Assembly (NCBI GenBank): GCA_041484665.1
Contig: JBGPIA010000002.1
Location: 192,001 to 256,000 of the forward strand
Direction: 5' to 3'
DNA: 64,000 nucleotides
Origin: Candidatus Krumholzibacteriia bacterium
Lineage (GTDB): Bacteria; Krumholzibacteriota; Krumholzibacteriia; JAJRXK01
A program made the position numbers and the translations under genes. The notes beneath the pieces were generated by a model. It saw only the letters and a program-made list of their open reading frames with translations, did no database searches and had not been told where the DNA came from. Position 1 is the first letter of the stretch, and every line of letters starts with the position of its first letter. Positions 1-64,000 of the stretch are shown here, piece by piece.

Positions 1-1571
1 ACCTCCAGGCCGGTCACCGCTGCGACCTCGTGCGCGTCCTTGAAGCTGGTGTCCATGTACTCGGCGAAGAACGCCGCGCCCAGGCCGATGCCCAGAGCGA
101 GCACGAGTGCAAGCAGGCCGATCTTCGCCGTGTTGGGCTGGGCGGGGAACAGCGGCTTCTTGGCCGGCTCGAGGATGCGCACCTGCGTGCCGGAGCCCGA
201 CGCGGCGCCGCTGCGGGCCGCCAGACCGGTCTGTCGGGCGTCGACGAGGCTCTGGTAGGTCTCCTCCTGGCGCTTGACCTCCGCTCCCAGCGCTCCGAGC
301 TCCTGGTCGCGCGCCAGCTGCGACTTCACCGTCGTCTCGTAGTTCTTGAGCTCGGCGGAGATCCTGAACTCGTGGTCGGTGAGCACGTCGCCCACGATTG
401 CCAGCTCGAAGCGCCGCGTGAGCAGCGCGCGCACGGCTGCCTCCAGCTGGGGATACTGCTGCGCCGTCAGCTCGGTCAGGCGCTCGCCCATACGGTTGCG
501 CTGCACTTCGATGCGCTGTCGCCCCAAAGCGAGCGGCACAGTGGCCGTCTTGCCTGCGCTGTCCGTGCCGTTGCTGAGCTGCGCCAGGTCGTCCTCCCGC
601 TCCAGGGCCGCGAGACGCGCCTTGTGGTTGGCCACCTGCGGGTCGTTGAGCACGGCGTCGTTGCGCGGGACGTTGCCCAGCGCCGACATGAGCTGCGTGT
701 CGACGTTGCGGAGCTGACCCCGCGTCTCGTCGAGGTCCAACCGCACCCGGTGCACCAGGCGCTCCGCCCGCCGGCGGTTGTTCTTGTTCACCGGGTTGCC
801 GCGCGGCTCGTCGCTGACGGGCAGGCCCCGCTTGAAGTCCGCCAGCGCCTGCTCCGCCTTGTCGAGCTCGCGACGGTTCGACTCGAGCTGCTCGTCGGTC
901 ACCGAGCTGGTCGATGCCGGCGGCTCGAGGTGGTCCTTGGTCATTTGATCGACGAACGCCTGCGTCACTGCCTCGTCGAGCTTCCAGGCCGTGGCCGGGT
1001 CGTTGTCCTGCACGGCGATGATGAAGATGTCGCTCCCGCGGCTGCGCACGCCGATCTTCTGCCGCAGGCGCTCGATCAGGATGCGCTCCGCGATCACGTC
1101 CTGGCTCTGGTCGTGCAGGCGCCCCTGCTGGAGCGAGCGCGCTTCCTCCACCAGCTTGGGGTCCTCGCCCAGGCGCAGGTCGCGGATCAGAGGCGTGAGC
1201 AGCTCGCTGCTCCGCAGCGTCTCGCTGACCACCAGCCGCCGGTTGTTGTCGCGGGCGCGCTGCATCTCCCGCGTCATGATCATCTGGTCGATCTGGTTGC
1301 CGGTGTGGCGCTCTTCGATGAGGATCGCGCTGGTGCAGACGAAGATCGGAGTGATCACCTGCAGCCCGACCACAGTCGCGGAGCCGATGACCAAGAGCGG
1401 CAGGATCACAGAGAGGCGGCGGCGGTTGAGGATCTGGGGGATCCGGCGCGGATCGAACCCGGGCACAACCCTGCTCCGCTGCGACGCCTCACCCCGCGGC
1501 AGCGGAGGCTCCCCTTCGCCGGCGGACCCGCCGGCACCGGGGTGTTCGCCCATCGGTCTGCGCTGGCTCAC
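1..1571 (-). CDS. Polysaccharide chain-length determinant / co-polymerase (Wzc/GumC/Wzz-like), 3'-truncated by window edge
   Basis: Not in the ORF track; translated by hand. GTG at 1571 (or ATG 1553) after GGGAGAG, then N-terminal TM (RRRLSVILPLLVIGSATVVGLQVITP), long coiled-coil periplasmic region, and VRILEPAKKPLFPAQPN + TM + EYMDTSFKDAHEV, typical of the PCP family. Frame stays open to position 1. Confidence 0.85.
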   Translation of the reverse strand, partial: MSQRRPMGEHPGAGGSAGEGEPPLPRGEASQRSRVVPGFDPRRIPQILNRRRLSVILPLLVIGSATVVGLQVITPIFVCTSAILIEERHTGNQIDQMIMTREMQRARDNNRRLVVSETLRSSELLTPLIRDLRLGEDPKLVEEARSLQQGRLHDQSQDVIAERILIERLRQKIGVRSRGSDIFIIAVQDNDPATAWKLDEAVTQAFVDQMTKDHLEPPASTSSVTDEQLESNRRELDKAEQALADFKRGLPVSDEPRGNPVNKNNRRRAERLVHRVRLDLDETRGQLRNVDTQLMSALGNVPRNDAVLNDPQVANHKARLAALEREDDLAQLSNGTDSAGKTATVPLALGRQRIEVQRNRMGERLTELTAQQYPQLEAAVRALLTRRFELAIVGDVLTDHEFRISAELKNYETTVKSQLARDQELGALGAEVKRQEETYQSLVDARQTGLAARSGAASGSGTQVRILEPAKKPLFPAQPNTAKIGLLALVLALGIGLGAAFFAEYMDTSFKDAHEVAAVTGLE

Positions 1572-1964
1572 GGCTGCGATGCTCTCCCGCTGCACAGGAC
1601 GGGGTCGGGTGGGAGTTTGCGCTGCGGGGAGCCAGCCGGCGGGTCGCTGTGGCCAGGAATCTGCCCCTGGCTGCGTCAGGACGCCAGCCTGCGGGCCTGC
1701 ATGCTCCAGACTACCCACGCCACCCGGACACCGGTAGCAAGAAACATGACCGTGGCGGGCTGCGTGAAGGGTGGGCCGGGCTCGGCGGCTCTTGTCCGCC
1801 CATGGGACGGTGCTGGCCCGGGCTGCCCGCACCGATCTCGGCCTCTCCCCCGGGCCCCGCGGGTGGTCCAGGGCCCTCCCGGGACCCCTCCCAGGGCCCT
1901 GCCCCGGGCCCCGCTGGGGGCCTGTGCCCGGGAACGGATGCCCGGCTCCGGCGGGACGCCCGGG

Positions 1965-2912
1965 TCAGGCGGGGGTGCCTGCCCGGAAGGTCCGGTACCA
2001 GTCCACGGTGGCGCGCATGCCCTGCTCGACCGGAACCGTCACCTCGTAGCCCAGCAGGCGCCTGGCCAGGCCGATATCCGCCTGCGAGTGGCGGACGTCT
2101 CCGACGCGGGCGGGTCCGTGCTGCGGTTGGAGCGAGGATCCCAGGATCCGCGCGATCATCGCGTAGAGCTGGTTGAGCGTGATCCGGCCGCCGAGGGCCA
2201 CGTTCACCACCTCGCCGGACAGTCGCGGGACGCTCAGCGCCTTGAGATTGGCCTGCACGACGTTGGCGACGTAGGTGAAATCGCGCGACTGCTCCCCGTC
2301 GCCGTCGATGACCGGGGCGCGCCCATCCAGCAGCGCGTCGATGAACAGGGGGATCACCGCAGCGTAGGCGCCTTTGGGGTCCTGCCGCGGGCCGAACACG
2401 TTGAAATAGCGTACGGCCAGCGTCTGCATGCCGTACACCGCCGCGAAGGCGCAGGTGTAGTGCTCGGCGGCGAGCTTGGCCACGGCGTAGGGCGACTTCG
2501 GCCGCGTGGGCATCGTCTCCACCTTGGGCAGCTGCTCGCTGTCGCCGTACGCTGAGCTGCTCGCCGCGTAGATGAAACGCTTCACGCCGGCATCGCGGGC
2601 CGCCACGAGCAGGTTGAGCGTCCCGCTGACGTTCGCCTCGTTACTGGCCACGGGGTCCTTGACGCTGCGCGGCACCGACGCCAGCGCCGCCTCATGGAAG
2701 ACGTGGTCGCAGCCGTCCACGGCCCGCCGTACCACCTCCCGGTCGGTGACGCTGCCCACGATGAGCTCGACCTTGCCCACGGCGTCCACGTTGCGCTGGT
2801 ATCCCGTGGAGAGGTCGTCCAAGATGCGGACCCGGTCTCCCTGCTGAACCAGGGCTGCCGCGATGTGGGAGCCGATGAAGCCGGCTCCGCCGGTCACGAG
2901 GATCGTCGCCAT
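1965..2912 (-). CDS. NAD-dependent nucleotide-sugar epimerase (WbpP/TviC-like UDP-HexNAc 4-epimerase)
   Basis: VTGGAGFIGS Rossmann motif, HEAALASVPRS, YAASSSAYG, YxxxK (YAVAK), RYFNVFGPRQDP. Confidence 0.9.
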   Translation of the reverse strand: MATILVTGGAGFIGSHIAAALVQQGDRVRILDDLSTGYQRNVDAVGKVELIVGSVTDREVVRRAVDGCDHVFHEAALASVPRSVKDPVASNEANVSGTLNLLVAARDAGVKRFIYAASSSAYGDSEQLPKVETMPTRPKSPYAVAKLAAEHYTCAFAAVYGMQTLAVRYFNVFGPRQDPKGAYAAVIPLFIDALLDGRAPVIDGDGEQSRDFTYVANVVQANLKALSVPRLSGEVVNVALGGRITLNQLYAMIARILGSSLQPQHGPARVGDVRHSQADIGLARRLLGYEVTVPVEQGMRATVDWYRTFRAGTPA

Positions 2913-2942
2913 GCGCGCTCTCCTTGCTTGGCTGATGACGGG

Positions 2943-4238
2943 CTAGAGGCGGAACAGGTTGGGCGCGCGGACACCGCGCAGCGCGTGCCGGGCGTCCACG
3001 ACGGTCTGGCAGTCGCGCACCAGCGCCGGGTGGTCCACGCCGTCGTGGCGCGTGGCGACCACGGCGCAGTGGAACGTGGCCAGCGCCGCTGGCGTCAGGC
3101 TTGCCAACCGCGGCACGGGCTCCCCCACGGAGATCGCCGGCACGTGGGGGTCGAAGTACCACAGCTCGCCGCCGCGGTGGCGCAGCAGCTCGATGATGTC
3201 CAGCGCGGGAGACTCGCGCGTGTCGTCGATGTTGCTCTTGTAGGCCACGCCCACCATCAGGATCTTGCTGCCGCGAACCGGACGCGAGATGGAGTTGAGG
3301 GCCTGCCCCACCAAGTCCGCCACGAACGCCGGCATGCTGCCGTTCACCGTGCCAGCCAGCTCAATGAAGCGCGCCTCGAAGCCGCTGGCGCGCGCCTTCC
3401 AGCTCAGGTAGAAGGGGTCGATGGGAATGCAATGCCCGCCCAGCCCCGGGCCGGGATAGAAGGGCATGAAGCCGAATGGCTTGGTCGCCGCGGCATCGAT
3501 CACGTCCCAGACGTCGATCTCCATCTTGTGGCACATCTGCGCCAGCTCGTTCACCAGACCGATGTTCACGCTTCGAAACGTGTTCTCGAGCAGCTTGACC
3601 ATCTCGGCCACCTTCGCTCCGGACACGGGGACGACGGTGCTGAGGGTGGCGCGGTACAGGGAGGCCGCCATCTCGGTGCAGGCCGGTGTGATCCCCCCCA
3701 CAACCTTGGGGATGTTCTTGGTATTGAAGCGGGAGTTGCCCGGATCGACGCGCTCGGGCGAGAAGGCGAGGAAGAAATCCTCGCCGACCTTCAGCCCACC
3801 GGCCTGCAAGCGCGGGAGGATCACCTCCTCGGTCGTGCCTGGATAGGTCGTGCTCTCGAGCACGATCAGCTGGCCCGGGTGCAGCGTCTGCGCGATCTTC
3901 TCGACGGCCGCGTCGATGTAGCTGATATCGGGGTCGCGCGTCTTGGAGAGCGGCGTGGGCACGCAGATCTCCACCGAGTCGACTTCGGCGAGCTTGCGGT
4001 AGTCCGTCGTCGCACTGAGGCGGCCCGCGCCGACGAGCTCCTTGAGCAGCGGCGACGCAATGTCGCCGATATAGCTCTCGCCACGGTTGACGGCGTCCAC
4101 CTTGTGCTTGTCCACGTCGATGCCCGTCACCCGGAAGCCCGCGCGCGCGAACTCCACGGCCAGCGGTAATCCGACGTAGCCCAGCCCGATCACCGAGAGA
4201 TGCGCCGTCTTGCTCGCGAGCTTGTCCTGGATGCTCAC
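2943..4238 (-). CDS. UDP-N-acetylhexosamine 6-dehydrogenase (WbpA/WbpO/TviB family)
   Basis: GLGYVGLPLA, ICVPTPL, LESTTYPGTT, FSPERVDPG, catalytic GGHCIPIDP; GTG start overlaps the upstream stop (GTGA). Confidence 0.92.
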   Translation of the reverse strand: MSIQDKLASKTAHLSVIGLGYVGLPLAVEFARAGFRVTGIDVDKHKVDAVNRGESYIGDIASPLLKELVGAGRLSATTDYRKLAEVDSVEICVPTPLSKTRDPDISYIDAAVEKIAQTLHPGQLIVLESTTYPGTTEEVILPRLQAGGLKVGEDFFLAFSPERVDPGNSRFNTKNIPKVVGGITPACTEMAASLYRATLSTVVPVSGAKVAEMVKLLENTFRSVNIGLVNELAQMCHKMEIDVWDVIDAAATKPFGFMPFYPGPGLGGHCIPIDPFYLSWKARASGFEARFIELAGTVNGSMPAFVADLVGQALNSISRPVRGSKILMVGVAYKSNIDDTRESPALDIIELLRHRGGELWYFDPHVPAISVGEPVPRLASLTPAALATFHCAVVATRHDGVDHPALVRDCQTVVDARHALRGVRAPNLFRL

Positions 4239-5287
4239 CGTTGGTCCTCCTGAGCGGGCGCCGTCGTGTCCACCAACCCCACCGTCGAGACCTGGTTCTT
4301 CCCCTCGAACTTCGCCCGGTACAGCCGCCGGTCGGATGCCATGAGCAGCGCGCGGGGATCCTGCCCGTCCTGCGGGTAGAGGGCGATGCCCATGCTCACC
4401 GTCAGGCGGTTGGTCGCGTCGCCCTCGAAGTGATGATGCTCCACGCGCCGCAGGACACGCTCGGCGAACGCCAGCGCTCCGGCCAGCCCCGTGTTGGGAA
4501 GGACGACGCTGAACTCGTCGCCGCCGTACTTGGCGACCAGATCGCTGTCCCGCGCGCTGCGCCGTAGCAGCTCGGCCAGGTCCTTCAGCGCCGCGCTCCC
4601 GGCCAGATGGCCATGCAGGTCATTGTATTCCTTGAGGTTATCCACATCAATCATGCAAACCGCCAGCGGCTCGCCAAAACGGTGACCGCGTTTGATCTCG
4701 CGGCCCAGCGCCTCCATGAAGTAGCGGTAATTGTAGGCGCCGGTGAGCCCGTCGGTGCTGGCCTCGGCCTCGAGCTTGTGGTAGAGGTCCGCGTTCTCCA
4801 ACGCCACCGCCGCCTGGTTTGCCAAGAGCGCGAGCATCTTGGCGTCCTCGCCGCCGTACATCTGGTCCTTGGCGAAGACCATCAGCACACCCAGCTGGCG
4901 CGCGCGAGCATTGAGCGGCGCGCTGAGCAGCACGGCGGGCGGGCTGGCCAGGTTGCCCAGCGGGTGGCGCGAGCGCTCGAGATCTCGGCGGTGCAGCCCG
5001 GCGGCGTTCTCCTGCTGGATCCACTGCACGAGGTTGCGGCTTTTGGGCAGCGTCTGGACGCTGAGCACCTCGCGCCCGGACTCCTCGCCCTTGAGCACGA
5101 AGCGACGGATGCCGTCCTCTTTGAGCAACAGCAGGTGGACGAAGCGCGCCGCCAGGAGCTCCGCGCAGGTGCGCAGCACGCGCTCCAGGATGATTTCCTC
5201 CCGCCGTGGACCGACGTTGATCAGCGCCGACAGGTCGAGGATCGCCTCCACCAGGCGTTCCCAACGGGAAGCTCGCAAGGATTCCAT
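4235..5287 (-). CDS. GAF-GGDEF diguanylate cyclase
   Basis: GAF-like N-terminus (LLANQAAVALENA), TDGLTG, IDVDNLKEYNDLHGH, intact GGDEF with RxxD I-site (RDSD) 5 residues upstream; start taken at ATG 5287. Confidence 0.9.
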   Translation of the reverse strand: MESLRASRWERLVEAILDLSALINVGPRREEIILERVLRTCAELLAARFVHLLLLKEDGIRRFVLKGEESGREVLSVQTLPKSRNLVQWIQQENAAGLHRRDLERSRHPLGNLASPPAVLLSAPLNARARQLGVLMVFAKDQMYGGEDAKMLALLANQAAVALENADLYHKLEAEASTDGLTGAYNYRYFMEALGREIKRGHRFGEPLAVCMIDVDNLKEYNDLHGHLAGSAALKDLAELLRRSARDSDLVAKYGGDEFSVVLPNTGLAGALAFAERVLRRVEHHHFEGDATNRLTVSMGIALYPQDGQDPRALLMASDRRLYRAKFEGKNQVSTVGLVDTTAPAQEDQR

Positions 5288-5338
5288 GGGTCGCCCACCT
5301 GCGGACCGGGCTGCGCGGACTGGAGCCGTGCGCTGGTT

Positions 5339-5354
5339 TGCAACCACCATGCCA
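5339..5354 (-). promoter_or_regulatory. Sigma-54 (-24/-12) promoter for the DGC-dehydrogenase-epimerase unit
   Basis: Minus strand TGGCATG-GTGG-TTGCA matches TGGCAYG-N4-TTGCW, about 50 nt upstream of the DGC ATG. Confidence 0.65.
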
Positions 5355-5393
5355 GCAAGGATTTGGGAGGGATGCGGCGGGCGCCATCGCGGC

Positions 5394-5789
5394 TCAATTG
5401 CCATCGTCGGGGGGCGGTTCCTCCTGCCGCAGACTCGCTCTGAGCTCGTCCTGGCGCGCGCGGATCGCGCCCAGCTCGCGCCAGGCGGAGCGAGCGCGCA
5501 GCGCGCAGAAGACAAGCGCGAGCAGTGCGACCGCTGGCAGCGAGAGGCGTTGCGGGAGCGCGCGGCCAACGAGACGGATCTGCGCCACCCGCCACAGCGT
5601 CTGCGCCAGCCACAGCAGCATCGCGGCCAGCGCGGCCCACAGCCCCAGCAGGATCACCAGGCGCGCGCTGTCCTCACGGTCGCGGCGCAGCTGGGTGTGG
5701 GCGCGCGAGAGCGTGCGGGCCGGGGGGCGCCCCCGAGCGCGCCAGCGCGTGGATAGCCGCTCGCGCCGGTCGTCAGGGGAGCTCCTCAT
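5394..5789 (-). CDS. Hypothetical membrane protein (2 predicted TM segments)
   Basis: Hydrophobic stretches LVILLGLWAALAAMLLWLA and LSLPAVALLALVFCAL; start overlaps the upstream ORF end. Confidence 0.5.
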   Translation of the reverse strand: MRSSPDDRRERLSTRWRARGRPPARTLSRAHTQLRRDREDSARLVILLGLWAALAAMLLWLAQTLWRVAQIRLVGRALPQRLSLPAVALLALVFCALRARSAWRELGAIRARQDELRASLRQEEPPPDDGN

Positions 5790-6033
5790 AGTCGGCTTCC
5801 TCCACCTCCTGGTCGCCGCCGCGCGCCCCGGCACGCGGTCCGCCGCGCGCCCCGGCGGGCGGTGGCTGCGGCCCGCCGCTCCGGCCCGCAGGCGGCGGCT
5901 GCGGCCCGCGTCGCTGCGCGGGTCCGCCCGAGAGTCCCTGCAGGTTGCGCCAGGCGAACGACAGCACGCGCAGCAGCAGCACCACCACCGCGTAGATGAA
6001 GAAGAGCCGCAACAGGCCGACGATTATTCCCAT
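5773..6033 (-). CDS. Small membrane-anchored hypothetical protein with acidic C-terminal EEADYEEL tail
   Basis: N-terminal TM (IIVGLLRLFFIYAVVVLLL), Gly/Pro-rich linker, acidic tail. Confidence 0.6.
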   Translation of the reverse strand: MGIIVGLLRLFFIYAVVVLLLRVLSFAWRNLQGLSGGPAQRRGPQPPPAGRSGGPQPPPAGARGGPRAGARGGDQEVEEADYEELP

Positions 6034-6141
6034 GGGAGCCTTGGCCTCGCATCGCGCGGGCACTCCCGCGGGCGCGCGGCGGCCGGTGCCGGCGGGCAGC
6101 CAAACCGCCCACGGCCGGTCCGGGGCGGCGGCAGGAGAGGA

Positions 6142-6218
6142 TGGTGCGCCCGACAGGATTCGAACCTGCGGCCTCTTGCTCCGGAGGCAAGCGCTCTATC
6201 CAACTGAGCTACGGGCGC
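6142..6218 (-). tRNA. tRNA-Arg(CCG)
   Basis: GCGCCCG acceptor, AGCTCAGTTGGATAGAGC D arm, anticodon stem CTTGC/GCAAG with loop CTCCGGA, GGTTCGAATCC T arm, encoded CCA. Confidence 0.97.
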
Positions 6219-6278
6219 GTTTTCATCGCACCGCGGGGCCGCAGGCCCCGCGCGGGGTCCGCCCCGGCGGCCGGCCCC

Positions 6279-6307
6279 AATATCGCAGATGGGACAGACC
6301 CCTGCAA
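6279..6307 (-). promoter_or_regulatory. Possible sigma-70 promoter for tRNA-Arg
   Basis: TTGCAG-N17-GATATT with TG extension. Confidence 0.35.
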
Positions 6308-6323
6308 CGGGGCAGCGCGAGGC

Positions 6324-7538
6324 TCACTCCGGCGGCGTTGTCTGGCGGCGGGCCACTTCCACGTCCTTGTCGCCGCGCCCCGACAGATTGACCACCACCA
6401 GGTCATGGGCCGCCGTGCGCGGCATCAGGCGCTCGAGCTCGGCCAGCGCGTGCGCGGACTCCAGGGCGGGCACGATCCCCTCCAGCCGGCTGAGGCGCGC
6501 GAACGCCGCCAGCGCCTCGTCATCGCCGGCGTGCACGTACTCGATGCGGCCGACGTCGTGGTAGTACGCGTGCTCCGGGCCCACGCTGGGGTAGTCGAGT
6601 CCAGCGCTCACGCTGTGGGTCGGCAGCACATTGCCGTCTTGGTCCTGCAGCAGCATGCTGCGTGTCCCGTGGAGCACGCCCGGGATGCCGGTGGCGAAGC
6701 GCGCCGCATGCTCGCCCGGCCCCAGCCCGCGTCCGCCCGCCTCCACGCCGATCATCCGCACCGCGGGATCGCCCAGGAACGCGTAGAACAGTCCGATGGA
6801 GTTGCTGCCGCCACCCACGCATGCCACCAGGTGGCTGGGCAGCCGGCCGTAGGCCGCCTGCACCTGCGCGCGAGCCTCCTCGCCGATCACCTTCTGGAAA
6901 TGCCGGACCATCAACGGAAAGGGATGCGGTCCCAGGACGCTGCCGAGCACGTAGTGCGTGTCGCGCACGGTGGCGACCCAATCGCGGATGGCCTCGTTGA
7001 TGGCGTCCTTCAGCGTGCGGCTGCCCGCGTCCACCGCCGTGACCTCGGCGCCCAGGAGCCGCATCCGGTAGACGTTGAGGGCCTGGCGCTCCATATCCAC
7101 CGATCCCATGTAGACGCGGCAGGCCAGCCCCAGCTTCGCGCAGGCCGTGGCCGTTGCCACGCCATGCTGTCCGGCGCCGGTCTCGGCGATGATGCGCCGC
7201 TTGCCCATGCGCTTGGCGAGCAGCACCTGCCCCAGGGCGTTGTTGATCTTGTGGGCGCCGGTGTGAGCCAGGTCCTCACGCTTGAGGAGCACGGGTGCCG
7301 TGCCGTAATGGGCGGTGAGCCCCGCGGCGAGCGTGAGGGGCGTGGGACGTCCTACGAAGTCGCGCAGCAGCAAAGCCAGCTGCGCGACGAACGCCGGGTC
7401 GTTGCGCGCCGCCGTAAACGACTCGGCGAGCTCGCGCAGCGCTCCCATGAGCGTCTCGGGCATGTAGCGGCCGCCGTAGGCGCCGAAGCGCCCATCCTCG
7501 CCCAGCGAGGGGTCGAACCGGAAGCCTGGATCGGTCAC
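6324..7538 (-). CDS. trpB: Tryptophan synthase beta chain (TrpB1 type)
   Basis: [30 protein letters not shown] (PLP lysine), [36 protein letters not shown] start overlapping the trpF stop. Confidence 0.97.
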
Positions 7539-8182
7539 GGCCGCTCCTGCGGATCGCCGGCGCCAGCCGCCGCCCGCGCCTGCTGGATGAACTGCGCCAC
7601 CTTCGCGGGGTCCTTGCGGCCGGGGCCCAGCTCGACACCCGAGGCCACATCCACGGCGAAGGGGCGCACGCATCGCACGGCATCGGCCACGCTGTTGGGC
7701 GTGAGCCCGCCCGCCAGGAACGTCCGCCGGCTGCGGGCCACCGGCACCGCCAGGCTCCAGTCGAAGCTCTTGCCGGTACCACCGCCACCGCGCTCGCTCG
7801 CCGTGTCCAGCAGGTCCGCCCACGCCCCGCTGTCCAAGCGGCTCTGCGCCACGCCCGCGGCGTCCACCGCGCGCGCCTGGATCACCCGCACCGGCAACGC
7901 CAGCCACTCTGGTCCGCGCTCCTGACCGTGCAGCTGGACGAGATCCAGGTCCAGGCGCTCGATCGCCGCCTCGACCTCCGCCAGCGGCGCGTCGCGGAAC
8001 ACGCCGACCACCTCGCAGGCGCCACGCACCTGGTCCAGCCACTGCGCGAGCTGCGCGATCTCGACCTGGCGGGGTCCAGCGGCGAAGACGAAGCCCAGGA
8101 AGTCCGCTCCGCAGGCTGCCGCGTGCGCGGCGTCCTGGGCGTTGGTCAGGCCGCAGATCTTCACGCGCACCGGCGCGATCAT
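7535..8182 (-). CDS. trpF: Phosphoribosylanthranilate isomerase
   Basis: [42 protein letters not shown] overlap with trpC. Confidence 0.95.
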
Positions 8183-8997
8183 GGCGCGCTCCGGCCGGCT
8201 CCGAACAGGGCGCGGAAGCGCTCTGCGGGAGCGCCGCCGCGCATCAGGCCCTCGCCCACCAGCGCGGCGTCCGCACGCGAGCGCGCGACCGCCTGTGCGT
8301 CGGCCGGGTCGCGAACGCCGCTCTCGGCCACCACCACGCGGTCGCCGGGAATCGTGTCGATCAGGCGCAGCGCCCCCGACAGGTCCACGCTGAAATCGCG
8401 CAGGTCGCGGGCGTTGACGCCCACCAACGGAAAGTCCAGGCGCAGCAGCCGCGCGAGCTCCGCCTCGCCGTGGGCCTCGGCCAGCACCTCCATGCCCAGC
8501 TCCAGGGCGCGGTCGCGCAGCGCCGTGAGCAGGCCGTCGTCCAGTACCGCCGCCAGCAGCAGCAACGCGTCGGCGCCAAAGGCGCGCGCCTCGAGCACTT
8601 GGTAGACGTCCAGGATGAAGTCCTTGCGCACCAGCGGCAGGTCGACCGCTGCGCGCACCTCCGCCAGCGCCTCCAGGGATCCTCCGAAGTACGCGGGCTC
8701 GGTCAGCACCGAGAGCGCAACGCACCCCGCCGCCTCCAGCTCCCGCGCCGCGGAGGCGGGCTGCAGCGCGTCGTGGATGGAGCCGGCCGACGGGCTGCGG
8801 CGCTTCAGCTCGCCCACCACCCGCAGCGGCACGCGCGCGCCGTCCGGCAGGGCGTGGCGATGCAGCGCGGCGCGCAGCGGCCGCGGCGGGGCCTGTCCAG
8901 CCGCGCGGGCGGCCAGCTCGCGCAGCGGCACGCGCACGCGGCGCTCCGCCAGATCCGCGGCGACCTGCGCTACGATCTGCATCAGGGGCGCGCTCAT
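8179..8997 (-). CDS. trpC: Indole-3-glycerol phosphate synthase
   Basis: [46 protein letters not shown]. Confidence 0.95.
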
Positions 8998-10028
8998 GCC
9001 GCCCCCGCGTGGCGGCGCGTAAACTCCACGAAGCGGTCCAGCACCGCGCGCGCCTGTCCGGAGTCGATGGCCAGCGCCGCCTGCTGCAGCCCGTCCTGCA
9101 GCGTCGTGCTCCGTCCCGCCGCCCAGAGCGCGGCAGCGGCGTTGAGCAGCACGATGTCGCGCGGCGCGCCGCCCTCGCCCGCGAGCACTCCGCGCACGAT
9201 CTGGGCATTGCGCTGGGCGTCGCCGCCCTGCAACGCCTGCGCCGGGTGCAGCGGAAGCCCCAGCGCCACGGGGTCGACGCGCACGCGCGTCACCCCCGCG
9301 TCCACCACGAGCATCCAGCTGCTCGCGGTCACGGTGAGCTCGTCGAGGCCGTCGTCGCCGTGCACGAGCAGGCTGCGTCCATTGCCCAGTCGCGGCAGCA
9401 CCTCGGCCAGCCGGTCGAGCAACCGCGGATCGAACACCCCCAGCAGCTGATGCCGGGCGCCGGCCGGATTGGTGAGCGGCCCCAGGATGTTGAACACCGT
9501 GCGCAGGCCCAGTGCGCGGCGCGGCGCCACCGCGTGGCGCATGGCGCCATGGAAGCTCGGGGCGAACATGAAGCCAAAGCCCACCTCATCCACGCAGGCG
9601 GCCACCGCGTCGGGTGCCAGCGCGAGGCTCGCGCCCAGCGTCTCCAGCACGTCGGCGCTCCCGCAGCGGCTACTCACGGAGCGGTTGCCGTGCTTGGCGA
9701 CGTGCACCCCGGCCCCTGCCGCCACGAATGCGCAGGCGGTCGAGATGTTAAAGGTCCCCGCCCCGTCGCCACCCGTCCCGCAGGTGTCCAGCAGCGGCGC
9801 CGCCGAGCAGCGCAGCGGCGTAGCGCTGGCGCGCATGGCCCTGGCGAAGCCGGTGATCTCGTCGGCGGTCTCCCCCTTCATGCGCAACGCCACCAGCAGC
9901 CCGGCGATCCAGGCCGGATCGGCCTCCCCGCGCAGGATGCGCTCCATGGCGCGCTGCGCCTCGCTCTCGGCCAGGGAATGTCCGGCCAGCACGCGCTCGA
10001 GGATCTCCTGCGGAGTGTTCATGGGCAC
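8994..10028 (-). CDS. trpD: Anthranilate phosphoribosyltransferase
   Basis: DTCGTGGDG, FNIST, KHGNRSVSSRCGSAD, RTVFNILGPLTNP, DGLDE; start may be ATG 10022. Confidence 0.96.
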   Translation of the reverse strand: MPMNTPQEILERVLAGHSLAESEAQRAMERILRGEADPAWIAGLLVALRMKGETADEITGFARAMRASATPLRCSAAPLLDTCGTGGDGAGTFNISTACAFVAAGAGVHVAKHGNRSVSSRCGSADVLETLGASLALAPDAVAACVDEVGFGFMFAPSFHGAMRHAVAPRRALGLRTVFNILGPLTNPAGARHQLLGVFDPRLLDRLAEVLPRLGNGRSLLVHGDDGLDELTVTASSWMLVVDAGVTRVRVDPVALGLPLHPAQALQGGDAQRNAQIVRGVLAGEGGAPRDIVLLNAAAALWAAGRSTTLQDGLQQAALAIDSGQARAVLDRFVEFTRRHAGAA

Positions 10029-10068
10029 ACGGGCCGGGGGATGGCGCAGCCCAAGCCGGCGGGAAGGC

Positions 10069-10650
10069 CTACCGGCACAGGCTCAGGAAGTTGGCGATCA
10101 GGCGCTTTCCGCCCTGCGTCAGGATCGACTCGGGATGGAACTGCACGCCCCACGTCTCGCTGGCGCGGCTCTTGATCGCCATCAGCTCGTCGTCGCTGGT
10201 CCAGGCGTGCACCTCGAAGCGGTCGGGCAATCCGGCGCGCGTGATCTCCAGGGAATGATAGCGCGTCGCCGTGAACGGATTCTCCATTCCGTGAAAGATG
10301 CCCCGCCCCCCGTGGATGATCTGCGAGGTCTTGCCGTGGAGGATCCGCCGCGCGCGCGTCACCTCCCCGCCGTAGGCGGCCGCCATGCACTGGTGCCCCA
10401 GGCACACGCCCAGGATCGGGATCTTGCCGTCCAGCGCCCGGATCGCCCCGATGCTCACGCCCGAGTCGGCCGGCGAGCCGGGGCCCGGCGAGATCACCAG
10501 CCCATCGATGCGTGCGCTGCGCAGGCCGGTCACGGTGATCTCGTCGTTGCGCACCACCTCCACGCTGGCGCCCAGCTCGCCCAGGTACTGGACGAGGTTG
10601 AAGGTGAAGCTGTCGTAGTTGTCCAGAACCAGGATCGCGGGCGCCTTCAT
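10069..10650 (-). CDS. trpG: Anthranilate synthase component II (glutamine amidotransferase)
   Basis: DNYDSFTFNL, ISPGPG, GVCLGHQ, RYHSL, QFHPES. Confidence 0.95.
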   Translation of the reverse strand: MKAPAILVLDNYDSFTFNLVQYLGELGASVEVVRNDEITVTGLRSARIDGLVISPGPGSPADSGVSIGAIRALDGKIPILGVCLGHQCMAAAYGGEVTRARRILHGKTSQIIHGGRGIFHGMENPFTATRYHSLEITRAGLPDRFEVHAWTSDDELMAIKSRASETWGVQFHPESILTQGGKRLIANFLSLCR

Positions 10651-12134
10651 AGATCCAGCCCCTCCTCGGCCAGGGCGATGGCCGCCCGGGCAGCCTCGGC
10701 CTTCTCCAGCGTCTCGGTCAGCTCGCGCTCGGGGAGGCTGTCGAGCACGATTCCCGCACCCACGCCCGTGCGCGCTTCCTGCTCCTCGCAGACGATGGTG
10801 CGGATGGCGATGCACGTGTCCATGGCGCCGGAGAAGCTGAAATAGCCCACGGCACCGGCGTAGATCCCGCGGCGACGGCTCTCCAACGCGTCGATGATCT
10901 CCATGGCGCGGATCTTCGGCGCCCCCGAAACCGTCCCCGCCGGGAAACAGGCGCGCAGCGCGTCGAAGCAGTCCAACCCCTCGCGCAGCTCGCCGCTCAC
11001 GTGGCTGACCAGGTGGATGACGTGGCTGTAGCGCTCCACCTTCATCAGCTCGTCGCAGTGGACGGTGCCGAACGCGCAGACCCGGCCCAGGTCGTTGCGT
11101 CCCAGATCCACCAGCATCACGTGCTCGGCGCGCTCCTTCTCGTCGGCGATCAGCCCTGCTATGTGCTGCGCATCCTGCGCATCGCTGTGGCCGCGCGGCC
11201 GCGTGCCCGCGATCGGGCGCACCTCCACCCTCCTCCCCTCCACGCGCACGAGCACCTCGGGCGAGGCGCCAATCACCTGCCGCTGCCCCAAGTCGAGGAA
11301 GTACATGTAGGGGCTGGGATTGATGCGGCGCAACGCCCGGTAGACGTCCAGGGGATCGGCGCGCAGCGGGCAGGACAACTCGTGGCTGAGCACGACTTGG
11401 AAGATGTCCCCGGCACGGATGTGCTGCCGCGCCTTCTCCACGGCGGCCTTGAATGCCGTGGGCCTGACGTCGCTGCGCAGCTCGGCAGGCCGGCGGGTCT
11501 TCGCCCCCGCCGCGGCGGCCGGGGCGGGAGCGCGCAGCCGCGCCAGGATCGCCTCGATCCGCTGCTGCGCTCCTGCGTAGGCCTGCGCCGGCTCGCCGTC
11601 AACGGTGGCGCAGGCGACCACTTTCATCGTATGCGAGAGGTTGTCGAACACCACCAGATCGCAAACCAGCAGCAGATCGATCTCGGGGACCGCAGCATGT
11701 TTGGCGTGTCGGTCGGGGATGCGCTCCATGGTGCGCACCGTGTCGTAGCCGATGTATCCAACGGCACCGCCAAAGAAGCGCGGCAGCCCTGGAGTCTGCG
11801 CTGGCTGGAACCCCTGCAACCACGCCGCGAGCGCCGCCAGCGGATCTTTCGTGCGCAACGTGCGCGTGCGGCCCTGCCACCGGATCGTGACGCGATCGCC
11901 GCGGGCGGTGAAGCGGCCCGCCGGTTGCGCGCCCAACAGCGAATAACGTCCCCAGGTCTCCCCGCCCTCGACGCTCTCCAGCAGGAAGCTCTCGGCGTCG
12001 CCGCGCAGCTTACGGAACGCCGACACGGGCGTCTCGAGGTCGCCCAGCACCTCGCGCACCAACGGGATCAGGTTGTGGCGGCGCGCCAGGCGGGCGAATT
12101 CCCGCGGGCTTGGCTCGATGCGGGAGGCCCTCAC
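10647..12134 (-). CDS. trpE: Anthranilate synthase component I
   Basis: DLETPVSAF, FLLESVEG, GDIFQVVLS, NPSPYM, PIAGTRPRG, EHVMLVDLGRND, GTVSGAPK; GTG start overlaps the recN stop. Confidence 0.95.
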   Translation of the reverse strand: MRASRIEPSPREFARLARRHNLIPLVREVLGDLETPVSAFRKLRGDAESFLLESVEGGETWGRYSLLGAQPAGRFTARGDRVTIRWQGRTRTLRTKDPLAALAAWLQGFQPAQTPGLPRFFGGAVGYIGYDTVRTMERIPDRHAKHAAVPEIDLLLVCDLVVFDNLSHTMKVVACATVDGEPAQAYAGAQQRIEAILARLRAPAPAAAAGAKTRRPAELRSDVRPTAFKAAVEKARQHIRAGDIFQVVLSHELSCPLRADPLDVYRALRRINPSPYMYFLDLGQRQVIGASPEVLVRVEGRRVEVRPIAGTRPRGHSDAQDAQHIAGLIADEKERAEHVMLVDLGRNDLGRVCAFGTVHCDELMKVERYSHVIHLVSHVSGELREGLDCFDALRACFPAGTVSGAPKIRAMEIIDALESRRRGIYAGAVGYFSFSGAMDTCIAIRTIVCEEQEARTGVGAGIVLDSLPERELTETLEKAEAARAAIALAEEGLDL

Positions 12135-13858
12135 GACGCAGCCTCCGTGGCCGCTTCGCCCGCCTGGGCACGCAACATGTGGCGGGCGAGCTTGCGCTGC
12201 TGCTCCCCCTCGCCACCCAGCATGCGCGCGAGCTCGGCCACGCGCTGGCCGGCCTGCAGTACGGCGATCTGGCTGATCACGCGATCTCCTTCTGCCTCCT
12301 TGCGCGCGGCCAGGTGGCGCTGCGCCGCCGCCGCGACCGCGGGCATGTGGGTGATCACCAGCAGCTGCACCTCCGCCGCCATGGCGCGCAGGCGCTCCGC
12401 CACCGCCGGGCCCAGATCCGCGGACAACCCCGTGTCCACCTCGTCGAGGATGAGCAGGGCCGGCTGGTGGCGCCGCGCCGAGAGGGTGCGCAATACCAGC
12501 GAGAGGCGACTCAGCTCGCCGCCGCTGGCGACCCGCTCCACGGGGCCCAGCGCCTCCCCGCGGTTGGTGCGCACGAGCAGCGCCACGCGCTCGGGTCCCT
12601 CCCGCGCCGGCTGCACCGCACGCCCGTCGATGCGCACGGGGCCCTCCTCCGACTCGCGCAAGGTGAGCGCGAATGCCAGCTGAGCCTCTCGCATCCCCAG
12701 CTCTGCCAGAAGCGCCTCGGCCACGCGCTGTGCCGTGCGCGCCACCGCCACGCGCGCGCGGTGTAAAGCAACGGCCGCCGCCTGCAGCCGCTGCGTCGCC
12801 GCCGCCAGGCCCAGCGCCAGCGCAGGCGGCGGCTGCGGCCCGTCGTCCAGCCCCGCCAGCTCCAAGCGCAGCCGCTCGCGCAGCTCGATCAGCTCGCGCT
12901 CGCTGCGGCCGTAGCGGCGCACCAGCGCCTGGAGTTCCGCCAGGCGCGCCTGCGACCGGTCGAGCTCCGCGGGATCGAGGTCGCTGTCGGCCAGGAACCC
13001 GGCCAAGACCCGCTGCGCTTGCGCGGCGAGCTCTGCGGCGGAGACCAGCGCCTCCCGCGCCTGCGCCAGCGCATCCAGGTCGGTTCCCGCGCGCGACAGC
13101 AAACGCTGCGCCTCGGCCAGCCGGTGCGCGGCGCCGCGGTCCTCGTCGGCCAGCGCCTCGCTGGCGGCGGATACGGCCTCCACCAGCCGCGCGCCGCCCG
13201 CCATGCGCGCCACCGTCTGGCGCAGCGCCTCCAGCTCGCCGTCGCGCAGCCGCGCGCGCTCCAGATCGCGCAGCTGCACCTCCACCAGGTCGCGCTGCGC
13301 CAACAGCTGCGCGCGGCGCGCCTGCCACTGCTCCACCGCCGCGCGGGCCAGCGCGTGGTCGTCGAACGCGGCCTCGTGCTCGCGCAGCAGCTCGTCGGCC
13401 ACGCCGCAGCCGTCCAGCAGCGCCGCGTGCGCCGATGGCTGCAACAGCCGGACCTGCTCGTGCTGGCTCTGCAGCTCGATCAGGCGGCCGCACAGCGCCG
13501 CCAACAGTGCGGCGGGTGCGGGGGTGGCGTCGATGTGGGCTCGGCTGCGCCCGCCGACGCGCACCTCGCGGCGCACGCGCAGGCAACCGTCGCGCGGGCG
13601 CGGTAGCCCCAGCTCCTCGAGGGCGTCCAGCAAGTCGGGCCGGCCTTCCAGGTCGAAAAACGCCTCGGCGCTGGCCGCCGCAGCCCCGGCGCGGATCAGG
13701 CCGCGCTCGATGGGGTCGCCGGTGAGCCAGCGCAGCGCCTCGACCACCAGCGACTTGCCGGCCCCGGTGCTCCCGGTGAGCACGTTGAGCCCCGGCCCCA
13801 GCGTCACCGTCACGTCGGCGGCGATGGCGAGGTTGCTCAAGCGCAGCTCACGCAGCAC
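12131..13858 (-). CDS. recN: DNA repair protein RecN
   Basis: LNVLTGSTGAGKS Walker A, long coiled coil, ASGGELSR signature, LDEVDTG Walker B, ITH, ELARMLGG. Confidence 0.93.
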   Translation of the reverse strand: MLRELRLSNLAIAADVTVTLGPGLNVLTGSTGAGKSLVVEALRWLTGDPIERGLIRAGAAAASAEAFFDLEGRPDLLDALEELGLPRPRDGCLRVRREVRVGGRSRAHIDATPAPAALLAALCGRLIELQSQHEQVRLLQPSAHAALLDGCGVADELLREHEAAFDDHALARAAVEQWQARRAQLLAQRDLVEVQLRDLERARLRDGELEALRQTVARMAGGARLVEAVSAASEALADEDRGAAHRLAEAQRLLSRAGTDLDALAQAREALVSAAELAAQAQRVLAGFLADSDLDPAELDRSQARLAELQALVRRYGRSERELIELRERLRLELAGLDDGPQPPPALALGLAAATQRLQAAAVALHRARVAVARTAQRVAEALLAELGMREAQLAFALTLRESEEGPVRIDGRAVQPAREGPERVALLVRTNRGEALGPVERVASGGELSRLSLVLRTLSARRHQPALLILDEVDTGLSADLGPAVAERLRAMAAEVQLLVITHMPAVAAAAQRHLAARKEAEGDRVISQIAVLQAGQRVAELARMLGGEGEQQRKLARHMLRAQAGEAATEAAS

Positions 13859-14765
13859 GGCTCCCTCCGGGTGCGGGGGAGGCGGGACCGGTGTCGGATA
13901 GGATGCGGTGCGGGCCTCCCCAATTGAGTTTCTCCTGGATGATCTGGAAGAAGTCGCGGCGCGGCAGCCGGATGAAGTGGGCCACCTCGTGGCACTTGCG
14001 GAAGCGCAGGCGGTCCCCCTGCGTCACCGCGGTGGGGACCTGGCCGTCGGCGATGAGCACCGGGCTGGTGCATTCCTGCATCTTGACCTCGATCGTCCGC
14101 CGGCTGTCGAGGATCATGGGGCGAACGCCCAGGCTGTGCGGACAGATGGGCGTGAGCACGAACGCATCGAGGGTGGGATCCACGATCGGGCCGCCCGCGG
14201 CCAAGCTGTACGCGGTGCTGCCGGTGGGTGTGGCGAGGATGAACCCGTCGGCGAGGTAGCGACCCACCTGCGTCCCCGCCACTTCAACCTCCAGGTCGAT
14301 CGCGCGCGGGACCGGCCCCATATTGAGCACTACATCGTTGAGCGCCGTGGTCGAGAACACGATCTGGCCATTGCGCACCACATCGACGGCCACCTTGCGC
14401 CGCTTCTCGATGTGGTAGTCCCCCGTGGCCAGGCAGCGAACGGCCGAGGGGATCTCCTCCTGGCGCACCTCGGTCAGGAAGCCCAGGCCGCCGAGGTTGA
14501 CGCCCAAGAGCGGAGTGCCGTGACCGCCCACCAGCCGCGCCGCGCGCAGGAACGTGCCGTCGCCGCCGAAGCTCATCACCGCATCGGCCTCCACCACCAG
14601 CTCCTCCTCCGGCGCGCGCGGACCCGCCAGCGACAGCCCCTCCGCCAGCGGCACGGAGATCAGCACCTGCAGGCCGTTGGCCGTGAGCTCGCGCACGCTC
14701 AGCTCGAGCGCGGCGCCGATCGGGCGCTTGCCGAGGTTGCCGATCAGACCGATGCGGGTGAGCAC
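13848..14765 (-). CDS. nadK: NAD kinase
   Basis: GGDGTFL, GVNLGGLGFL, ALND, ATPTGSTAYSLAAGGP, TPICPH; GTG start inferred. Confidence 0.95.
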   Translation of the reverse strand: MLTRIGLIGNLGKRPIGAALELSVRELTANGLQVLISVPLAEGLSLAGPRAPEEELVVEADAVMSFGGDGTFLRAARLVGGHGTPLLGVNLGGLGFLTEVRQEEIPSAVRCLATGDYHIEKRRKVAVDVVRNGQIVFSTTALNDVVLNMGPVPRAIDLEVEVAGTQVGRYLADGFILATPTGSTAYSLAAGGPIVDPTLDAFVLTPICPHSLGVRPMILDSRRTIEVKMQECTSPVLIADGQVPTAVTQGDRLRFRKCHEVAHFIRLPRRDFFQIIQEKLNWGGPHRILSDTGPASPAPGGSRAA

Positions 14766-14799
14766 GGCAGTGGGAAACGCGCGTTCCCTGGGCGGTGGG

Positions 14800-16728
14800 T
14801 CATTCGTTGCGGGCGCGGCGCCGGTCCGCGAGGTCGACCCGGCGGCGCATCCCCTCCAGGAGCTGCTCGATCTCGCGCGCAACCGCCTCGGGGGTGAGGC
14901 CCACGTCGCGCAGGAGCTGCGCCGGCTCACCGTGCTCCACGAAGTGGTCGGCGATGGCGAAGCAATGCACCCGCGGCACCGCGTCGAGCTCGCGATGCAA
15001 CAGCTCCAGCACGGCGGAGCCAAAGCCCCCCTGCTCGGTCCCCTCCTCCACCGTGCACAGCAACCGGTGGCGGGCGGCAAGTTGCAGCAGTAGCTCGCGG
15101 TCCAGCGGCTTGATGAAACGCGCGTTGGCGACGGTGGCGGCGATCCCCTGCGCGGCCAATCGCTGCGCCGCCTGCAGCGCGAGCTGCACGCCGCTGCCCA
15201 CGGCCAGCAGCGCCAGGTCCTCCCCCTCGCGCAGGATCTCCCCCTTGCCGATGGGGAGCGCCTGCAGTGGCTCGGTGAGGGGGACCCCCACGCCCGCGCC
15301 GCGCGGGTAGCGCAGCGCGATCGGGCCGCCGTCGTAGCACAGCGCCGTCTTGAGCATGTGGCGCAGCTCGTCCTCGTCCTTGGGAGCCATGATCACGAAG
15401 TTGGGCACGGCACGCAGATAGGTCAGGTCGAAGCAACCGTGGTGCGTCGCGCCGTCGGCTCCCACCAGCCCGCCCCGGTCCAGGGCGAACACCACGTTGA
15501 GCCCTTGCAGCGCGATGTCGTGGATCAGCTGATCGTAGGCGCGTTGCAGGAACGTGGAGTAGATGGCGCAGACCGGCTTGAGCCCACGGCAGGCCAGGCC
15601 GCCCGCAAAGGTGACGGCGTGCTGCTCGGCGATCCCCACGTCGAAGAAACGGTCGGGGTGCGCCGCGGCAAACTTGTCCAGCCCGGTGCCCTCGGGCATC
15701 GCGGCGGTGATGGCCACGACGCGGCGATCCTCGTTGGCCAGTTCCACCAGGGTCGAGCCGAAGACCGCGGTGTACGAGGGCGGGCCCGACGCCGGCTTCT
15801 TCACCATGCCCTGCGTCTTGTCGAATTTTGTGACGCCGTGGTAGCGGAAGGCGTCGGCCTCGGCGAAGGAGTAGCCCTTGCCCTTCTGCGTGATCACGTG
15901 GACGAGGGTGGGACCTTTGAGATGCTTGACGTCGTTGAGCGTGTCCACGAGCAGATCCAGGTCGTGGCCGTCGAGCGGACCGAAGTAGCGGAAGCCCAGC
16001 GCCTCGAACAGCTGGCCGGGGACCATCAGCGTCTTGATGCTCTCCTTGAGGCGGTGGGCCAGCGCCTGCGCCCGCACGCCCCCAGGCATCTTGCCCAGCA
16101 TCTCCCAGATCTCCGCCTCGATCTTGTTGTAGAGGCTGCCCGAGGTGATCTGGGTGAGGTAGCGGTTGATGGCGCCCACATTGGGGCTGATGGACATCTC
16201 GTTGTCGTTGAGGACGACGATCAGGTCGGTGCCGACGTGGCCAGCATTGTTGAGCCCCTCGTAGGCGATGCCGCCGGTGAGCGCGCCGTCGCCCACCACG
16301 GCGATCACGTGGTGCTTCTCGCGGCGCAGGTCCCGGGCCACCGCATAGCCCAAGGCCGCGCTGATGGCGGTTGATGCGTGCCCCACGCCGAACATGTCGT
16401 GGGGGCTTTCGCTGCGGCGCGGAAAGCCCGACAGCCCGCCGTACTGGCGGATGGTCGGGAACTGGGCGCGCCGCCCGGTGAGGATCTTGTGGCCATAGGC
16501 CTGGTGACCGACGTCCCAGACGATCTTGTCACGCGGGGAGTCGAAGCAATGGTGTATGGCCACCGTCAGCTCGACGACCCCCAGGCTCGCGCCCAGGTGC
16601 CCGCCGACCTGGCTGACCACGTTGATGACTTCGTCGCGCACCTCATCGGCCAGCTGCCGCAGCTCTTTGCGGCTCATGCCCGAGAGCTGGTCGGGAGACT
16701 CGATCTGATCCAACAGACGCTCGAGCAT
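14800..16728 (-). CDS. dxs: 1-deoxy-D-xylulose-5-phosphate synthase
   Basis: GGHLGASLG, WDVGHQAY, GDGALTGG TPP motif, DVGIAEQHA, YSTFLQRAYDQ, DGATHHG. Confidence 0.97.
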   Translation of the reverse strand: MLERLLDQIESPDQLSGMSRKELRQLADEVRDEVINVVSQVGGHLGASLGVVELTVAIHHCFDSPRDKIVWDVGHQAYGHKILTGRRAQFPTIRQYGGLSGFPRRSESPHDMFGVGHASTAISAALGYAVARDLRREKHHVIAVVGDGALTGGIAYEGLNNAGHVGTDLIVVLNDNEMSISPNVGAINRYLTQITSGSLYNKIEAEIWEMLGKMPGGVRAQALAHRLKESIKTLMVPGQLFEALGFRYFGPLDGHDLDLLVDTLNDVKHLKGPTLVHVITQKGKGYSFAEADAFRYHGVTKFDKTQGMVKKPASGPPSYTAVFGSTLVELANEDRRVVAITAAMPEGTGLDKFAAAHPDRFFDVGIAEQHAVTFAGGLACRGLKPVCAIYSTFLQRAYDQLIHDIALQGLNVVFALDRGGLVGADGATHHGCFDLTYLRAVPNFVIMAPKDEDELRHMLKTALCYDGGPIALRYPRGAGVGVPLTEPLQALPIGKGEILREGEDLALLAVGSGVQLALQAAQRLAAQGIAATVANARFIKPLDRELLLQLAARHRLLCTVEEGTEQGGFGSAVLELLHRELDAVPRVHCFAIADHFVEHGEPAQLLRDVGLTPEAVAREIEQLLEGMRRRVDLADRRRARNE

Positions 16729-16932
16729 CGTGGCGCTCCGGGGCCAGGAACAGGGACTGTCGGCCACTCTAGCCTACCGCATTCCGGCCGCCAAAGAGTA
16801 CTTGGCCGGCGTTTCTGCCTCTGGAGTTGCGGCCGGCCGGGCGAACCGCTGACTCCGTCCGCCGGGCGGACGCACGACGCGGCCCGCTTGGCGGCCCGCG
16901 GGGCGAGCCGGACCTGCGGCCAGGTAGGCCGA

Positions 16933-17394
16933 CTAGCGCCCGGTCCCACCGAAGCCAAGGGCCGCCAGCAGTCCGAGCATTGCCCCCACTGCCACGTGGG
17001 CTGGCCGGTGGCCGCGCTCGGCGAGCGATGGCCGCAACCGCTCCAGCCACCCCGCCTCGTGACCGCCCATCTCCTCGAAGCTGCCCGCCAGATCCCGCGC
17101 GCGTCGCCCACCGGCCCCGGCGGTCAGCTGTACCCGCATGGCGTCGTGCAGGACGATCCCGGAGAACAGGGCCACCAGGGTGAAGGCCGGCGACGCGACC
17201 CCGTGGCTTAAGGCCACCAGAGTGGTCAAGCAGCCAAACGCCGCTCCGTAGAGGCTGGGCAGACCGTTGGCGGTCACCAGCGCCCTCAGCTGCAGGCGGC
17301 GCTGCGCGAGCCCGTAGAGCAGGAGCTTCACGAGCTGGCAGACCGCGCCCACCGCCATCACGAGCAGCCAGGCCGGTACGGTGCCCGCCGTCAT
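16933..17394 (-). CDS. Divergent PAP2 family (DUF212/YuiD-like) membrane protein
   Basis: QLVK..., NGLPSL (cf. GGMPSSH), VLHDAMRV, GHRPAHVAVGAMLG; usual position after ispA; TGATG overlap. Confidence 0.75.
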   Translation of the reverse strand: MTAGTVPAWLLVMAVGAVCQLVKLLLYGLAQRRLQLRALVTANGLPSLYGAAFGCLTTLVALSHGVASPAFTLVALFSGIVLHDAMRVQLTAGAGGRRARDLAGSFEEMGGHEAGWLERLRPSLAERGHRPAHVAVGAMLGLLAALGFGGTGR

Positions 17395-18341
17395 CACCGG
17401 TCGCGCTGGGCGAGGTGAAGCGCCAGCTCCGCCAGTCGCGCAGGGAGTCTGTGGCCACCGACCAAGCTCTGGCGCAGCGCCGCAAGACCCTGTCGTGCGC
17501 GGCGCTGAGCCCCGGCTCGCGCCGCGGGCGCCCCCAGGGCGGTGACCGCCGTGAGCTTGCCCTGTCGCCGGTCCTTGCCCGCCGTCTTGCCGAGCACCGC
17601 GCCACAGGACGACGCGTCGAGCCAGTCGTCGACCATCTGGAAGGCCACGCCCAGCTGCTCCCCAGCGTTGCGCACGCGCCACAGCCTGCGCCCACCCACG
17701 CCCGCGCACGCCGCGCCCATCGCCAACGCCGCGCCCATCAGGCGCCCCGTCTTGAGGCGGTGCAGCGTCACCACCCCCCGGCGCCCGCCGTCGGCGCCTG
17801 CGTGCAGATCGAGCTGCTGGCCCGCTGCCATGCCGTTGCGGCCCGCGGCATCGGCCAAGAGCCCCACCGCAATGGCCGACAGCGCCGCGGGGCGGATCCC
17901 GGCGAGCAGCGCGAAGGCCTCGGTCTGCAGCGCATCGCCGGCCAGGATCGCCGTCGCCTCATCGAATCGACGATGGCACGACGGCTGGCCCCGCCGCAGA
18001 TCGTCGTCGTCCATGGCGGGCAAATCGTCGTGGATGAGCGAGTAGGTGTGGAGCATCTCCAGCGCCATCGCGCAACGCCAGACCGCCGCGCTGCGCCGCG
18101 CGCGCCGCGCGTCGTAGGCCCACAGGCACAGCACCGGACGCAACCGCTTGCCGCCACCCAGCAGGCTGTAGGAGACCGCTGCGTCCAACCGCGGTGCCGC
18201 GGACGCCCCGCAGCGCAGCTGCCGCGCGAGACGCTGCTCGATCTGCGCGCGCTCGCGCGCGAGCGCCGGCGCGAGATCAAGGCCACGTGCTCCGGCTGCC
18301 GCCGGCGTGCGACGCAGCGCTCCTCGCACAGCGCGACTCAT
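17394..18341 (-). CDS. ispA: Farnesyl diphosphate synthase (geranyltranstransferase)
   Basis: GGKRLRP, HTYSLIHDDLPAMDDDDLRRG (FARM with Tyr at -5), GQQLD, KTG, FQMVDDWLD, GKTAGKD. Confidence 0.9.
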   Translation of the reverse strand: MSRAVRGALRRTPAAAGARGLDLAPALARERAQIEQRLARQLRCGASAAPRLDAAVSYSLLGGGKRLRPVLCLWAYDARRARRSAAVWRCAMALEMLHTYSLIHDDLPAMDDDDLRRGQPSCHRRFDEATAILAGDALQTEAFALLAGIRPAALSAIAVGLLADAAGRNGMAAGQQLDLHAGADGGRRGVVTLHRLKTGRLMGAALAMGAACAGVGGRRLWRVRNAGEQLGVAFQMVDDWLDASSCGAVLGKTAGKDRRQGKLTAVTALGAPAARAGAQRRARQGLAALRQSLVGGHRLPARLAELALHLAQRDR

Positions 18342-19222
18342 CGGTCCTCGCGCAGCTGGCAGGCTTGCACCGTGTTGCGCAGCAGCATGGCGATGGTCAT
18401 GGGGCCCACACCGCCGGGCACAGGGGTGAGCAGGCTGGCGCGCGCGGCGACTTCCGGGTGCACGTCCCCCGCCAGCCGCTCCGGCGCCGTCGACCCGTTG
18501 TCTCCCTTCAGCCGGTGGATGCCCACGTCGATCACGACGGCTCCCTCGCGCACGTGCTCGGCGCGCACGAGCAGCGGGACGCCGGCGGCAGCCACGAGGA
18601 TCTCCCCCTGCGCGCAGACTTCCGCCAGTTCGCGGCTGCGGCTGTGGCAGAGGGTGACCGTGGCGTCGCAGCCCGGCGCGGAGAGCAGGATCGAGAGCGG
18701 GCGGCCGACGATGGGGCTGCGCCCGATGATCACGGCGCGCCGGCCCTGCAGCGGCACTTCGTAGGCGCGCAGCAGCTCCAGGCAGCCCGCAGGCGTGCAG
18801 GGCACGAAGCGCGGTGCCCCTTGCGCCAGCAGGCCTGCGTTCTCCGGGTGCAGCCCGTCGACGTCCTTGTACGGATCGACCCACGTGCGCACCGCCACGG
18901 GGTCGATCTGGGGCGGCAGCGGGAGCTGGACGAGCACACCGTCGACCGCGGGGTCGGCATTGAGGCGCTCGATGAGCGCGCGCAGCTGCTGCGGCGAGCA
19001 GGCGGTCTCCAGATGGTGGGTGGTGCCGATCAGGCCGGCCGCCGCGCACGCCCGCGACTTGTTGCGCACGTAGATCTGGCTGGCGGGATCCTCGCCCACC
19101 AGCACCACGGCCAGGGTGGGGGCACGACCGCGCTCGCGCTTGAGACGCGCGACGTCGTCTGCCAGCTCGCCCTGGATGCGGCGGGCCAGGGCCGAGCCGT
19201 CCATCCGGACGGCTTCCGTCAC
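18338..19222 (-). CDS. folD: Bifunctional methylenetetrahydrofolate dehydrogenase/cyclohydrolase
   Basis: YVRNK, VLVQLPLP, KDVDGLHP, PCTPAG, GRSPIVGRP, VIDVG, TPVPGGVGPMT. Confidence 0.96.
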   Translation of the reverse strand: MTEAVRMDGSALARRIQGELADDVARLKRERGRAPTLAVVLVGEDPASQIYVRNKSRACAAAGLIGTTHHLETACSPQQLRALIERLNADPAVDGVLVQLPLPPQIDPVAVRTWVDPYKDVDGLHPENAGLLAQGAPRFVPCTPAGCLELLRAYEVPLQGRRAVIIGRSPIVGRPLSILLSAPGCDATVTLCHSRSRELAEVCAQGEILVAAAGVPLLVRAEHVREGAVVIDVGIHRLKGDNGSTAPERLAGDVHPEVAARASLLTPVPGGVGPMTIAMLLRNTVQACQLREDR

Positions 19223-20013
19223 AGCACGCCGACCTCCGCGAGGCGCTCGTGGACGCGGGCCAGCGACCGCGCCCGGCCCGTGCCCTCCTCTACGTCGACC
19301 ACCAGACCGCTGAGCCGCACGTCGCCCTTGGCGACCGTGAAGCGCACCGGCATTCCGGTCAGGAACTTCTGCAGCACGGTATCCCGCTCCATTCCGATCA
19401 CCGATTCGTAGCCACCGGTCATGCCCAAATCGGTGACGAAGGCGGTCCCTGCGGGGAGGATGCGCTCGTCGGCGGTGGGGACGTGGGTGTGGGTGCCCAC
19501 CACGACGCTCACGCGCCCATCAGCGTACCAGCCCATCGCCTGCTTCTCGCTGGTAGCCTCGGCGTGGAAGTCGAGCACGAACAGATCCGCCTCGCCGCGC
19601 AGCTCCTCCAGCAGGCGATCCAGCTCACGGAACGGGCAGTCCAACGGCGCCATGAAGACCCGGCCCTGCAGGCACAGCACGGCCACGCGCACGCCCCCGA
19701 CCCTGCGCACCGCAAACCGGCGGCCGGGCGTGTTGGGGGGGTAATTGGCCGGGCGGACGAGTCGCTCCTCGGCGGCGATGTAGGCCTCCCCCTCCTTGCG
19801 ATCCCAGAGGTGGTTGCCGCCGGTCATGACGTCGACGCCCAGTCCCAGGATTTCGCGCCCGATCTCCGCCGTCAGGCCGAAGCCCGACGCGGCGTTCTCC
19901 ACGTTGGCCACCACCAGGTCGCACCCATAGGTGGCGCGTACGCCGGGCAGCAGCCGCCGCAAGGCTTCGCGCCCCGGCCGCCCGATGAGGTCGCCGATCA
20001 TCAAGACACGCAT
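19219..20013 (-). CDS. ymdB: YmdB-like 2',3'-cyclic nucleotide metallophosphoesterase (TIGR00282 family)
   Basis: GDLIGRPG, NVENAA, TGGNHLWD, RPANYP, DFHAEATSEK, GTHTHV, TDLGMTG. Confidence 0.93.
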   Translation of the reverse strand: MRVLMIGDLIGRPGREALRRLLPGVRATYGCDLVVANVENAASGFGLTAEIGREILGLGVDVMTGGNHLWDRKEGEAYIAAEERLVRPANYPPNTPGRRFAVRRVGGVRVAVLCLQGRVFMAPLDCPFRELDRLLEELRGEADLFVLDFHAEATSEKQAMGWYADGRVSVVVGTHTHVPTADERILPAGTAFVTDLGMTGGYESVIGMERDTVLQKFLTGMPVRFTVAKGDVRLSGLVVDVEEGTGRARSLARVHERLAEVGVL

Positions 20014-20047
20014 GGGATCATCCCGGTGGCGGCGCGCAAGAGGAGAA

Positions 20048-20237
20048 GGAGGGAGCCCCACGCAGGCCGTGTGTGCGGGACTGTTTGAACCTGGTACAGC
20101 TCAAACACGGACACCCTGCCATTGCGTTTGGTCTTTCCTTGATGAGGACTTGACCGTGCACAAGAGACGTCGGGCATCCTAGACTTGGGTGTTGGCTCAA
20201 AAATGCCGGCGCATCACGCACCCGGCAGGGTCCCTCC
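20048..20237 (-). ncRNA. ssrS: 6S RNA (SsrS)
   Basis: Classic position right after zapA; about 190 nt with terminal stem GGAGGGACCC/GGGGCTCCCTCC and 6S-like segments CCCTGCCGGGTGCGTGA, TTTGAGCCAACAC, GGTTCAA, CACACGGC; ends approximate. Confidence 0.8.
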
Positions 20238-20274
20238 TGCAGCCCAATGTAGGTTCTTTCCGCGGCGGCGCACC

Positions 20275-20562
20275 TCACGCCCGCAACTGCTGCTCCAGGG
20301 TCCTCGCTAGCTCCTCGGCGCGGCGCTGCATGGCGTCCAGCCCGGCCTCCTGCGCCTCCCGCTCCTGGAACAGCTCCTGCGCGATGTTGAGCGCCGCCAG
20401 GATCGCAACGCGCAAGCTGCTCACCTGGCTGGAGGTGCTGGCCACCTCCCGCATCCGGGCGTCGACGAACGCGGCAACCTCGCGCACGTATGCCGGATCG
20501 GCGTCGCCGCGCACCGCGTACTGCTGCCCGTAGATGGTCACGGTGGTGGCGTCGGGCTCCAT
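20275..20562 (-). CDS. zapA: Cell division protein ZapA
   Basis: VTIYGQQY, YVREVAAFVDARM, VAILAALNIAQEL. Confidence 0.92.
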   Translation of the reverse strand: MEPDATTVTIYGQQYAVRGDADPAYVREVAAFVDARMREVASTSSQVSSLRVAILAALNIAQELFQEREAQEAGLDAMQRRAEELARTLEQQLRA

Positions 20563-20603
20563 GCTCACCTCAGGGCAGCGGCCGCGCGCAGCGGCCGCGG
20601 CCA

Positions 20604-20975
20604 TCAGAAGAGGCCGGCCTGATCCAGCTCGGCGAAGCGCGACAACAGCGTCTCCACGCGGTTCTCGAGGGCGCGCTTGCGGGTCTCGTACTCCTCGCGG
20701 TCGATGCTGCGCCGCCGGACCTCCTCCAGCTCAACCTGGAGCGCGGCGTGGGCCCCTTGCAGTGCACCGTGGTCCCGCTGCAACGCGCGGTGGTCCTCCT
20801 GCAGGCGGCGGTGCTGGTCGGCCATGCGCTCCTGGCCCGATCGGGACACGGACAGCTCCTCCGTGAGGCGGCCTTCCGCCTCGCGCAAGCTGCGGTTCTC
20901 GTCCTTGAGGCGCGTGATGAGCGCGATCGCCTGGTCTACGCGTTGCTCGAGCTTGTCGAAGCTGGTCTCGTTCAT
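20604..20975 (-). CDS. ZapB-like coiled-coil protein
   Basis: LEQRVDQAIALITRLKDEN, coiled coil throughout, located between pheT and zapA. Confidence 0.75.
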   Translation of the reverse strand: MNETSFDKLEQRVDQAIALITRLKDENRSLREAEGRLTEELSVSRSGQERMADQHRRLQEDHRALQRDHGALQGAHAALQVELEEVRRRSIDREEYETRKRALENRVETLLSRFAELDQAGLF

Positions 20976-21037
20976 GGGTCCACCGCGTCCAGCTTAGCGC
21001 CACGGCGGGGCGGCGAGCAAGTGCTGCGCTGCGCGCC

Positions 21038-23458
21038 TCATGCGCGTAGCGTGACGTTGCAGCGCTCCCGCATCTGCGCGAGCGCGTTCTCCATGAGCCC
21101 ATCCACCTTGCGATCCTTGAGCGTGCCCTCGAAGCTGCGCAGCACCAGGCGCACCCCGATCGCGCGTGCGCCGGCCGGCAACCCCTCGCCCGCATAGAGA
21201 TCGAACACGTCGTGGGACTCTAGCAGCGCCCCGAACACCGCCTGCAGGATCTGGGCGATCGCGCCCCAGCTCACCCCCGCCGGCGCCACCAGGCTCAGGT
21301 CGCGGCGCACGGGCGGGAAGGGCGAGAGCGGCGCGCAACGGCGCTCCGCGGGCAGTGCGGCCAGCAGCGCCGCCAGCGAGAGCTCGGCCCATACCACCGG
21401 GCCGTCCAGCTCGAACGCGGCCAGCACCGGCGCGGCGAGCACACCAACCGTGCCCAGCAGCGCCGACTCCGTGCGCACACCCACCCCCTGCCCCACTGCG
21501 TGGAAGGGCTCGGTGGAGTCCCGGTCGCGCCGCGCCCGCACGCCCAGCGACTCCAGCAGCGCGTCGACCTCACCCAGGGCGTCCAGCAGGTCGACGGCAC
21601 GCGCCGGCACGCTGGCGTGGGGGACCTGGGCTGGGCCTTCCCACAGCATCACGAGGTGCTCCGGCTCATCCGGCAAAAGCGACGCCGCGCGCGCCACGAA
21701 GCAGCGATCGAGCTGGAACAGGCGCAGCGGGTCGCCGATCCCGCGGCGGCGGTTGCGCCCCACGACGCGCAGCAGCTCGGGGAGCGACGTCGTGCGCAGG
21801 TGCCCCTCGCCCGTCACCAGCGGATTGAGCACCGTCACCGTGCGTCGTCGCGGATCCGCAGGCGGCAGGCCGAGGCGATCGCAATCGGCGGCCTCCATGA
21901 AGCTGGAGCCGGCGACCTCGCGGTAGCCGCGGGCGGCCACCGTGGCGCGCAGGTGACGCTGCAGCCGCTCGCGCGGCGTCCGCTCCGCCGGACGCAACAG
22001 CGGCGGGCGCTCGTGCACGGGGATGCGGTCGTAACCGTGGTGGCGCGCGATCTCCTCGAGGGCGTCCACCTCCTCGAGCAGGTCCGGACGGAAACTGGGC
22101 TGCACGACCTCGACGCCCGGCTCACCGTTGCGGGCGGCGGGCGACGCCTCGATGGAGAGCCGCGCCAACAGCTCGCTCGCCTGGGCCGGCGCCAGCTCGA
22201 TGCCCAGCAGGCGGCGGATCTGCGACGCGCGCACGAAAAACCGTGCCGGCGCTGGCGGCGGCGCGCCACGGCCCTCGAATGCCTGGGGGGCGGCCGCTCC
22301 GCCGGCCACCTGCACGATGAGCGCCGCCAGGCGGCGGCTGGCCAGCGGGACGCCCTCGAAGTCCACACCGCGCTCGAAGCGGTAGCTGGCGTCGGTGCTC
22401 AGACCCAACTCGCGGCGCATGCGCCGGATGGTACCGGGATGGAAGCAGGCCGCCTCGAGCAGCAGGTCGGTGCTGCCCGCGTCCACCTGCGAGCCGGCTC
22501 CGCCCATCACGCCGGCCAGCGCGACGGCGTGCTGCTCGTCGGCGATGACCAGATGGTGGGACGCGAGCGCGCGCTCGACGCCGTCGAGGGTCGTGATCCG
22601 CTCGCCGCCGCGCGCCTGCCGCACCACGATCCGGCGGCCGTGCAGTCGCGCCAGATCGAAGACGTGGTTGGGGTGCCCTAGCTCGTGCAGCACCAGATTG
22701 CTGGCGTCGACCACCGCGTTGATCGGTCGCTGTCCAATCGCAAGCAACCGCAGGCGCAGCCACAGTGGCGAGGGCCCGACCGTCACGCCGCGCACGATAC
22801 GGCCGAGATAGCGTGGGCAGCCCGTGCGATCCTCCACGGCCACTTCCCAGCCGTCCGCGCTGGCGGCCACCGCGGCGGCCGGGCCGGGATCGGGCGGGCG
22901 CAACGGCCGCTGGTAGAAGGCCGCCAGCTCGCGGGCAACGCCCTGGTGGCTGAGCCAATCGGGACGGTTGGGGGTCACCTCCACCTCGATGCGGGTGTCC
23001 GTGTAACCGAACAGCTCGTCCAGCGCCCGCCCCACCGCGCTCCCCTCGGGCAGCTCCAGAATCCCCTCGTGGGCCGCTCCCAATCCCAGCTCCCGCTCGC
23101 TGCAGATCATCCCGGCGGAATGCTCGCCGCGGATCTTGCTCTTGCGGATCGTCACCCCGCCGGGCAGGACGGCCCCCGGCAGCGCCAGGGCGACTTTCAG
23201 CCCGGCGCGGACGTTGGTTGCGCCGCACACGACCGACACCTCGTCCTCACCCGTCGCGACGCGGCACAGGCGCAGCCGGTCAGCGCCGGGGTGCGGGCGC
23301 GCCTCGAGCACCAGTCCGACGCGCACGCCGGGATAGCTGAGCGCGAACGGCTCGACCGCCTCGACCTCCAGGCCGAGCAGGGTCATGCGGTCGCAGATCT
23401 CCTGGGCGTCCGCCGGGAGGTCGACGAGCTCGCGCAACCAGGCCAACGAGAGCTTCAC
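21038..23458 (-). CDS. pheT: Phenylalanyl-tRNA synthetase beta subunit
   Basis: SLAWLRELV, HPGADRL, VCGA, SAGMICS, TPNRPDWLS, ASYRFERGVD, EEIARHHGY, FPPVRRDL. Confidence 0.96.
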   Translation of the reverse strand: MKLSLAWLRELVDLPADAQEICDRMTLLGLEVEAVEPFALSYPGVRVGLVLEARPHPGADRLRLCRVATGEDEVSVVCGATNVRAGLKVALALPGAVLPGGVTIRKSKIRGEHSAGMICSERELGLGAAHEGILELPEGSAVGRALDELFGYTDTRIEVEVTPNRPDWLSHQGVARELAAFYQRPLRPPDPGPAAAVAASADGWEVAVEDRTGCPRYLGRIVRGVTVGPSPLWLRLRLLAIGQRPINAVVDASNLVLHELGHPNHVFDLARLHGRRIVVRQARGGERITTLDGVERALASHHLVIADEQHAVALAGVMGGAGSQVDAGSTDLLLEAACFHPGTIRRMRRELGLSTDASYRFERGVDFEGVPLASRRLAALIVQVAGGAAAPQAFEGRGAPPPAPARFFVRASQIRRLLGIELAPAQASELLARLSIEASPAARNGEPGVEVVQPSFRPDLLEEVDALEEIARHHGYDRIPVHERPPLLRPAERTPRERLQRHLRATVAARGYREVAGSSFMEAADCDRLGLPPADPRRRTVTVLNPLVTGEGHLRTTSLPELLRVVGRNRRRGIGDPLRLFQLDRCFVARAASLLPDEPEHLVMLWEGPAQVPHASVPARAVDLLDALGEVDALLESLGVRARRDRDSTEPFHAVGQGVGVRTESALLGTVGVLAAPVLAAFELDGPVVWAELSLAALLAALPAERRCAPLSPFPPVRRDLSLVAPAGVSWGAIAQILQAVFGALLESHDVFDLYAGEGLPAGARAIGVRLVLRSFEGTLKDRKVDGLMENALAQMRERCNVTLRA

Positions 23459-23482
23459 GCAGGCTCCTTCGCGCAGCGGCGG

Positions 23483-24469
23483 TCAGAACTGCGACAGGAA
23501 GCGCAGGTCGTTCTCGTAGAGGAGACGGATGTCCGGGATCCCGTGGCGCACCATGGCGATCCGGTCGATGCCCATGCCGAACGCGAATCCGGTGTAGACG
23601 TCGGGGGCGTAGCCGCAGTTGGCGAACACGTGCGGGTGGACCATGCCGGCACCCATGATCTCCAGCCATCCGCGGCGGTCGCCGCCTTCCCACCAGAGGT
23701 CGACCTCCACGCTGGGCTCGGTGAACGGAAAGAAGTGCGGGCGGAAGCGCAGCGTGCGGTCCGCCCCGAAGAAGGCGCGCACGAAGGCGTGCACGGTGCT
23801 CTTGAGGTCGGCCAGGGAGACGCAGCGGTCCACGCACAGGCCCTCGATCTGGTAGAACTCCGCCGCGTGGCTCGCGTCTTGGTGCTCCTGGCGGTAGACG
23901 CGGCCGGGCACCACCACGGCCAGCGGCGGAGCCTGCTCGCGCATGGTGCGGACCTGCACGGGCGAGGTCTGCGTGCGCAGCACCACCTCGTCGCTGACGT
24001 AGAACGTGTCCTGCAGGTCGCGGCTGGGATGGTCCGGCGGGAAGTTCAGCGCGGCGAAGTTGAGCGCGTCGAGCTCCACGTCGGGGCCGTCGGCGCGGCT
24101 GTAGCCCATGCCGTGGAAGATGTCGCAGATCTCCTCGATCACCTGGGAGAGCAGGTGCATGCTCCCCGGATGCGGGCGCCGTCCCGGCAGGGTGAGATCG
24201 AGTGGCGCATCGAGCGGACGCTCGCCGGCCTGCAGTCCGGCTGTCCGCTGGGCGAGCGCCGCAGCGATCTGATCGCGCGCCGCGTTGAGCGCCTGACCGG
24301 CCGCCGGTCGCTGTGCCTCGGGCAGCTCCCCCAGCGTCCGCAGGAGGCCCGTGAGCTGCCCCTTGCGGCCCAGCCAGCGCACGCGCACGGCTTCGAGTGC
24401 GGTAGGATCGTCGGCCGCCGCCACCTCGGCGAGGGCCAGCTGCAGCATGGCCTGGACGTCCCCTTGCAT
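23483..24469 (-). CDS. pheS: Phenylalanyl-tRNA synthetase alpha subunit
   Basis: HPSRDLQDTF, LRTQTSPVQ, FPFTEPS, GAGMVHP, GFAFGMGIDR. Confidence 0.97.
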   Translation of the reverse strand: MQGDVQAMLQLALAEVAAADDPTALEAVRVRWLGRKGQLTGLLRTLGELPEAQRPAAGQALNAARDQIAAALAQRTAGLQAGERPLDAPLDLTLPGRRPHPGSMHLLSQVIEEICDIFHGMGYSRADGPDVELDALNFAALNFPPDHPSRDLQDTFYVSDEVVLRTQTSPVQVRTMREQAPPLAVVVPGRVYRQEHQDASHAAEFYQIEGLCVDRCVSLADLKSTVHAFVRAFFGADRTLRFRPHFFPFTEPSVEVDLWWEGGDRRGWLEIMGAGMVHPHVFANCGYAPDVYTGFAFGMGIDRIAMVRHGIPDIRLLYENDLRFLSQF

Positions 24470-24545
24470 CGCCCACCCCTCGCAGGACCGCGCGTCCGGC
24501 GGGCGGCTCCATGCCGCCGGCTCTGGTTGCGCTGCGGCCCGCCGG

Positions 24546-24899
24546 CTAGCTGCTCCCCTTGGCCAGCTCGGCCAGCTTGGCGAAGCCCGCCTCGTCGCGC
24601 ACGGCGAGGTCGGCGAGGACCTTGCGGTCGATCTCGACCTGGGCGGTCTTCAGGCCGCTGATGAAGGTGCTGTAGTTGAGGCCGTGCAGGCGGGCGGCAG
24701 CGTTGATCCGCGCGATCCAGAGGCGCCGGAAGTCCCGCTTGCGCGCTCGCCGGTCGCGGAACGCGTACTTCAGGGCCCGGTCGACTGCCTCCGACGCCGT
24801 GCGGTTGAGCTTGCTGCGGGCGCCGAAGTACCCCTTGGCCTGCCGCAGGATCTTCTTGCGGCGCGCCCGGCTGGCGGGATTGTTCGTTGCGCGTGACAT
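24546..24899 (-). CDS. rplT: 50S ribosomal protein L20
   Basis: [33 protein letters not shown]. Confidence 0.97.
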
Positions 24900-24935
24900 G
24901 GGCGGCTCCTCCCCCGGTCTCCAGGTCCATGCGGG

Positions 24936-25133
24936 CTACTTGCCCGAGATCATCCGCTTGACGCGCGGCGCGTCGGCCTTGCTGACCAGCGTGGACTGGC
25001 GCAGGTGGCGCTTCCGCTTGGGCGATTTCGACGTGAAGATGTGGCCGTGGAAGGCCTGGTTGCGCCGCACCTTGCCGGTGCCCGTCTTGCGGAACCGCTT
25101 CATGGCCGAGCGGTTGGATTTCATCTTTGGCAT
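24936..25133 (-). CDS. rpmI: 50S ribosomal protein L35
   Basis: MPKMKSNRSAMKRFRKTGTGK; between infC and rplT. Confidence 0.97.
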   Translation of the reverse strand: MPKMKSNRSAMKRFRKTGTGKVRRNQAFHGHIFTSKSPKRKRHLRQSTLVSKADAPRVKRMISGK

Positions 25134-25170
25134 GATCGCTTCTCCCGTCGCGGCCCGCGCGGGGCCTTCC

Positions 25171-25695
25171 CTACTTCTTCCGTCGCGGTGAGAGCATCAA
25201 GGTCAGGTTGTTGGCCTCGAGCCTCGGCGTGTCGTCGACCTGAGCGATCTCCTCGAGGTCGTCCAGGAGCCGCTCGACCATGCGCTCGCCGAGCTCGAGG
25301 TGGGTCATCTCCCGGCCGCGGAACGTGATCATCACCTTCACCTTGTCGCCCGCCGAGAGGAACTCCTCGATGTGCTTCTTCTTGAAATTGTAGTCGTGCT
25401 CTTCCGTCTTGGGACGGAACTTGATCATCTTCACCTTCTGGACGTGTTGCCGCGACCGCGCCTTCTTCACCTTCTTGCTCAGCTCGTAGGTGTACCGCCC
25501 GTAGTCCATGACGCGGCAGACGGGTGGCCGTGCGGTGGGGGCGACCTCGACCAGGTCCAGTCCTCGCTCCCGGGCCAGCCGCAGCGCTTCCGGCGTGTCC
25601 AGGATGCCGAGCTGAGTGCCGGTCTCGTCGATGACGCGAACCCGTGCAATGCGAATCTGCTCATTGACCCGTGTCGTCGGGGCCGATCGGGAAAT
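25171..25695 (-). CDS. infC: Translation initiation factor IF-3, non-canonical ATT start
   Basis: RVNEQIR, LDLVEV, PPVCRVMDYG, GDKVK, FRGRE; perfect SD AAGGAGGT 6 nt before in-frame ATT at 25695. Confidence 0.95.
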   Translation of the reverse strand: MSRSAPTTRVNEQIRIARVRVIDETGTQLGILDTPEALRLARERGLDLVEVAPTARPPVCRVMDYGRYTYELSKKVKKARSRQHVQKVKMIKFRPKTEEHDYNFKKKHIEEFLSAGDKVKVMITFRGREMTHLELGERMVERLLDDLEEIAQVDDTPRLEANNLTLMLSPRRKK

Positions 25696-25777
25696 GTCGG
25701 TACCTCCTTGGCCGTGGGTGACCCGGCGCCGCCCTCCCGCGCGCCCCGGCAGGGGCCCCGCGATGAGCGCGGCGTGG

Positions 25778-25809
25778 AAACGAAAAAGAGCAGACACCGC
25801 GGTCTGCTC
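25778..25809 (-). terminator. Intrinsic terminator within the infC leader
   Basis: 8-bp stem GAGCAGAC/GTCTGCTC followed by TTTTTCGTTT. Confidence 0.75.
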
Positions 25810-25920
25810 TCGCCCTCGCGCGCAAGGGAACCGAACCGGGCTGGAAGGCCTGCCCTCATCCCGCGACGACCCGCGGGCGGGGAGCCTCCGCACGGTGAGC
25901 AGCAGACCGCCACTACTTCG
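25778..25920 (-). ncRNA. L20-leader-like ribosomal protein attenuator
   Basis: AAGTAG..GCGGTCTGCTGCTCACC can pair with GAGAGCAGACCGC (antiterminator), which is also the 5' arm of terminator GAGCAGAC-CGCGGT-GTCTGCTC-TTTTT; upstream of infC-rpmI-rplT. Confidence 0.7.
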
Positions 25921-25979
25921 CCAGTTGTCTTCGCCCGCGCCCCCACCCCAGCGGGGCCGGATGCGCGAGGGTTCGGAAT

Positions 25980-27905
25980 CTACCGTTTGGAGCGGATTTC
26001 GTCAAGCAGATCGGTCACGACCTCCGTCAAGCCGCGGTCGCCGACGTTGCCCTGGCCATGGCGGCGCACCGCCACCTGGCCGCTCGCGGCCTCCCGTTCC
26101 CCCACCACGAGCATGTACGGGATCTTCTCGGCCTCGGCGTCGCGGACCTTGCGACCGACCTTTTCGTCGCGGGCGTCGAGTTGCACCCGGATGCCGGCCT
26201 CGCGCAGCGCGTCCTCCACCCGGCGCGCGTACTCGACGTGGGCCTCGGCCACCGGGAGCACCGCCGCCTGGACCGGCGCCAGCCACAGCGGGAAGTTGCC
26301 CGCGTAGTGCTCCGTGAGCATACCGATGAACCGCTCCAGCGATCCGAAGATCGCCCGGTGGACCATGTAGGCGTGGCGCCTCGACCCGCCGGCATCGACG
26401 AACTGGACGTCGAAGCGCCGGGGCAGATTGAAGTCGAACTGGACCGTGCTGGTCTGCCAGCGGCGCCCGATGGCGTCCACCAGCTTGATGTCGATCTTGG
26501 GCCCGTAGAACACTGCCTCCCCCTCCTTGCGGACGTGGGGGAGCCCTTCCTGGGCCAGCGCCTTGACCAGCGAGGCCTCCGCCTTCTCCCACTCCTCGTC
26601 GGTGCCGGCGTACTTCGCCTTGTCCTTCGGATCGCGCACCGAGAGCTCGACCTCGAAGTGGGAGAAGCCGCAGCTGGTCAGGATGTGGCGCACGAGCTTC
26701 AGCACGCCCACGACCTCGTCTTCGAGCTGCGCCGGCGTGCAGAAGATGTGCGCGTCGTCCTGCGTGAAGCCGCGCACGCGCAGCATGCCGTGCAGGGTGC
26801 CGCTGCGCTCGTAGCGATACACCGTCCCCATCTCGCCGTAGCGCACCGGCAGCTCACGGTAGCTCCACAGCTTGCGCTTGTAGATGAGGATGTGGCCCGG
26901 GCAATTCATGGGCTTGACCACGTACTGCTGCCCATCGATCTCGAAGGTGTACATGTGCTCGCGGTAGAAGCTCATGTGTCCGGAGGTGTGCCACAGCTCG
27001 GCCCGGCTGATGTGCGGCGTGTCCACCAGCTGGTAGCCGCGCTTGAGATGCTCGGCCTTCCAAAAGTCGATGAGCGCGTGGCGCAGCACGGAGCCCTTTG
27101 GGTAGTAGAACGCCAGCCCAGCCCCCGCCTCCTCGCGCATGCCGAAGAGGTCCAATTCGGGGCCCAGCTTGCGGTGGTCGCGCTTGCGGGCCTCCTCTAG
27201 CCGGTGCAGGTACTCCTGCAGGTCCTTGGGCGAGTACCACGACGTCCCGTAGATGCGCTGCAACTGCTGGCGGGTCTCATCGCCGCGCCAGTACGCCCCC
27301 GCTACGCTCAGCAGCTTGAAGGCCCGCAGCTCGCGCGTGCTGGGCACGTGCGGGCCCTCGCAGAGATCGGTGAACTCCCCCATGCGGTAGGCGAACAGCT
27401 GGGCGTCGCCCAGCGACTCGATCTGCTCCACCTTGAAGGGCTGGTCGCCGAAGCGCGCGAGCGCTTCCGTCCGGTTGAGTTTCTCGCGCACGATGGGCAG
27501 GTCACGCCGCGCGAGCTCCTGCATGCGGTCCTCGATGCGCGCCAGGTCCTCCTCGGTGAAGGGCCGGTCCACGTGGATGTCGTAGTAGAAGCCATCCTCC
27601 ACCGGCGGCCCGAAGGCGAAGCGGGCCGACGGGAACAGCTCCTGTACGGCGTAGGCCATGAGGTGCGCGGTGCTGTGGCGCAGCACGTCGAGGGATTCGG
27701 GCGCGTCGCGGGTCACCACCGCGAACGCGGCGTCGGCGACGATGGGCTCGTCGAAGGGCTCGAAGCTGCCGTTGACCTTGGCGGCTACGGCGGCCCTCGC
27801 CAGACCGCTGCCAATGGCGGCGATGGCGTCGCGGACCGTGGTCCCGCGCGGCAACGGCTTGCGCGCGCCGTCGGGCAGGGTGAGCGTGACCATCGGCTGG
27901 CCCAC
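25980..27905 (-). CDS. thrS: Threonyl-tRNA synthetase
   Basis: TGS domain, RHSTAHLMA, DLCEGPHV, RDHRKLG, KPMNCPGH, RVRGFTQDDAH, FYGPKID, HRAIFGSLERF; start GTG 27905 or ATG 27893. Confidence 0.97.
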   Translation of the reverse strand: MGQPMVTLTLPDGARKPLPRGTTVRDAIAAIGSGLARAAVAAKVNGSFEPFDEPIVADAAFAVVTRDAPESLDVLRHSTAHLMAYAVQELFPSARFAFGPPVEDGFYYDIHVDRPFTEEDLARIEDRMQELARRDLPIVREKLNRTEALARFGDQPFKVEQIESLGDAQLFAYRMGEFTDLCEGPHVPSTRELRAFKLLSVAGAYWRGDETRQQLQRIYGTSWYSPKDLQEYLHRLEEARKRDHRKLGPELDLFGMREEAGAGLAFYYPKGSVLRHALIDFWKAEHLKRGYQLVDTPHISRAELWHTSGHMSFYREHMYTFEIDGQQYVVKPMNCPGHILIYKRKLWSYRELPVRYGEMGTVYRYERSGTLHGMLRVRGFTQDDAHIFCTPAQLEDEVVGVLKLVRHILTSCGFSHFEVELSVRDPKDKAKYAGTDEEWEKAEASLVKALAQEGLPHVRKEGEAVFYGPKIDIKLVDAIGRRWQTSTVQFDFNLPRRFDVQFVDAGGSRRHAYMVHRAIFGSLERFIGMLTEHYAGNFPLWLAPVQAAVLPVAEAHVEYARRVEDALREAGIRVQLDARDEKVGRKVRDAEAEKIPYMLVVGEREAASGQVAVRRHGQGNVGDRGLTEVVTDLLDEIRSKR

Positions 27906-27935
27906 GGGACTTCCTCGCACGCTGTGGAGCCGGGG

Positions 27936-28013
<78 letters not shown>

Positions 28014-28051
28014 CGAAGCGCCCTATTGATATCGGATGGCAGGCGCGGGTG

Positions 28052-28471
28052 TCAATCCTGCCCCCCCTGCGCGCCGGCGTCCAGGGGCAGGTGGCGGTGC
28101 TTCCAGATCGGGGCCTGCGCTTTGAGGCCGTCGATCAGGAAGCGCGCCACGTCGAATGCGTCGCCGCGGTGGCGCGTGGCCACACCGATCCACACCGAAG
28201 GCTCCCCCACCGCCACCACACCGGTGCGATGGGCGATGACGGCCTGGAAAGAGGGCCAGCGCGTGTGGGCCTCCACGAGCAGCGCGTGCAGGGCCCGGCG
28301 AGCCATACTCTCGTAGGCCTGGTAGTCGATGCCGCGCAGGGGCAGGTCGCCTTCGGTGCGGCGCACGACGCCGGCAAACGTCACCACGGCACCGACCTCC
28401 TCACCGGCGAGCTCCCGCTGCAGGGTCTGCGGCGCCAGCGGCTGGTTGCTGAAGAGGATCGTGTCGGCCAT
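28052..28471 (-). CDS. moaE: Molybdopterin synthase catalytic subunit
   Basis: GAVVTFAGVVR, YQAYESMA, HRTG, HRGDAF, LKAQAPIWK. Confidence 0.9.
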   Translation of the reverse strand: MADTILFSNQPLAPQTLQRELAGEEVGAVVTFAGVVRRTEGDLPLRGIDYQAYESMARRALHALLVEAHTRWPSFQAVIAHRTGVVAVGEPSVWIGVATRHRGDAFDVARFLIDGLKAQAPIWKHRHLPLDAGAQGGQD

Positions 28472-28485
28472 CGGACTGCCTCTGC

Positions 28486-28731
28486 TCAGCCGCCGCTGAA
28501 CGGCGGCATGACCGCCACGGTCTGGCCGGGGCGCACCTGCTCGTGGGGTCCCGCCACCGTTTCGTCGATCGACCACAGCAGCCCCGCCAGCAGCGGCGAG
28601 AGCGCCGGGTGCCGCTGGGCGATCCGTGCGCGCAGCTGCTCGAGGGTGCAGGGCCCGCCCAGGTCGAGCGTCTCCTGCTGCACCCCCGCCAGGTCGGCCG
28701 CGCTGGAGAAATACAGCACCCGCACCGTCAT
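28486..28731 (-). CDS. moaD: Molybdopterin synthase sulfur carrier (MoaD/ThiS family)
   Basis: VRVLYF... C-terminal PPFSGG di-glycine; adjacent to moaE. Confidence 0.9.
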   Translation of the reverse strand: MTVRVLYFSSAADLAGVQQETLDLGGPCTLEQLRARIAQRHPALSPLLAGLLWSIDETVAGPHEQVRPGQTVAVMPPFSGG

Positions 28732-28815
28732 CCTCGTTCTCCCCGCGGGCATGCACCAAGGGCCCGCCGGCGGCGGGCCCTTGCGCACGATCACTGCGTC
28801 GCACCGGGTTGCCGG

Positions 28816-29691
28816 CTACGACAAGTAGTCGCCCAGCCCGGCTCCGGCGACGGCGTGGCGCATCTTGCGCAGCGCGTCATTGCGGATCTGCCGCACGCGC
28901 TCTCGCGAGAGGTTGATGTCATCGCCGATCGCCTCCAGCGAGGTGCACTCTTCCCCCTCCAGCCCGTAGTAGCGCACCACGATATCGCGCTCCCGGTCGG
29001 TCAGCTTCTTCATCGCCGTGTCCAGCTGCAGCCGCAGCTCGTCCTGCACGAAGCTGTCCTCGGGCGTCGCCTCGTCGGGGTCGGCCAGGATCTCCTGCAG
29101 CGGCTGGCTGTCCTCGTCGTGCAGGCTCTCGTCGAGGGAGAGCAGCGGGCGCAGCACGGCATTGATCTCGTTGAGCTTGGTCACCGAGATGTCCAGCTCC
29201 TTGGCCAGCTGCTCCTCGTGGACCGCCCCGCCGCGCTTCTGCTCGAGCCGGTTGTTGATCTTGCGAAGCTTCTGGGCCTGCTGCGCGCGATTGATGGGCA
29301 GGCGCACGGTATGGGTCTGCTCGGCCAGCGCCTTCTGGATCGCCTGGCGAATCCACCACACGGCGTAGCTGATGAACCGGAAGTTGCGCCGCTCGTCGAA
29401 ACGGTGCGCCGCCGTGATCAGACCGACATTCCCCTCGGCGATCAGGTCCAGGAAGCTCAGCCCGTGACCCACGTAGCGCTTCGCTACGCTCACAACGAAG
29501 CGCAGGTTGGAGTACACCAGCTTCTCGAGCGCCGGATGATCGCCGTTGCGGATGCGCCGCGCGAGCTCGAACTCCTGCTCCTTGGTCAGCAGCGGGTACC
29601 GACCAATGACCTTGAGGTAGTGCTGCAGCGCCTGGTCCTGGCGCCGGTCCGGACTTCTCTCGACTTCGTACATGACCTCTGTAACCTCCAC
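28816..29691 (-). CDS. RNA polymerase sigma-70 factor, short RpoD/SigA family (no region 1.1)
   Basis: YLKVIGRYPLL (1.2), NLRFVVSVAKRY, DLIAEGNVGL, FISYAVWWIRQAI (2.3-2.4), LSRERVRQI (4.2); start may be ATG 29673. Confidence 0.92.
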   Translation of the reverse strand: MEVTEVMYEVERSPDRRQDQALQHYLKVIGRYPLLTKEQEFELARRIRNGDHPALEKLVYSNLRFVVSVAKRYVGHGLSFLDLIAEGNVGLITAAHRFDERRNFRFISYAVWWIRQAIQKALAEQTHTVRLPINRAQQAQKLRKINNRLEQKRGGAVHEEQLAKELDISVTKLNEINAVLRPLLSLDESLHDEDSQPLQEILADPDEATPEDSFVQDELRLQLDTAMKKLTDRERDIVVRYYGLEGEECTSLEAIGDDINLSRERVRQIRNDALRKMRHAVAGAGLGDYLS

Positions 29692-29905
29692 CGCGATGCG
29701 TCAGCCTCGGGGCTTGCGGCCCCCCGGCCATGTATTCCGTCCCGAGCTCGCGCTATCGGGGCGGTGCCGGCGCTCGCAGGGGCGACCGAACCAGCCCGCG
29801 CCTTGCCTGCCGGTCCGGGGGGCTGCCGCCGCGGTGCCATCGCCGCGCACAGCCCGCTCACCATTCATCAACGTCGGCAACGCGGGCAGGTTCCAAGAGG
29901 GGTGC

Positions 29906-29926
29906 AAATCCACAAGAAATCCACAA
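29906..29926. repeat. Tandem direct repeat AAATCCACAA-G-AAATCCACAA (DnaA-box-like)
   Basis: Perfect 10-mer repeated with 11-nt period in the sigma-factor leader. Confidence 0.6.
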
Positions 29927-29983
29927 CCCGCCCACGGGATTCCGCGCCAGGAGCGGCCTCCCCTGCGCCACGGAAAGCCGGAT

Positions 29984-30012
29984 AGTATGCGTAAGCGGCC
30001 GATCGTTGTCAA
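29984..30012 (-). promoter_or_regulatory. Sigma-70 promoter upstream of the sigma factor gene
   Basis: TTGACA-N17-CATACT. Confidence 0.65.
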
Positions 30013-30136
30013 GACCGCAGCGCCACCTGCCCTACACGCGCGCGGAGGCCCTTCCGGCCGCGCCCGGCGCTCGCCGCCGCCCGGCACAACCCCGCCGGCG
30101 ACGGGTGCCGCGCGTAGGCCCGACGGACCTCGCCGG

Positions 30137-32101
30137 CTACGTCTTCTCGTCGTCGACCACCTCGAAGTCCGCCTCCACCGGCCGGTCCGGTCCTGCCCCG
30201 GTGGGGCCCTCCCCGCCTGCGGCACCGTCTGCCCCGGTCGGCCGTCCGCCGCCGGACGGTCCGCCAGCCGCCCCTGCCGCTCCGCCCGTTGCGGCGCCCG
30301 CGGCGGCCTCGTAGGCCTTTTGGCTGGCTTTGTGCAGCGCCCGGCTGAGGGCCTCGGCCCGCTGCTTGATCGTCCCGACGTCATCGCCGCGCAACACCTG
30401 CTCCACATCGCCGATCGCGGTCTGCACTTCGTCCTTGGCGGAGGCCTCGAGCTTGTCGCCCAGGTCGCTCAACATCTTGCGCGCCTGATAGACGAGGCTG
30501 TCGGCGTTGTTGCGGACATCGACCTTCTCGCGCCACGACCGATCCTCGGCCGCGTGCGACTCGGCATCCTTGACCATCCGCTCGATCTCCGGATGGGAGA
30601 GGCCGCCAGACGCCTGGATCTTGATGGACTGCTCCTTGCCCGTCGCCTTGTCTTTGGCGCTCACGCTCAGGATGCCGTTGGCGTCGATGTCGAAGGTGAC
30701 CTCGATCTGTGGGACGCCGCGCGGCGCGGGCGGGATCCCGGTGAGCTGGAAGCGCCCGATCGACTTGTTGTCGCTGGCCATCTCGCGCTCGCCCTGCAAC
30801 ACGTGGATGTCGACGACGCTCTGGTTGTCGTCGGCCGTGGAGAAGACCTGGCCCTTGCGGGTGGGGATGGTCGTGTTGCGCTCGATGAGCTTGGTGGAGA
30901 CCCCGCCCAGGGTCTCGATGCCGAGCGAGAGCGGCGTCACGTCCAGCAGCACCACCTCGCGCAGGTGCGACTCGCCCGAGAGCACTCCGCCCTGGATCGC
31001 CGCCCCGATCGCCACGGCCTCGTCGGGGTTCACGGAGCGGTTGGGCTCCTTCCCGAAGAGCTCCTTGACCTTGGCCTGCACGGCGGGGATGCGGGTGGAG
31101 CCGCCCACCAGGATCGCTTCGTCGATGTCGCTGGGTGACAGCCCGGCGTCGGCCAGCGCCTTGTGGCAGGGGTCCACGGTGCGCTGGATGAGTTGATCGA
31201 CCAGCTGCTCGAAGCGGCTGCGCGTCAGGGTGACCGTCAGGTGCTTGGGACCCGAGGCGTCCGCCGTGATGAACGGGAGGTTGATCTCGGTCTGCGTGGA
31301 GCTGGAGAGCTCGCACTTGGCGCGCTCGGCGGCCTCCTTCAGGCGTTGGAGCGCCATGGGGTCCTTGCTCAGGTCGATGCCGTGGTTGGCCTTGAACTCG
31401 CGCACCAGCCACTCGATGATCTCCTGGTCGAAATCGTCGCCGCCCAGATGCGTGTCGCCGTTGGTCGAGCGCACCTCGAACACGCCTTCGCCCAGCTCCA
31501 GGATCGAGATGTCGAACGTGCCGCCGCCCAGGTCGTAGACGGCGATCGTCTCGTTCTTCTTCTTGTCGAGGCCGTAGGCCAGCGAGGCGGCGGTGGGCTC
31601 GTTGATGATGCGCTTGACCTCCAGCCCGGCGATCCGGCCGGCGTCCTTGGTGGCCTGCCGCTGCGCATCGTTGAAATAGGCGGGCACGGTGATGACGGCG
31701 TCGGTCACCGTCTCGCCGAGGTATGCCTCCGCCGTCTCCTTCATCTTCTGGAGGATGGCAGCCGAGATCTCCTGGGGCGTGAACTGCCCTGCGGGCACCT
31801 TCACCCCCACCGCGTCACCGGCACGGGCGACCTCGTAGGGGACCTCCTTGATCTCGCGGGCGACCTCCTCGTACCGGCGCCCCATGAAGCGCTTGATGGA
31901 GTAGATCGTCTGCTGGGGCTGCGTCACCGCCTGACGCTTGGCGACGACGCCCACGATCCGCTGGCCGTCCTTGTTCCAGGCGACGACCGACGGCGTGGTC
32001 TTCTGCCCCTCGGCGTTGGGAATGACGGTGACGTCGTTCCCCTCGACGACGGCCACGCAGCTGTTGGTAGTCCCCAGGTCGATTCCGATGATCTTGCCCA
32101 C
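30137..32101 (-). CDS. dnaK: Chaperone DnaK (Hsp70)
   Basis: [65 protein letters not shown] start after GGAG. Confidence 0.98.
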
Positions 32102-32231
32102 GATCTCACTCCCGTGTTGGACGACGCCACTGCGCGCATCCGTGTGTCCGGCAACCCTCTGCTAGCGCCCCCTCGGCCACCGGCGCCAGGCATCCCAGCG
32201 ACGCGTTCGGACACCAGCGCACGGTGACACC

Positions 32232-32247
32232 TACAATCCACGTGCCA
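32232..32247 (-). promoter_or_regulatory. Sigma-54-like promoter of dnaK
   Basis: TGGCACG-TGGA-TTGTA (-12 reads TGT instead of TGC), with an AT-rich IHF-like tract (32261-32290) just upstream. Confidence 0.5.
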
Positions 32248-32335
32248 CACGCGGTCCAGAGATATAACCAATTCTCATTGAATCCGTTACGTCTGTGGAC
32301 CGCCCGCGGGCACCCGGCGATTGGACACCGTGAAG

Positions 32336-32370
32336 ATGCCAACATGTCATGACATTGTCAACTTGGCATG
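32336..32370. promoter_or_regulatory. Clustered TGNCA palindromes, candidate enhancer-binding-protein site
   Basis: ATGCCAA...TTGGCAT flanking ATGTCATGACAT and TGACA-T-TGTCA, about 100 nt upstream of the -24/-12 element. Confidence 0.45.
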
Positions 32371-33305
32371 TCGCGCTCGCGGATTCCGTCCGCGTACGCC
32401 GCCAGTACGAGATAGTCGTACAGTCGGTGGCGTACGCGACGCGGCAGGCGAACGCCGCCGCCGTAGAGCCATGCCCGAACCGGGCGAGGGGCCCCTGCCG
32501 CGAAGCTCGCCCGCAGCAGCGCGCGCAGCAGCGCGCGCTGGGGCCCGCCCCCACCGCCCATGCCGGGCAGCAGGTCCAGCTGCATCTCGCACATGCGGGC
32601 GGGGTGCCGCTCGCGCAACAACGCAAGCGTGACGCGCCCGCACGACCGCTTCTTCTCCAGGTACTGTGCCAGCGTGTGGTGGTGGATGTGCTCGCCGCGC
32701 GCTCCGTCCACGCTGAAGAAACGCAGCCCCACTCTCTCCTCGAGGCGGAAGGCGAGCTCCATGTCCTCGAACCCGTACGCGCCGAACGCCTCGTCGAACC
32801 CGCCGACGCGCTCCAGTGCGGCGCGCGGCACCGACGCATTCTGCGTGAGGAAGTAGCGCGCCGGCACCGGCCCGCCGGCCGGCCGCTTGGCGATCCCGCG
32901 CGTGTCCAGGTAGCCGAACAGAGGCGAGTCGACCACCTCCGGCGCGGTCACGACCAGCCCCAGATACGCCGCGGGCAGCTGCGCCTGGGCTCGAACGTGG
33001 GCTGCCAGCGCTCCCGGCTCGAGCAGGATATCGTCGTCGAGGAACAGCACGGTCTCACCGCGCGCGGCGCGCCAGCCGCGGTTGCGCGCCTTCGCCCGTC
33101 CCTCGTTGCGCGGCGGCCGTTGCACGCACAGCGGCAGGCGCGACTGCAGCGCCTCGAGCACGGCAGCCGTCTCGTCTGCGGAGCCATCGTCCACGACCAC
33201 GAGCTCGCAGCCCCCCGCCAGCGCCGCGGTCTGGGGCAGCAGGGCTTCCAGCGTTCGCCGCAGCAACGCCGGCTTGCGGTAGGTGGGGATGACGACGCTG
33301 ATCAT
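32358..33305 (-). CDS. Glycosyltransferase family 2
   Basis: ISVVIPTY, VVDDGSAD, ARNRG, FLDDD, GGFDEAF, GFEDME. Confidence 0.9.
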   Translation of the reverse strand: MISVVIPTYRKPALLRRTLEALLPQTAALAGGCELVVVDDGSADETAAVLEALQSRLPLCVQRPPRNEGRAKARNRGWRAARGETVLFLDDDILLEPGALAAHVRAQAQLPAAYLGLVVTAPEVVDSPLFGYLDTRGIAKRPAGGPVPARYFLTQNASVPRAALERVGGFDEAFGAYGFEDMELAFRLEERVGLRFFSVDGARGEHIHHHTLAQYLEKKRSCGRVTLALLRERHPARMCEMQLDLLPGMGGGGGPQRALLRALLRASFAAGAPRPVRAWLYGGGVRLPRRVRHRLYDYLVLAAYADGIRERDMPS

Positions 33306-34435
33306 CGGCTGCGTTGCTGCGCCAGCGAGCGCAGATCATCGGGCAGCGGCGCGCCCTCGACCAAGTGACGGTAGAGCCCCTCCACGCGCTGCATGTGCAC
33401 GAAGTGATCGGCGCGCAGGGCCGCCTCCTGGGCGCAGCGCTCGCCGTAGCGGCGGCGCAACTCCGGTCGCTCCACCAGCTGCAGCAGCGCCGCCACCAGC
33501 GCGTCCACGTCGCGCGGCGGGACGACCGCCCCGTTGTCGCCGTCGCGGATCCACTCCAGAGCGCTCGGCAGCGCGCTGACGACGATCGAACAGCCGCAGG
33601 CCATCGCCTCCAGCAGCGACACGGCCGTGGCGTCCACTGAAGGCACCGTGATGAACACGTCGGAGGCCGCCAAGTAATCGGCGAAGCGCTCGTGGGGAAT
33701 ACGCCCCACGAAACGCGCCACGCCATCAAGGCCGGCGGCGCGCGCGCGCTCGATGAACGGCTGCTGATCCCCTTCGTACCCAGCGAAGATGATCCGCACG
33801 TCGGGGCGGGCGGCCACGACCCGCGCCGCCGCTGCGATGATGATGTCGAGATTGTAATACGGCTGGGTGAAGCTGCGCGCACTGAGCAGCACGGGGGCCT
33901 CGGGCGGCAGCGCCAGCTCGGCCCGCACGCCGGTGGACCGGTCGCGGCGGAACACACCCAGGTCCACGCCCCACTGCACCTCGAAGGCGCGGGCAGGATC
34001 GGCACCCAGGCGCACGCAGCACTCCAGGATGTCGCGCGAGTCGCCGGTGAGGGCGTCGGCCGAGCGCAACGCGCGGCGGGCCAGCAAGCCCTTGAGCCGC
34101 GTCTCGTGCGGCGTCACGTAGACGTCATCGCCCCACACCGTCAGCAGGTTGGGGTGGAAGCGGCTCCAGTCGCCCAGGTAGCCGTAGCCGGTGAGGAAGT
34201 GGGTGTGCAGCAGATCCGGGCGCACGCGCGCCAGGACGTCACGCACGCGCTGCAGGCTGCGCCAGTAGCGGTGTGGCTTGCCGAGTCCCCCGTTGCGGAT
34301 GTCGTGGACCTGCACATCCGCCATGGGCCCAGGCTGCACGGTCAGCAGGTGGCACTCGTGTCCGCGCTGGGCGAAGTAGCGGATCCAGCGCTCGGTGTGG
34401 AGGTGGCGCCCGATGCTGAGGTAGGCGATGCGCAT
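33302..34435 (-). CDS. Glycosyltransferase family 4 (GT-B)
   Basis: PDLLHTH, GVDL, ASDVFITVP, SLLEAMACG, DNGAVV. Confidence 0.88.
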   Translation of the reverse strand: MRIAYLSIGRHLHTERWIRYFAQRGHECHLLTVQPGPMADVQVHDIRNGGLGKPHRYWRSLQRVRDVLARVRPDLLHTHFLTGYGYLGDWSRFHPNLLTVWGDDVYVTPHETRLKGLLARRALRSADALTGDSRDILECCVRLGADPARAFEVQWGVDLGVFRRDRSTGVRAELALPPEAPVLLSARSFTQPYYNLDIIIAAAARVVAARPDVRIIFAGYEGDQQPFIERARAAGLDGVARFVGRIPHERFADYLAASDVFITVPSVDATAVSLLEAMACGCSIVVSALPSALEWIRDGDNGAVVPPRDVDALVAALLQLVERPELRRRYGERCAQEAALRADHFVHMQRVEGLYRHLVEGAPLPDDLRSLAQQRSR

Positions 34436-34479
34436 GCGTGCGTACGGGCGGGTCCCCGCGCGACGGCGCGCTTCGGATC

Positions 34480-34565
34480 TGCCCGGGAAGGGACTCGAAC
34501 CCTTACGAGGGGAACCCCTCAGCGGGGTTTAAGCCCGCCGCGTCTACCGATTCCGCCACCCGGGC
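34480..34565 (-). tRNA. tRNA-Leu(TAA), CCA not encoded
   Basis: GCCCGGG acceptor, GGCGGAATCGGTAGACGC D arm, stem GCGGG/CCCGC with loop CTTAAAC, long variable arm, GGTTCGAGTCC. Confidence 0.95.
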
Positions 34566-34746
34566 CCCCGACCTCAGGACGTCCACGACACAGCGGCGGA
34601 GAGCGGGCCCCTGGAGATCACCGATCGAACTCTCCCTGGACACGAAGACGCGGACGACGTGTCCAGGCCGTCCGCGTCCCGCGTTCCCCGACGGCATGGA
34701 CGCCGTCCCGAACCATCGGTGCGGGCTCGTTTGCGAGCCCACAGGC

Positions 34747-34820
34747 TGGAGGCGGCACCCAGATTCGAACTGGGGATAACGGTTTTGCAAACCGTCGCCT
34801 TGCCACTTGGCTATGCCGCC
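34747..34820 (-). tRNA. tRNA-Cys(GCA)
   Basis: GGCGGCA acceptor, stem ACGGT/ACCGT with loop TTGCAAA, U73 discriminator, CCA. Confidence 0.96.
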
Positions 34821-34831
34821 TGCGAGAAGAT

Positions 34832-34907
<76 letters not shown>

Positions 34908-34952
34908 TCCCAGCAAGGCGTTGGGCGATCCGCGCGCCCTACCGGGACCCTA

Positions 34953-34980
34953 ATTCTAGCCGATGCCGGGCGCGCGTCAA
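34953..34980 (-). promoter_or_regulatory. Sigma-70 promoter of the tRNA Gly-Cys-Leu operon
   Basis: TTGACG-N16-TAGAAT. Confidence 0.65.
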
Positions 34981-35009
34981 GGGGTCCATTGCCAACGCGC
35001 TCCCAGCGG

Positions 35010-35711
35010 CTACGGCGCCGTCGCGCTGCGGATCGGGGTGGTGACGACCCACGCTTGCGGGTAGCCGTAGGACCGCGCCCGGTCGCGCAGCAAGAGCGCC
35101 GCCGCGCGGTCGGCGAAATCGCCGGCCCGCGCCTTGTAGTACGGCGCCTCGAATTGGATGTACACGACCACCCCCAGGCGCGTGCGCGCCTCGCGCGCCA
35201 CACGCTCGGCCTGGACGCGGTCCTCGCCGGCGTAGAGCTGCACGCGGAACCCCAGCTCATGGCGCTCCTGCGCCGGAGGCACGGGGACGGGCACGGAGGG
35301 CGGCACCGGCGTCGTCACGGAGGGCTCGACCTTCGACGTGCTCGACATCGCAGGGCCCGTGATCGTAGGGCTCGTCGTCGCGGGCGCCGGGGTCCCGGGG
35401 GCCGGCGGCGCGAACTCCTCCGGCAGGGTCGTCTGCGCCGGCGGCGTCTCCGTGACCGGAGTCGCCACGATGTCCTCGGGCGCCTTGGGGAGGTCGTCCT
35501 CCTTGAACTCGACGTCGCTGCCCGGCGCGGTCGTGCCCTCCTCCCCCACGCGGTAGCCGGTTCCCGGACCTTCGCCGGCCGGCTTTACCGCTGCCGGCGG
35601 TGTCTGCGCCGCGTCGCGACTGACGCCCTGGCCCGGTCGCGCCGCGCAGCCGCCCAGCAGCGCCCAGACCATCACCGTCACCACCACACCGGGAATCCTC
35701 GGGTGCACCAT
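35010..35711 (-). CDS. SPOR-domain lipoprotein
   Basis: Signal peptide with lipobox LGGC, Pro/Thr-rich linker, C-terminal GFRVQL...YYKARAGDF...GYPQAWVV SPOR domain. Confidence 0.82.
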   Translation of the reverse strand: MVHPRIPGVVVTVMVWALLGGCAARPGQGVSRDAAQTPPAAVKPAGEGPGTGYRVGEEGTTAPGSDVEFKEDDLPKAPEDIVATPVTETPPAQTTLPEEFAPPAPGTPAPATTSPTITGPAMSSTSKVEPSVTTPVPPSVPVPVPPAQERHELGFRVQLYAGEDRVQAERVAREARTRLGVVVYIQFEAPYYKARAGDFADRAAALLLRDRARSYGYPQAWVVTTPIRSATAP

Positions 35712-35741
35712 CCGTCACCTCCCGCGTTGGCCGCGCGCCGT

Positions 35742-37733
35742 TCAGTCGACGCCAATATACCCGAGGCTGCGTAGCCCCTCCAGATCCTGACGCGCCCTCC
35801 CCACGCGCGGCGTCCAGTCCGGCCGCTGCCCGTAGGTGGCGGGGCGGGGGAGCGCCCAAGCGCCGGTACGCTCGGCCGGTGGCCACGGCGCGTGCATCTC
35901 CCGCGACGGCGGAATCCCCAGGTCGGCCAGCAAGACCGAGACCAGCTCCCACATCGAGTCGGTGGAAGGCTCGAGCACTGCGGGTCCCGTAGCCCACGCC
36001 CACACCTCGCGTCCGGGCTCTCGCTCGGCGGATCCCACCAGCAACAGACGCCCCGCTGGCGCCGCGCGCGCCAGCGGCTGCAGCAGGGCGTCCAGATAGC
36101 GGATGTACAGATCGCGCAGCTGCACCGACCGGCGCCGCCCCTGCGGGTCGACCCCAGCGCTGCGCCCTGCAGAGCGCGCAAGCGCGTTCACACGACGGTC
36201 GAGGATGTCCAGCCCGTTGAGGTGGACCACAACGACGTCGCGCGAAGCGTGGCCGAGCGCCGCCTGCGCCAGTGCCACGTGGAGAGCGTCGGAGGAGGTC
36301 GCGTAGCGCCACGCCCCGGAGAGCGCCGCCGCCCCCGCATCGGCTCCAGGGGCGTCCAACGCCAGCAGCGAGTCGCCCGCCGCCGCGGCGGGCAGCTGGA
36401 GGCGCCGCTGCGCCGCCAACTCCAGCAGCGCAGCCGCGTCACGCATGCCGCCCAGGAGCTGGGCCGCCAGGTCGCGCGGGGCGGACAGCAGCGAGTCAGC
36501 GAGCGCGGCTGGATCGCCGTCCCACAGGCGCAGGAACCAGCGATCCGTCACCACCTCCAGCGGCGGGTGCTGAGCGGCCGGATAGGTCGCCCACCAGTTG
36601 ACGACCAGGACGCGGCGTCCAGCCCAGGTCGCGATCTCCCAGAACGGCGGCCGCAGCAGCTCCCGTTGGTCGGAGGCCTGCAAGCGGCCCAGGCCCACGC
36701 CCGGCAACAAGCGCTGCGAGACCGTCGACAGCACCGGATCCCGGAGCAGGCCCGACACCTCACCGCGGACGCCGACCGGCAGCGTGGCGGCCGCCCCCGA
36801 GAGGCCGTGGATGCGCGCCGGGAGACCGGTGGCGATCTCGTTCCAGAACGCGGTCGGCGCGCGCGCGGCCCGGTCGGCGCGCAGCGAGCGCGCCTGCGCC
36901 CCACACACGCCCAACAGCGATGCCGGCGCGTGCGCAGCGAGCTCCTGGACGTCGGACAGCGCGAGGCCGTCGATGGCCACGACCAGCAACGGCCCTGCGA
37001 TCGCGGCGGTGGGCGGCTTTGGCAGCTCGTCCAGGCGCGGCACGGGGCGCAGCTGCGTGTACGGTCCAAAGCCCAGCAGGACCAGGGCAACGCACAGCCC
37101 GGGCAGCCAGAGCAACCCTGCCGGCGCGCGCGGCTGCGGTGACTGCGCCGGCTCGCGCGCCACGCGCAGGCGCGCGGCGGCCACCATCACGGCCATCAGC
37201 TCCGCCAACCACGAGCCCACGGTCGCCGCCAGCGCCGCGAGCCCCACCAGCACCGCGGGCCACAGCGAGCGGGGGAGGCCTTGCAGCAGATGGCGGCCGA
37301 GCACGTCGGCCACGTACGCCGCGACCAGCAGCGCCGTCAGCAAGAGCGACGCGCGCACCAGGCGCGTGCCGCGTGCGTGGTCGCTCTGCGGCATCCTCAC
37401 GAACAGCGGCCAGGTCACCGCGCACACCAGCAACGCGCCGCCCAGGGCTACCACGGCCACCATCTGCAGCAGCAGCCAGCCCGCCTCGCCCGGCCGGTCG
37501 ATCAGCCCCGGGCTGGCCAACAGCGCGGCGAGCCACAGCAGGAGCCCCACGGCGCCTCCGCCCCCACCCCCGACCCAGGTGCCGACGGCGAGCGTGGAGC
37601 GCAGCGCGCCCCCGCGCCGCGGCATCCGCCGCGCGACGAACACCTCGGCCGGCGATTGCAGGTAGCCCAGCGCGCGCAGTTGGCGCAGGCCCTGCTCGAG
37701 ACGCTTGGGATCGCCGCCGCGCTCATCGCCCAT
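35742..37733 (-). CDS. Multi-TM membrane protein with degenerate alkaline-phosphatase-superfamily (phosphodiesterase-like) domain
   Basis: About 5 N-terminal TMs; VVAIDGL, WNEIATG..HG, VVNWWATYPA, C-terminal LRSLGYI; several catalytic residues missing. Confidence 0.7.
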   Translation of the reverse strand: MGDERGGDPKRLEQGLRQLRALGYLQSPAEVFVARRMPRRGGALRSTLAVGTWVGGGGGGAVGLLLWLAALLASPGLIDRPGEAGWLLLQMVAVVALGGALLVCAVTWPLFVRMPQSDHARGTRLVRASLLLTALLVAAYVADVLGRHLLQGLPRSLWPAVLVGLAALAATVGSWLAELMAVMVAAARLRVAREPAQSPQPRAPAGLLWLPGLCVALVLLGFGPYTQLRPVPRLDELPKPPTAAIAGPLLVVAIDGLALSDVQELAAHAPASLLGVCGAQARSLRADRAARAPTAFWNEIATGLPARIHGLSGAAATLPVGVRGEVSGLLRDPVLSTVSQRLLPGVGLGRLQASDQRELLRPPFWEIATWAGRRVLVVNWWATYPAAQHPPLEVVTDRWFLRLWDGDPAALADSLLSAPRDLAAQLLGGMRDAAALLELAAQRRLQLPAAAAGDSLLALDAPGADAGAAALSGAWRYATSSDALHVALAQAALGHASRDVVVVHLNGLDILDRRVNALARSAGRSAGVDPQGRRRSVQLRDLYIRYLDALLQPLARAAPAGRLLLVGSAEREPGREVWAWATGPAVLEPSTDSMWELVSVLLADLGIPPSREMHAPWPPAERTGAWALPRPATYGQRPDWTPRVGRARQDLEGLRSLGYIGVD

Positions 37734-37737
37734 CGGC

Positions 37738-38628
37738 TCAACTCCGGCGTGCGGCGAGGTAGTCGCACAGCGACCGCAGGTGCGCGCTGGCCGCCGGCAA
37801 CCGATCGAGCGCAGCACGCGCGGTGTCCAGCAACCGCCGCATGATCTCTTCGCTCTCGGCGTAACCCAGGCAGGCCACGAAGGTCGGCTTGCCGCGGTCC
37901 TGGCGCGCGTCCTTGCCCATCTCGGCGGCGTGCCCCGTGGCGTCGAGCAGGTCGTCCTTGATCTGGAAGGCCAGGCCCAGATTGCGCGCGTAGTGCGCGG
38001 CCAGCTCCTCCTCGCCCGCGCTGGCCTCGCCCAGGCGCGCGCCCAGCCGCGCGCACGCCACGAACAACGCTCCGGTCTTGTGACTGTGGATGTACTCCAG
38101 GCGCACCAGGTCGCGCTGCTGCGCGGGCAATCGCAGGTCCACGTGCTGTCCGCCGATCATGCCCCGCACGCCGACCGCGTCGGCCAGCAGCGCGGTGGCG
38201 CCCAGCCCGCCGTGGCCTGCGTCGAGGCCGCCCAGCAGCTCGAAGGCGAGCATGAGCTGGGCGTTGGCGGCCAGGATCGCCGTGTCGACACCGAACCGCA
38301 CGTGGCAGCACGGGCGTCCGCGGCGCGTGCGCGCGTCGTCCATGCTGGGCAGGTCGTCCAGGACGAGCGAAGAGGTGTGGATCAGCTCCGCGGCCATCGC
38401 CGCCGCCATCACCTCTGCGGGGCGCGGCCGGCCCACACTCTGCGCCCAGAGCTCCACCACCGCCGGACGCACGCGCTTGCCGCCGGCCAGCAGCGTGTAC
38501 TGCACCGCTTCCAGGAGCTCGGGCGTGTAGGCGTGCTCCAGGCGCGCGACTGCGGCCTGCAGCTGCGGCCCCAGGCGTTCGCCCAGACCGTGCAAGTAGG
38601 CCGACAGCGCCCCTGCCAGGTCAGCCAC
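37738..38628 (-). CDS. Second trans-prenyl diphosphate synthase (CrtE/GGPP synthase-like)
   Basis: GGKRVRP, HTSSLVLDDLPSMDD..RRG (Ser at -5 of FARM), GQHVD, KTGALF, FQIKDDLLD. Confidence 0.88.
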   Translation of the reverse strand: MADLAGALSAYLHGLGERLGPQLQAAVARLEHAYTPELLEAVQYTLLAGGKRVRPAVVELWAQSVGRPRPAEVMAAAMAAELIHTSSLVLDDLPSMDDARTRRGRPCCHVRFGVDTAILAANAQLMLAFELLGGLDAGHGGLGATALLADAVGVRGMIGGQHVDLRLPAQQRDLVRLEYIHSHKTGALFVACARLGARLGEASAGEEELAAHYARNLGLAFQIKDDLLDATGHAAEMGKDARQDRGKPTFVACLGYAESEEIMRRLLDTARAALDRLPAASAHLRSLCDYLAARRS

Positions 38629-39844
38629 GCTGGCCCTCCCCCTCGGACGCGAGCGACCGCAACAGCTGCGCGGTCTGCGCGACCATCCTCTCCCGCGTGA
38701 ACGCCGCCAACAAGCGCTCGTGTCCACGCCGGCCCATGGCGCGGGCCGCTTCCGGCGCGCCGAGCAGCCCGGCCAGCGCTTGCGCCATCGCCCCCGGATC
38801 GCCCGGGGGCACCAGCCGTCCGCTGACGCCTTCCTCGAGCATCTCGCGCAGCGAGCCGACGTCGGTCGCGACCACGGGCAGACACGCGGCCATGGCCTCA
38901 AGAACGCACAGCGGGAAGGTCTCCACCACCGGCCGCGACGCGAGCGCCAGCGCATCCAGGCAGGCCAGGATCGCCGGAACATCGCCGCGCTGCCCGAACC
39001 AGCGCACGCGCTCGCCGACCCCCAGCGCGCTGGCGTGCTCGCGCAGCTCGCCAGCCAGCGCCCCGTCCCCCACCACCGCCAGGTGCGGGGGAGTGGGCCC
39101 GCGCAACTGCGCCAGCGCGGCGAGCAACGAGCGGTGGTCCTTCTCCGGGCGCAGCGCCGCCACGATGCCGATCACGGGACGATCGGCGGGCAGACCGAGG
39201 TGTGCGCGGCGCCGGGCGCGCTCCTCGCCATGGAGCGGCGGTGAGAATGCCGCGGGATCGACTCCGTTGTGGATGACGACCAGACGGGCCGGGTCGACCC
39301 GTTCATGCTCGGCGAGGTAGCGCGCGTGCGTGTGGCTGACGGCGATGACGCGATCGCTCAGCGGCATGAGCAGCCGGTCGGCGCGCGATAGGCTGGGGCG
39401 CCCATCGGCGCGGCCGGTGCGGTGCACGGCGCAGACCTGAGCGCGAACGCCGGCCAGGCGCGCGGCCAACCGTCCATACAGCAGCGCATTGGAGTGGTCG
39501 AGCACGTAGACCACGTCGGCCGCGACGCGCCGCAGGTGGGCGCGCAGGGCCCAAAGCGCGCGTGGGTCGGTCCGCGCAGGGGCCAGCTCGCCGCGCAGCG
39601 CGACACCGCGCGCCTGCAGCGCCTCCCCCACCGGCCCGGGGGCGCGCAGGCAGCCCACGCCCACGTCGATGCCGTGGGCGGGCAGATCGCAGCACAGGGC
39701 CTCGACCACCCGCTCGGACCCGCCGATCACCAGGCTGTTGACGAGGAACTCGACTCGCAGCCGCTCCGGGGAGCGGGGAGTCAGCGCGGGGTCCCCACGC
39801 CGTTGAGGCGGTGCGCCGCGCCGCCTTCCCGGATCGATCGACAT
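38621..39844 (-). CDS. Glycosyltransferase family 4
   Basis: LVIGGSER, IHNGVD, LRPEKDH, ETFPLCVLEAMAA, ATDVG; true start uncertain and may be near 39784. Confidence 0.85.
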   Translation of the reverse strand: MSIDPGRRRGAPPQRRGDPALTPRSPERLRVEFLVNSLVIGGSERVVEALCCDLPAHGIDVGVGCLRAPGPVGEALQARGVALRGELAPARTDPRALWALRAHLRRVAADVVYVLDHSNALLYGRLAARLAGVRAQVCAVHRTGRADGRPSLSRADRLLMPLSDRVIAVSHTHARYLAEHERVDPARLVVIHNGVDPAAFSPPLHGEERARRRAHLGLPADRPVIGIVAALRPEKDHRSLLAALAQLRGPTPPHLAVVGDGALAGELREHASALGVGERVRWFGQRGDVPAILACLDALALASRPVVETFPLCVLEAMAACLPVVATDVGSLREMLEEGVSGRLVPPGDPGAMAQALAGLLGAPEAARAMGRRGHERLLAAFTRERMVAQTAQLLRSLASEGEGQRG

Positions 39845-40818
39845 GCCGCCTCGAGCACCTCCACCACCTCGAGCCCGCTCCGCCCATCGCTGGACGGCGA
39901 CTTCCCGTCGCGGATGCACTGGATGAAGTGCTCGGCCTCGTTCTTCAAGGGCTCGCTGTCGTCGATGCGGGGCAGGACGATGTCGCCGTACCGGTAGCTG
40001 AGCTGGAACTCGCCGAAGGTGTCGTAGTGCGGAAGTACGTTCACGCCCTTGTCGTAGACCCGCAGCTTCTCCACGTTGGAGACGTCGTCGTAGACGAGCA
40101 TCTTCTTGCTGCCCACCACCGTGAGCTTGCGGATCTTGTTGGGGTCCAGCCAACTCACGTGCAGGTGGGCGGTGACCTTCTCAGGATACTCCATGTGGAC
40201 GAAGGCCACATCCTCGATGCCCGGCTGGACGTACGCCGTGCCCAGGGCGTTGACCCGCACGGGCCCGTGTCCCAGCAGCCAGTTGATGATCGCCACGTCG
40301 TGCGGCGCGAGATCCCACACCACATTGACGTCCTCGCGGAACAGTCCGAGGTTCACCCGCGTGACGTGGATGTAGAAGATCTGCCCCAGCTCTCCCCGGT
40401 CGATCAGCTGCTTGATGTGGTGGATCCCGGAGTTGAACAGGAAGGTGTGGCCGACCATCAGGAAGCGCCGGTTGCGGTCGGCAGCGTCGATCATGCGGCG
40501 GCACTCGTCCACCGAGGAGGCCATGGGCTTCTCGACGAAAACGTGCTTGCCGGCATCCAGAGCCTTGCACGTCAGCTCGGAATGGGTGCACACCGGGGTG
40601 GCGATCACCACGGCCGCGATCTCGGGGTCCTCGAGAATGTCGGCGTAGCGCGTGCTCGTGCGCAGGCTCGGGTAGAGGTTGCGCATATGGGCCAGCCGCT
40701 CTTCGTTGAGGTCGACGGCCCATTTGGTCGCCGCTCCCGGAATCTGTGAGAAATTCCGGACGAGATTCGGGCCCCAGTACCCTACCCCAACGACCCCAAC
40801 CCGAATGGGAGCGCTCAC
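39781..40818 (-). CDS. Gfo/Idh/MocA oxidoreductase (WbpB-like sugar-nucleotide oxidase)
   Basis: GVGYWGPNL, IATP, VFVEKP, VGHTF, DLAPHD; GTG start after GGAGAGG. Confidence 0.9.
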   Translation of the reverse strand: MSAPIRVGVVGVGYWGPNLVRNFSQIPGAATKWAVDLNEERLAHMRNLYPSLRTSTRYADILEDPEIAAVVIATPVCTHSELTCKALDAGKHVFVEKPMASSVDECRRMIDAADRNRRFLMVGHTFLFNSGIHHIKQLIDRGELGQIFYIHVTRVNLGLFREDVNVVWDLAPHDVAIINWLLGHGPVRVNALGTAYVQPGIEDVAFVHMEYPEKVTAHLHVSWLDPNKIRKLTVVGSKKMLVYDDVSNVEKLRVYDKGVNVLPHYDTFGEFQLSYRYGDIVLPRIDDSEPLKNEAEHFIQCIRDGKSPSSDGRSGLEVVEVLEAACRSIREGGAAHRLNGVGTPR

Positions 40819-40867
40819 GTCTGCCTCTCCAGTGGCACTCGTGCCGGGCCCGCGCCCGGCACGAAGC

Positions 40868-41590
40868 TCAGTAGGCCCCTTCACCTCGCAGGAGAACGGG
40901 GAAGGTCTTCAGGATGATCTTGAGGTCCAGGGCCAGGCTCCAGTTGGCGATGTAGTGGAGGTCCAGCATCACCATCTCGTCGAAGGGAACCATGCTCCGG
41001 CCGCTGACCTGCCAGAGTCCGGTCAAACCCGGCTTGGCCTTCAAGCGATCCTTGTGCCACTCTTGGTAGTGCGCGAGCTCGTAGGCGATGGGCGGGCGCG
41101 GACCCACCAGGCTCATCTCGCCGCGCAGGACATTCCAGAACTGCGGCAGCTCGTCGAGGCTCGTCTTGCGCAGAAACGCCCCGAACAAGGTAACGCGCGG
41201 ATCGCGCACCATCTTGTAGGGCCGGCTGTGGTCGCCGTCCATGTGGCCGTTGATGAAACGCTGGGCGAAGTTCCGGTGCACGGCATCATCGCTGTTGTGC
41301 TGCATCGTGCGGAACTTGTAGAACACGAACGGCTTTCCGTCCTTCCCCAGGCGGATCTGCCGGAAGAAGACCGGACCGCGGCTCGTGATCTTCACCATCA
41401 GGGCGATCGCGGCGAGCACGGGGGCGCCGACCGTGTAGATCGTCAACGCGGCGGCGACATCGATGGCGCGCTTGAACGCGAGCTCGACCTGACTGTGGGT
41501 GGGGACGCCGATCCGAAGGGCAAACGTGTCGACAGCGTCCAGGGCTCGTTCGGTGGTGGCAAGGTTCAAGGCAGTCGCGTCTTCCTTCAT
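40868..41590 (-). CDS. Priming polyprenyl-phosphate sugar-1-phosphate transferase (bacterial sugar transferase family)
   Basis: [50 protein letters not shown]. Confidence 0.93.
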
Positions 41591-41721
41591 CTCTGGAGCC
41601 GTCCCTCAGCTGTGAACAACCTGGGTGTCTGGATGGGTTTAACGCCCTTCCACCTCGTCAGCTGAACCAGTCGCTATGTCGGACAACCTGCCTTTCTGCA
41701 GGAAAATCGCTCCACGCTCCC

Positions 41722-42834
41722 CTAACGATCCGCTGCCAACAGCACCTCGCAGACGTGGTCGACCATCTCGGGCTCCATCTCCGCGTACATTGGCAGCGAG
41801 ATGATGTTCGCGCAGATGACCTCGGCCACCGGGAACTGCCCCGGCGAGCCAAGGTGCGCGAAGGCCGGATGGAGGTGGATCGCCCGGGGATAGTGCTCTC
41901 CCCAGCCAATCCCGCTCTCGGTGAGCTGGGCCTTCACGCGCGGCGCCTCGGGATGATTCACGACGAACAGATGGTGGACGGGCTCGGCACCCTCCACGGC
42001 CTGGGGCCAGCGATAGCGGGATCCGGCGAGGAGGTCCCGATACCGGGCGGCGTGTTCGCGCCGCCGCGCGTTCCATCCGTCCAGGTGCGCCAGCTTGACC
42101 CCCAGGACGGCCGCCTGGAGGCTGTCCAGCCGCGCCGTGGTCCCGACGAGGCTGTGGACATTCTTCTCCCGCTGCCCGTGATGGCGCAGGGCCGCCACCT
42201 TGGCCGCGATCTCCGGATCGTCGGTCACCAACGCTCCCGCGTCCCCGAACGCTCCCAGGTTCTTGCCCGGGTAGAAGCTGAACGCTGCGGCCTTGCTCCC
42301 GCTGCCGATACGCCGGCCGTGGAGGCGCGCGCCGTGGGCCTGCGCGGCGTCCTCCAACAGCAGGATCCCGTGCCGCCGCGCCAGAGCGCGCAGCGCCACG
42401 AGGTCGGCGGGAAAACCGTACAGGTGTACCGCCATGACGGCCGCCGTCTTGCGCGTGATGCGCGCCTCGACCGCCGCCGCGTCCATCAGCCAGGTGCGGG
42501 GGTCCACGTCCGCTAGCACGGGAGTGGCGCCCGCCAGCGCGATCGCCTCCACCGTGGCCACGAACGTGTTGGGAACCGTGATGACCTCATCCCCGGGGCC
42601 GATCCCGCACGCCCGTAGCGCCAGCTGCAGCGCGTCGATGCCCGAGCTCACGCCCATGCACTGCCGCGCTTCGCAGAATTCGGCGAAGCGGCTCTCGAAG
42701 GCGGTGGTGGCGGGACCCAGGATGAATGCGTTGCGATCGATGACGGCCCGGATGGCTGCATCGATCTGCGCACGGAGAGGCTCGTTCTGGGCGGCGAGAT
42801 CCAGAAACGGGATCAGCGGGGCTTGTGTCTGCAT
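41722..42834 (-). CDS. DegT/DnrJ/EryC1/StrS PLP-dependent sugar aminotransferase (WbpE-like)
   Basis: GPGDEVIT, VHLYG, EDAAQAHG, FSFYPGKNLGAFGDAG, RLDSLQAA. Confidence 0.93.
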   Translation of the reverse strand: MQTQAPLIPFLDLAAQNEPLRAQIDAAIRAVIDRNAFILGPATTAFESRFAEFCEARQCMGVSSGIDALQLALRACGIGPGDEVITVPNTFVATVEAIALAGATPVLADVDPRTWLMDAAAVEARITRKTAAVMAVHLYGFPADLVALRALARRHGILLLEDAAQAHGARLHGRRIGSGSKAAAFSFYPGKNLGAFGDAGALVTDDPEIAAKVAALRHHGQREKNVHSLVGTTARLDSLQAAVLGVKLAHLDGWNARRREHAARYRDLLAGSRYRWPQAVEGAEPVHHLFVVNHPEAPRVKAQLTESGIGWGEHYPRAIHLHPAFAHLGSPGQFPVAEVICANIISLPMYAEMEPEMVDHVCEVLLAADR

Positions 42835-42843
42835 GACCGAGCG

Positions 42844-42852
42844 AGTATAGCA
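42844..42852 (-). promoter_or_regulatory. Extended -10 promoter (TGC-TATACT) 9 nt before the DegT start
   Basis: TGCTATACTCGCTCGGTCATG on the minus strand; no SD. Confidence 0.5.
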
Positions 42853-42910
42853 CAGCCCAAATCGCCAATGGAAGGCCGCTTCCAGGCGCGAACCTCTAGG
42901 CCGATCAGAG

Positions 42911-42939
42911 CGCAACTCCATTGTGCACAAACAGTTGCG
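42911..42939. promoter_or_regulatory. Nested palindrome, candidate operator in a divergent promoter region
   Basis: CGCAACT-CCA-TTGTGCACAA-AC-AGTTGCG. Confidence 0.45.
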
Positions 42940-43182
42940 GGCAACCTGAGGACGGGCCGCGCGGGCGCCTGCGGGAGTCGGCGCAGCGGCGGCCGCCGGG
43001 GCCGCCCCCGGCGATCGGCGGGGCGTTGCGCGTCTGTCCACTCGGCACCTCCCCTGCTATGGTAACCGTCTGACCACCATACGCCGCGCGCCGTCGACTC
43101 TGCACGCGGCCGCGGCCGTCGCGGCGGCACCGTGGCCCGCGCCCGCGGCGCGGCCACCGTCCTGTAGCGTGCGAGGTCTGCG

Positions 43183-44079
43183 ATGCGCCTGCTGATCACC
43201 GGAGCCCAGGGGATGATGGGGCGCGACCTGCGCGCGCTGGCCGAGGCCGCCGGGCACGACGCGTGGCCGACCGACGTCGCGCGACTGGCGCGCGATCCGC
43301 AGGATCGCCTCGACGTCACCGATCACGCGGCGCTGGAGCACGCCTTCGAGGCGTTCCACCCCGACGCCGTGCTCCATCTGGCGGCGATGACCAACGTGGA
43401 TGACTGCGAGCTTAACCCCGAGCAGGCCTGGCGGGTGAACGCCGTGGGGACGCAGAACGTGGCGCTGCACTGCCGGCAGCGCGCTCTGCCCCTGGTCTAC
43501 ATCTCCACCGGCAGTGTGTTCGACGGCGAGAAGCCCACCCCCTATCACGAGTTCGACGTGCCCAATCCCCAAAGCATCTACAGCCGCAGCAAGTGGCAGG
43601 GGGAGCTCATCGTCCGTGAGCTGTGGCCCCAGCACTACATCGTGCGCGCCGGCTGGATGTTCGGCGGCGGGCCAGAGGACAAGAAGTTCGTGGCCAAGAT
43701 GGTCGACCAGGCCCGGGCGAAGCCCGTGTTACGCGCCGTAGACGACAAGAGCGGGTCGCCGACCTATACGCGCGACATCAGCGCCCGCTGCCTGGAGCTG
43801 CTGGCCACCGGGCGCTTCGGTACCTACCACGCGGCCAACGAAGGGTGCTGCACGCGTTACGAGATGGCGCAGGCGATCGTGGAGTACGCGCGCATCGCCG
43901 GCTGCCGCGTGGACCCGTGCGGCTCCGCGGAGTTCCCGCTGCCCGCCCCGCGTCCGCGGCTGGAGGCGTTGGAGGGGCTGCACGCCCGCCTGATCGGGCT
44001 GCCGCCCATGCGGGGATGGCGGGAAGCGCTGGCGGACTACATCCAGACCGAGCTGCTTCGCGAACCGAGGGGCGCGTGA
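43183..44079 (+). CDS. rmlD: dTDP-4-dehydrorhamnose reductase family protein
   Basis: ITGAQGMMG, HLAAMTNVDDCE, YISTGSVFDG, YSRSK, SGSPTY, PAPRP. Confidence 0.85.
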   Translation: MRLLITGAQGMMGRDLRALAEAAGHDAWPTDVARLARDPQDRLDVTDHAALEHAFEAFHPDAVLHLAAMTNVDDCELNPEQAWRVNAVGTQNVALHCRQRALPLVYISTGSVFDGEKPTPYHEFDVPNPQSIYSRSKWQGELIVRELWPQHYIVRAGWMFGGGPEDKKFVAKMVDQARAKPVLRAVDDKSGSPTYTRDISARCLELLATGRFGTYHAANEGCCTRYEMAQAIVEYARIAGCRVDPCGSAEFPLPAPRPRLEALEGLHARLIGLPPMRGWREALADYIQTELLREPRGA

Positions 44080-44112
44080 ACCGGGACCGCGGGCCACGCC
44101 GTCCAGCGCTCT

Positions 44113-44634
44113 CTACTTCTGCTCTTCGGTCCGGATGGGCTTGAGCGTCTTGTAGAACTCGGCCGGGGTCATGGAGAGGATCGGGCCGCTGCACTTCGCA
44201 ACCGGCTTCGCTGGGTTGCCCTGCACCATGGTCAGCGGCGGAACGGAGCGCGTAACGACACTGCCGGCCATCACTACTGCGCCGTACCCGATCGTCACAT
44301 TCGGCAGGATGATAGCGCCCGGTCCGATGAAGGCCTCGTCCTCGATGCGCACCGAGATGGCGTCCTCCGGGTGGCCCTTGACGTCGGCCTTGATTGCCCC
44401 CTGGAAGTGGGCCAGGATCATCGACCGGATCCCGACGTCCACACCGTTGCCAATGGAGACCAGGAAGGGACGCGACGTCTCGATCAGCGCGTCGGTGCCG
44501 ATGAAGACGCGCTCGCCGATCTTCACCCCGCGCCGGCGGTGCATCCACACACGAACGGTCCTGGCGCCCGGAGAATACCGCACCAGGATCTGCAACACGC
44601 GATTCTTGAGCGCCCATAGCGCGCCACGTCTCAT
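44113..44634 (-). CDS. Left-handed beta-helix (hexapeptide repeat) acyltransferase
   Basis: VKIGERVFIG, SIGNGVDVG, ILAH, RIEDEAFIGPGAIILPNVTIGYGAVVMAGSVVT, GNPAK. Confidence 0.9.
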   Translation of the reverse strand: MRRGALWALKNRVLQILVRYSPGARTVRVWMHRRRGVKIGERVFIGTDALIETSRPFLVSIGNGVDVGIRSMILAHFQGAIKADVKGHPEDAISVRIEDEAFIGPGAIILPNVTIGYGAVVMAGSVVTRSVPPLTMVQGNPAKPVAKCSGPILSMTPAEFYKTLKPIRTEEQK

Positions 44635-44682
44635 TGGCCCATCCGGTCCTGGTTCCCGTTTAATGCCACCGATGCGACCACG

Positions 44683-44970
44683 TTACGCGCCGCCGCTGGT
44701 CGCCGCCCGGCTCTTTCCCTCAACGTAACGACAGAGGGGGCCGAGGATCGTCAGCTCCTCGGCGTCCAGATCCTCGAAATCGATCGCGAGTCCAAACCGA
44801 TGCTCGATGGCCGAGATCATCTCAAGGATCCCGAGCGAATCGATGACCCCTTCGGTGAGGAGATCGAAATCGTCGGGCACTTGCGCGGGCTCGAGACCCT
44901 TCGCGGCGAGTGAGCTCGCGAATCTCTCCAGCAAGAGGGCTCGGACCGCTTCCGCCGTGATGACACTCAT
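44683..44970 (-). CDS. Acyl/aminoacyl carrier protein (DltC-like)
   Basis: FDLLTEGVIDSLGILE phosphopantetheine Ser motif, IEHRFG; ATGA overlap with the adenylation enzyme. Confidence 0.88.
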   Translation of the reverse strand: MSVITAEAVRALLLERFASSLAAKGLEPAQVPDDFDLLTEGVIDSLGILEMISAIEHRFGLAIDFEDLDAEELTILGPLCRYVEGKSRAATSGGA

Positions 44971-46592
44971 GCCATCTCCTCCAACAGCTTGAACAGGGCG
45001 AACTGGTCGATCTTCCCGTGGTGCGTCAGCGGCAGCTCGGGAAGGAAGTGGAGCCGACGCGGGACCATGTAGTCCGGGAGGCGCGCGGCGAGCTTCCGAC
45101 GCAGCAGCTCCGGGTCGGCCCCGACGGTGCCCAGGAACGCCTCCACCCCACCCGCGGCCCCGCTGGCGCCGCGCGGCCAGCCGACGGCCAGCACGGAGTC
45201 GACGCCCGACGCCTCGCGGAGGGCGGCTTCCACTTCGCCGAGTTCGACGCGGTGCCCGTGGATCTGCAATTGGCGATCCAACCGCCCGAGATAGAGGATC
45301 GGGCCGTGGTCGTGCGGCCTGCGCACCCGATCACCCGTCCGATAGAAGATGACATCCTCCCCGGGCAAGGTGATGAACGACGCCGCCGTCCGCTCGGGGT
45401 CCCGCCAGTAGCCGAGGGTGACCTGGGGCCCGGACAGGAGCAGCTCGCCGGACTCACCCGCGGCGACCTCGCGCAGACCCTCATCGACAACCCGCGTAGT
45501 CATCCCGGCGTTGGGGTATCCGATCGGAACGACCCCCTGTTCGCATTCCTCCGGCGATCGCTCCGGATCCCAACGATAGCGCAGGCAGGTGCAGAGCACC
45601 TCGGTCGGGCCGTAGAGATTCTCCACGGCGGAATTGCTGGCTGCCTGCGCCCATGACCGCGCCACCTCCAGCGGCAGCGCCTCGCCTCCGAAGAGGCTGT
45701 GCCGCAGCGTTGGATAGCGATTCGGCTTGAGAATGCCCAGGCGCCGCATGAACACGCCGGTGGAGGGCACCGAGAACCAGATGGTGATGCGCGAGTCCCG
45801 GATGAACTTTCCGGGCTTGATCAGCTCCTTCTGGGTCGGGACGCACAAGCAAGCTCCGCGCTCCCACCCCACCCACAGGTCGAAGATCGAGCCGTCGAAC
45901 GTCAATTCGAACGTCTGCGAGAATCGGTCCTGCTCCGTGACGGCGTAGTGGTCGACGACCGCGTCGATGTAGGCGAGGGCGTTGCGGTGCGCCGCCATCA
46001 CCGCTTTGGGGATGCCGGTGCTCCCCGAGGTGAAGATGAGATAGGCCACCGCGTTCGCTTCGACCGGCACCGGGGCCCAATCGCGCGGGACGTCGAGGTC
46101 CGCGCGACCCAGGATCCGGTGCGTGGGCCACTCACCCGCGAGCTCGGCCACGTCCTCCTGCTCCGGCAGCAGCAGGACCATCGGCTCCTTGAGTCGAGGG
46201 ATCAGCGAGCGCAGATGGGGCACCGATTCCGGATCGACCACCATGCAGCGCGCCCCGGAGCGCTCGAGCATCATCAGCGTGCGCTCCGGCGGCAGCAGGC
46301 GGCTGAGCGACACGTAGCCGTGCCCACGTAGGAGAGCGCCGAGGATACCCGTGTAGGCCGTGGGCGTGCGATAGGCGAGGACCGCGGTCAGCGGGGCACT
46401 ACCCGGCGACGGGTGGACCCGGTCGAGCGTCGCCGCGAGCGAGAACGCACGCTCGTACATTTGGCGGTAACTAAGCGTCACACCGGCCACCTGAAGGGCC
46501 GGACGATCAGGAAAGCGAGCGGCGGAGCGAAGGAAGCCGGAGCGAAGGGTTCGCGTGCTCTCAACCATCGCGCTCGACGTCTCCGACGTCAT
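44967..46592 (-). CDS. Stand-alone amino acid adenylation domain (DltA-like carrier protein ligase)
   Basis: NRPS A motifs YLIFTSGSTGIPK (A3), FDGS (A4), NLYGPTE (A5), GELLLSGPQVTLGY (A6), YRTGD (A7), GRLD..HRVELGEVE (A8), LPDYMVP (A9), GKID (A10); start ATG 46592 or 46568. Confidence 0.92.
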   Translation of the reverse strand: MTSETSSAMVESTRTLRSGFLRSAARFPDRPALQVAGVTLSYRQMYERAFSLAATLDRVHPSPGSAPLTAVLAYRTPTAYTGILGALLRGHGYVSLSRLLPPERTLMMLERSGARCMVVDPESVPHLRSLIPRLKEPMVLLLPEQEDVAELAGEWPTHRILGRADLDVPRDWAPVPVEANAVAYLIFTSGSTGIPKAVMAAHRNALAYIDAVVDHYAVTEQDRFSQTFELTFDGSIFDLWVGWERGACLCVPTQKELIKPGKFIRDSRITIWFSVPSTGVFMRRLGILKPNRYPTLRHSLFGGEALPLEVARSWAQAASNSAVENLYGPTEVLCTCLRYRWDPERSPEECEQGVVPIGYPNAGMTTRVVDEGLREVAAGESGELLLSGPQVTLGYWRDPERTAASFITLPGEDVIFYRTGDRVRRPHDHGPILYLGRLDRQLQIHGHRVELGEVEAALREASGVDSVLAVGWPRGASGAAGGVEAFLGTVGADPELLRRKLAARLPDYMVPRRLHFLPELPLTHHGKIDQFALFKLLEEMA

Positions 46593-46892
46593 CGAGTGGA
46601 GACCGTTGCTGGATTTGGACTTGCGGCCTCGCCGCGGCGCGCGCCCCCGCAGAACGCGCGCCCGCGCGCCATTGCGCGGAATAAGAAACCTACCACAGCT
46701 TGGGAAGCCTGGCCATCCCGCGGGTCGCACACGGGCCGCGCGCACCACGCTGGTCGCCAACGCGGGCGATCTCCCGCTGCGCGACCGGCTCCGGATCACC
46801 GGTTCGCATACACCTGATGCTTGCCCGTGGTTGAGCGGCGGCGAGTCGTGCGCCCAAGGTCCGCGAGCGCGACTGGTGCCGGGTCACCTCCG

Positions 46893-48179
46893 TCATCGGT
46901 TGGAGTAGAGCTGGTCGCGCCGCATGCGCGCCACGGTGGCCAGAAAACGCGGCACGAACGCCGCCAGCCGCAGGCCATTGCGCGGATGCCGCAGGTAGGC
47001 CGCCACGTCGAAGTACAGCGGGTGCATCACGGGCACAAACACCCCCGCGACCTCTTCGGCGCGGTGCAGCTGCTCGATGAACGCCGCAGCCAGCTCCTCC
47101 GCGAAGTCCGGGCCCAACGCCACGCTGATGTCGGCGAAGTGCTGCCCGATGCTCAGCGTCCGGCGCAGCGCGCCGTCGCCGGGCAAGTGCAATGGATGGT
47201 AGTACCGGTTGCGGTACATGGTGTCGTAGCGGAAGCCCGCCTGCTCCACCGCGCGCCACGTATTGGGTGTGGTGTTGGTGCGCAGCTCGCCGCCGTGCAT
47301 GCAGATGCCGGATGCCTCGGCGCCGACCAGCTCTTCCAAGAGCGCCTTCTCCCCGGCCGCAGCGCGCAGCTCGCTGCCGAACCGCCGCTCTGCCGAAGTC
47401 ACGAACTCACCGTGCAGCGCCAGCTCGTGGCCGCCTACCACTCGGGCATACGCCCGGAGCTCCGCCGCGCCGTAGAAGTACCCCAGCGGGCGCAGGTAGG
47501 CCGTGCTGCGGACGCCGTAGCGGTCCTCCAGCGCGTGGATCCCCGCCATGTTCTGGATCGCCGCGTCCACGTCGTAGCGCACCGAAAGCGCCACCGCGTA
47601 GGGTCTGCCACCGCGCTGCGGCAACGGCCACAGGCGCAGGTCCGGCAGCCCGCAGCGGCGGTGCCCCTCGGCGAGGAGCCCGCGCATGCGCGACAGCGGC
47701 TCCTCGTCGAAGCGCTGGTGCCGCGTGGCGCTTTCGCGCAGGGCGGTCAGCAGCGGGTCCAGACGCGCGGCGGGCAGCACTGGCGTGGCGCCCGGCGCCG
47801 CGCACCGCACGTGGCCGTAGCCGAGGTGGCCGAGGATTTCGCGCAGCAGCGGCTCGTCGGCCACGCGCGGATCGTAGGAGGGCGCGGCCGCCGACGGCCG
47901 TGCCACCGGGAGCTCGAAGGGCGGGACGAGCACGCGGGCCGAGTCGACCTCCACGGCGGCCTCCGCCAGCGCGCATTCGACGGCCAGACGCCCGCCATCG
48001 ATCCGCCGCAGTTGCACGCTCGCCTGCTGGCGTTGCTCCCACCAGCGGGCGACCTCGCGCTGGGATACGGCCCAGACATTCCCGTGGACGCGCACGTGCT
48101 CCAGCAGCGCTGTGTAGGCCGGCCGGTCCTTCATGAGGGTATGGCGCCGGATCGCGCGCTGGATCAAGCCGAGGTTCAT
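46893..48179 (-). CDS. Polysaccharide deacetylase-like protein (CE4/WbmS-like)
   Basis: SVRYDVD, GVRSTAY, ELALHG, GICMH, GFRYDT, VMHP motifs; start may be 48206. Confidence 0.65.
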   Translation of the reverse strand: MNLGLIQRAIRRHTLMKDRPAYTALLEHVRVHGNVWAVSQREVARWWEQRQQASVQLRRIDGGRLAVECALAEAAVEVDSARVLVPPFELPVARPSAAAPSYDPRVADEPLLREILGHLGYGHVRCAAPGATPVLPAARLDPLLTALRESATRHQRFDEEPLSRMRGLLAEGHRRCGLPDLRLWPLPQRGGRPYAVALSVRYDVDAAIQNMAGIHALEDRYGVRSTAYLRPLGYFYGAAELRAYARVVGGHELALHGEFVTSAERRFGSELRAAAGEKALLEELVGAEASGICMHGGELRTNTTPNTWRAVEQAGFRYDTMYRNRYYHPLHLPGDGALRRTLSIGQHFADISVALGPDFAEELAAAFIEQLHRAEEVAGVFVPVMHPLYFDVAAYLRHPRNGLRLAAFVPRFLATVARMRRDQLYSNR

Positions 48180-48222
48180 GACCGCGGGGCCTCCCCCCCG
48201 CGACACCGGTCCCGGGACGCGC

Positions 48223-49449
48223 TCATGGCTCCAGTGCTCCCGAGGATGTCAGGAAATCCGCGATGGCCGTCGCCGCAAGCGCGTGACCGTCGCGACTCCA
48301 GTGGCCGTCCTCATCGTTCTGCGCGCAGCCGTGCAGCGCGATGTCACCCCGGGCGGCTCGCGCGCGGAAGATCGGCACCAGATCCAGGTCGAGCGCCCCC
48401 TCACCCAACGCCACCGATCCCAGGTACCCGTGTACACGATCCAGGTCGAGGCTGGGGTGCTGCCGCCGCGCGCGCTCCATGGCGCGCGGCTGGACCTGCA
48501 TGCGGGTGGTCCCCTCGACGAGTACGAAGCGGGCCCCATCGGAGCGGACCGCGGCATCGAGCCGCCGCAGCACCGCCTGGGTGAGGGTGAGGGCGTCCCG
48601 CCAGGGGCGCGGAGGGTCGGGCAGCCACAAGTTGGCCTCGTCGGCGGGGGCGAGTGCGCATGCAGCCGCGCCGGCGTCATCGCCCGCGGCCACGCCGCCG
48701 TCGCCCGCGCTCGATGACGCGCGCTGCGCGCGCGGTGCAGCGAGCTCGTTGCCCGCGCGCAGCGTCAGCGAGACCAGGACCGACGCACGCTTGGCCGGCG
48801 TCAGCAGCGTGCGCACGTGGTACCCGCGGCTTTCGCGGAAGCTCTCGTCCAGCGCGAGCGCGCTGCCCTCCAGACGGAAGTAGGGTCCGTAGGCCATGGG
48901 CAGTGCCAGGGCCCGTGAGTTGTCCGCGACGTCGTTGGGGATGAACAACAGCAGCACCAGGTCGGGATGGTAGCGGCGCCCCTCGTGCTCGTAGAAGAGG
49001 CATTCGGCCGTGGTCCCCATCCCGGACCGCCCGGCGTTGACGACCTCGTAGCTGCGCCCGTCGCGGCGGGCGTTGAGCAGCGCCTCCAGCCGCTTGGTCC
49101 ACGTCTGCTCGAGCGGGAGCTGGAAACCCTCGGTGTACGAGTCGCCCAGCGCCAGGATGCGGAAGGTGCCCGGAGCGCGGGCATAGTCGATGTCGCGGTC
49201 GCGCAGCCCATGGGCGTTGATGCGGCCGCTGGACCCCCATCCCGGACAGGGTTCGGCGGCGGCGAAGCGATAGACGGCACCGGGCACGTACGACCAGCCC
49301 AGCACCGGATCCGGTCGCGTCCAGCTGGGCACGCTGACTCCGGCCACACGCAGCCCGATCTCCAGCAGCAAGCACAGCACGAGCAGCGTGGACAACGAAA
49401 GCGCGAGTCGGGTTCCCATCCCGCGCCCGCGTGCAGGCGCCGGCGTCAT
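48223..49449 (-). CDS. Membrane-anchored SGNH/GDSL hydrolase/acyltransferase (AlgX/AlgJ/DltD-like fold)
   Basis: N-terminal TM, ALGDSYT (block I), NAGRSG (II), PND (III), DGHW (V); ATGA overlap. Confidence 0.85.
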   Translation of the reverse strand: MTPAPARGRGMGTRLALSLSTLLVLCLLLEIGLRVAGVSVPSWTRPDPVLGWSYVPGAVYRFAAAEPCPGWGSSGRINAHGLRDRDIDYARAPGTFRILALGDSYTEGFQLPLEQTWTKRLEALLNARRDGRSYEVVNAGRSGMGTTAECLFYEHEGRRYHPDLVLLLFIPNDVADNSRALALPMAYGPYFRLEGSALALDESFRESRGYHVRTLLTPAKRASVLVSLTLRAGNELAAPRAQRASSSAGDGGVAAGDDAGAAACALAPADEANLWLPDPPRPWRDALTLTQAVLRRLDAAVRSDGARFVLVEGTTRMQVQPRAMERARRQHPSLDLDRVHGYLGSVALGEGALDLDLVPIFRARAARGDIALHGCAQNDEDGHWSRDGHALAATAIADFLTSSGALEP

Positions 49450-50645
49450 GCCGACGCGCCGGGCGCCACGGGCTGCGGGTGCAGCGGCCGCGACGCGCAC
49501 AGCGAGCGGTAGATGAGCTCGTAACGCTCCTGGATCGTCCGCCAGCTCAGGCGTCCCATCACGTCGCGATACATGGACCCGGTGAGCGCAGCGGCCTGCG
49601 GCTCGGCCAGCGCCTCCACCAGCTTCGCGCTCAGGTCGCCCGGCCGTTGCAGTGAGAAGGCGTAGCGGTAGCCGGCACCCACCACCTCGAGATTCTCGGG
49701 GATGTCGGAGCAGACGACCAACGCCCGGCACGAGACCGCCTCCAGCAGCATCATCGACATGGCCTCGACCTCGGAGGGGAACGCGAAGACCCGGCAGCCG
49801 CGCACCACCGGCAGCAGCAGCTCCCGCGGCAAGAGCTGCTTGTGCAGGATCACGCCTGGGAGGCCGGCACAGAGCGCCTCGATGCGCCGGGAGTACTCCA
49901 GGTCGTGGGAGAAGTCCCCGAGCACCAGCAGCTTCTGCCGCAACTGCGCGTCGCGGTAGGCCGCGAGCAGGTGGTGCAGTCCCTTGGTCGCGTCCAGCCG
50001 CCCGCATGCGAACAGCAGGTACTGCCCGGGCTGCACGCCCAGCGCCGTCCAGTCGGGGCCCGGCGCCGGTGCGCCGCCGCCCGCGCTGTTGCCGGGATCC
50101 ATGCCGTCGCCGCCCGCGCCCTCGCCGCCATCGGCGCCGTTGGGAACGTACTCGATGGCGCACCGGCTCCAGAGCCCCTGGGCCGACGCCTTGAAGCGCG
50201 ACACGGAGGTCAGCCGGTCGCAGAAGTGGACGAAGCAGTGCTCCGAGAGGCGCAGGTAGGCCCGCGCCGCCCAGCTCCATTTCGCGCGCAGGTATGGGTC
50301 GCCGTGGAAGGTCCCCACGATGTGCAGACCGCGCTTGAGCCGCAGCAGCGGGCAGAAGAACCCGAAGTCGGAGTTGTGGACGTGGGCGACGTCGTAGCGC
50401 CCCTTCACCAGCACGTGAGCGGTGCAGAGCAGGAAGTACAGGAACGGGCGCAGGTGCTTGCCGCCCCACGCCGGCACGTAGACGTAGTGCAGGTTCAGGG
50501 CGCAGTGGCGCGCAATCTGCGGCGTGCGCAGCAGGTAGACGTGGTAGTGGGTTTCGCTCGCCGCGTGCTCGAGCAATCGCTCGACCACGCGATCGGCGCC
50601 GCCGGTGGCAGGCAGCGCCTTGATGCCCAACACGGCCACGTGCAT
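49446..50645 (-). CDS. Glycosyltransferase family 4
   Basis: VAVLGIKALPATGG, GRLDATKG, FPSEVEAMSMMLLEA, SDIPEN. Confidence 0.88.
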   Translation of the reverse strand: MHVAVLGIKALPATGGADRVVERLLEHAASETHYHVYLLRTPQIARHCALNLHYVYVPAWGGKHLRPFLYFLLCTAHVLVKGRYDVAHVHNSDFGFFCPLLRLKRGLHIVGTFHGDPYLRAKWSWAARAYLRLSEHCFVHFCDRLTSVSRFKASAQGLWSRCAIEYVPNGADGGEGAGGDGMDPGNSAGGGAPAPGPDWTALGVQPGQYLLFACGRLDATKGLHHLLAAYRDAQLRQKLLVLGDFSHDLEYSRRIEALCAGLPGVILHKQLLPRELLLPVVRGCRVFAFPSEVEAMSMMLLEAVSCRALVVCSDIPENLEVVGAGYRYAFSLQRPGDLSAKLVEALAEPQAAALTGSMYRDVMGRLSWRTIQERYELIYRSLCASRPLHPQPVAPGASA

Positions 50646-50673
50646 GGCTGAAGCCTCGCCGGTGGGCCGCGCC

Positions 50674-51804
50674 CTAGCGGTTGTAGAACTCCGGGAACTG
50701 ACCGTAGTGGCGGCTCTCCGCGGGCTGGGCGACACCCTTCTCGCGGTGCTCCAAGTACGACCGGCGTTCCACGACCTTGTTGTCGTGGTGGACGTGTCCA
50801 TAGTCGACGTAGCGCTGGAACGGGATGGGTCGCTTGAAGATGACGCGCAGCTTGTTGGAGACCACCCAAGCCAGCGGCTTGGCGCGCGGCAACGAAGCGA
50901 AGCGCTCATTGCGCATGGCCGTCTTGGCGGAGGCGACCATCCAGCAGTTTTGCGTGCAGGCGGCGACCTCCGCGCGGGCCGCCACCGCCTTCTCGCCGCG
51001 CATGATCTCCTCCCAGCTCTGCTTGGACAGGTTGCCCATGAGCAGGTCGGGGCGGACGTTGCAGGCGTACACGTCGCTCCACGGATCGACGAACGCGAAC
51101 ATCGTGCCGGCGGTGCACGGGATCAGGCGGTCGTGGCCGAGGATCTTGGCGATCAGGCCCAGGTTCAGGTAGCCACGGAACCAGTTCTTGATGGACCAGG
51201 ATTGCATCATCTCCGTGACCAGGTCCTCAACACGCCGCGCAACGCGTACGCGGTCGTACATGTAGTTGTCGTCCTTGTGGAACTGGAAGCCGTTGTGCAA
51301 CGCCGAGGTCGCCAGCTCCACGCCCACGCGGCGGCTGAGGCGGTACATCTCCACGATCTGGTCGACGTTCTCGTCCTGGAAGGTCGTGGCGAACCCCAGG
51401 TCGGTACCCCGCAGCGCCACCAGACGCTCCATCGCCGCCATCTTCGTCTTGAACCCGTCCTTCTCACCGCGGATGCGGTCGTTGGTCTCCTCGAGCCCCT
51501 CGATGCTGATGCGGATCTTCACGTTGGGGTACTTGAGCAGGACCGGCTCGAGCTTGTCGACGTGCAGCCCGTTGGTGGAGATCTCGAGTGTGTGCGTCTT
51601 GGGATACAGCAGATCCACGATCTCCATCAGGTCGCGGCGCAGGGTAGGCTCACCCCCGGTGATGTTCAGGTGATCGAATCCGCCGGGCAGCTTGCTCAGC
51701 GTCTCCAGGCTCACCTCGAACCGCGGATTGGTCGGGTTCTTCCAGATGTAGCACATGGAGCAGGCGGAGTCGCACCGGTAGGTCAGGATCACCGACAAGT
51801 CCAC
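50674..51804 (-). CDS. Radical SAM protein with C-terminal SPASM/twitch-like domain
   Basis: CDSACSMC CxxxCxxC, ITGGEP, ISTNG, SIEG, CTAG...VYACN..MGNL, CTQNC; GTG start after GGAG. Confidence 0.9.
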   Translation of the reverse strand: MDLSVILTYRCDSACSMCYIWKNPTNPRFEVSLETLSKLPGGFDHLNITGGEPTLRRDLMEIVDLLYPKTHTLEISTNGLHVDKLEPVLLKYPNVKIRISIEGLEETNDRIRGEKDGFKTKMAAMERLVALRGTDLGFATTFQDENVDQIVEMYRLSRRVGVELATSALHNGFQFHKDDNYMYDRVRVARRVEDLVTEMMQSWSIKNWFRGYLNLGLIAKILGHDRLIPCTAGTMFAFVDPWSDVYACNVRPDLLMGNLSKQSWEEIMRGEKAVAARAEVAACTQNCWMVASAKTAMRNERFASLPRAKPLAWVVSNKLRVIFKRPIPFQRYVDYGHVHHDNKVVERRSYLEHREKGVAQPAESRHYGQFPEFYNR

Positions 51805-51959
51805 GGCATCTCCGTCTCTAGCTCCAAGGGGCACGGGTCCCCGGGGGCGTCGGGTGTCTCGCTCATGTCGGCTGGAGTCGCGGACTCGGCGTGCTCCGGG
51901 CGCCTCCGAGGGTGGAGTGCCGTGGGACCGGAGCGCCGCTCACCGCTCGTACGCACTTC

Positions 51960-51988
51960 AGGTTACCACGCTGCCCGAGAGGGGGCAA
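51960..51988 (-). promoter_or_regulatory. Internal sigma-70 promoter upstream of the radical SAM gene
   Basis: TTGCCC-N17-TAACCT with TG extension. Confidence 0.5.
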
Positions 51989-52092
51989 GGACGGTGCGTG
52001 GCCACGTGTGGGTGGCCACGGCCGGCAAGCTGAGCGCCTTCCCGCACCCCAACAGCGCTGCGGCCATCGCCGCCCAGCGCTGGCGATGGCGC

Positions 52093-53205
52093 TCAACGGC
52101 TGGAGAGCGAGCGGAACAGCACCTCGAACTGGTCGGCGATCCCCTCCCAATCGTAGTGGGCGCGCACGCGCTCCAGCGCCGCCTCACCCAGGGCGCACAG
52201 GCGCGGCTCGTCCTCGAGAACCTCGGCCAGTAGGCTGCGCAGGGCCGCCACGTCGCCCGGCGGGAACGCCAGCCCGGCCTGGGCGATCGTGGCCCGGTTC
52301 TCAGGGATGCCGTTCACGATCACCGGCCGACCCAACGCCATAGCCGTGAGCAGCACCGGGCTGGTGCCCTCCACGTCGCTGGGCTGCACGTAGACCCGGC
52401 AGTGCTGCATCAGCTGCTTGAAGCCCTCTCCGAACACGTAGCCCGTGAACACCGTGCGGGGGTCGGCGGCGCGCTTGAGCCCGTCGACGTACGCGCGGTC
52501 GTACGGATCGTCGCCGACGATCACGAGCTTGCGCCGCGTCGGCAGCCCGCGGAACGCCTCCATGAGGAACGGCACGCCCTTTTCCGGCACCAGTCGCCCG
52601 ACGAACAGGATGTAGTCGCGGGGCAGGAGCCCGAAGCGCTCCAACGCGTCGCGTGCCTCGACGCGCTCGATGTTGGCGCCGTACGGGATGCAGGCCGTGT
52701 CGCGCCCCATCTCCCGCACGTAGAACTCGTGCGCGACCTCGGTGTCGGTGACGATGGCGTCGCTGACGCGTACCCCGAAGCGCGCCGAGCGCTGCAGGTA
52801 CCAGCGGGCGAAGCGTCCCCACTTGCGCCGCTCCCAGGCCTTGCCGTCGACCCACAGCACCGTGCGCCGCCCGAACAGATGCAGCCAGGGGATCACCAGC
52901 GAGGTCCCCGAGCCCGACAGCAGCACCACCGGCGCGGGCTCGCGCAGCACGACATGCATCGCCGAGAGCACGATGTGCACGAGCGTGTCGAGGTTCTTGC
53001 GGCGCAGCGATGGCAGGTGATGCAGGCGCAGACCGTGGTAGTGCGCCGGGCGCGGCGGCGGCGTGTTGTAGGTACGGCAGTAGACCACGACGTCGTGCCC
53101 GCGCGCGGCCAGCCGGCGTCCGATCTCGTCGGTCGCCGTCTCCCGGCCGCCGTAGAGCGGCGGCAGCCCTCGGGTCCCCAGGATGGCGATCCTCAGTCGT
53201 TCCAC
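52093..53205 (-). CDS. Glycosyltransferase family 4 (DUF1972-type N-terminus)
   Basis: IAILGTRGLPPLYGGRET, DGKAWERRKW, IPYGA, VGRLVPEK, EGTSPVLLTAMA. Confidence 0.88.
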   Translation of the reverse strand: MERLRIAILGTRGLPPLYGGRETATDEIGRRLAARGHDVVVYCRTYNTPPPRPAHYHGLRLHHLPSLRRKNLDTLVHIVLSAMHVVLREPAPVVLLSGSGTSLVIPWLHLFGRRTVLWVDGKAWERRKWGRFARWYLQRSARFGVRVSDAIVTDTEVAHEFYVREMGRDTACIPYGANIERVEARDALERFGLLPRDYILFVGRLVPEKGVPFLMEAFRGLPTRRKLVIVGDDPYDRAYVDGLKRAADPRTVFTGYVFGEGFKQLMQHCRVYVQPSDVEGTSPVLLTAMALGRPVIVNGIPENRATIAQAGLAFPPGDVAALRSLLAEVLEDEPRLCALGEAALERVRAHYDWEGIADQFEVLFRSLSSR

Positions 53206-53325
53206 GGCCCGCGGAGGGTAGCCGACACGCTGGACACGCGCCAGCGGGCAGTTCCCGCGGCGCTGCCGCATGCGCGGCCGCGGCGGCTGTGGTACGCTCG
53301 CTGCTTCGGACAGGAGGTCAGGACC

Positions 53326-55200
53326 GTGTGCGGCATCGCCGGCATCGCCATGGCCGCAGGTGCGCCCGTGGACGAGGCGCTCCTGCGGCGCATGACCGCT
53401 TCCCTGGTCCACCGCGGGCCCGACGGCGACGGGCTGTGGATCGCCCCGGGTATCGGGCTGGGCCATCGCCGGCTGCGCATCATCGACCTCTCCGACGCCG
53501 GTCGTCAGCCCATGGGCAACGAGACCGGCGAGGTGCAGGTCACCTTCAACGGCGAGATCTACAACTTCCAGCAGCTGCGTCCTCCGCTCGAGTCGTCGGG
53601 ACATCGGTTCCGCTCCGCCACGGACACCGAGGTGATGGTCCATCTGTACGAAGAGCTGGGCCCGGCCATGGTCGGCCGGCTGCGGGGGATGTTCGCGTTC
53701 GGCCTGTGGGACGCGCGCGCGCGCCGGCTGTTGCTCGTACGCGATCGCGTGGGCATCAAGCCTTTGTACTACGCCGTGATTCCCGGTGGCCTGGCGTTCG
53801 CCAGCGAGCTCAAGGCGCTGCTGCTGATGCCGCAGGTCGACCGCGCGCTGCACGAGGAGTCACTGGCGTACTATCTGGCGTTTGGCTACCTGCCCGAGGA
53901 GCTCACCCCCTACCGGGGGATCCACAAGCTCAGGGCTGGCCACACGCTCAGCTTCGAGCCCGATCTCGGGCGTCCGCCGCGCATCGAGCGCTACTGGACG
54001 CTGGACGACTTCGTGGCCTCGCCGGCTGCGTGGCCGTCGCTCTCCCACTGTGTGGAGGCCGTGCGCGAGAAGCTGGGCGAGGCCGTGCGCCTGCGCATGA
54101 TCAGCGACGCTCCGCTGGGCGCGTTCCTCAGCGGCGGCGTCGACTCGAGCATCGTGGTGTCGGCCATGGCCGCCGCCTCGCGCGATCCGATTCGCACCTT
54201 CACCATCGGCTTCCACGAGCAGGAGGCCGACGAACGCCGCTACGCCCGCGCGGTGGTGGAGCGCTACCACACGCTGCACCAGGAGCAAGTTGTCACGCTC
54301 GACGGGCTGTCGGCGCTGCAGCTGCTCGCGCCCCAGCTCGACGAGCCGCTGGCCGATAACTCCGTCGTGCCGACCTACTACGTGTGCAAGATGGCGCGCG
54401 AGCAGGTCGTGGTCGCACTCAGCGGCGACGGCGGCGATGAGGGCTTCGCCGGCTACACGCGCTACAGCCGTATGGCGGCCAGCTCCGGGCTGGATCGGGT
54501 GCCCCGCGCGCTGCGCGCGGTGGCGCTGGGCCCCCTGGAGCGGGCCTGGCCGCAGAGCGCGCGTGGCAAGGGCTGGCTGCAACGCGCGCGGCAGGACTAC
54601 GTGGGCCGCTACCTCGACATGTGCGCCGTGTTCCCCGCTGGGGAATGGCGAGCGCTGCTGGCCCCGCCGCTGCAACGTGCGCTCGCGGGCGTCGACCCCT
54701 ACGATCGCTACCGCGCCATCGTGCGCGACGTCCCCGGCGAGCCGCTGGAGCGGCTCATGCGCCTGGACATCCGGACCTACCTGCCCGAAGACATCCTCCA
54801 GAAGGTCGACAAGGCCAGCATGCTCGTGTCGCTGGAGGCGCGCGTGCCTCTGCTGGACCACGAGCTGTTACAGCTCTCCTTCACCATGCCGCTGTCGCTG
54901 AAGATGCACGACGGGGCGCGCAAAGCCGTGCTGCGCGGCGCCGGGCGCGGCCTGGCGCCCGACGAGGTGCTGACTTCGCGCAAGCAGGGGTTCGTGATGC
55001 CGCTGCGGCGCTGGTTTCGCGGCGAGCTGGTCGGGCAGTTCGAGCAGACCGTGCTCGCGCCCGAATCGCCATGCGCCGGGCTCGTCGACCAGGCGGCCGC
55101 GCGCCGGCTGCTGGAAGACCACCGCAACGGCGGCCGCGACTTCGGCCGCCGCCTCTGGTCGCTATTGATGCTGGGCGAGTGGGCGCGGCGGTATCTCTAG
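53326..55200 (+). CDS. asnB: Asparagine synthase (glutamine-hydrolysing) family amidotransferase
   Basis: SD CAGGAGGT, GTG-CGIAG (Ntn Cys2), HRGPD, FNGEIYN, RDRVGIKPLYY, LSGGVDSS, SGDGGDE, KVDKASM, KQGF. Confidence 0.93.
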   Translation: MCGIAGIAMAAGAPVDEALLRRMTASLVHRGPDGDGLWIAPGIGLGHRRLRIIDLSDAGRQPMGNETGEVQVTFNGEIYNFQQLRPPLESSGHRFRSATDTEVMVHLYEELGPAMVGRLRGMFAFGLWDARARRLLLVRDRVGIKPLYYAVIPGGLAFASELKALLLMPQVDRALHEESLAYYLAFGYLPEELTPYRGIHKLRAGHTLSFEPDLGRPPRIERYWTLDDFVASPAAWPSLSHCVEAVREKLGEAVRLRMISDAPLGAFLSGGVDSSIVVSAMAAASRDPIRTFTIGFHEQEADERRYARAVVERYHTLHQEQVVTLDGLSALQLLAPQLDEPLADNSVVPTYYVCKMAREQVVVALSGDGGDEGFAGYTRYSRMAASSGLDRVPRALRAVALGPLERAWPQSARGKGWLQRARQDYVGRYLDMCAVFPAGEWRALLAPPLQRALAGVDPYDRYRAIVRDVPGEPLERLMRLDIRTYLPEDILQKVDKASMLVSLEARVPLLDHELLQLSFTMPLSLKMHDGARKAVLRGAGRGLAPDEVLTSRKQGFVMPLRRWFRGELVGQFEQTVLAPESPCAGLVDQAAARRLLEDHRNGGRDFGRRLWSLLMLGEWARRYL

Positions 55201-55255
55201 TCGATCGCCGTTGGGGCGCAGCCCGGGCATTGCGCGCCGCCGCTGCCGCTGCCGA

Positions 55256-56425
55256 TCATGGCCGCGGATCGAGGGGCCCGCGCAGGCCCTCCTGGTAGAC
55301 GGCCGTGTGCCCGGCGATCTCAGCTGCCAGACCGAATTGATCCCGGGCGAGCGCCGGTGCCTCGCGTGCGGTCTGCTCCCGCCACGCCGTGTCGGCCCAG
55401 GCAGCGGACAGCAAAGCCGCCAGGGCCTCGGCGTCGCCCACGGGGAAATCGCGCACGAACTCGCGCAGCGGTCCGAGGTCGTCCAGGTAGGGCAGCGCCG
55501 AGGAGAGCACGGGCGTGCCCGCGGCCATTGCCTCCACCACCACGTTGGGGAAGCCCTCCATGGTGCTGGCGATGACCAGCAGGTCACAGGCGGCCAGCAC
55601 CGCCGGGACGTCCGATCGGCGCCCGAGCCAATGCGCGCGCTCGGCGACGGCGCTCTGGCGGGCGAACGCCTCGAGCTCCTGCCGGTCGTCACCGTCGCCG
55701 GCCAGGACCAGCGCCGCGTGCGGCAGGGCGTCTTGGGCGCGCTGCAGCGCGCAGAGCAGCGTACGGTGGCCCTTGAGCGGCTGCAGCGAGGCGACCATGG
55801 CGATCCAGGGCCCGCGGGCGGGATCGCGCCCCAGCTCCGCCGCCAGGCGAGCGCGGCATTCGCGCCGCCAGGCCGGCACGCCGGCTGCGTCCCGGCAGAA
55901 GCCGTCAAGCTCCAGCCCGTTGGGGACGACGGTGATCCTCGTGCGCGGCAGCCCTTCGCGGCGTGCGAGCCGATCGCCTACGGCCGCGCTGTTGACGATG
56001 ATGCGGTGGACCAGCCGGCGGTTCACCCAGCGCGCCAGCGCCGCGCGCGGACCGGTGAGCTTCCAGTCGAATTGGTTGCGCTCGCTGGTCACCACGCGGG
56101 GCACGCCGGCCAGATGTGCCGCGATGGGGCCCACGATCAGCGTGAAGCTGATGAGCGAGTGGACCACGTCGTAGCGGCGGCGGTGCATCAGGCGCGCGAG
56201 CTTCGGGACGACCCACAGGAAGCTCCAGCGGTTACGCCCGCGCAGCACGTGGATGGGTAGACCGGTGGCGCGGAAGCCCTCGGCCAGCTCTCCGTCGGGC
56301 CTCCAGCAGATCAGCTCCAGGTCGAAGGCACCGCGGTCGAGATGGCGCGCCAGCCGCAGGGCGTGACGTTCGGTGCCGCCGACCTGGAACCACCAGAGGA
56401 ACAGCGCGACGCGCAGGCGTCTCAT
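55256..56425 (-). CDS. Glycosyltransferase family 4
   Basis: GGTERH, VPNG, LQPLKGH, EGFPNVVVEAMAAG. Confidence 0.9.
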   Translation of the reverse strand: MRRLRVALFLWWFQVGGTERHALRLARHLDRGAFDLELICWRPDGELAEGFRATGLPIHVLRGRNRWSFLWVVPKLARLMHRRRYDVVHSLISFTLIVGPIAAHLAGVPRVVTSERNQFDWKLTGPRAALARWVNRRLVHRIIVNSAAVGDRLARREGLPRTRITVVPNGLELDGFCRDAAGVPAWRRECRARLAAELGRDPARGPWIAMVASLQPLKGHRTLLCALQRAQDALPHAALVLAGDGDDRQELEAFARQSAVAERAHWLGRRSDVPAVLAACDLLVIASTMEGFPNVVVEAMAAGTPVLSSALPYLDDLGPLREFVRDFPVGDAEALAALLSAAWADTAWREQTAREAPALARDQFGLAAEIAGHTAVYQEGLRGPLDPRP

Positions 56426-57558
56426 GCGCGCCCACCGCCTGTCGCCGCTTGCCGGCGAGCGATCGCCCGCTCGAACCAGGCTTCGGCCAGCGGCCCCACT
56501 GCCTCCACGTCATGGCGCCGGGCCACGTGAGCGCGGCCCCGCTCCCCCGCCTGCGCGCGGCGAGCGGGATCGGACAGCAGCTCGTCCACGGCCGCCGCAA
56601 GGCGCTCCGGGCTGCCAGCCACCGCACCCAACCCTTCGCGTGCGATCACGCCGTCAGGGTCAACGCCCAGGGTCACGGCCGGCACGCCGTGGGCCCAGGC
56701 CTGCAGGAAGGCATTGGGCAAGCCTTCCAGTCGTGACGTGTTCACGTAGAGCAGCGCGTCGCGGTAGAGCTCGTCCATGCGCGCAGGCGGCACGAAGCCG
56801 GAGAGCTGGAGATTGGAGACGCCACGCGCCAGCTCGCGGATGTGATCGTCGTAGCCCCGGTCCTCGCCCGGGCCGCCCACGAGCCGGAAGCGCGCGTACG
56901 GCAGGCGACGGGCCAGCTCCACGAACAGCTCGGGCTGCTTGCGCCGCGCGAGGCTGCCGACCCACAGCACGTAGGCGCCGGGCTCACCGGGCGAGCGTGG
57001 CGGTGGCAACGCGAGCATGTTGGGCAGGACCTCCGTCTCGCGGCCGAAGTTGCGGCGCATGAGCGCCTGCTGCTCCTGCGTCTGGGCCAGCACCAGATCG
57101 GCGTGAGCGATCCCCCAGGCGTACAGGCGCTGGATCGGCCAGGGAGAGCGGCCCATGAGGTCGCGGTGGCAGTTGTAGTCGATGCCCAGCGAGAAGCTGA
57201 AGGCCGCCCCGGACTCGTGGCTGAAGCGGCAGCATTGCCCGGTGTAGAAGGCGGTCGAGCGTTGATTGACGAGCTGTGGGCGGGAGCGGTGGATCGCCGC
57301 GCGCAGCTTCATCATATCGGGCAGGAAGCGCAGCTTGCGGTTGCCCGTATGGAGCCGGAAGGAGCGGTGCACCTTCATGCCGTCGACGTCCATCACCGGA
57401 GGCTGGCCGAAGTCCCCGACGACGAATGCGACCTCGTGGCCCCGCCCGGCGAGCCAGCGGGCGAGAGTCACCTGCTGGAGTTCGGCGCCGCCCGCGAACT
57501 CGATTCCCGAGGGCACGAGCATGGAGTAGGCCGGGGGTGAGACGAACGTGACGCGCAT
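56422..57558 (-). CDS. Glycosyltransferase family 4
   Basis: GGAELQ, LWVG..KQPE, NTSRLEGLPNAFLQAW. Confidence 0.88.
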   Translation of the reverse strand: MRVTFVSPPAYSMLVPSGIEFAGGAELQQVTLARWLAGRGHEVAFVVGDFGQPPVMDVDGMKVHRSFRLHTGNRKLRFLPDMMKLRAAIHRSRPQLVNQRSTAFYTGQCCRFSHESGAAFSFSLGIDYNCHRDLMGRSPWPIQRLYAWGIAHADLVLAQTQEQQALMRRNFGRETEVLPNMLALPPPRSPGEPGAYVLWVGSLARRKQPELFVELARRLPYARFRLVGGPGEDRGYDDHIRELARGVSNLQLSGFVPPARMDELYRDALLYVNTSRLEGLPNAFLQAWAHGVPAVTLGVDPDGVIAREGLGAVAGSPERLAAAVDELLSDPARRAQAGERGRAHVARRHDVEAVGPLAEAWFERAIARRQAATGGGRA

Positions 57559-57580
57559 GGAAGCGCCGTTGGATCGTAGT

Positions 57581-58813
57581 TCAGGAGGTCCCAGCGCGGG
57601 CCTCCTGGTACAGCTGCATGATGCGCTCCAGATGCTCCTGGGGCGCGTGACGCCGCTCGACGAAGCGGCGCGCCTCCTTCCCCATCGCCGCGCACCGCTG
57701 GGGGCTCTCCATCATCGCCGCCAGTCCGCCGGCCCAGGCGTCCACATCGCCCGCTGGCAGCAGGCGCCCGGTGCGCTCCTCCTGCACCAGCTCGGGCAAT
57801 CCTCCCAGCCGCGAGGCCAGCACGGGCTTGCCCGAGGCGAACGCCTCGAGCACCACCAGAGGACAGTTCTCGTAGCACGCGCTGGGCATGACCAGCAGGC
57901 GCGCCCCGCGGTACAGCGCGCGCAGCCGCTCGCCGCCGCAATGTCCCAGGAACTGCACGTTCGACCAGCCTTCACGCGCCGCGAGCTGTTGCAAGGGAGT
58001 CTCCAGCTCGCCGCTGCCGGCGATCTTCAGCGGCACGCGCGCCCGCGCTGCCGCCCGCAACAACGTTTCCACGCCCTTCTCGGGATCGAGCCGCCCGACG
58101 AACAAAGCAAAGCCATCGTCGCCCTGCGCCGGCGAGTGCGCGTCCAGATCGACCGGGTTGGGCACGACTTCGATGCGCGCCGGGCGCAGGCCGTGCTCCA
58201 GGATCTTGTCGCGCAGGAACTGACTGGGGGCGATCAGCAGCCGCGCACGCTCGTAGACCCGCCAGATCCGGTGCAGGTAGAGCTCGACGGTGACGATGGC
58301 ACTGGCCCCCAGGCTCCCCCGCTTGCAACGCGTGCGCAGCGCATGGTGGAACCGGCCGTGGCGGCACAGCTCGCAGATCGCCCCCTCGCGCAGCATGCGC
58401 GTGGTGGGGCAGACCGACTTGAGGTCGTGCAGCGTCCACACCACCGGCACATTGCGCCGGTAGAGCTCCAAGACGACCGAGGCCGTCAGGTGGTGCATCA
58501 CGGAGTGCAAGTGGGCCAGCTCGACGGGCTGCTCGGCCAATAGCGCCGCCAGCCGCCGCCGCGCCTGGCGGTTGTAGATCGAGGTGGTCAGGACCTTGAG
58601 CGCCCCGCGCACCCCGCGCTGCGCCATCAGGCTGGGGTAATCCACCTCGTCGGCGAACCAGCGCTCGTGCTGCGAGGGAAGATTGCGCGCCTCGCGCATG
58701 GCGAAGGGAACTACGCGGTGGCCCGCTGCGGTCAGGCGCTCCGAAAGATCCAGGGCGTGGCGGCTATCGCCGCCGCGCGCGTAATGATAGGTGTTGACCA
58801 TCAGGATGTTCAT
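57581..58813 (-). CDS. Glycosyltransferase family 4
   Basis: HYARGGD, WTLHD..CP, CELC, VGRLDPEKG, PSACYENCPLVVLEAF. Confidence 0.9.
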   Translation of the reverse strand: MNILMVNTYHYARGGDSRHALDLSERLTAAGHRVVPFAMREARNLPSQHERWFADEVDYPSLMAQRGVRGALKVLTTSIYNRQARRRLAALLAEQPVELAHLHSVMHHLTASVVLELYRRNVPVVWTLHDLKSVCPTTRMLREGAICELCRHGRFHHALRTRCKRGSLGASAIVTVELYLHRIWRVYERARLLIAPSQFLRDKILEHGLRPARIEVVPNPVDLDAHSPAQGDDGFALFVGRLDPEKGVETLLRAAARARVPLKIAGSGELETPLQQLAAREGWSNVQFLGHCGGERLRALYRGARLLVMPSACYENCPLVVLEAFASGKPVLASRLGGLPELVQEERTGRLLPAGDVDAWAGGLAAMMESPQRCAAMGKEARRFVERRHAPQEHLERIMQLYQEARAGTS

Positions 58814-60321
58814 CGAGCGGAGGTCCGCAGGGTGGCAGCCGAGCGCATCCACGGCGACCGCGGCAGGCCCAGCCCGCGCAGGACCAAGGGCGCGATGTCG
58901 GCCAGGCCGGGCGGGTCGGCGAGCTCCTCGCCGGAGTCGCCGGCCAGGTCCAGCGACGTGTAGAGCACGCCGTCCAGCTTGTGGCCGCCGGAGATCTTGC
59001 GATGCGTGGTGTTGGTGGCCACGACGTCGCCGAACAGGTCCCACCCGGTGCCATATTCGCTCTCCAGCAGGAACAGCAGGTCTGGGTAGCGCTCCAGGCA
59101 GGCCCCCGGGCCCATGGCCTCCTCGCGCCGGCGGATCCAGCGGAAGACCGGAGCTCCCGTGCGCGGGTCGCGCACGTCGCGCAGCGCCGCGATCACTGCG
59201 TCGCATACGGCATCGTAGACTTGGCCCTGCGCCTCGACGCGCGCGCGGTCGACCGCCACGCCACCGCAGGCGCTTGTCCCTGCGAAATGCGGCGTGTAGA
59301 CCGCGGTGGCGCCATCCTCCACCAGGAACGAGGACTTCTTGAGCTCGCGCGCCCGCGGCACGAGCTTGGCGATGCGGTACGTCACGTCGGCCATGTCGAG
59401 GCGGTCGAGCGCGCTCATCGCGGCGCGCTTGGCCTTCTGCAGCAGGCGGCGCGGGTGCAGTGGGTTGCGTCCTCGGGCCCGTGTCTTCAGCCAGCCCGCG
59501 CGGCGCAGCACCTCGTTGACGTTGACCACTTTCGTGCAACGGCGGCCGTGGCCGTGGTCGCTGAGCACCATCACGTCGGCGCCCGGTCCGGCAGCTTCGA
59601 TCGTCTCACCCACGATGCGGTCGAACAGGCGGTAGAATTCCAGGATTACCGGCTGGTGCACGGTGCGCCCGGGGTACGTTGGATCCTGCTCGTCGTGATA
59701 CCGCCAGAAGAAATGCTCGATGCGATCCAGCGTCAGGTATGTGGTGAAGAACAGGTCCCACGGACCGTGGTCTCGAAGCAGCGTGAGCGAAAACCGGTGC
59801 TGCGCCAGCGTGTAGTCCAGGGTCGTGCGTCCGAACAGGCCGAGGTTCGCCTTGGTGGGGAAGTCAACGATCCCACCCATGCTCGGCAGCGGGAGCTGCG
59901 CTGCGAGCTCTGGCGGCTCCACGCGCTCGCTCTGATCCTTCACAAAGACAGGTCCGCTCGCCATCACGCCATTGACCGGCCACGGCGGGAAGGCCATGAA
60001 GGGATTCACGATCCCCACGCGCCGCCCTGCGGCGGACGCTACGTCCCAGAAGGTCCTTCCGCGAAACACCGAGGTGTCGATGGCGAAGTCCTTGTGGTCC
60101 TTCTTGTAGTAGTCGATCGCGTCGAGGATCCCATGCTCCACGGGTGGGATCCCCGTGAAGATGGTGATCCACGAGGGGATCGAGTCGGTCGGGAAAACCG
60201 AGCGCAGCGGCCCGCCGTAGCCGCGCGGGCGCAATGCCCGCAAAACCGGCAGCTCGCCCAGGTGCGCGTCGACGAAGTCGGCGTCCATGCCGTCGATGCC
60301 GATGATCACAAGCCTGCGCAT
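58810..60321 (-). CDS. Alkaline phosphatase superfamily protein (type I phosphodiesterase/nucleotide pyrophosphatase-like)
   Basis: IIGIDG, DSIPSWITIFTG..HG (Ser nucleophile), DRIEHFFW, SDHGH, GGHKLDG; SD AAGGAG before ATG 60321. Confidence 0.85.
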   Translation of the reverse strand: MRRLVIIGIDGMDADFVDAHLGELPVLRALRPRGYGGPLRSVFPTDSIPSWITIFTGIPPVEHGILDAIDYYKKDHKDFAIDTSVFRGRTFWDVASAAGRRVGIVNPFMAFPPWPVNGVMASGPVFVKDQSERVEPPELAAQLPLPSMGGIVDFPTKANLGLFGRTTLDYTLAQHRFSLTLLRDHGPWDLFFTTYLTLDRIEHFFWRYHDEQDPTYPGRTVHQPVILEFYRLFDRIVGETIEAAGPGADVMVLSDHGHGRRCTKVVNVNEVLRRAGWLKTRARGRNPLHPRRLLQKAKRAAMSALDRLDMADVTYRIAKLVPRARELKKSSFLVEDGATAVYTPHFAGTSACGGVAVDRARVEAQGQVYDAVCDAVIAALRDVRDPRTGAPVFRWIRRREEAMGPGACLERYPDLLFLLESEYGTGWDLFGDVVATNTTHRKISGGHKLDGVLYTSLDLAGDSGEELADPPGLADIAPLVLRGLGLPRSPWMRSAATLRTSAR

Positions 60322-60382
60322 GTCGCTCCTTGCGGCGCCAAGCTCGTCGCCGTTCATCACGAAGCGGCGGGGCCGCAGTCTA

Positions 60383-61090
60383 TCACACCGTCGCCGGGCC
60401 GCCTCCCGGGCCCGCAGCGGCAATCAGGACCCGGGCCACGTCGCGGGCCACCTCCTCGCGGGGCCGGCCGGCGTCGACCACGCCCAGCCCGAGACGGCGC
60501 GCCAGCTCCAGATACAACGACCGGCGGTCCTGTAGGTACGCCAGCGGGGTCCCATCGTTCTTTCGCTGATACCCGGCCTCGGCGTCCAGATCGAGCACGA
60601 CGCCGCCCCGCGGCCGCGGAAAGAGCCGGTTCAAGGGATGGCCCCTCAAGCGCTCTACCCCGCCCTCACCCTCGCCGAAGTTCATCGCCAGATCGATCCA
60701 GACGTCGGGCAGGTAGCGGTCGCACACGACGAAACGCCCGCGCAGCAACGCCGGTCCCAACCGCCACCAGACCTGGGGCAGGTACTCCAGGAGCACGGCC
60801 GCCGTCCACAGCGCACGTGCCCACTGGCGGCGGAAGATGCGCTGCTTCCCCCCGCGAAAGTCCCGGTAGCCAGCATCGTCGCTGGGTCGCGCGGAGCCCG
60901 GGGCGCCGCCCCGGGCGAGCCCCCGCCGCGCCAGCGCCATCAGCGGCGCGGTGAGCTTGGGCTCCCAGCGCGCCCAACGGTAGATCCAGCGCGCGTCCTG
61001 GCCGCGCGCGCTGCGCACGAATGCCTCGGCCTGCGTGGTCTTCCCCGACCCGTCAATCCCGCCGACGTAGAGCAGCCGCCCGCGCGCCAT
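60383..61090 (-). CDS. Thymidylate-kinase-like P-loop kinase
   Basis: GGIDGSGKTT P-loop, VVCDRY motif, lid region YQRKND; TGATG overlap with the upstream GT. Confidence 0.78.
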   Translation of the reverse strand: MARGRLLYVGGIDGSGKTTQAEAFVRSARGQDARWIYRWARWEPKLTAPLMALARRGLARGGAPGSARPSDDAGYRDFRGGKQRIFRRQWARALWTAAVLLEYLPQVWWRLGPALLRGRFVVCDRYLPDVWIDLAMNFGEGEGGVERLRGHPLNRLFPRPRGGVVLDLDAEAGYQRKNDGTPLAYLQDRRSLYLELARRLGLGVVDAGRPREEVARDVARVLIAAAGPGGGPATV

Positions 61091-62130
61091 CAGTCTGCTG
61101 CCCCCTGGACGCCAGCCAGGAGCCTCGCCACCGTGGCATCCCACCCGAAGCGCTGCACGAGCGCGCGCGTGGCGCAGCGCTGAGCCTCGACGGCCGCCAC
61201 CGCGCCGGCCAAGGGCGCCGTGTCCTGCAGAAATACCAGCCCGTCGCCCTCCAGGAAATGGTCGCCCAGTGCCCCGAAGCGGGTTGTCACCACGCGCAGC
61301 CCGCACGCCATCGCCTCCAGGACCGAGAGCGGGAACGCGATGCTGCCCTCGTCGTCGCGCACCGGGAAGAGGTAGACGTCGGCCGCTTGGTAGAGCTGCT
61401 CGACCTGTGGGAAGAACTCCCGGCGCAGGTCCACGCCCGCGCTGCGCAGCTGTTCCACCAGCGCCGGGTCGACGGAGGTGGCCGTGCTGGCCGCCATCAC
61501 CACGTGCGTGGACGGCAGGCGCGCCGCCTCGCACAGGCGCTCCAGGCCGCGGTGCGCGGACAGATGCCCGACGTGGAGCACCACCCGCCGGTCCTGTGGC
61601 CAGCCGAGCATCTGGCGCAGCCGATGTCGGGCGTCGGATCCGACGGGCGCGAAGCGCTGCAGGTCCACACCAGCATCCACGAGAGAGACCGCGAACCCCA
61701 GCCGCCGATACTGCTCCAGGCTGGCCCGCGACAGCACGACCAGGCGGGCCGGACGCACCCAGGGCAGTAGCCACCGCGCAAGGCGGCCGTAGCCGCGGTG
61801 CTGCAGGCTGATCAGCGCCACCTTGGCCCGCGGCAGCGCGCGCTCCAGGCGCTTGCAGCGCAGCAGGGCATTGAACGTGGCGCACGCCGACGGGACGTAC
61901 AGTGCGAGCTCGGGCGCCAGCGTCGCAAGCTCGTGGCGCAGTGCTGGGGTCACGAGCCCCTTGCCCATGGCCACGCGCACCGCGGGCAGTCCGCTGGGCG
62001 CCTGCCCTCTCTCGTACAGGGCGATGAGCTGGTGGTCGCGGGCCAAGCGCTCCACCAGGTGGGTCACGAACTTGAGCAGCCCCTCATCGGCACGCTCCGA
62101 CCATCGTTCCGAGATGACGGCGATCCTCAC
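61090..62130 (-). CDS. Glycosyltransferase family 4
   Basis: AGVDLQRFAP, LHVGHL, YQAADVYLFP, PLSVLEAMACG; GTGA overlap. Confidence 0.85.
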   Translation of the reverse strand: MRIAVISERWSERADEGLLKFVTHLVERLARDHQLIALYERGQAPSGLPAVRVAMGKGLVTPALRHELATLAPELALYVPSACATFNALLRCKRLERALPRAKVALISLQHRGYGRLARWLLPWVRPARLVVLSRASLEQYRRLGFAVSLVDAGVDLQRFAPVGSDARHRLRQMLGWPQDRRVVLHVGHLSAHRGLERLCEAARLPSTHVVMAASTATSVDPALVEQLRSAGVDLRREFFPQVEQLYQAADVYLFPVRDDEGSIAFPLSVLEAMACGLRVVTTRFGALGDHFLEGDGLVFLQDTAPLAGAVAAVEAQRCATRALVQRFGWDATVARLLAGVQGAAD

Positions 62131-64000
62131 GCGCGGCGCGCTCCGGACGTGGCCGCCCGCACCTGGGCGCTGCGGTGCCACAGCTCGAACATCATCAGCG
62201 ACCACAGCAATGGCGAGTAGTCCCGCCCCCCCATGTGCAGCTTGAGCAGTCGGCGGGTGTACGCGCCATCGAGCCAGCCAGCCTCGGCCGCGGTGCTGGC
62301 CTCCAGCGTGTCGCGCAACAGCTCGCGCAGCGGCCCGCGCAACCATTGCTCCGTGGGGATCCCGAAGCCTGTCTTGGGGCGGTCCAGGTGTCCGGGCGGC
62401 AGCAGCTGCCGGCCGAGCTCCCGCAACAGCAGCTTGCCATGGACGCCGTCGTTCTTGAGCGCGGCGGGGAGATTGAGCCCCAGCTCGACGATGCGATAGT
62501 CCAGCAGCGGCCCGCGCACCTCCAGGGAGTGCTGCATGCTCATCTTATCCACCTTCTCCAGCACGTCGTTGGGAAGGTAGAGCGTCAGGTCCTGGTGCTG
62601 GAAACGCAGCACTCCACCTTCCGCCTCGAACTCGCCCCCGGCCCCCATCCCCAGGCGCACGCTGTCGAACGCCTCGGCGTCGCGCCGCACCCGCTCGCCG
62701 GCCAGGCGGCGCTTGAGCCGGTCCTCGGCCAGCACCAGGCAGTCGACCTGGAACTCGGCGTCACTGAGCCCCAGACGGCGCAGCCGCTGCGCTCCCGGCA
62801 ACGTCGGCGCGATCGCCCGCGAGACCCCGCGCGCCAACGCCCCGGCCACGCTGGCGCCGTCGGCTTGCAACGCGCGCCGCTGAAAGAGCGTGTGGCGCTG
62901 GTAGCCGGCGAAGACCTCGTCGCCCCCGTCGCCGGCCAGTGCCACGGTGACGTAGCGGCGGGCAGTCTCGCACACCGACCAGGTGGGAACGGCGGAGGAG
63001 TCGCCGAAGGGCTGGTCGAACGCCGCAGCGATGCGCGGCACCAGATCGGCGATCTGGGGACGGCAAACGATCTCGGTGTGCCGCGTGCCATATTTCTCCG
63101 CGACTCGCCGCGCCCAAGGGAGCTCGTCGTGGCTCTCCTCCTCGAATCCCACCGAGAACGTGCGCACCGCCTCGGCGCAGTGCCGCGCCATGAACGCTGT
63201 GACCAGCCCCGAGTCGATCCCGCCACTGAGCAACACCCCCAGGGGGACTTCGGACTCCAGACGAATGCGCGTGGCGTCGTCGAGCAGCTCCCCCAGAGCT
63301 GCGACCGCTTCGGGCAGCGTGCGGGGCGCGTCGGGGCGACGGCGCACGCTCCAGTAGCGTTCCATGCGCGCGCGGCCGTCGCGCAGCGTCAGGCAGTGGG
63401 CCGGTGGCAACGCGCGAACGGCCCGGTAGATCGTGCGCGGCGCGGGGACGAAGCCGTAGGTCAGATAATCGCCCACCGCCGCGGGATCGACCTCGTCGTC
63501 GACCTCGGGATCGCAAAGGATGGCCTTGATTTCGCTGCCGAAGACCGCGCGGCGATCGTCCAGGGCATAGTAGAGGGGCTTCACGCCCAGCCGGTCGCGC
63601 GCCAGCAGGAGGCTGCCCTCCTGGCGATCGTGGATCGCGAAGGCGAACATCCCGTTGATGTGGGCAAGCAGCCCGCTGCCGTGGCGCTCGTAGAGGGCCA
63701 GCACCACCTCGGTGTCGCTTCGCGTGGTGAACGTCGCACCTTCGGCCTCGAGCTGGTGGCGGAGCGCGCGGAAGTTGTAGATCTCGCCGTTGAAGACGAT
63801 GGCGTAGCGGTCGCCCGCGTAGGTCATGGGCTGGTGGCCACCGGCCACGTCGATGATGGACAACCGTGCGAATGCCAGGGCGGCCTGGCCGCGCTGGGCG
63901 ATGCCCGTGTCGTCGGGACCGCGGTGATGCAGGACCGCCGCCATGCGCCCCAGCAGATCCAGTGGGGCCGCCTGGGTTCCACCGCCGCCGTGGAGCTCGA
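62127..64000 (-). CDS. asnB: Second asparagine synthase family amidotransferase, 5'-truncated by window edge
   Basis: HRGPDD, RLSIID, FNGEIYN, RDRLGVKPLYY, LSGGIDS, GDGGDE, KVDKMSM, KTGF; frame open to the window end. Confidence 0.92.
   Translation of the reverse strand, partial: ELHGGGGTQAAPLDLLGRMAAVLHHRGPDDTGIAQRGQAALAFARLSIIDVAGGHQPMTYAGDRYAIVFNGEIYNFRALRHQLEAEGATFTTRSDTEVVLALYERHGSGLLAHINGMFAFAIHDRQEGSLLLARDRLGVKPLYYALDDRRAVFGSEIKAILCDPEVDDEVDPAAVGDYLTYGFVPAPRTIYRAVRALPPAHCLTLRDGRARMERYWSVRRRPDAPRTLPEAVAALGELLDDATRIRLESEVPLGVLLSGGIDSGLVTAFMARHCAEAVRTFSVGFEEESHDELPWARRVAEKYGTRHTEIVCRPQIADLVPRIAAAFDQPFGDSSAVPTWSVCETARRYVTVALAGDGGDEVFAGYQRHTLFQRRALQADGASVAGALARGVSRAIAPTLPGAQRLRRLGLSDAEFQVDCLVLAEDRLKRRLAGERVRRDAEAFDSVRLGMGAGGEFEAEGGVLRFQHQDLTLYLPNDVLEKVDKMSMQHSLEVRGPLLDYRIVELGLNLPAALKNDGVHGKLLLRELGRQLLPPGHLDRPKTGFGIPTEQWLRGPLRELLRDTLEASTAAEAGWLDGAYTRRLLKLHMGGRDYSPLLWSLMMFELWHRSAQVRAATSGARRA

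Follow-up and report, generated by a model that had tools for sequence, protein, structure and literature searches.

A candidate adenylation enzyme, carrier and hexapeptide acyltransferase module for glycan acylation in a Krumholzibacteriia bacterium

Introduction

Within a surface-glycan gene cluster of a Candidatus Krumholzibacteriia bacterium, a free-standing adenylation (A) enzyme, a carrier protein and a hexapeptide (left-handed beta-helix, LbH) acyltransferase are encoded side by side, which raises the question of which protein unloads the carrier, and onto what. To our knowledge, a transferase has often not been assigned for the amino-acid and glyceroyl groups of bacterial surface glycans. 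An earlier note on this DNA (a stretch of 64,000 nucleotides, hereafter the window) proposed that the LbH enzyme takes an aminoacyl group from the carrier and N-aminoacylates the amino sugar made by a neighbouring Gfo/DegT pair.

Carrier-fed glycan acylation is already known or predicted in print. LpxA and LpxD of lipid A synthesis are LbH trimers with an acyl-carrier thioester as donor, although they use the housekeeping ACP and hydroxy fatty acids. AlmG of Vibrio cholerae AlmEFG is an LpxL-type transferase, and the epsilon-poly-L-lysine synthetase Pls/PosA has acetyltransferase-like terminal domains, three in tandem. As far as the available text describes it (PMC9617413), Pls/PosA resembles the window's module in having A-T without a condensation or thioesterase domain, but it is a membrane-bound fusion making a homopolymer, whereas the module consists of three separate soluble genes. 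DltABCD and AlmEFG also pair a free-standing A enzyme with a carrier and attach a small amino acid to a polymer of the envelope; DltABCD transfers it via the MBOAT route DltB/DltX/DltD in the accessible portions of these papers (PMC13721041, PMC11253843), whereas no MBOAT is co-conserved with the window's module. In Flavobacterium psychrophilum, the glycan-cluster carrier WfpD is presented in the text available as the predicted acyl donor to the PglD homologue WfpG (PMC6519341). WfpC-G is similar to the window's module in its cluster-specific carrier and hexapeptide-type transferase (both predicted), but it has a fatty-acid-type donor from KS/KR enzymes and a PglD-type N-acyltransferase acting on a UDP amino sugar, whereas the module has an amino-acid A enzyme and a different LbH subfamily, one that lacks the N-terminal domain of PglD.

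Gene organization of the locus

The genes considered here are listed in Table 1. The complete A domain that the earlier note had seen next to the carrier and LbH genes was confirmed, with its SLFGGE motif, a retained A10 lysine (HGK) and the ATGA at 44967-44970 in which the A-gene stop overlaps the carrier start. The carrier start is preceded by GGAGG, and the A gene starts at 46592 or, alternatively, at an ATG at 46568. Since the RmlD-like gene is convergent and lies between the module and the Gfo/DegT genes, the latter are not in the module's transcription unit. Among the 58 window ORFs scanned there was no match to a condensation or MBOAT family, as previously noted, nor to DltD, a second loader or a PKS.

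Table 1. Features of the module and its surroundings in the window.
Feature	Position	Strand	Evidence or remark
Adenylation (A) enzyme, 541 aa, carrier loader	44967..46592	-	PF00501 E 8.5e-65 + PF13193; pocket code DGFFLGLCTK
Dedicated acidic carrier protein, 95 aa	44683..44970	-	PF00550 over cut-off, GVIDSLG
Hexapeptide (LbH) acyltransferase, 173 aa	44113..44634	-	PF00132/PF14602
CE4/NodB-fold deacetylase-like protein	46893..48179	-	no Pfam match; fold
SGNH/GDSL hydrolase, N-terminal hydrophobic segment	48223..49449	-	neighbour only
RmlD-like reductase, convergent with LbH gene	43183..44079	+	marks end of the module's transcription unit
DegT	41722-42837	-	part of the phylum's core block 39781..42837
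Phosphoglycosyl transferase	40868-41590	-	part of the phylum's core block 39781..42837
Gfo oxidoreductase	39781-40815	-	part of the phylum's core block 39781..42837

The adenylation enzyme and its carrier

The closest solved structures to the A enzyme are 8k4r, which we take to be VinM, 6akd (IdnL7) and 4oxi (AlmE), with VinM and IdnL7 as the best sequence matches. Its pocket has the conserved Asp233 of enzymes acting on alpha-amino acids and seven of ten positions in common with IdnL7. From the VinM/IdnL7 pocket (Asp216, Cys217, Ala285, Thr318), the Asp and Thr are retained, but Cys217 and Ala285 are both replaced by Gly. Unlike AlmE and DltA, the window enzyme has Gly at both positions of the AlmE glycine-pocket pair (Leu248 and Cys316), and the AlmE/DltA-type Leu/Cys pocket is retained in 61 of 119 close A homologues. 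Gly302 occupies the position equivalent to Cys269 of Dlt, a pocket residue with a described role in D-Ala selection (available text of PMC11253843), which makes D-Ala an unlikely substrate, as had been suspected. DltA-family profiles remain below their cut-offs (NF003417, 220 vs 476; TIGR01734, 211 vs 560), and the match to the Pls-type TIGR02353 is weak (49 bits vs a cut-off of 423). The unusual Gly/Gly pocket is, by its motif, not restricted to D-Ala or Gly; an L-amino acid of small or medium size is the probable substrate. According to the accessible parts of two papers (PMC11253843, PMC11284099), IdnL7 accepts Gly, L-Ala and L-Ser, and VinM, an enzyme of polyketide pathways, itself forms the amide on a beta-aminoacyl carrier.

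The carrier is acidic (pI 4.25, net -10), and Ser45 in its GVIDSL motif is invariant in 14 aligned homologues. It falls below the cut-off of the DltC profile NF003464 (24 vs 68), and PPTases are encoded in the genome.

Co-conservation of the three genes and exchange of the loader

We compared the locus across 208 genomes of one phylum, which are kin of each other. In this set, the carrier and the same LbH gene adjoin the A gene in all of the nine best non-self A matches, and the same nine genomes hold the nine best non-self LbH matches. The next six LbH matches lie in LbH-FkbH-carrier-CE4 operons, in which FkbH takes the place of the A enzyme and the carrier and LbH are retained (TIGR01686 over cut-off in 5/5 FkbH-type loci scanned; one locus, in G037, is split over two contig ends). 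The LbH subfamily is found in 19 of the 208 genomes. Its C-terminally extended members have a carrier and a loader adjoining in 15 of 18 cases and neither as a neighbour in three (G047, G053 and G058). Genomes of one genus either have all three genes or lack all three at the same site, adjoining the CE4 gene.

Outside the genome set, the A-carrier-LbH arrangement recurs in the metagenome loci L040, L043 and L048. The core A family occurs in six metagenome loci, only three of them with the window-type LbH; the others have a generic LbH (L042), a divergently placed MBOAT cassette (L047) or neither (L041). For more distant A-family members, the partner is an AAC(3)-type or a NeuD-type enzyme. The G124, L040 and L048 loci contain inserted GNAT genes. 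Genome contigs scanned with one A protein as the query yielded a single distant locus, viral contigs scanned with the LbH alignment gave no match, and the plasmid scan gave only two Methanosarcina LbH proteins (37%) without a carrier. Contigs of the same size among the A and LbH matches (5744, 6464, 4328, 3305, 46646) hint at shared contigs; because some such pairs are expected by chance and the contigs have no accessions, they were not counted. A luciferase-like monooxygenase gene lies upstream in L043.

The CE4-fold protein is a frequent, not obligatory, neighbour of the module in the phylum. It matches 3rxz (Foldseek E 6.6e-7) and PplD, WbmS, PuuE and ArnD (Z 13-14.5), has the Asp/His metal motifs (D203, D205, H256, H295 and H386 invariant in 12) and counts only 25 representatives at E <= 1e-30. 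Its gene adjoins 15 of the 18 LbH-subfamily loci, but is missing from three of the nine A-type relatives (G024, G065, G124) and from L040 and L048, and occurs without the module in four genomes.

The hexapeptide acyltransferase and its fusions

The LbH protein is basic (pI 10.4, net +11), opposite in charge to the carrier, with the cationic N-terminal helices and C-terminal helix typical of the carrier-linked subfamily. The predicted model has the left-handed beta-helix fold (pLDDT 92.9), and among its top matches are O-acetyltransferases and, at the same level, amino-sugar N-acyltransferases (for 8vr6, Z 14.5 with an rmsd of 2.4 over 120 residues; for QdtC, Z 14.4), whereas LpxA and LpxD score lower (Z 9-10). 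Like the YvoF/maltose/galactoside O-acetyltransferases, it is a short LbH protein with a histidine at the start of a loop leaving the beta-helix; unlike them, it has an extra C-terminal helix and is tied to carriers. This His76 is invariant in 40 aligned sequences, lies two residues off the 3srt histidine in a pairwise alignment, and its motif is present in 120/120 near homologues and 57/59 fused ones. The named profiles all remain below cut-off: TIGR03570 for amino-sugar N-acetyltransferases (62 vs 161) and the YvoF/maltose-type NF058585 (62 vs 300), which spans most of the protein, and NF007499 (43 vs 314). The usual CoA-site motif (GSVVT..VPP..GNPA) is retained, so the enzyme may use acetyl-CoA.

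Fusions link the same family to thiotemplate enzymes. In a hand count that covered this LbH family alone, 55 of 59 longer homologues have a PF00550 carrier, 40 an adenylation part, nine a condensation domain and two a PKS AT. The layouts are A-T-LbH, C-T-LbH, C-A-T-LbH and PKS-LbH, with LbH at the C-terminus of 58 of the 59 proteins. The A domains in these fusions are from families other than that of the window enzyme (at most 233 bits with the A2 profile).

N-acetylated amino-acid amides occur on bacterial glycans. The LbH enzyme could be a tailoring enzyme that N- or O-acetylates the carrier-bound unit from acetyl-CoA, with a GNAT, the CE4-fold protein or a gene of the glycosyltransferase cluster moving the acetylated unit to the glycan. 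Linkage and fusions fit this equally well, and the CoA-site motif, the GNAT genes, which could be the transferase in their three loci, and the frequent CE4 gene agree with it. We nevertheless regard it as rather unlikely, since the three genes have no other transferase conserved alongside them, the distribution of the CE4 gene departs from that of the module in both directions, and the terminal position of LbH, also after C-T and PKS modules, is the place of a release domain.

Quite improbable is a role of the module in small-molecule synthesis, or in the acylation of a lipid or protein, with only an incidental place in glycan clusters. The C-A-T-LbH and PKS-LbH fusions do resemble small-molecule assembly lines, the solved A domains closest to the window's are from macrolactam pathways, and the L043 monooxygenase would fit. 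YvoF is described in the available text as membrane-associated and as acetylating lipids (PMC9179154). Every larger A-type or FkbH-type locus examined, however, has flippase, glycosyltransferase, Wzy or AsnB genes around it.

Candidate partners and acceptors in the surrounding cluster

An MBOAT partner just beyond the window that followed the A enzyme and carrier, when LbH did not, was named by the earlier note as an outcome that would refute its proposal. The genome's only PF03062 match does lie within this glycan cluster, about 7 kb outside the window (C2:262670-264166), 26 kb from the module and flanked by SGNH-like genes. The A enzyme and carrier might then feed this MBOAT and its SGNH partners in a Dlt-like route, leaving LbH as an unrelated acetyl-CoA O-acetyltransferase. 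An SGNH gene two genes upstream of the A gene, the genome's second A-carrier pair, which adjoins an MBOAT-SGNH fusion, and the MBOAT close to the A gene in L047 would all agree with such a route. Yet PF03062 finds nothing in 11 of the 15 relatives that bear the module, some of them 90-96% complete, and its matches in the remaining four lie on other contigs, the MBOAT-SGNH type missed by PF03062 brings its own A enzyme and carrier, the window SGNH has no close homologue in the fetched loci of relatives, and carrier-LbH fusions exist. Both MBOAT and SGNH were rejected as partners for lack of co-conservation, and the Dlt-like route, which we rate as very improbable, is largely refuted by distribution. 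The results support one unit of A enzyme, carrier and LbH, in which LbH and not an MBOAT is the carrier's partner.

The proposed acceptor fared less well: the three genes are co-conserved, but not with Gfo/DegT. The Gfo block adjoins the module here and lies 41 kb away on the same contig in G026, no LbH directly follows Gfo in the block of the source organism's family (10/10), and amino-sugar N-acyltransferases are among the top fold matches, tied with O-acetyltransferases. Gfo, however, is near-universal in the phylum (183 of 208 genomes, vs 19 with the LbH subfamily), and in 20/20 loci from other families, including the module-bearing G070, G033 and G054, Gfo is followed by a QdtC-type LbH that belongs to the block. 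The source genome encodes QdtC-like (contig C27) and WbpD-like (C1) enzymes elsewhere, six of nine other genomes of its family have the block but not the window-type LbH, and the 5-20 kb of surrounding sequence retrieved for the nine A-type relatives contains no DegT. N-aminoacylation of the nucleotide amino sugar from this pair is therefore improbable, and its product was rejected as the acceptor.

Proposed mechanism and implications

Taken together, the A-carrier-LbH linkage, the loader swap, the fusions and an MBOAT that does not follow the module indicate that LbH works on carrier-bound acyl groups, most likely as an off-loading transferase. We give a probability of roughly 55% to the reading that the three genes serve the glycan cluster around them as a thiotemplated acylation module in the cytoplasm, with LbH unloading the aminoacyl-carrier onto a sugar. 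The linkage, loader swap, fusions, fold and motifs are observations; the amino acid, the direction of transfer and the acceptor are inferences. The A enzyme, judging from its family, would adenylate an alpha-amino acid and load it onto the Ser45-phosphopantetheine of the dedicated carrier. The basic surface of an LbH trimer may bind the acidic carrier, as LpxA and LpxD do, and, with His76 as the base, LbH would move the aminoacyl group on the cytoplasmic side to a sugar intermediate other than the Gfo/DegT product, presumably a lipid-linked repeat unit. One option for the acceptor atom is a hydroxyl, in line with the YvoF/maltose-type O-acyltransferases among the closest named profiles; another is an amine that the CE4-fold protein has freed. 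The same subfamily may serve other loaders, either free-standing or fused (FkbH, acyl-CoA-ligase-like A domains, AT/PKS and C domains).

More tentatively, this subfamily could represent a so far unrecognised domain for chain release in thiotemplate enzymes. It would unload an amino acid, glycerate, an oxalate-type acid or an NRPS/PKS product onto a sugar, either as a separate protein or from the terminal position of a larger one (after A-T, C-T, C-A-T or PKS), and in this phylum, with the CE4-fold enzyme, it would swap the N-acetyl group of a glycan intermediate for a new acyl group. In our literature search, of mostly non-subscription papers and their main texts, neither an A-carrier-LbH nor an A-T-LbH system was described, nor a distinct LbH subfamily that has swappable loaders and forms terminal fusions. 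As the set comprises three small soluble proteins with swappable loaders, the transferase question is directly testable in vitro. If the proposal is true, the hexapeptide fold would join the known ways of unloading NRPS/PKS carriers, and the module could be a tool for placing chosen acyl groups onto polysaccharides. Genes that adjoin or follow a carrier and are annotated generically as "acetyltransferase" may then rely on a donor other than acetyl-CoA.

Module genes and genomic context

The earlier note's three-gene unit was borne out by minus-strand open reading frames and Pfam matches. An adenylation enzyme gene (A) is joined by an ATGA overlap to a carrier gene, followed after 48 bases by a gene for a hexapeptide protein (LbH). 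These genes close a long series of minus-strand genes for glycosyltransferases, AsnB, SGNH, and related proteins; beyond LbH lie first a convergent RmlD gene and then DegT, phosphoglycosyl transferase, and Gfo genes. The window spans C2:192001-256000 of the source genome (5.45 Mb, 93.65% complete), which has two PPTase genes and three carrier matches.

The cluster also holds two AsnB-type amidotransferases on opposite strands, which are candidates for uronamide formation, and a Radical SAM/SPASM gene with a 68% orthologue near an FkbH-type module (G025; L161). Another gene of the window encodes a ~660-aa protein that contains membrane segments and carries LR(A/S)LGY motifs at each end; Pfam and NCBIfam profiles gave no match to it.

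Features of the window discussed in the text
Feature	Coordinates	Strand	Profile match or fold
A (adenylation enzyme)	44967-46592	-	PF00501, PF13193
Carrier	44683-44970	-	PF00550
Hexapeptide protein (LbH)	44113-44634	-	PF00132
CE4-fold protein	46893-48179	-	CE4 fold; no Pfam match
DegT-phosphoglycosyl transferase-Gfo(-QdtC-type LbH) block	39781-42837		
~660-aa protein with membrane segments	35742-37817		
Radical SAM/SPASM	50674-51834		
AsnB-type amidotransferase	52402-55200	+	
AsnB-type amidotransferase	62127-63944	-	

Conservation of the module and exchange of its loader

Counts refer to 208 genomes of one phylum, which are kin. Matches to A (E <= 1e-40) occur in 35 genomes and matches to LbH (E <= 1e-20) in 23. 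The neighborhoods show A, carrier, and LbH to be co-conserved: all nine best non-self A hits (E <= 1.5e-85) have a carrier and a member of the LbH subfamily, defined by an extra C-terminal helix, within ~2 kb, and the nine best non-self LbH hits fall in the same nine genomes. Module loci sit amid flippase, glycosyltransferase, and Wzy genes. They vary in detail, with a GNAT gene inserted (G124), A on the other strand (G062), or the locus cut by a contig end (G066). The G070 A gene is split over two reading frames (L018/L150; G070:C5:199571-201197), either an assembly error or decay.

The LbH hits ranked next (G025, G033, G036, G037, G040, and G054) lie in LbH-FkbH-carrier-CE4 operons. FkbH is described as loading glycerate on carriers and as able to replace A domains (PMC8949500); in these six genomes the loader is swapped, and carrier and LbH are retained. 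Three further genomes (G047, G053, and G058) contain just LbH and the CE4 gene, and four LbH matches lack both the C-terminal helix and all of the partners. Carrier and loader thus accompany 15 of the 18 subfamily members.

Among 80 metagenome loci fetched with an A alignment, six contain the core A family. Three of these (L040, L043, and L048) have a carrier and subfamily LbH beside A, with FkbH and GNAT in addition in L040 and L048; the others have a carrier and generic LbH (L042), a divergent MBOAT cassette (L047), or none of these partners (L041). Distant A members are partnered by AAC(3)-type enzymes (L049, L143) or by a NeuD-type LbH near DegT (L044). Given these varied partners, the A family is a general loader, and the carrier-tied part is the LbH subfamily. 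The AAC(3)-type cassettes (L143:11018-15562; L049:9968-12603, with the acyltransferase fused to the carrier) adjoin surface-carbohydrate genes and follow the module's logic with a different transferase fold. A Leisingera plasmid polysaccharide cluster encodes a 951-aa A-T protein with an unassigned C-terminal region (L145:7935-10790).

MBOAT proteins as possible alternative partners

An alternative, given in the earlier note as a refuting condition, is that A and the carrier serve an MBOAT outside the window in place of LbH, which was checked because the sole PF03062 match of the source genome lies just 7 kb past the window end. This AlgI/PatA-type MBOAT belongs to the same glycan cluster, has an SGNH-like gene on each side (L001; G000:C2:260319-265233), and probably serves ordinary O-acetylation. 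A second A and carrier pair, on contig C1 (G000:C1:171958-178052; L003, L008), adjoins a 943-aa MBOAT-SGNH fusion and an acyl-CoA dehydrogenase, an arrangement kept in several relatives. The two A types sort cleanly: C1-type homologues go with the MBOAT-SGNH fusion (L024, L027, L031, L032, L034, L036), and window-type homologues with carrier and LbH. A PF03062 search finds no match in 11 of 15 module-bearing relatives (several genomes 73-84% complete) and one on another contig than the module in the remaining four; this profile overlooks the C1-type fusion, which carries its own A and carrier. The distribution argues against an MBOAT replacing LbH.

The LbH protein and its fusions to carriers

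The predicted LbH structure (pLDDT 92.9) consists of a short beta-helix plus two helices at the N-terminus and one at the C-terminus, and its best fold matches are N- and O-acetyltransferases, tied at Z 13-14.5. His76, Arg12, Arg28, His32, Arg35, and Arg70 are invariant among 40 aligned homologues. LbH is basic (net charge +11) whereas the carrier is acidic (-10) and, unlike LbH, the WbpD-like and QdtC-like enzymes of the source genome are close to neutral (0, +2). The N-terminal helix shows moderate amphipathicity (moment up to 0.69). The named profile that spans most of LbH, at a score far under its cut-off, is YvoF, described as a membrane-associated O-acetyltransferase (PMC9179154). We infer that the basic helices may have a role with the carrier, with the membrane, or with both.

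Among 825 candidate longer proteins, 59 LbH homologues with 49-61% identity matched at E <= 1e-15; LbH comes at the C-terminal end in 58 of them, and 57 keep the histidine motif. By hand count of their Pfam matches, 55 contain a carrier, 40 an adenylation part, nine a condensation domain, and two a PKS acyltransferase. Among their loaders are A domains of FadD7/oxalate-ligase-like and NRPS type, as well as a KS-AT-KR module. A quick tree with 49 rows, including 20 of the 59 fusions, places the fused domains with the window LbH and apart from unextended YvoF-like proteins; its inner branches are weakly supported (SH-aLRT 83-86). These fusions are the strongest evidence that LbH would act on carrier-bound groups, in either direction of transfer. 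P0385, P0415, and relatives in this set comprise ~790-aa FadD7/oxalate-ligase-like A-T-LbH proteins and ~777-aa C-T-LbH proteins without an A domain.

Acceptor and amino acid

The earlier note's acceptor, the amino sugar of the neighboring Gfo/DegT pair, is disfavored. Gfo orthologues occur in 183 of 208 genomes, and in 122 of the 125 that are of good quality, so the DegT-phosphoglycosyl transferase-Gfo block forms a core pathway for glycan priming in the phylum. Among the 30 best Gfo loci, a QdtC-type LbH directly follows Gfo in 20/20 from other families, including module-bearing G033, G054, and G070, and in none of 10 from the window genome's family. In the source genome an orthologue of this QdtC-type LbH lies on C27, C1 carries a WbpD-like gene, and 6 of 9 other genomes of its family have the Gfo/DegT block with the module's LbH absent. 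Together these observations indicate that the Gfo/DegT sugar is served by its own acetyltransferase.

The CE4 gene is better linked to the module than this block is: 16 of the 20 genomes containing it have LbH. Four genomes (G063, G064, G069, G072) have it in the absence of the module, and several module loci lack it. Its product could free an amine for re-acylation. The CE4-fold family is small (25 representatives at E <= 1e-30). The N-terminal 90 residues of its members match the C-terminal portion of other deacetylase-like proteins, which may reflect a circular permutation.

The solved structures nearest to A are 8k4r, IdnL7 (6akd), and AlmE (4oxi). Retention of Asp233 makes an alpha-amino acid the likely substrate. 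The window pocket code, DGFFLGLCTK, occurs in none of 119 close homologues, 61 of which carry DLFFLCLIAK, whose Leu and Cys are described as the residues that limit AlmE and DltA to Gly or D-Ala (PMC11253843). IdnL7 (Gly, L-Ala, L-Ser) has the same pocket as the window A at 7/10 positions. The diverse codes of phylum relatives (DGFFTGGCMK, DGIFLGLVEK, DAVHLGLVMK) suggest that the amino acid differs from lineage to lineage.

Relation to known systems

The loading side works like that of Dlt/Alm and the transfer side like LpxA/LpxD or the predicted pair WfpD/WfpG (PMC6519341), yet the module falls outside the Dlt, Alm, VinM-type, Pls, and WbpD/QdtC families. Carrier genes within glycan islands have been reported (PMC4875605); our literature search found neither the LbH subfamily nor its fusions described. 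The module is real and conserved, most likely a variant of carrier-fed envelope acylation, and its interest lies chiefly in the exchange of loaders and in the fusions with LbH as terminal domain.
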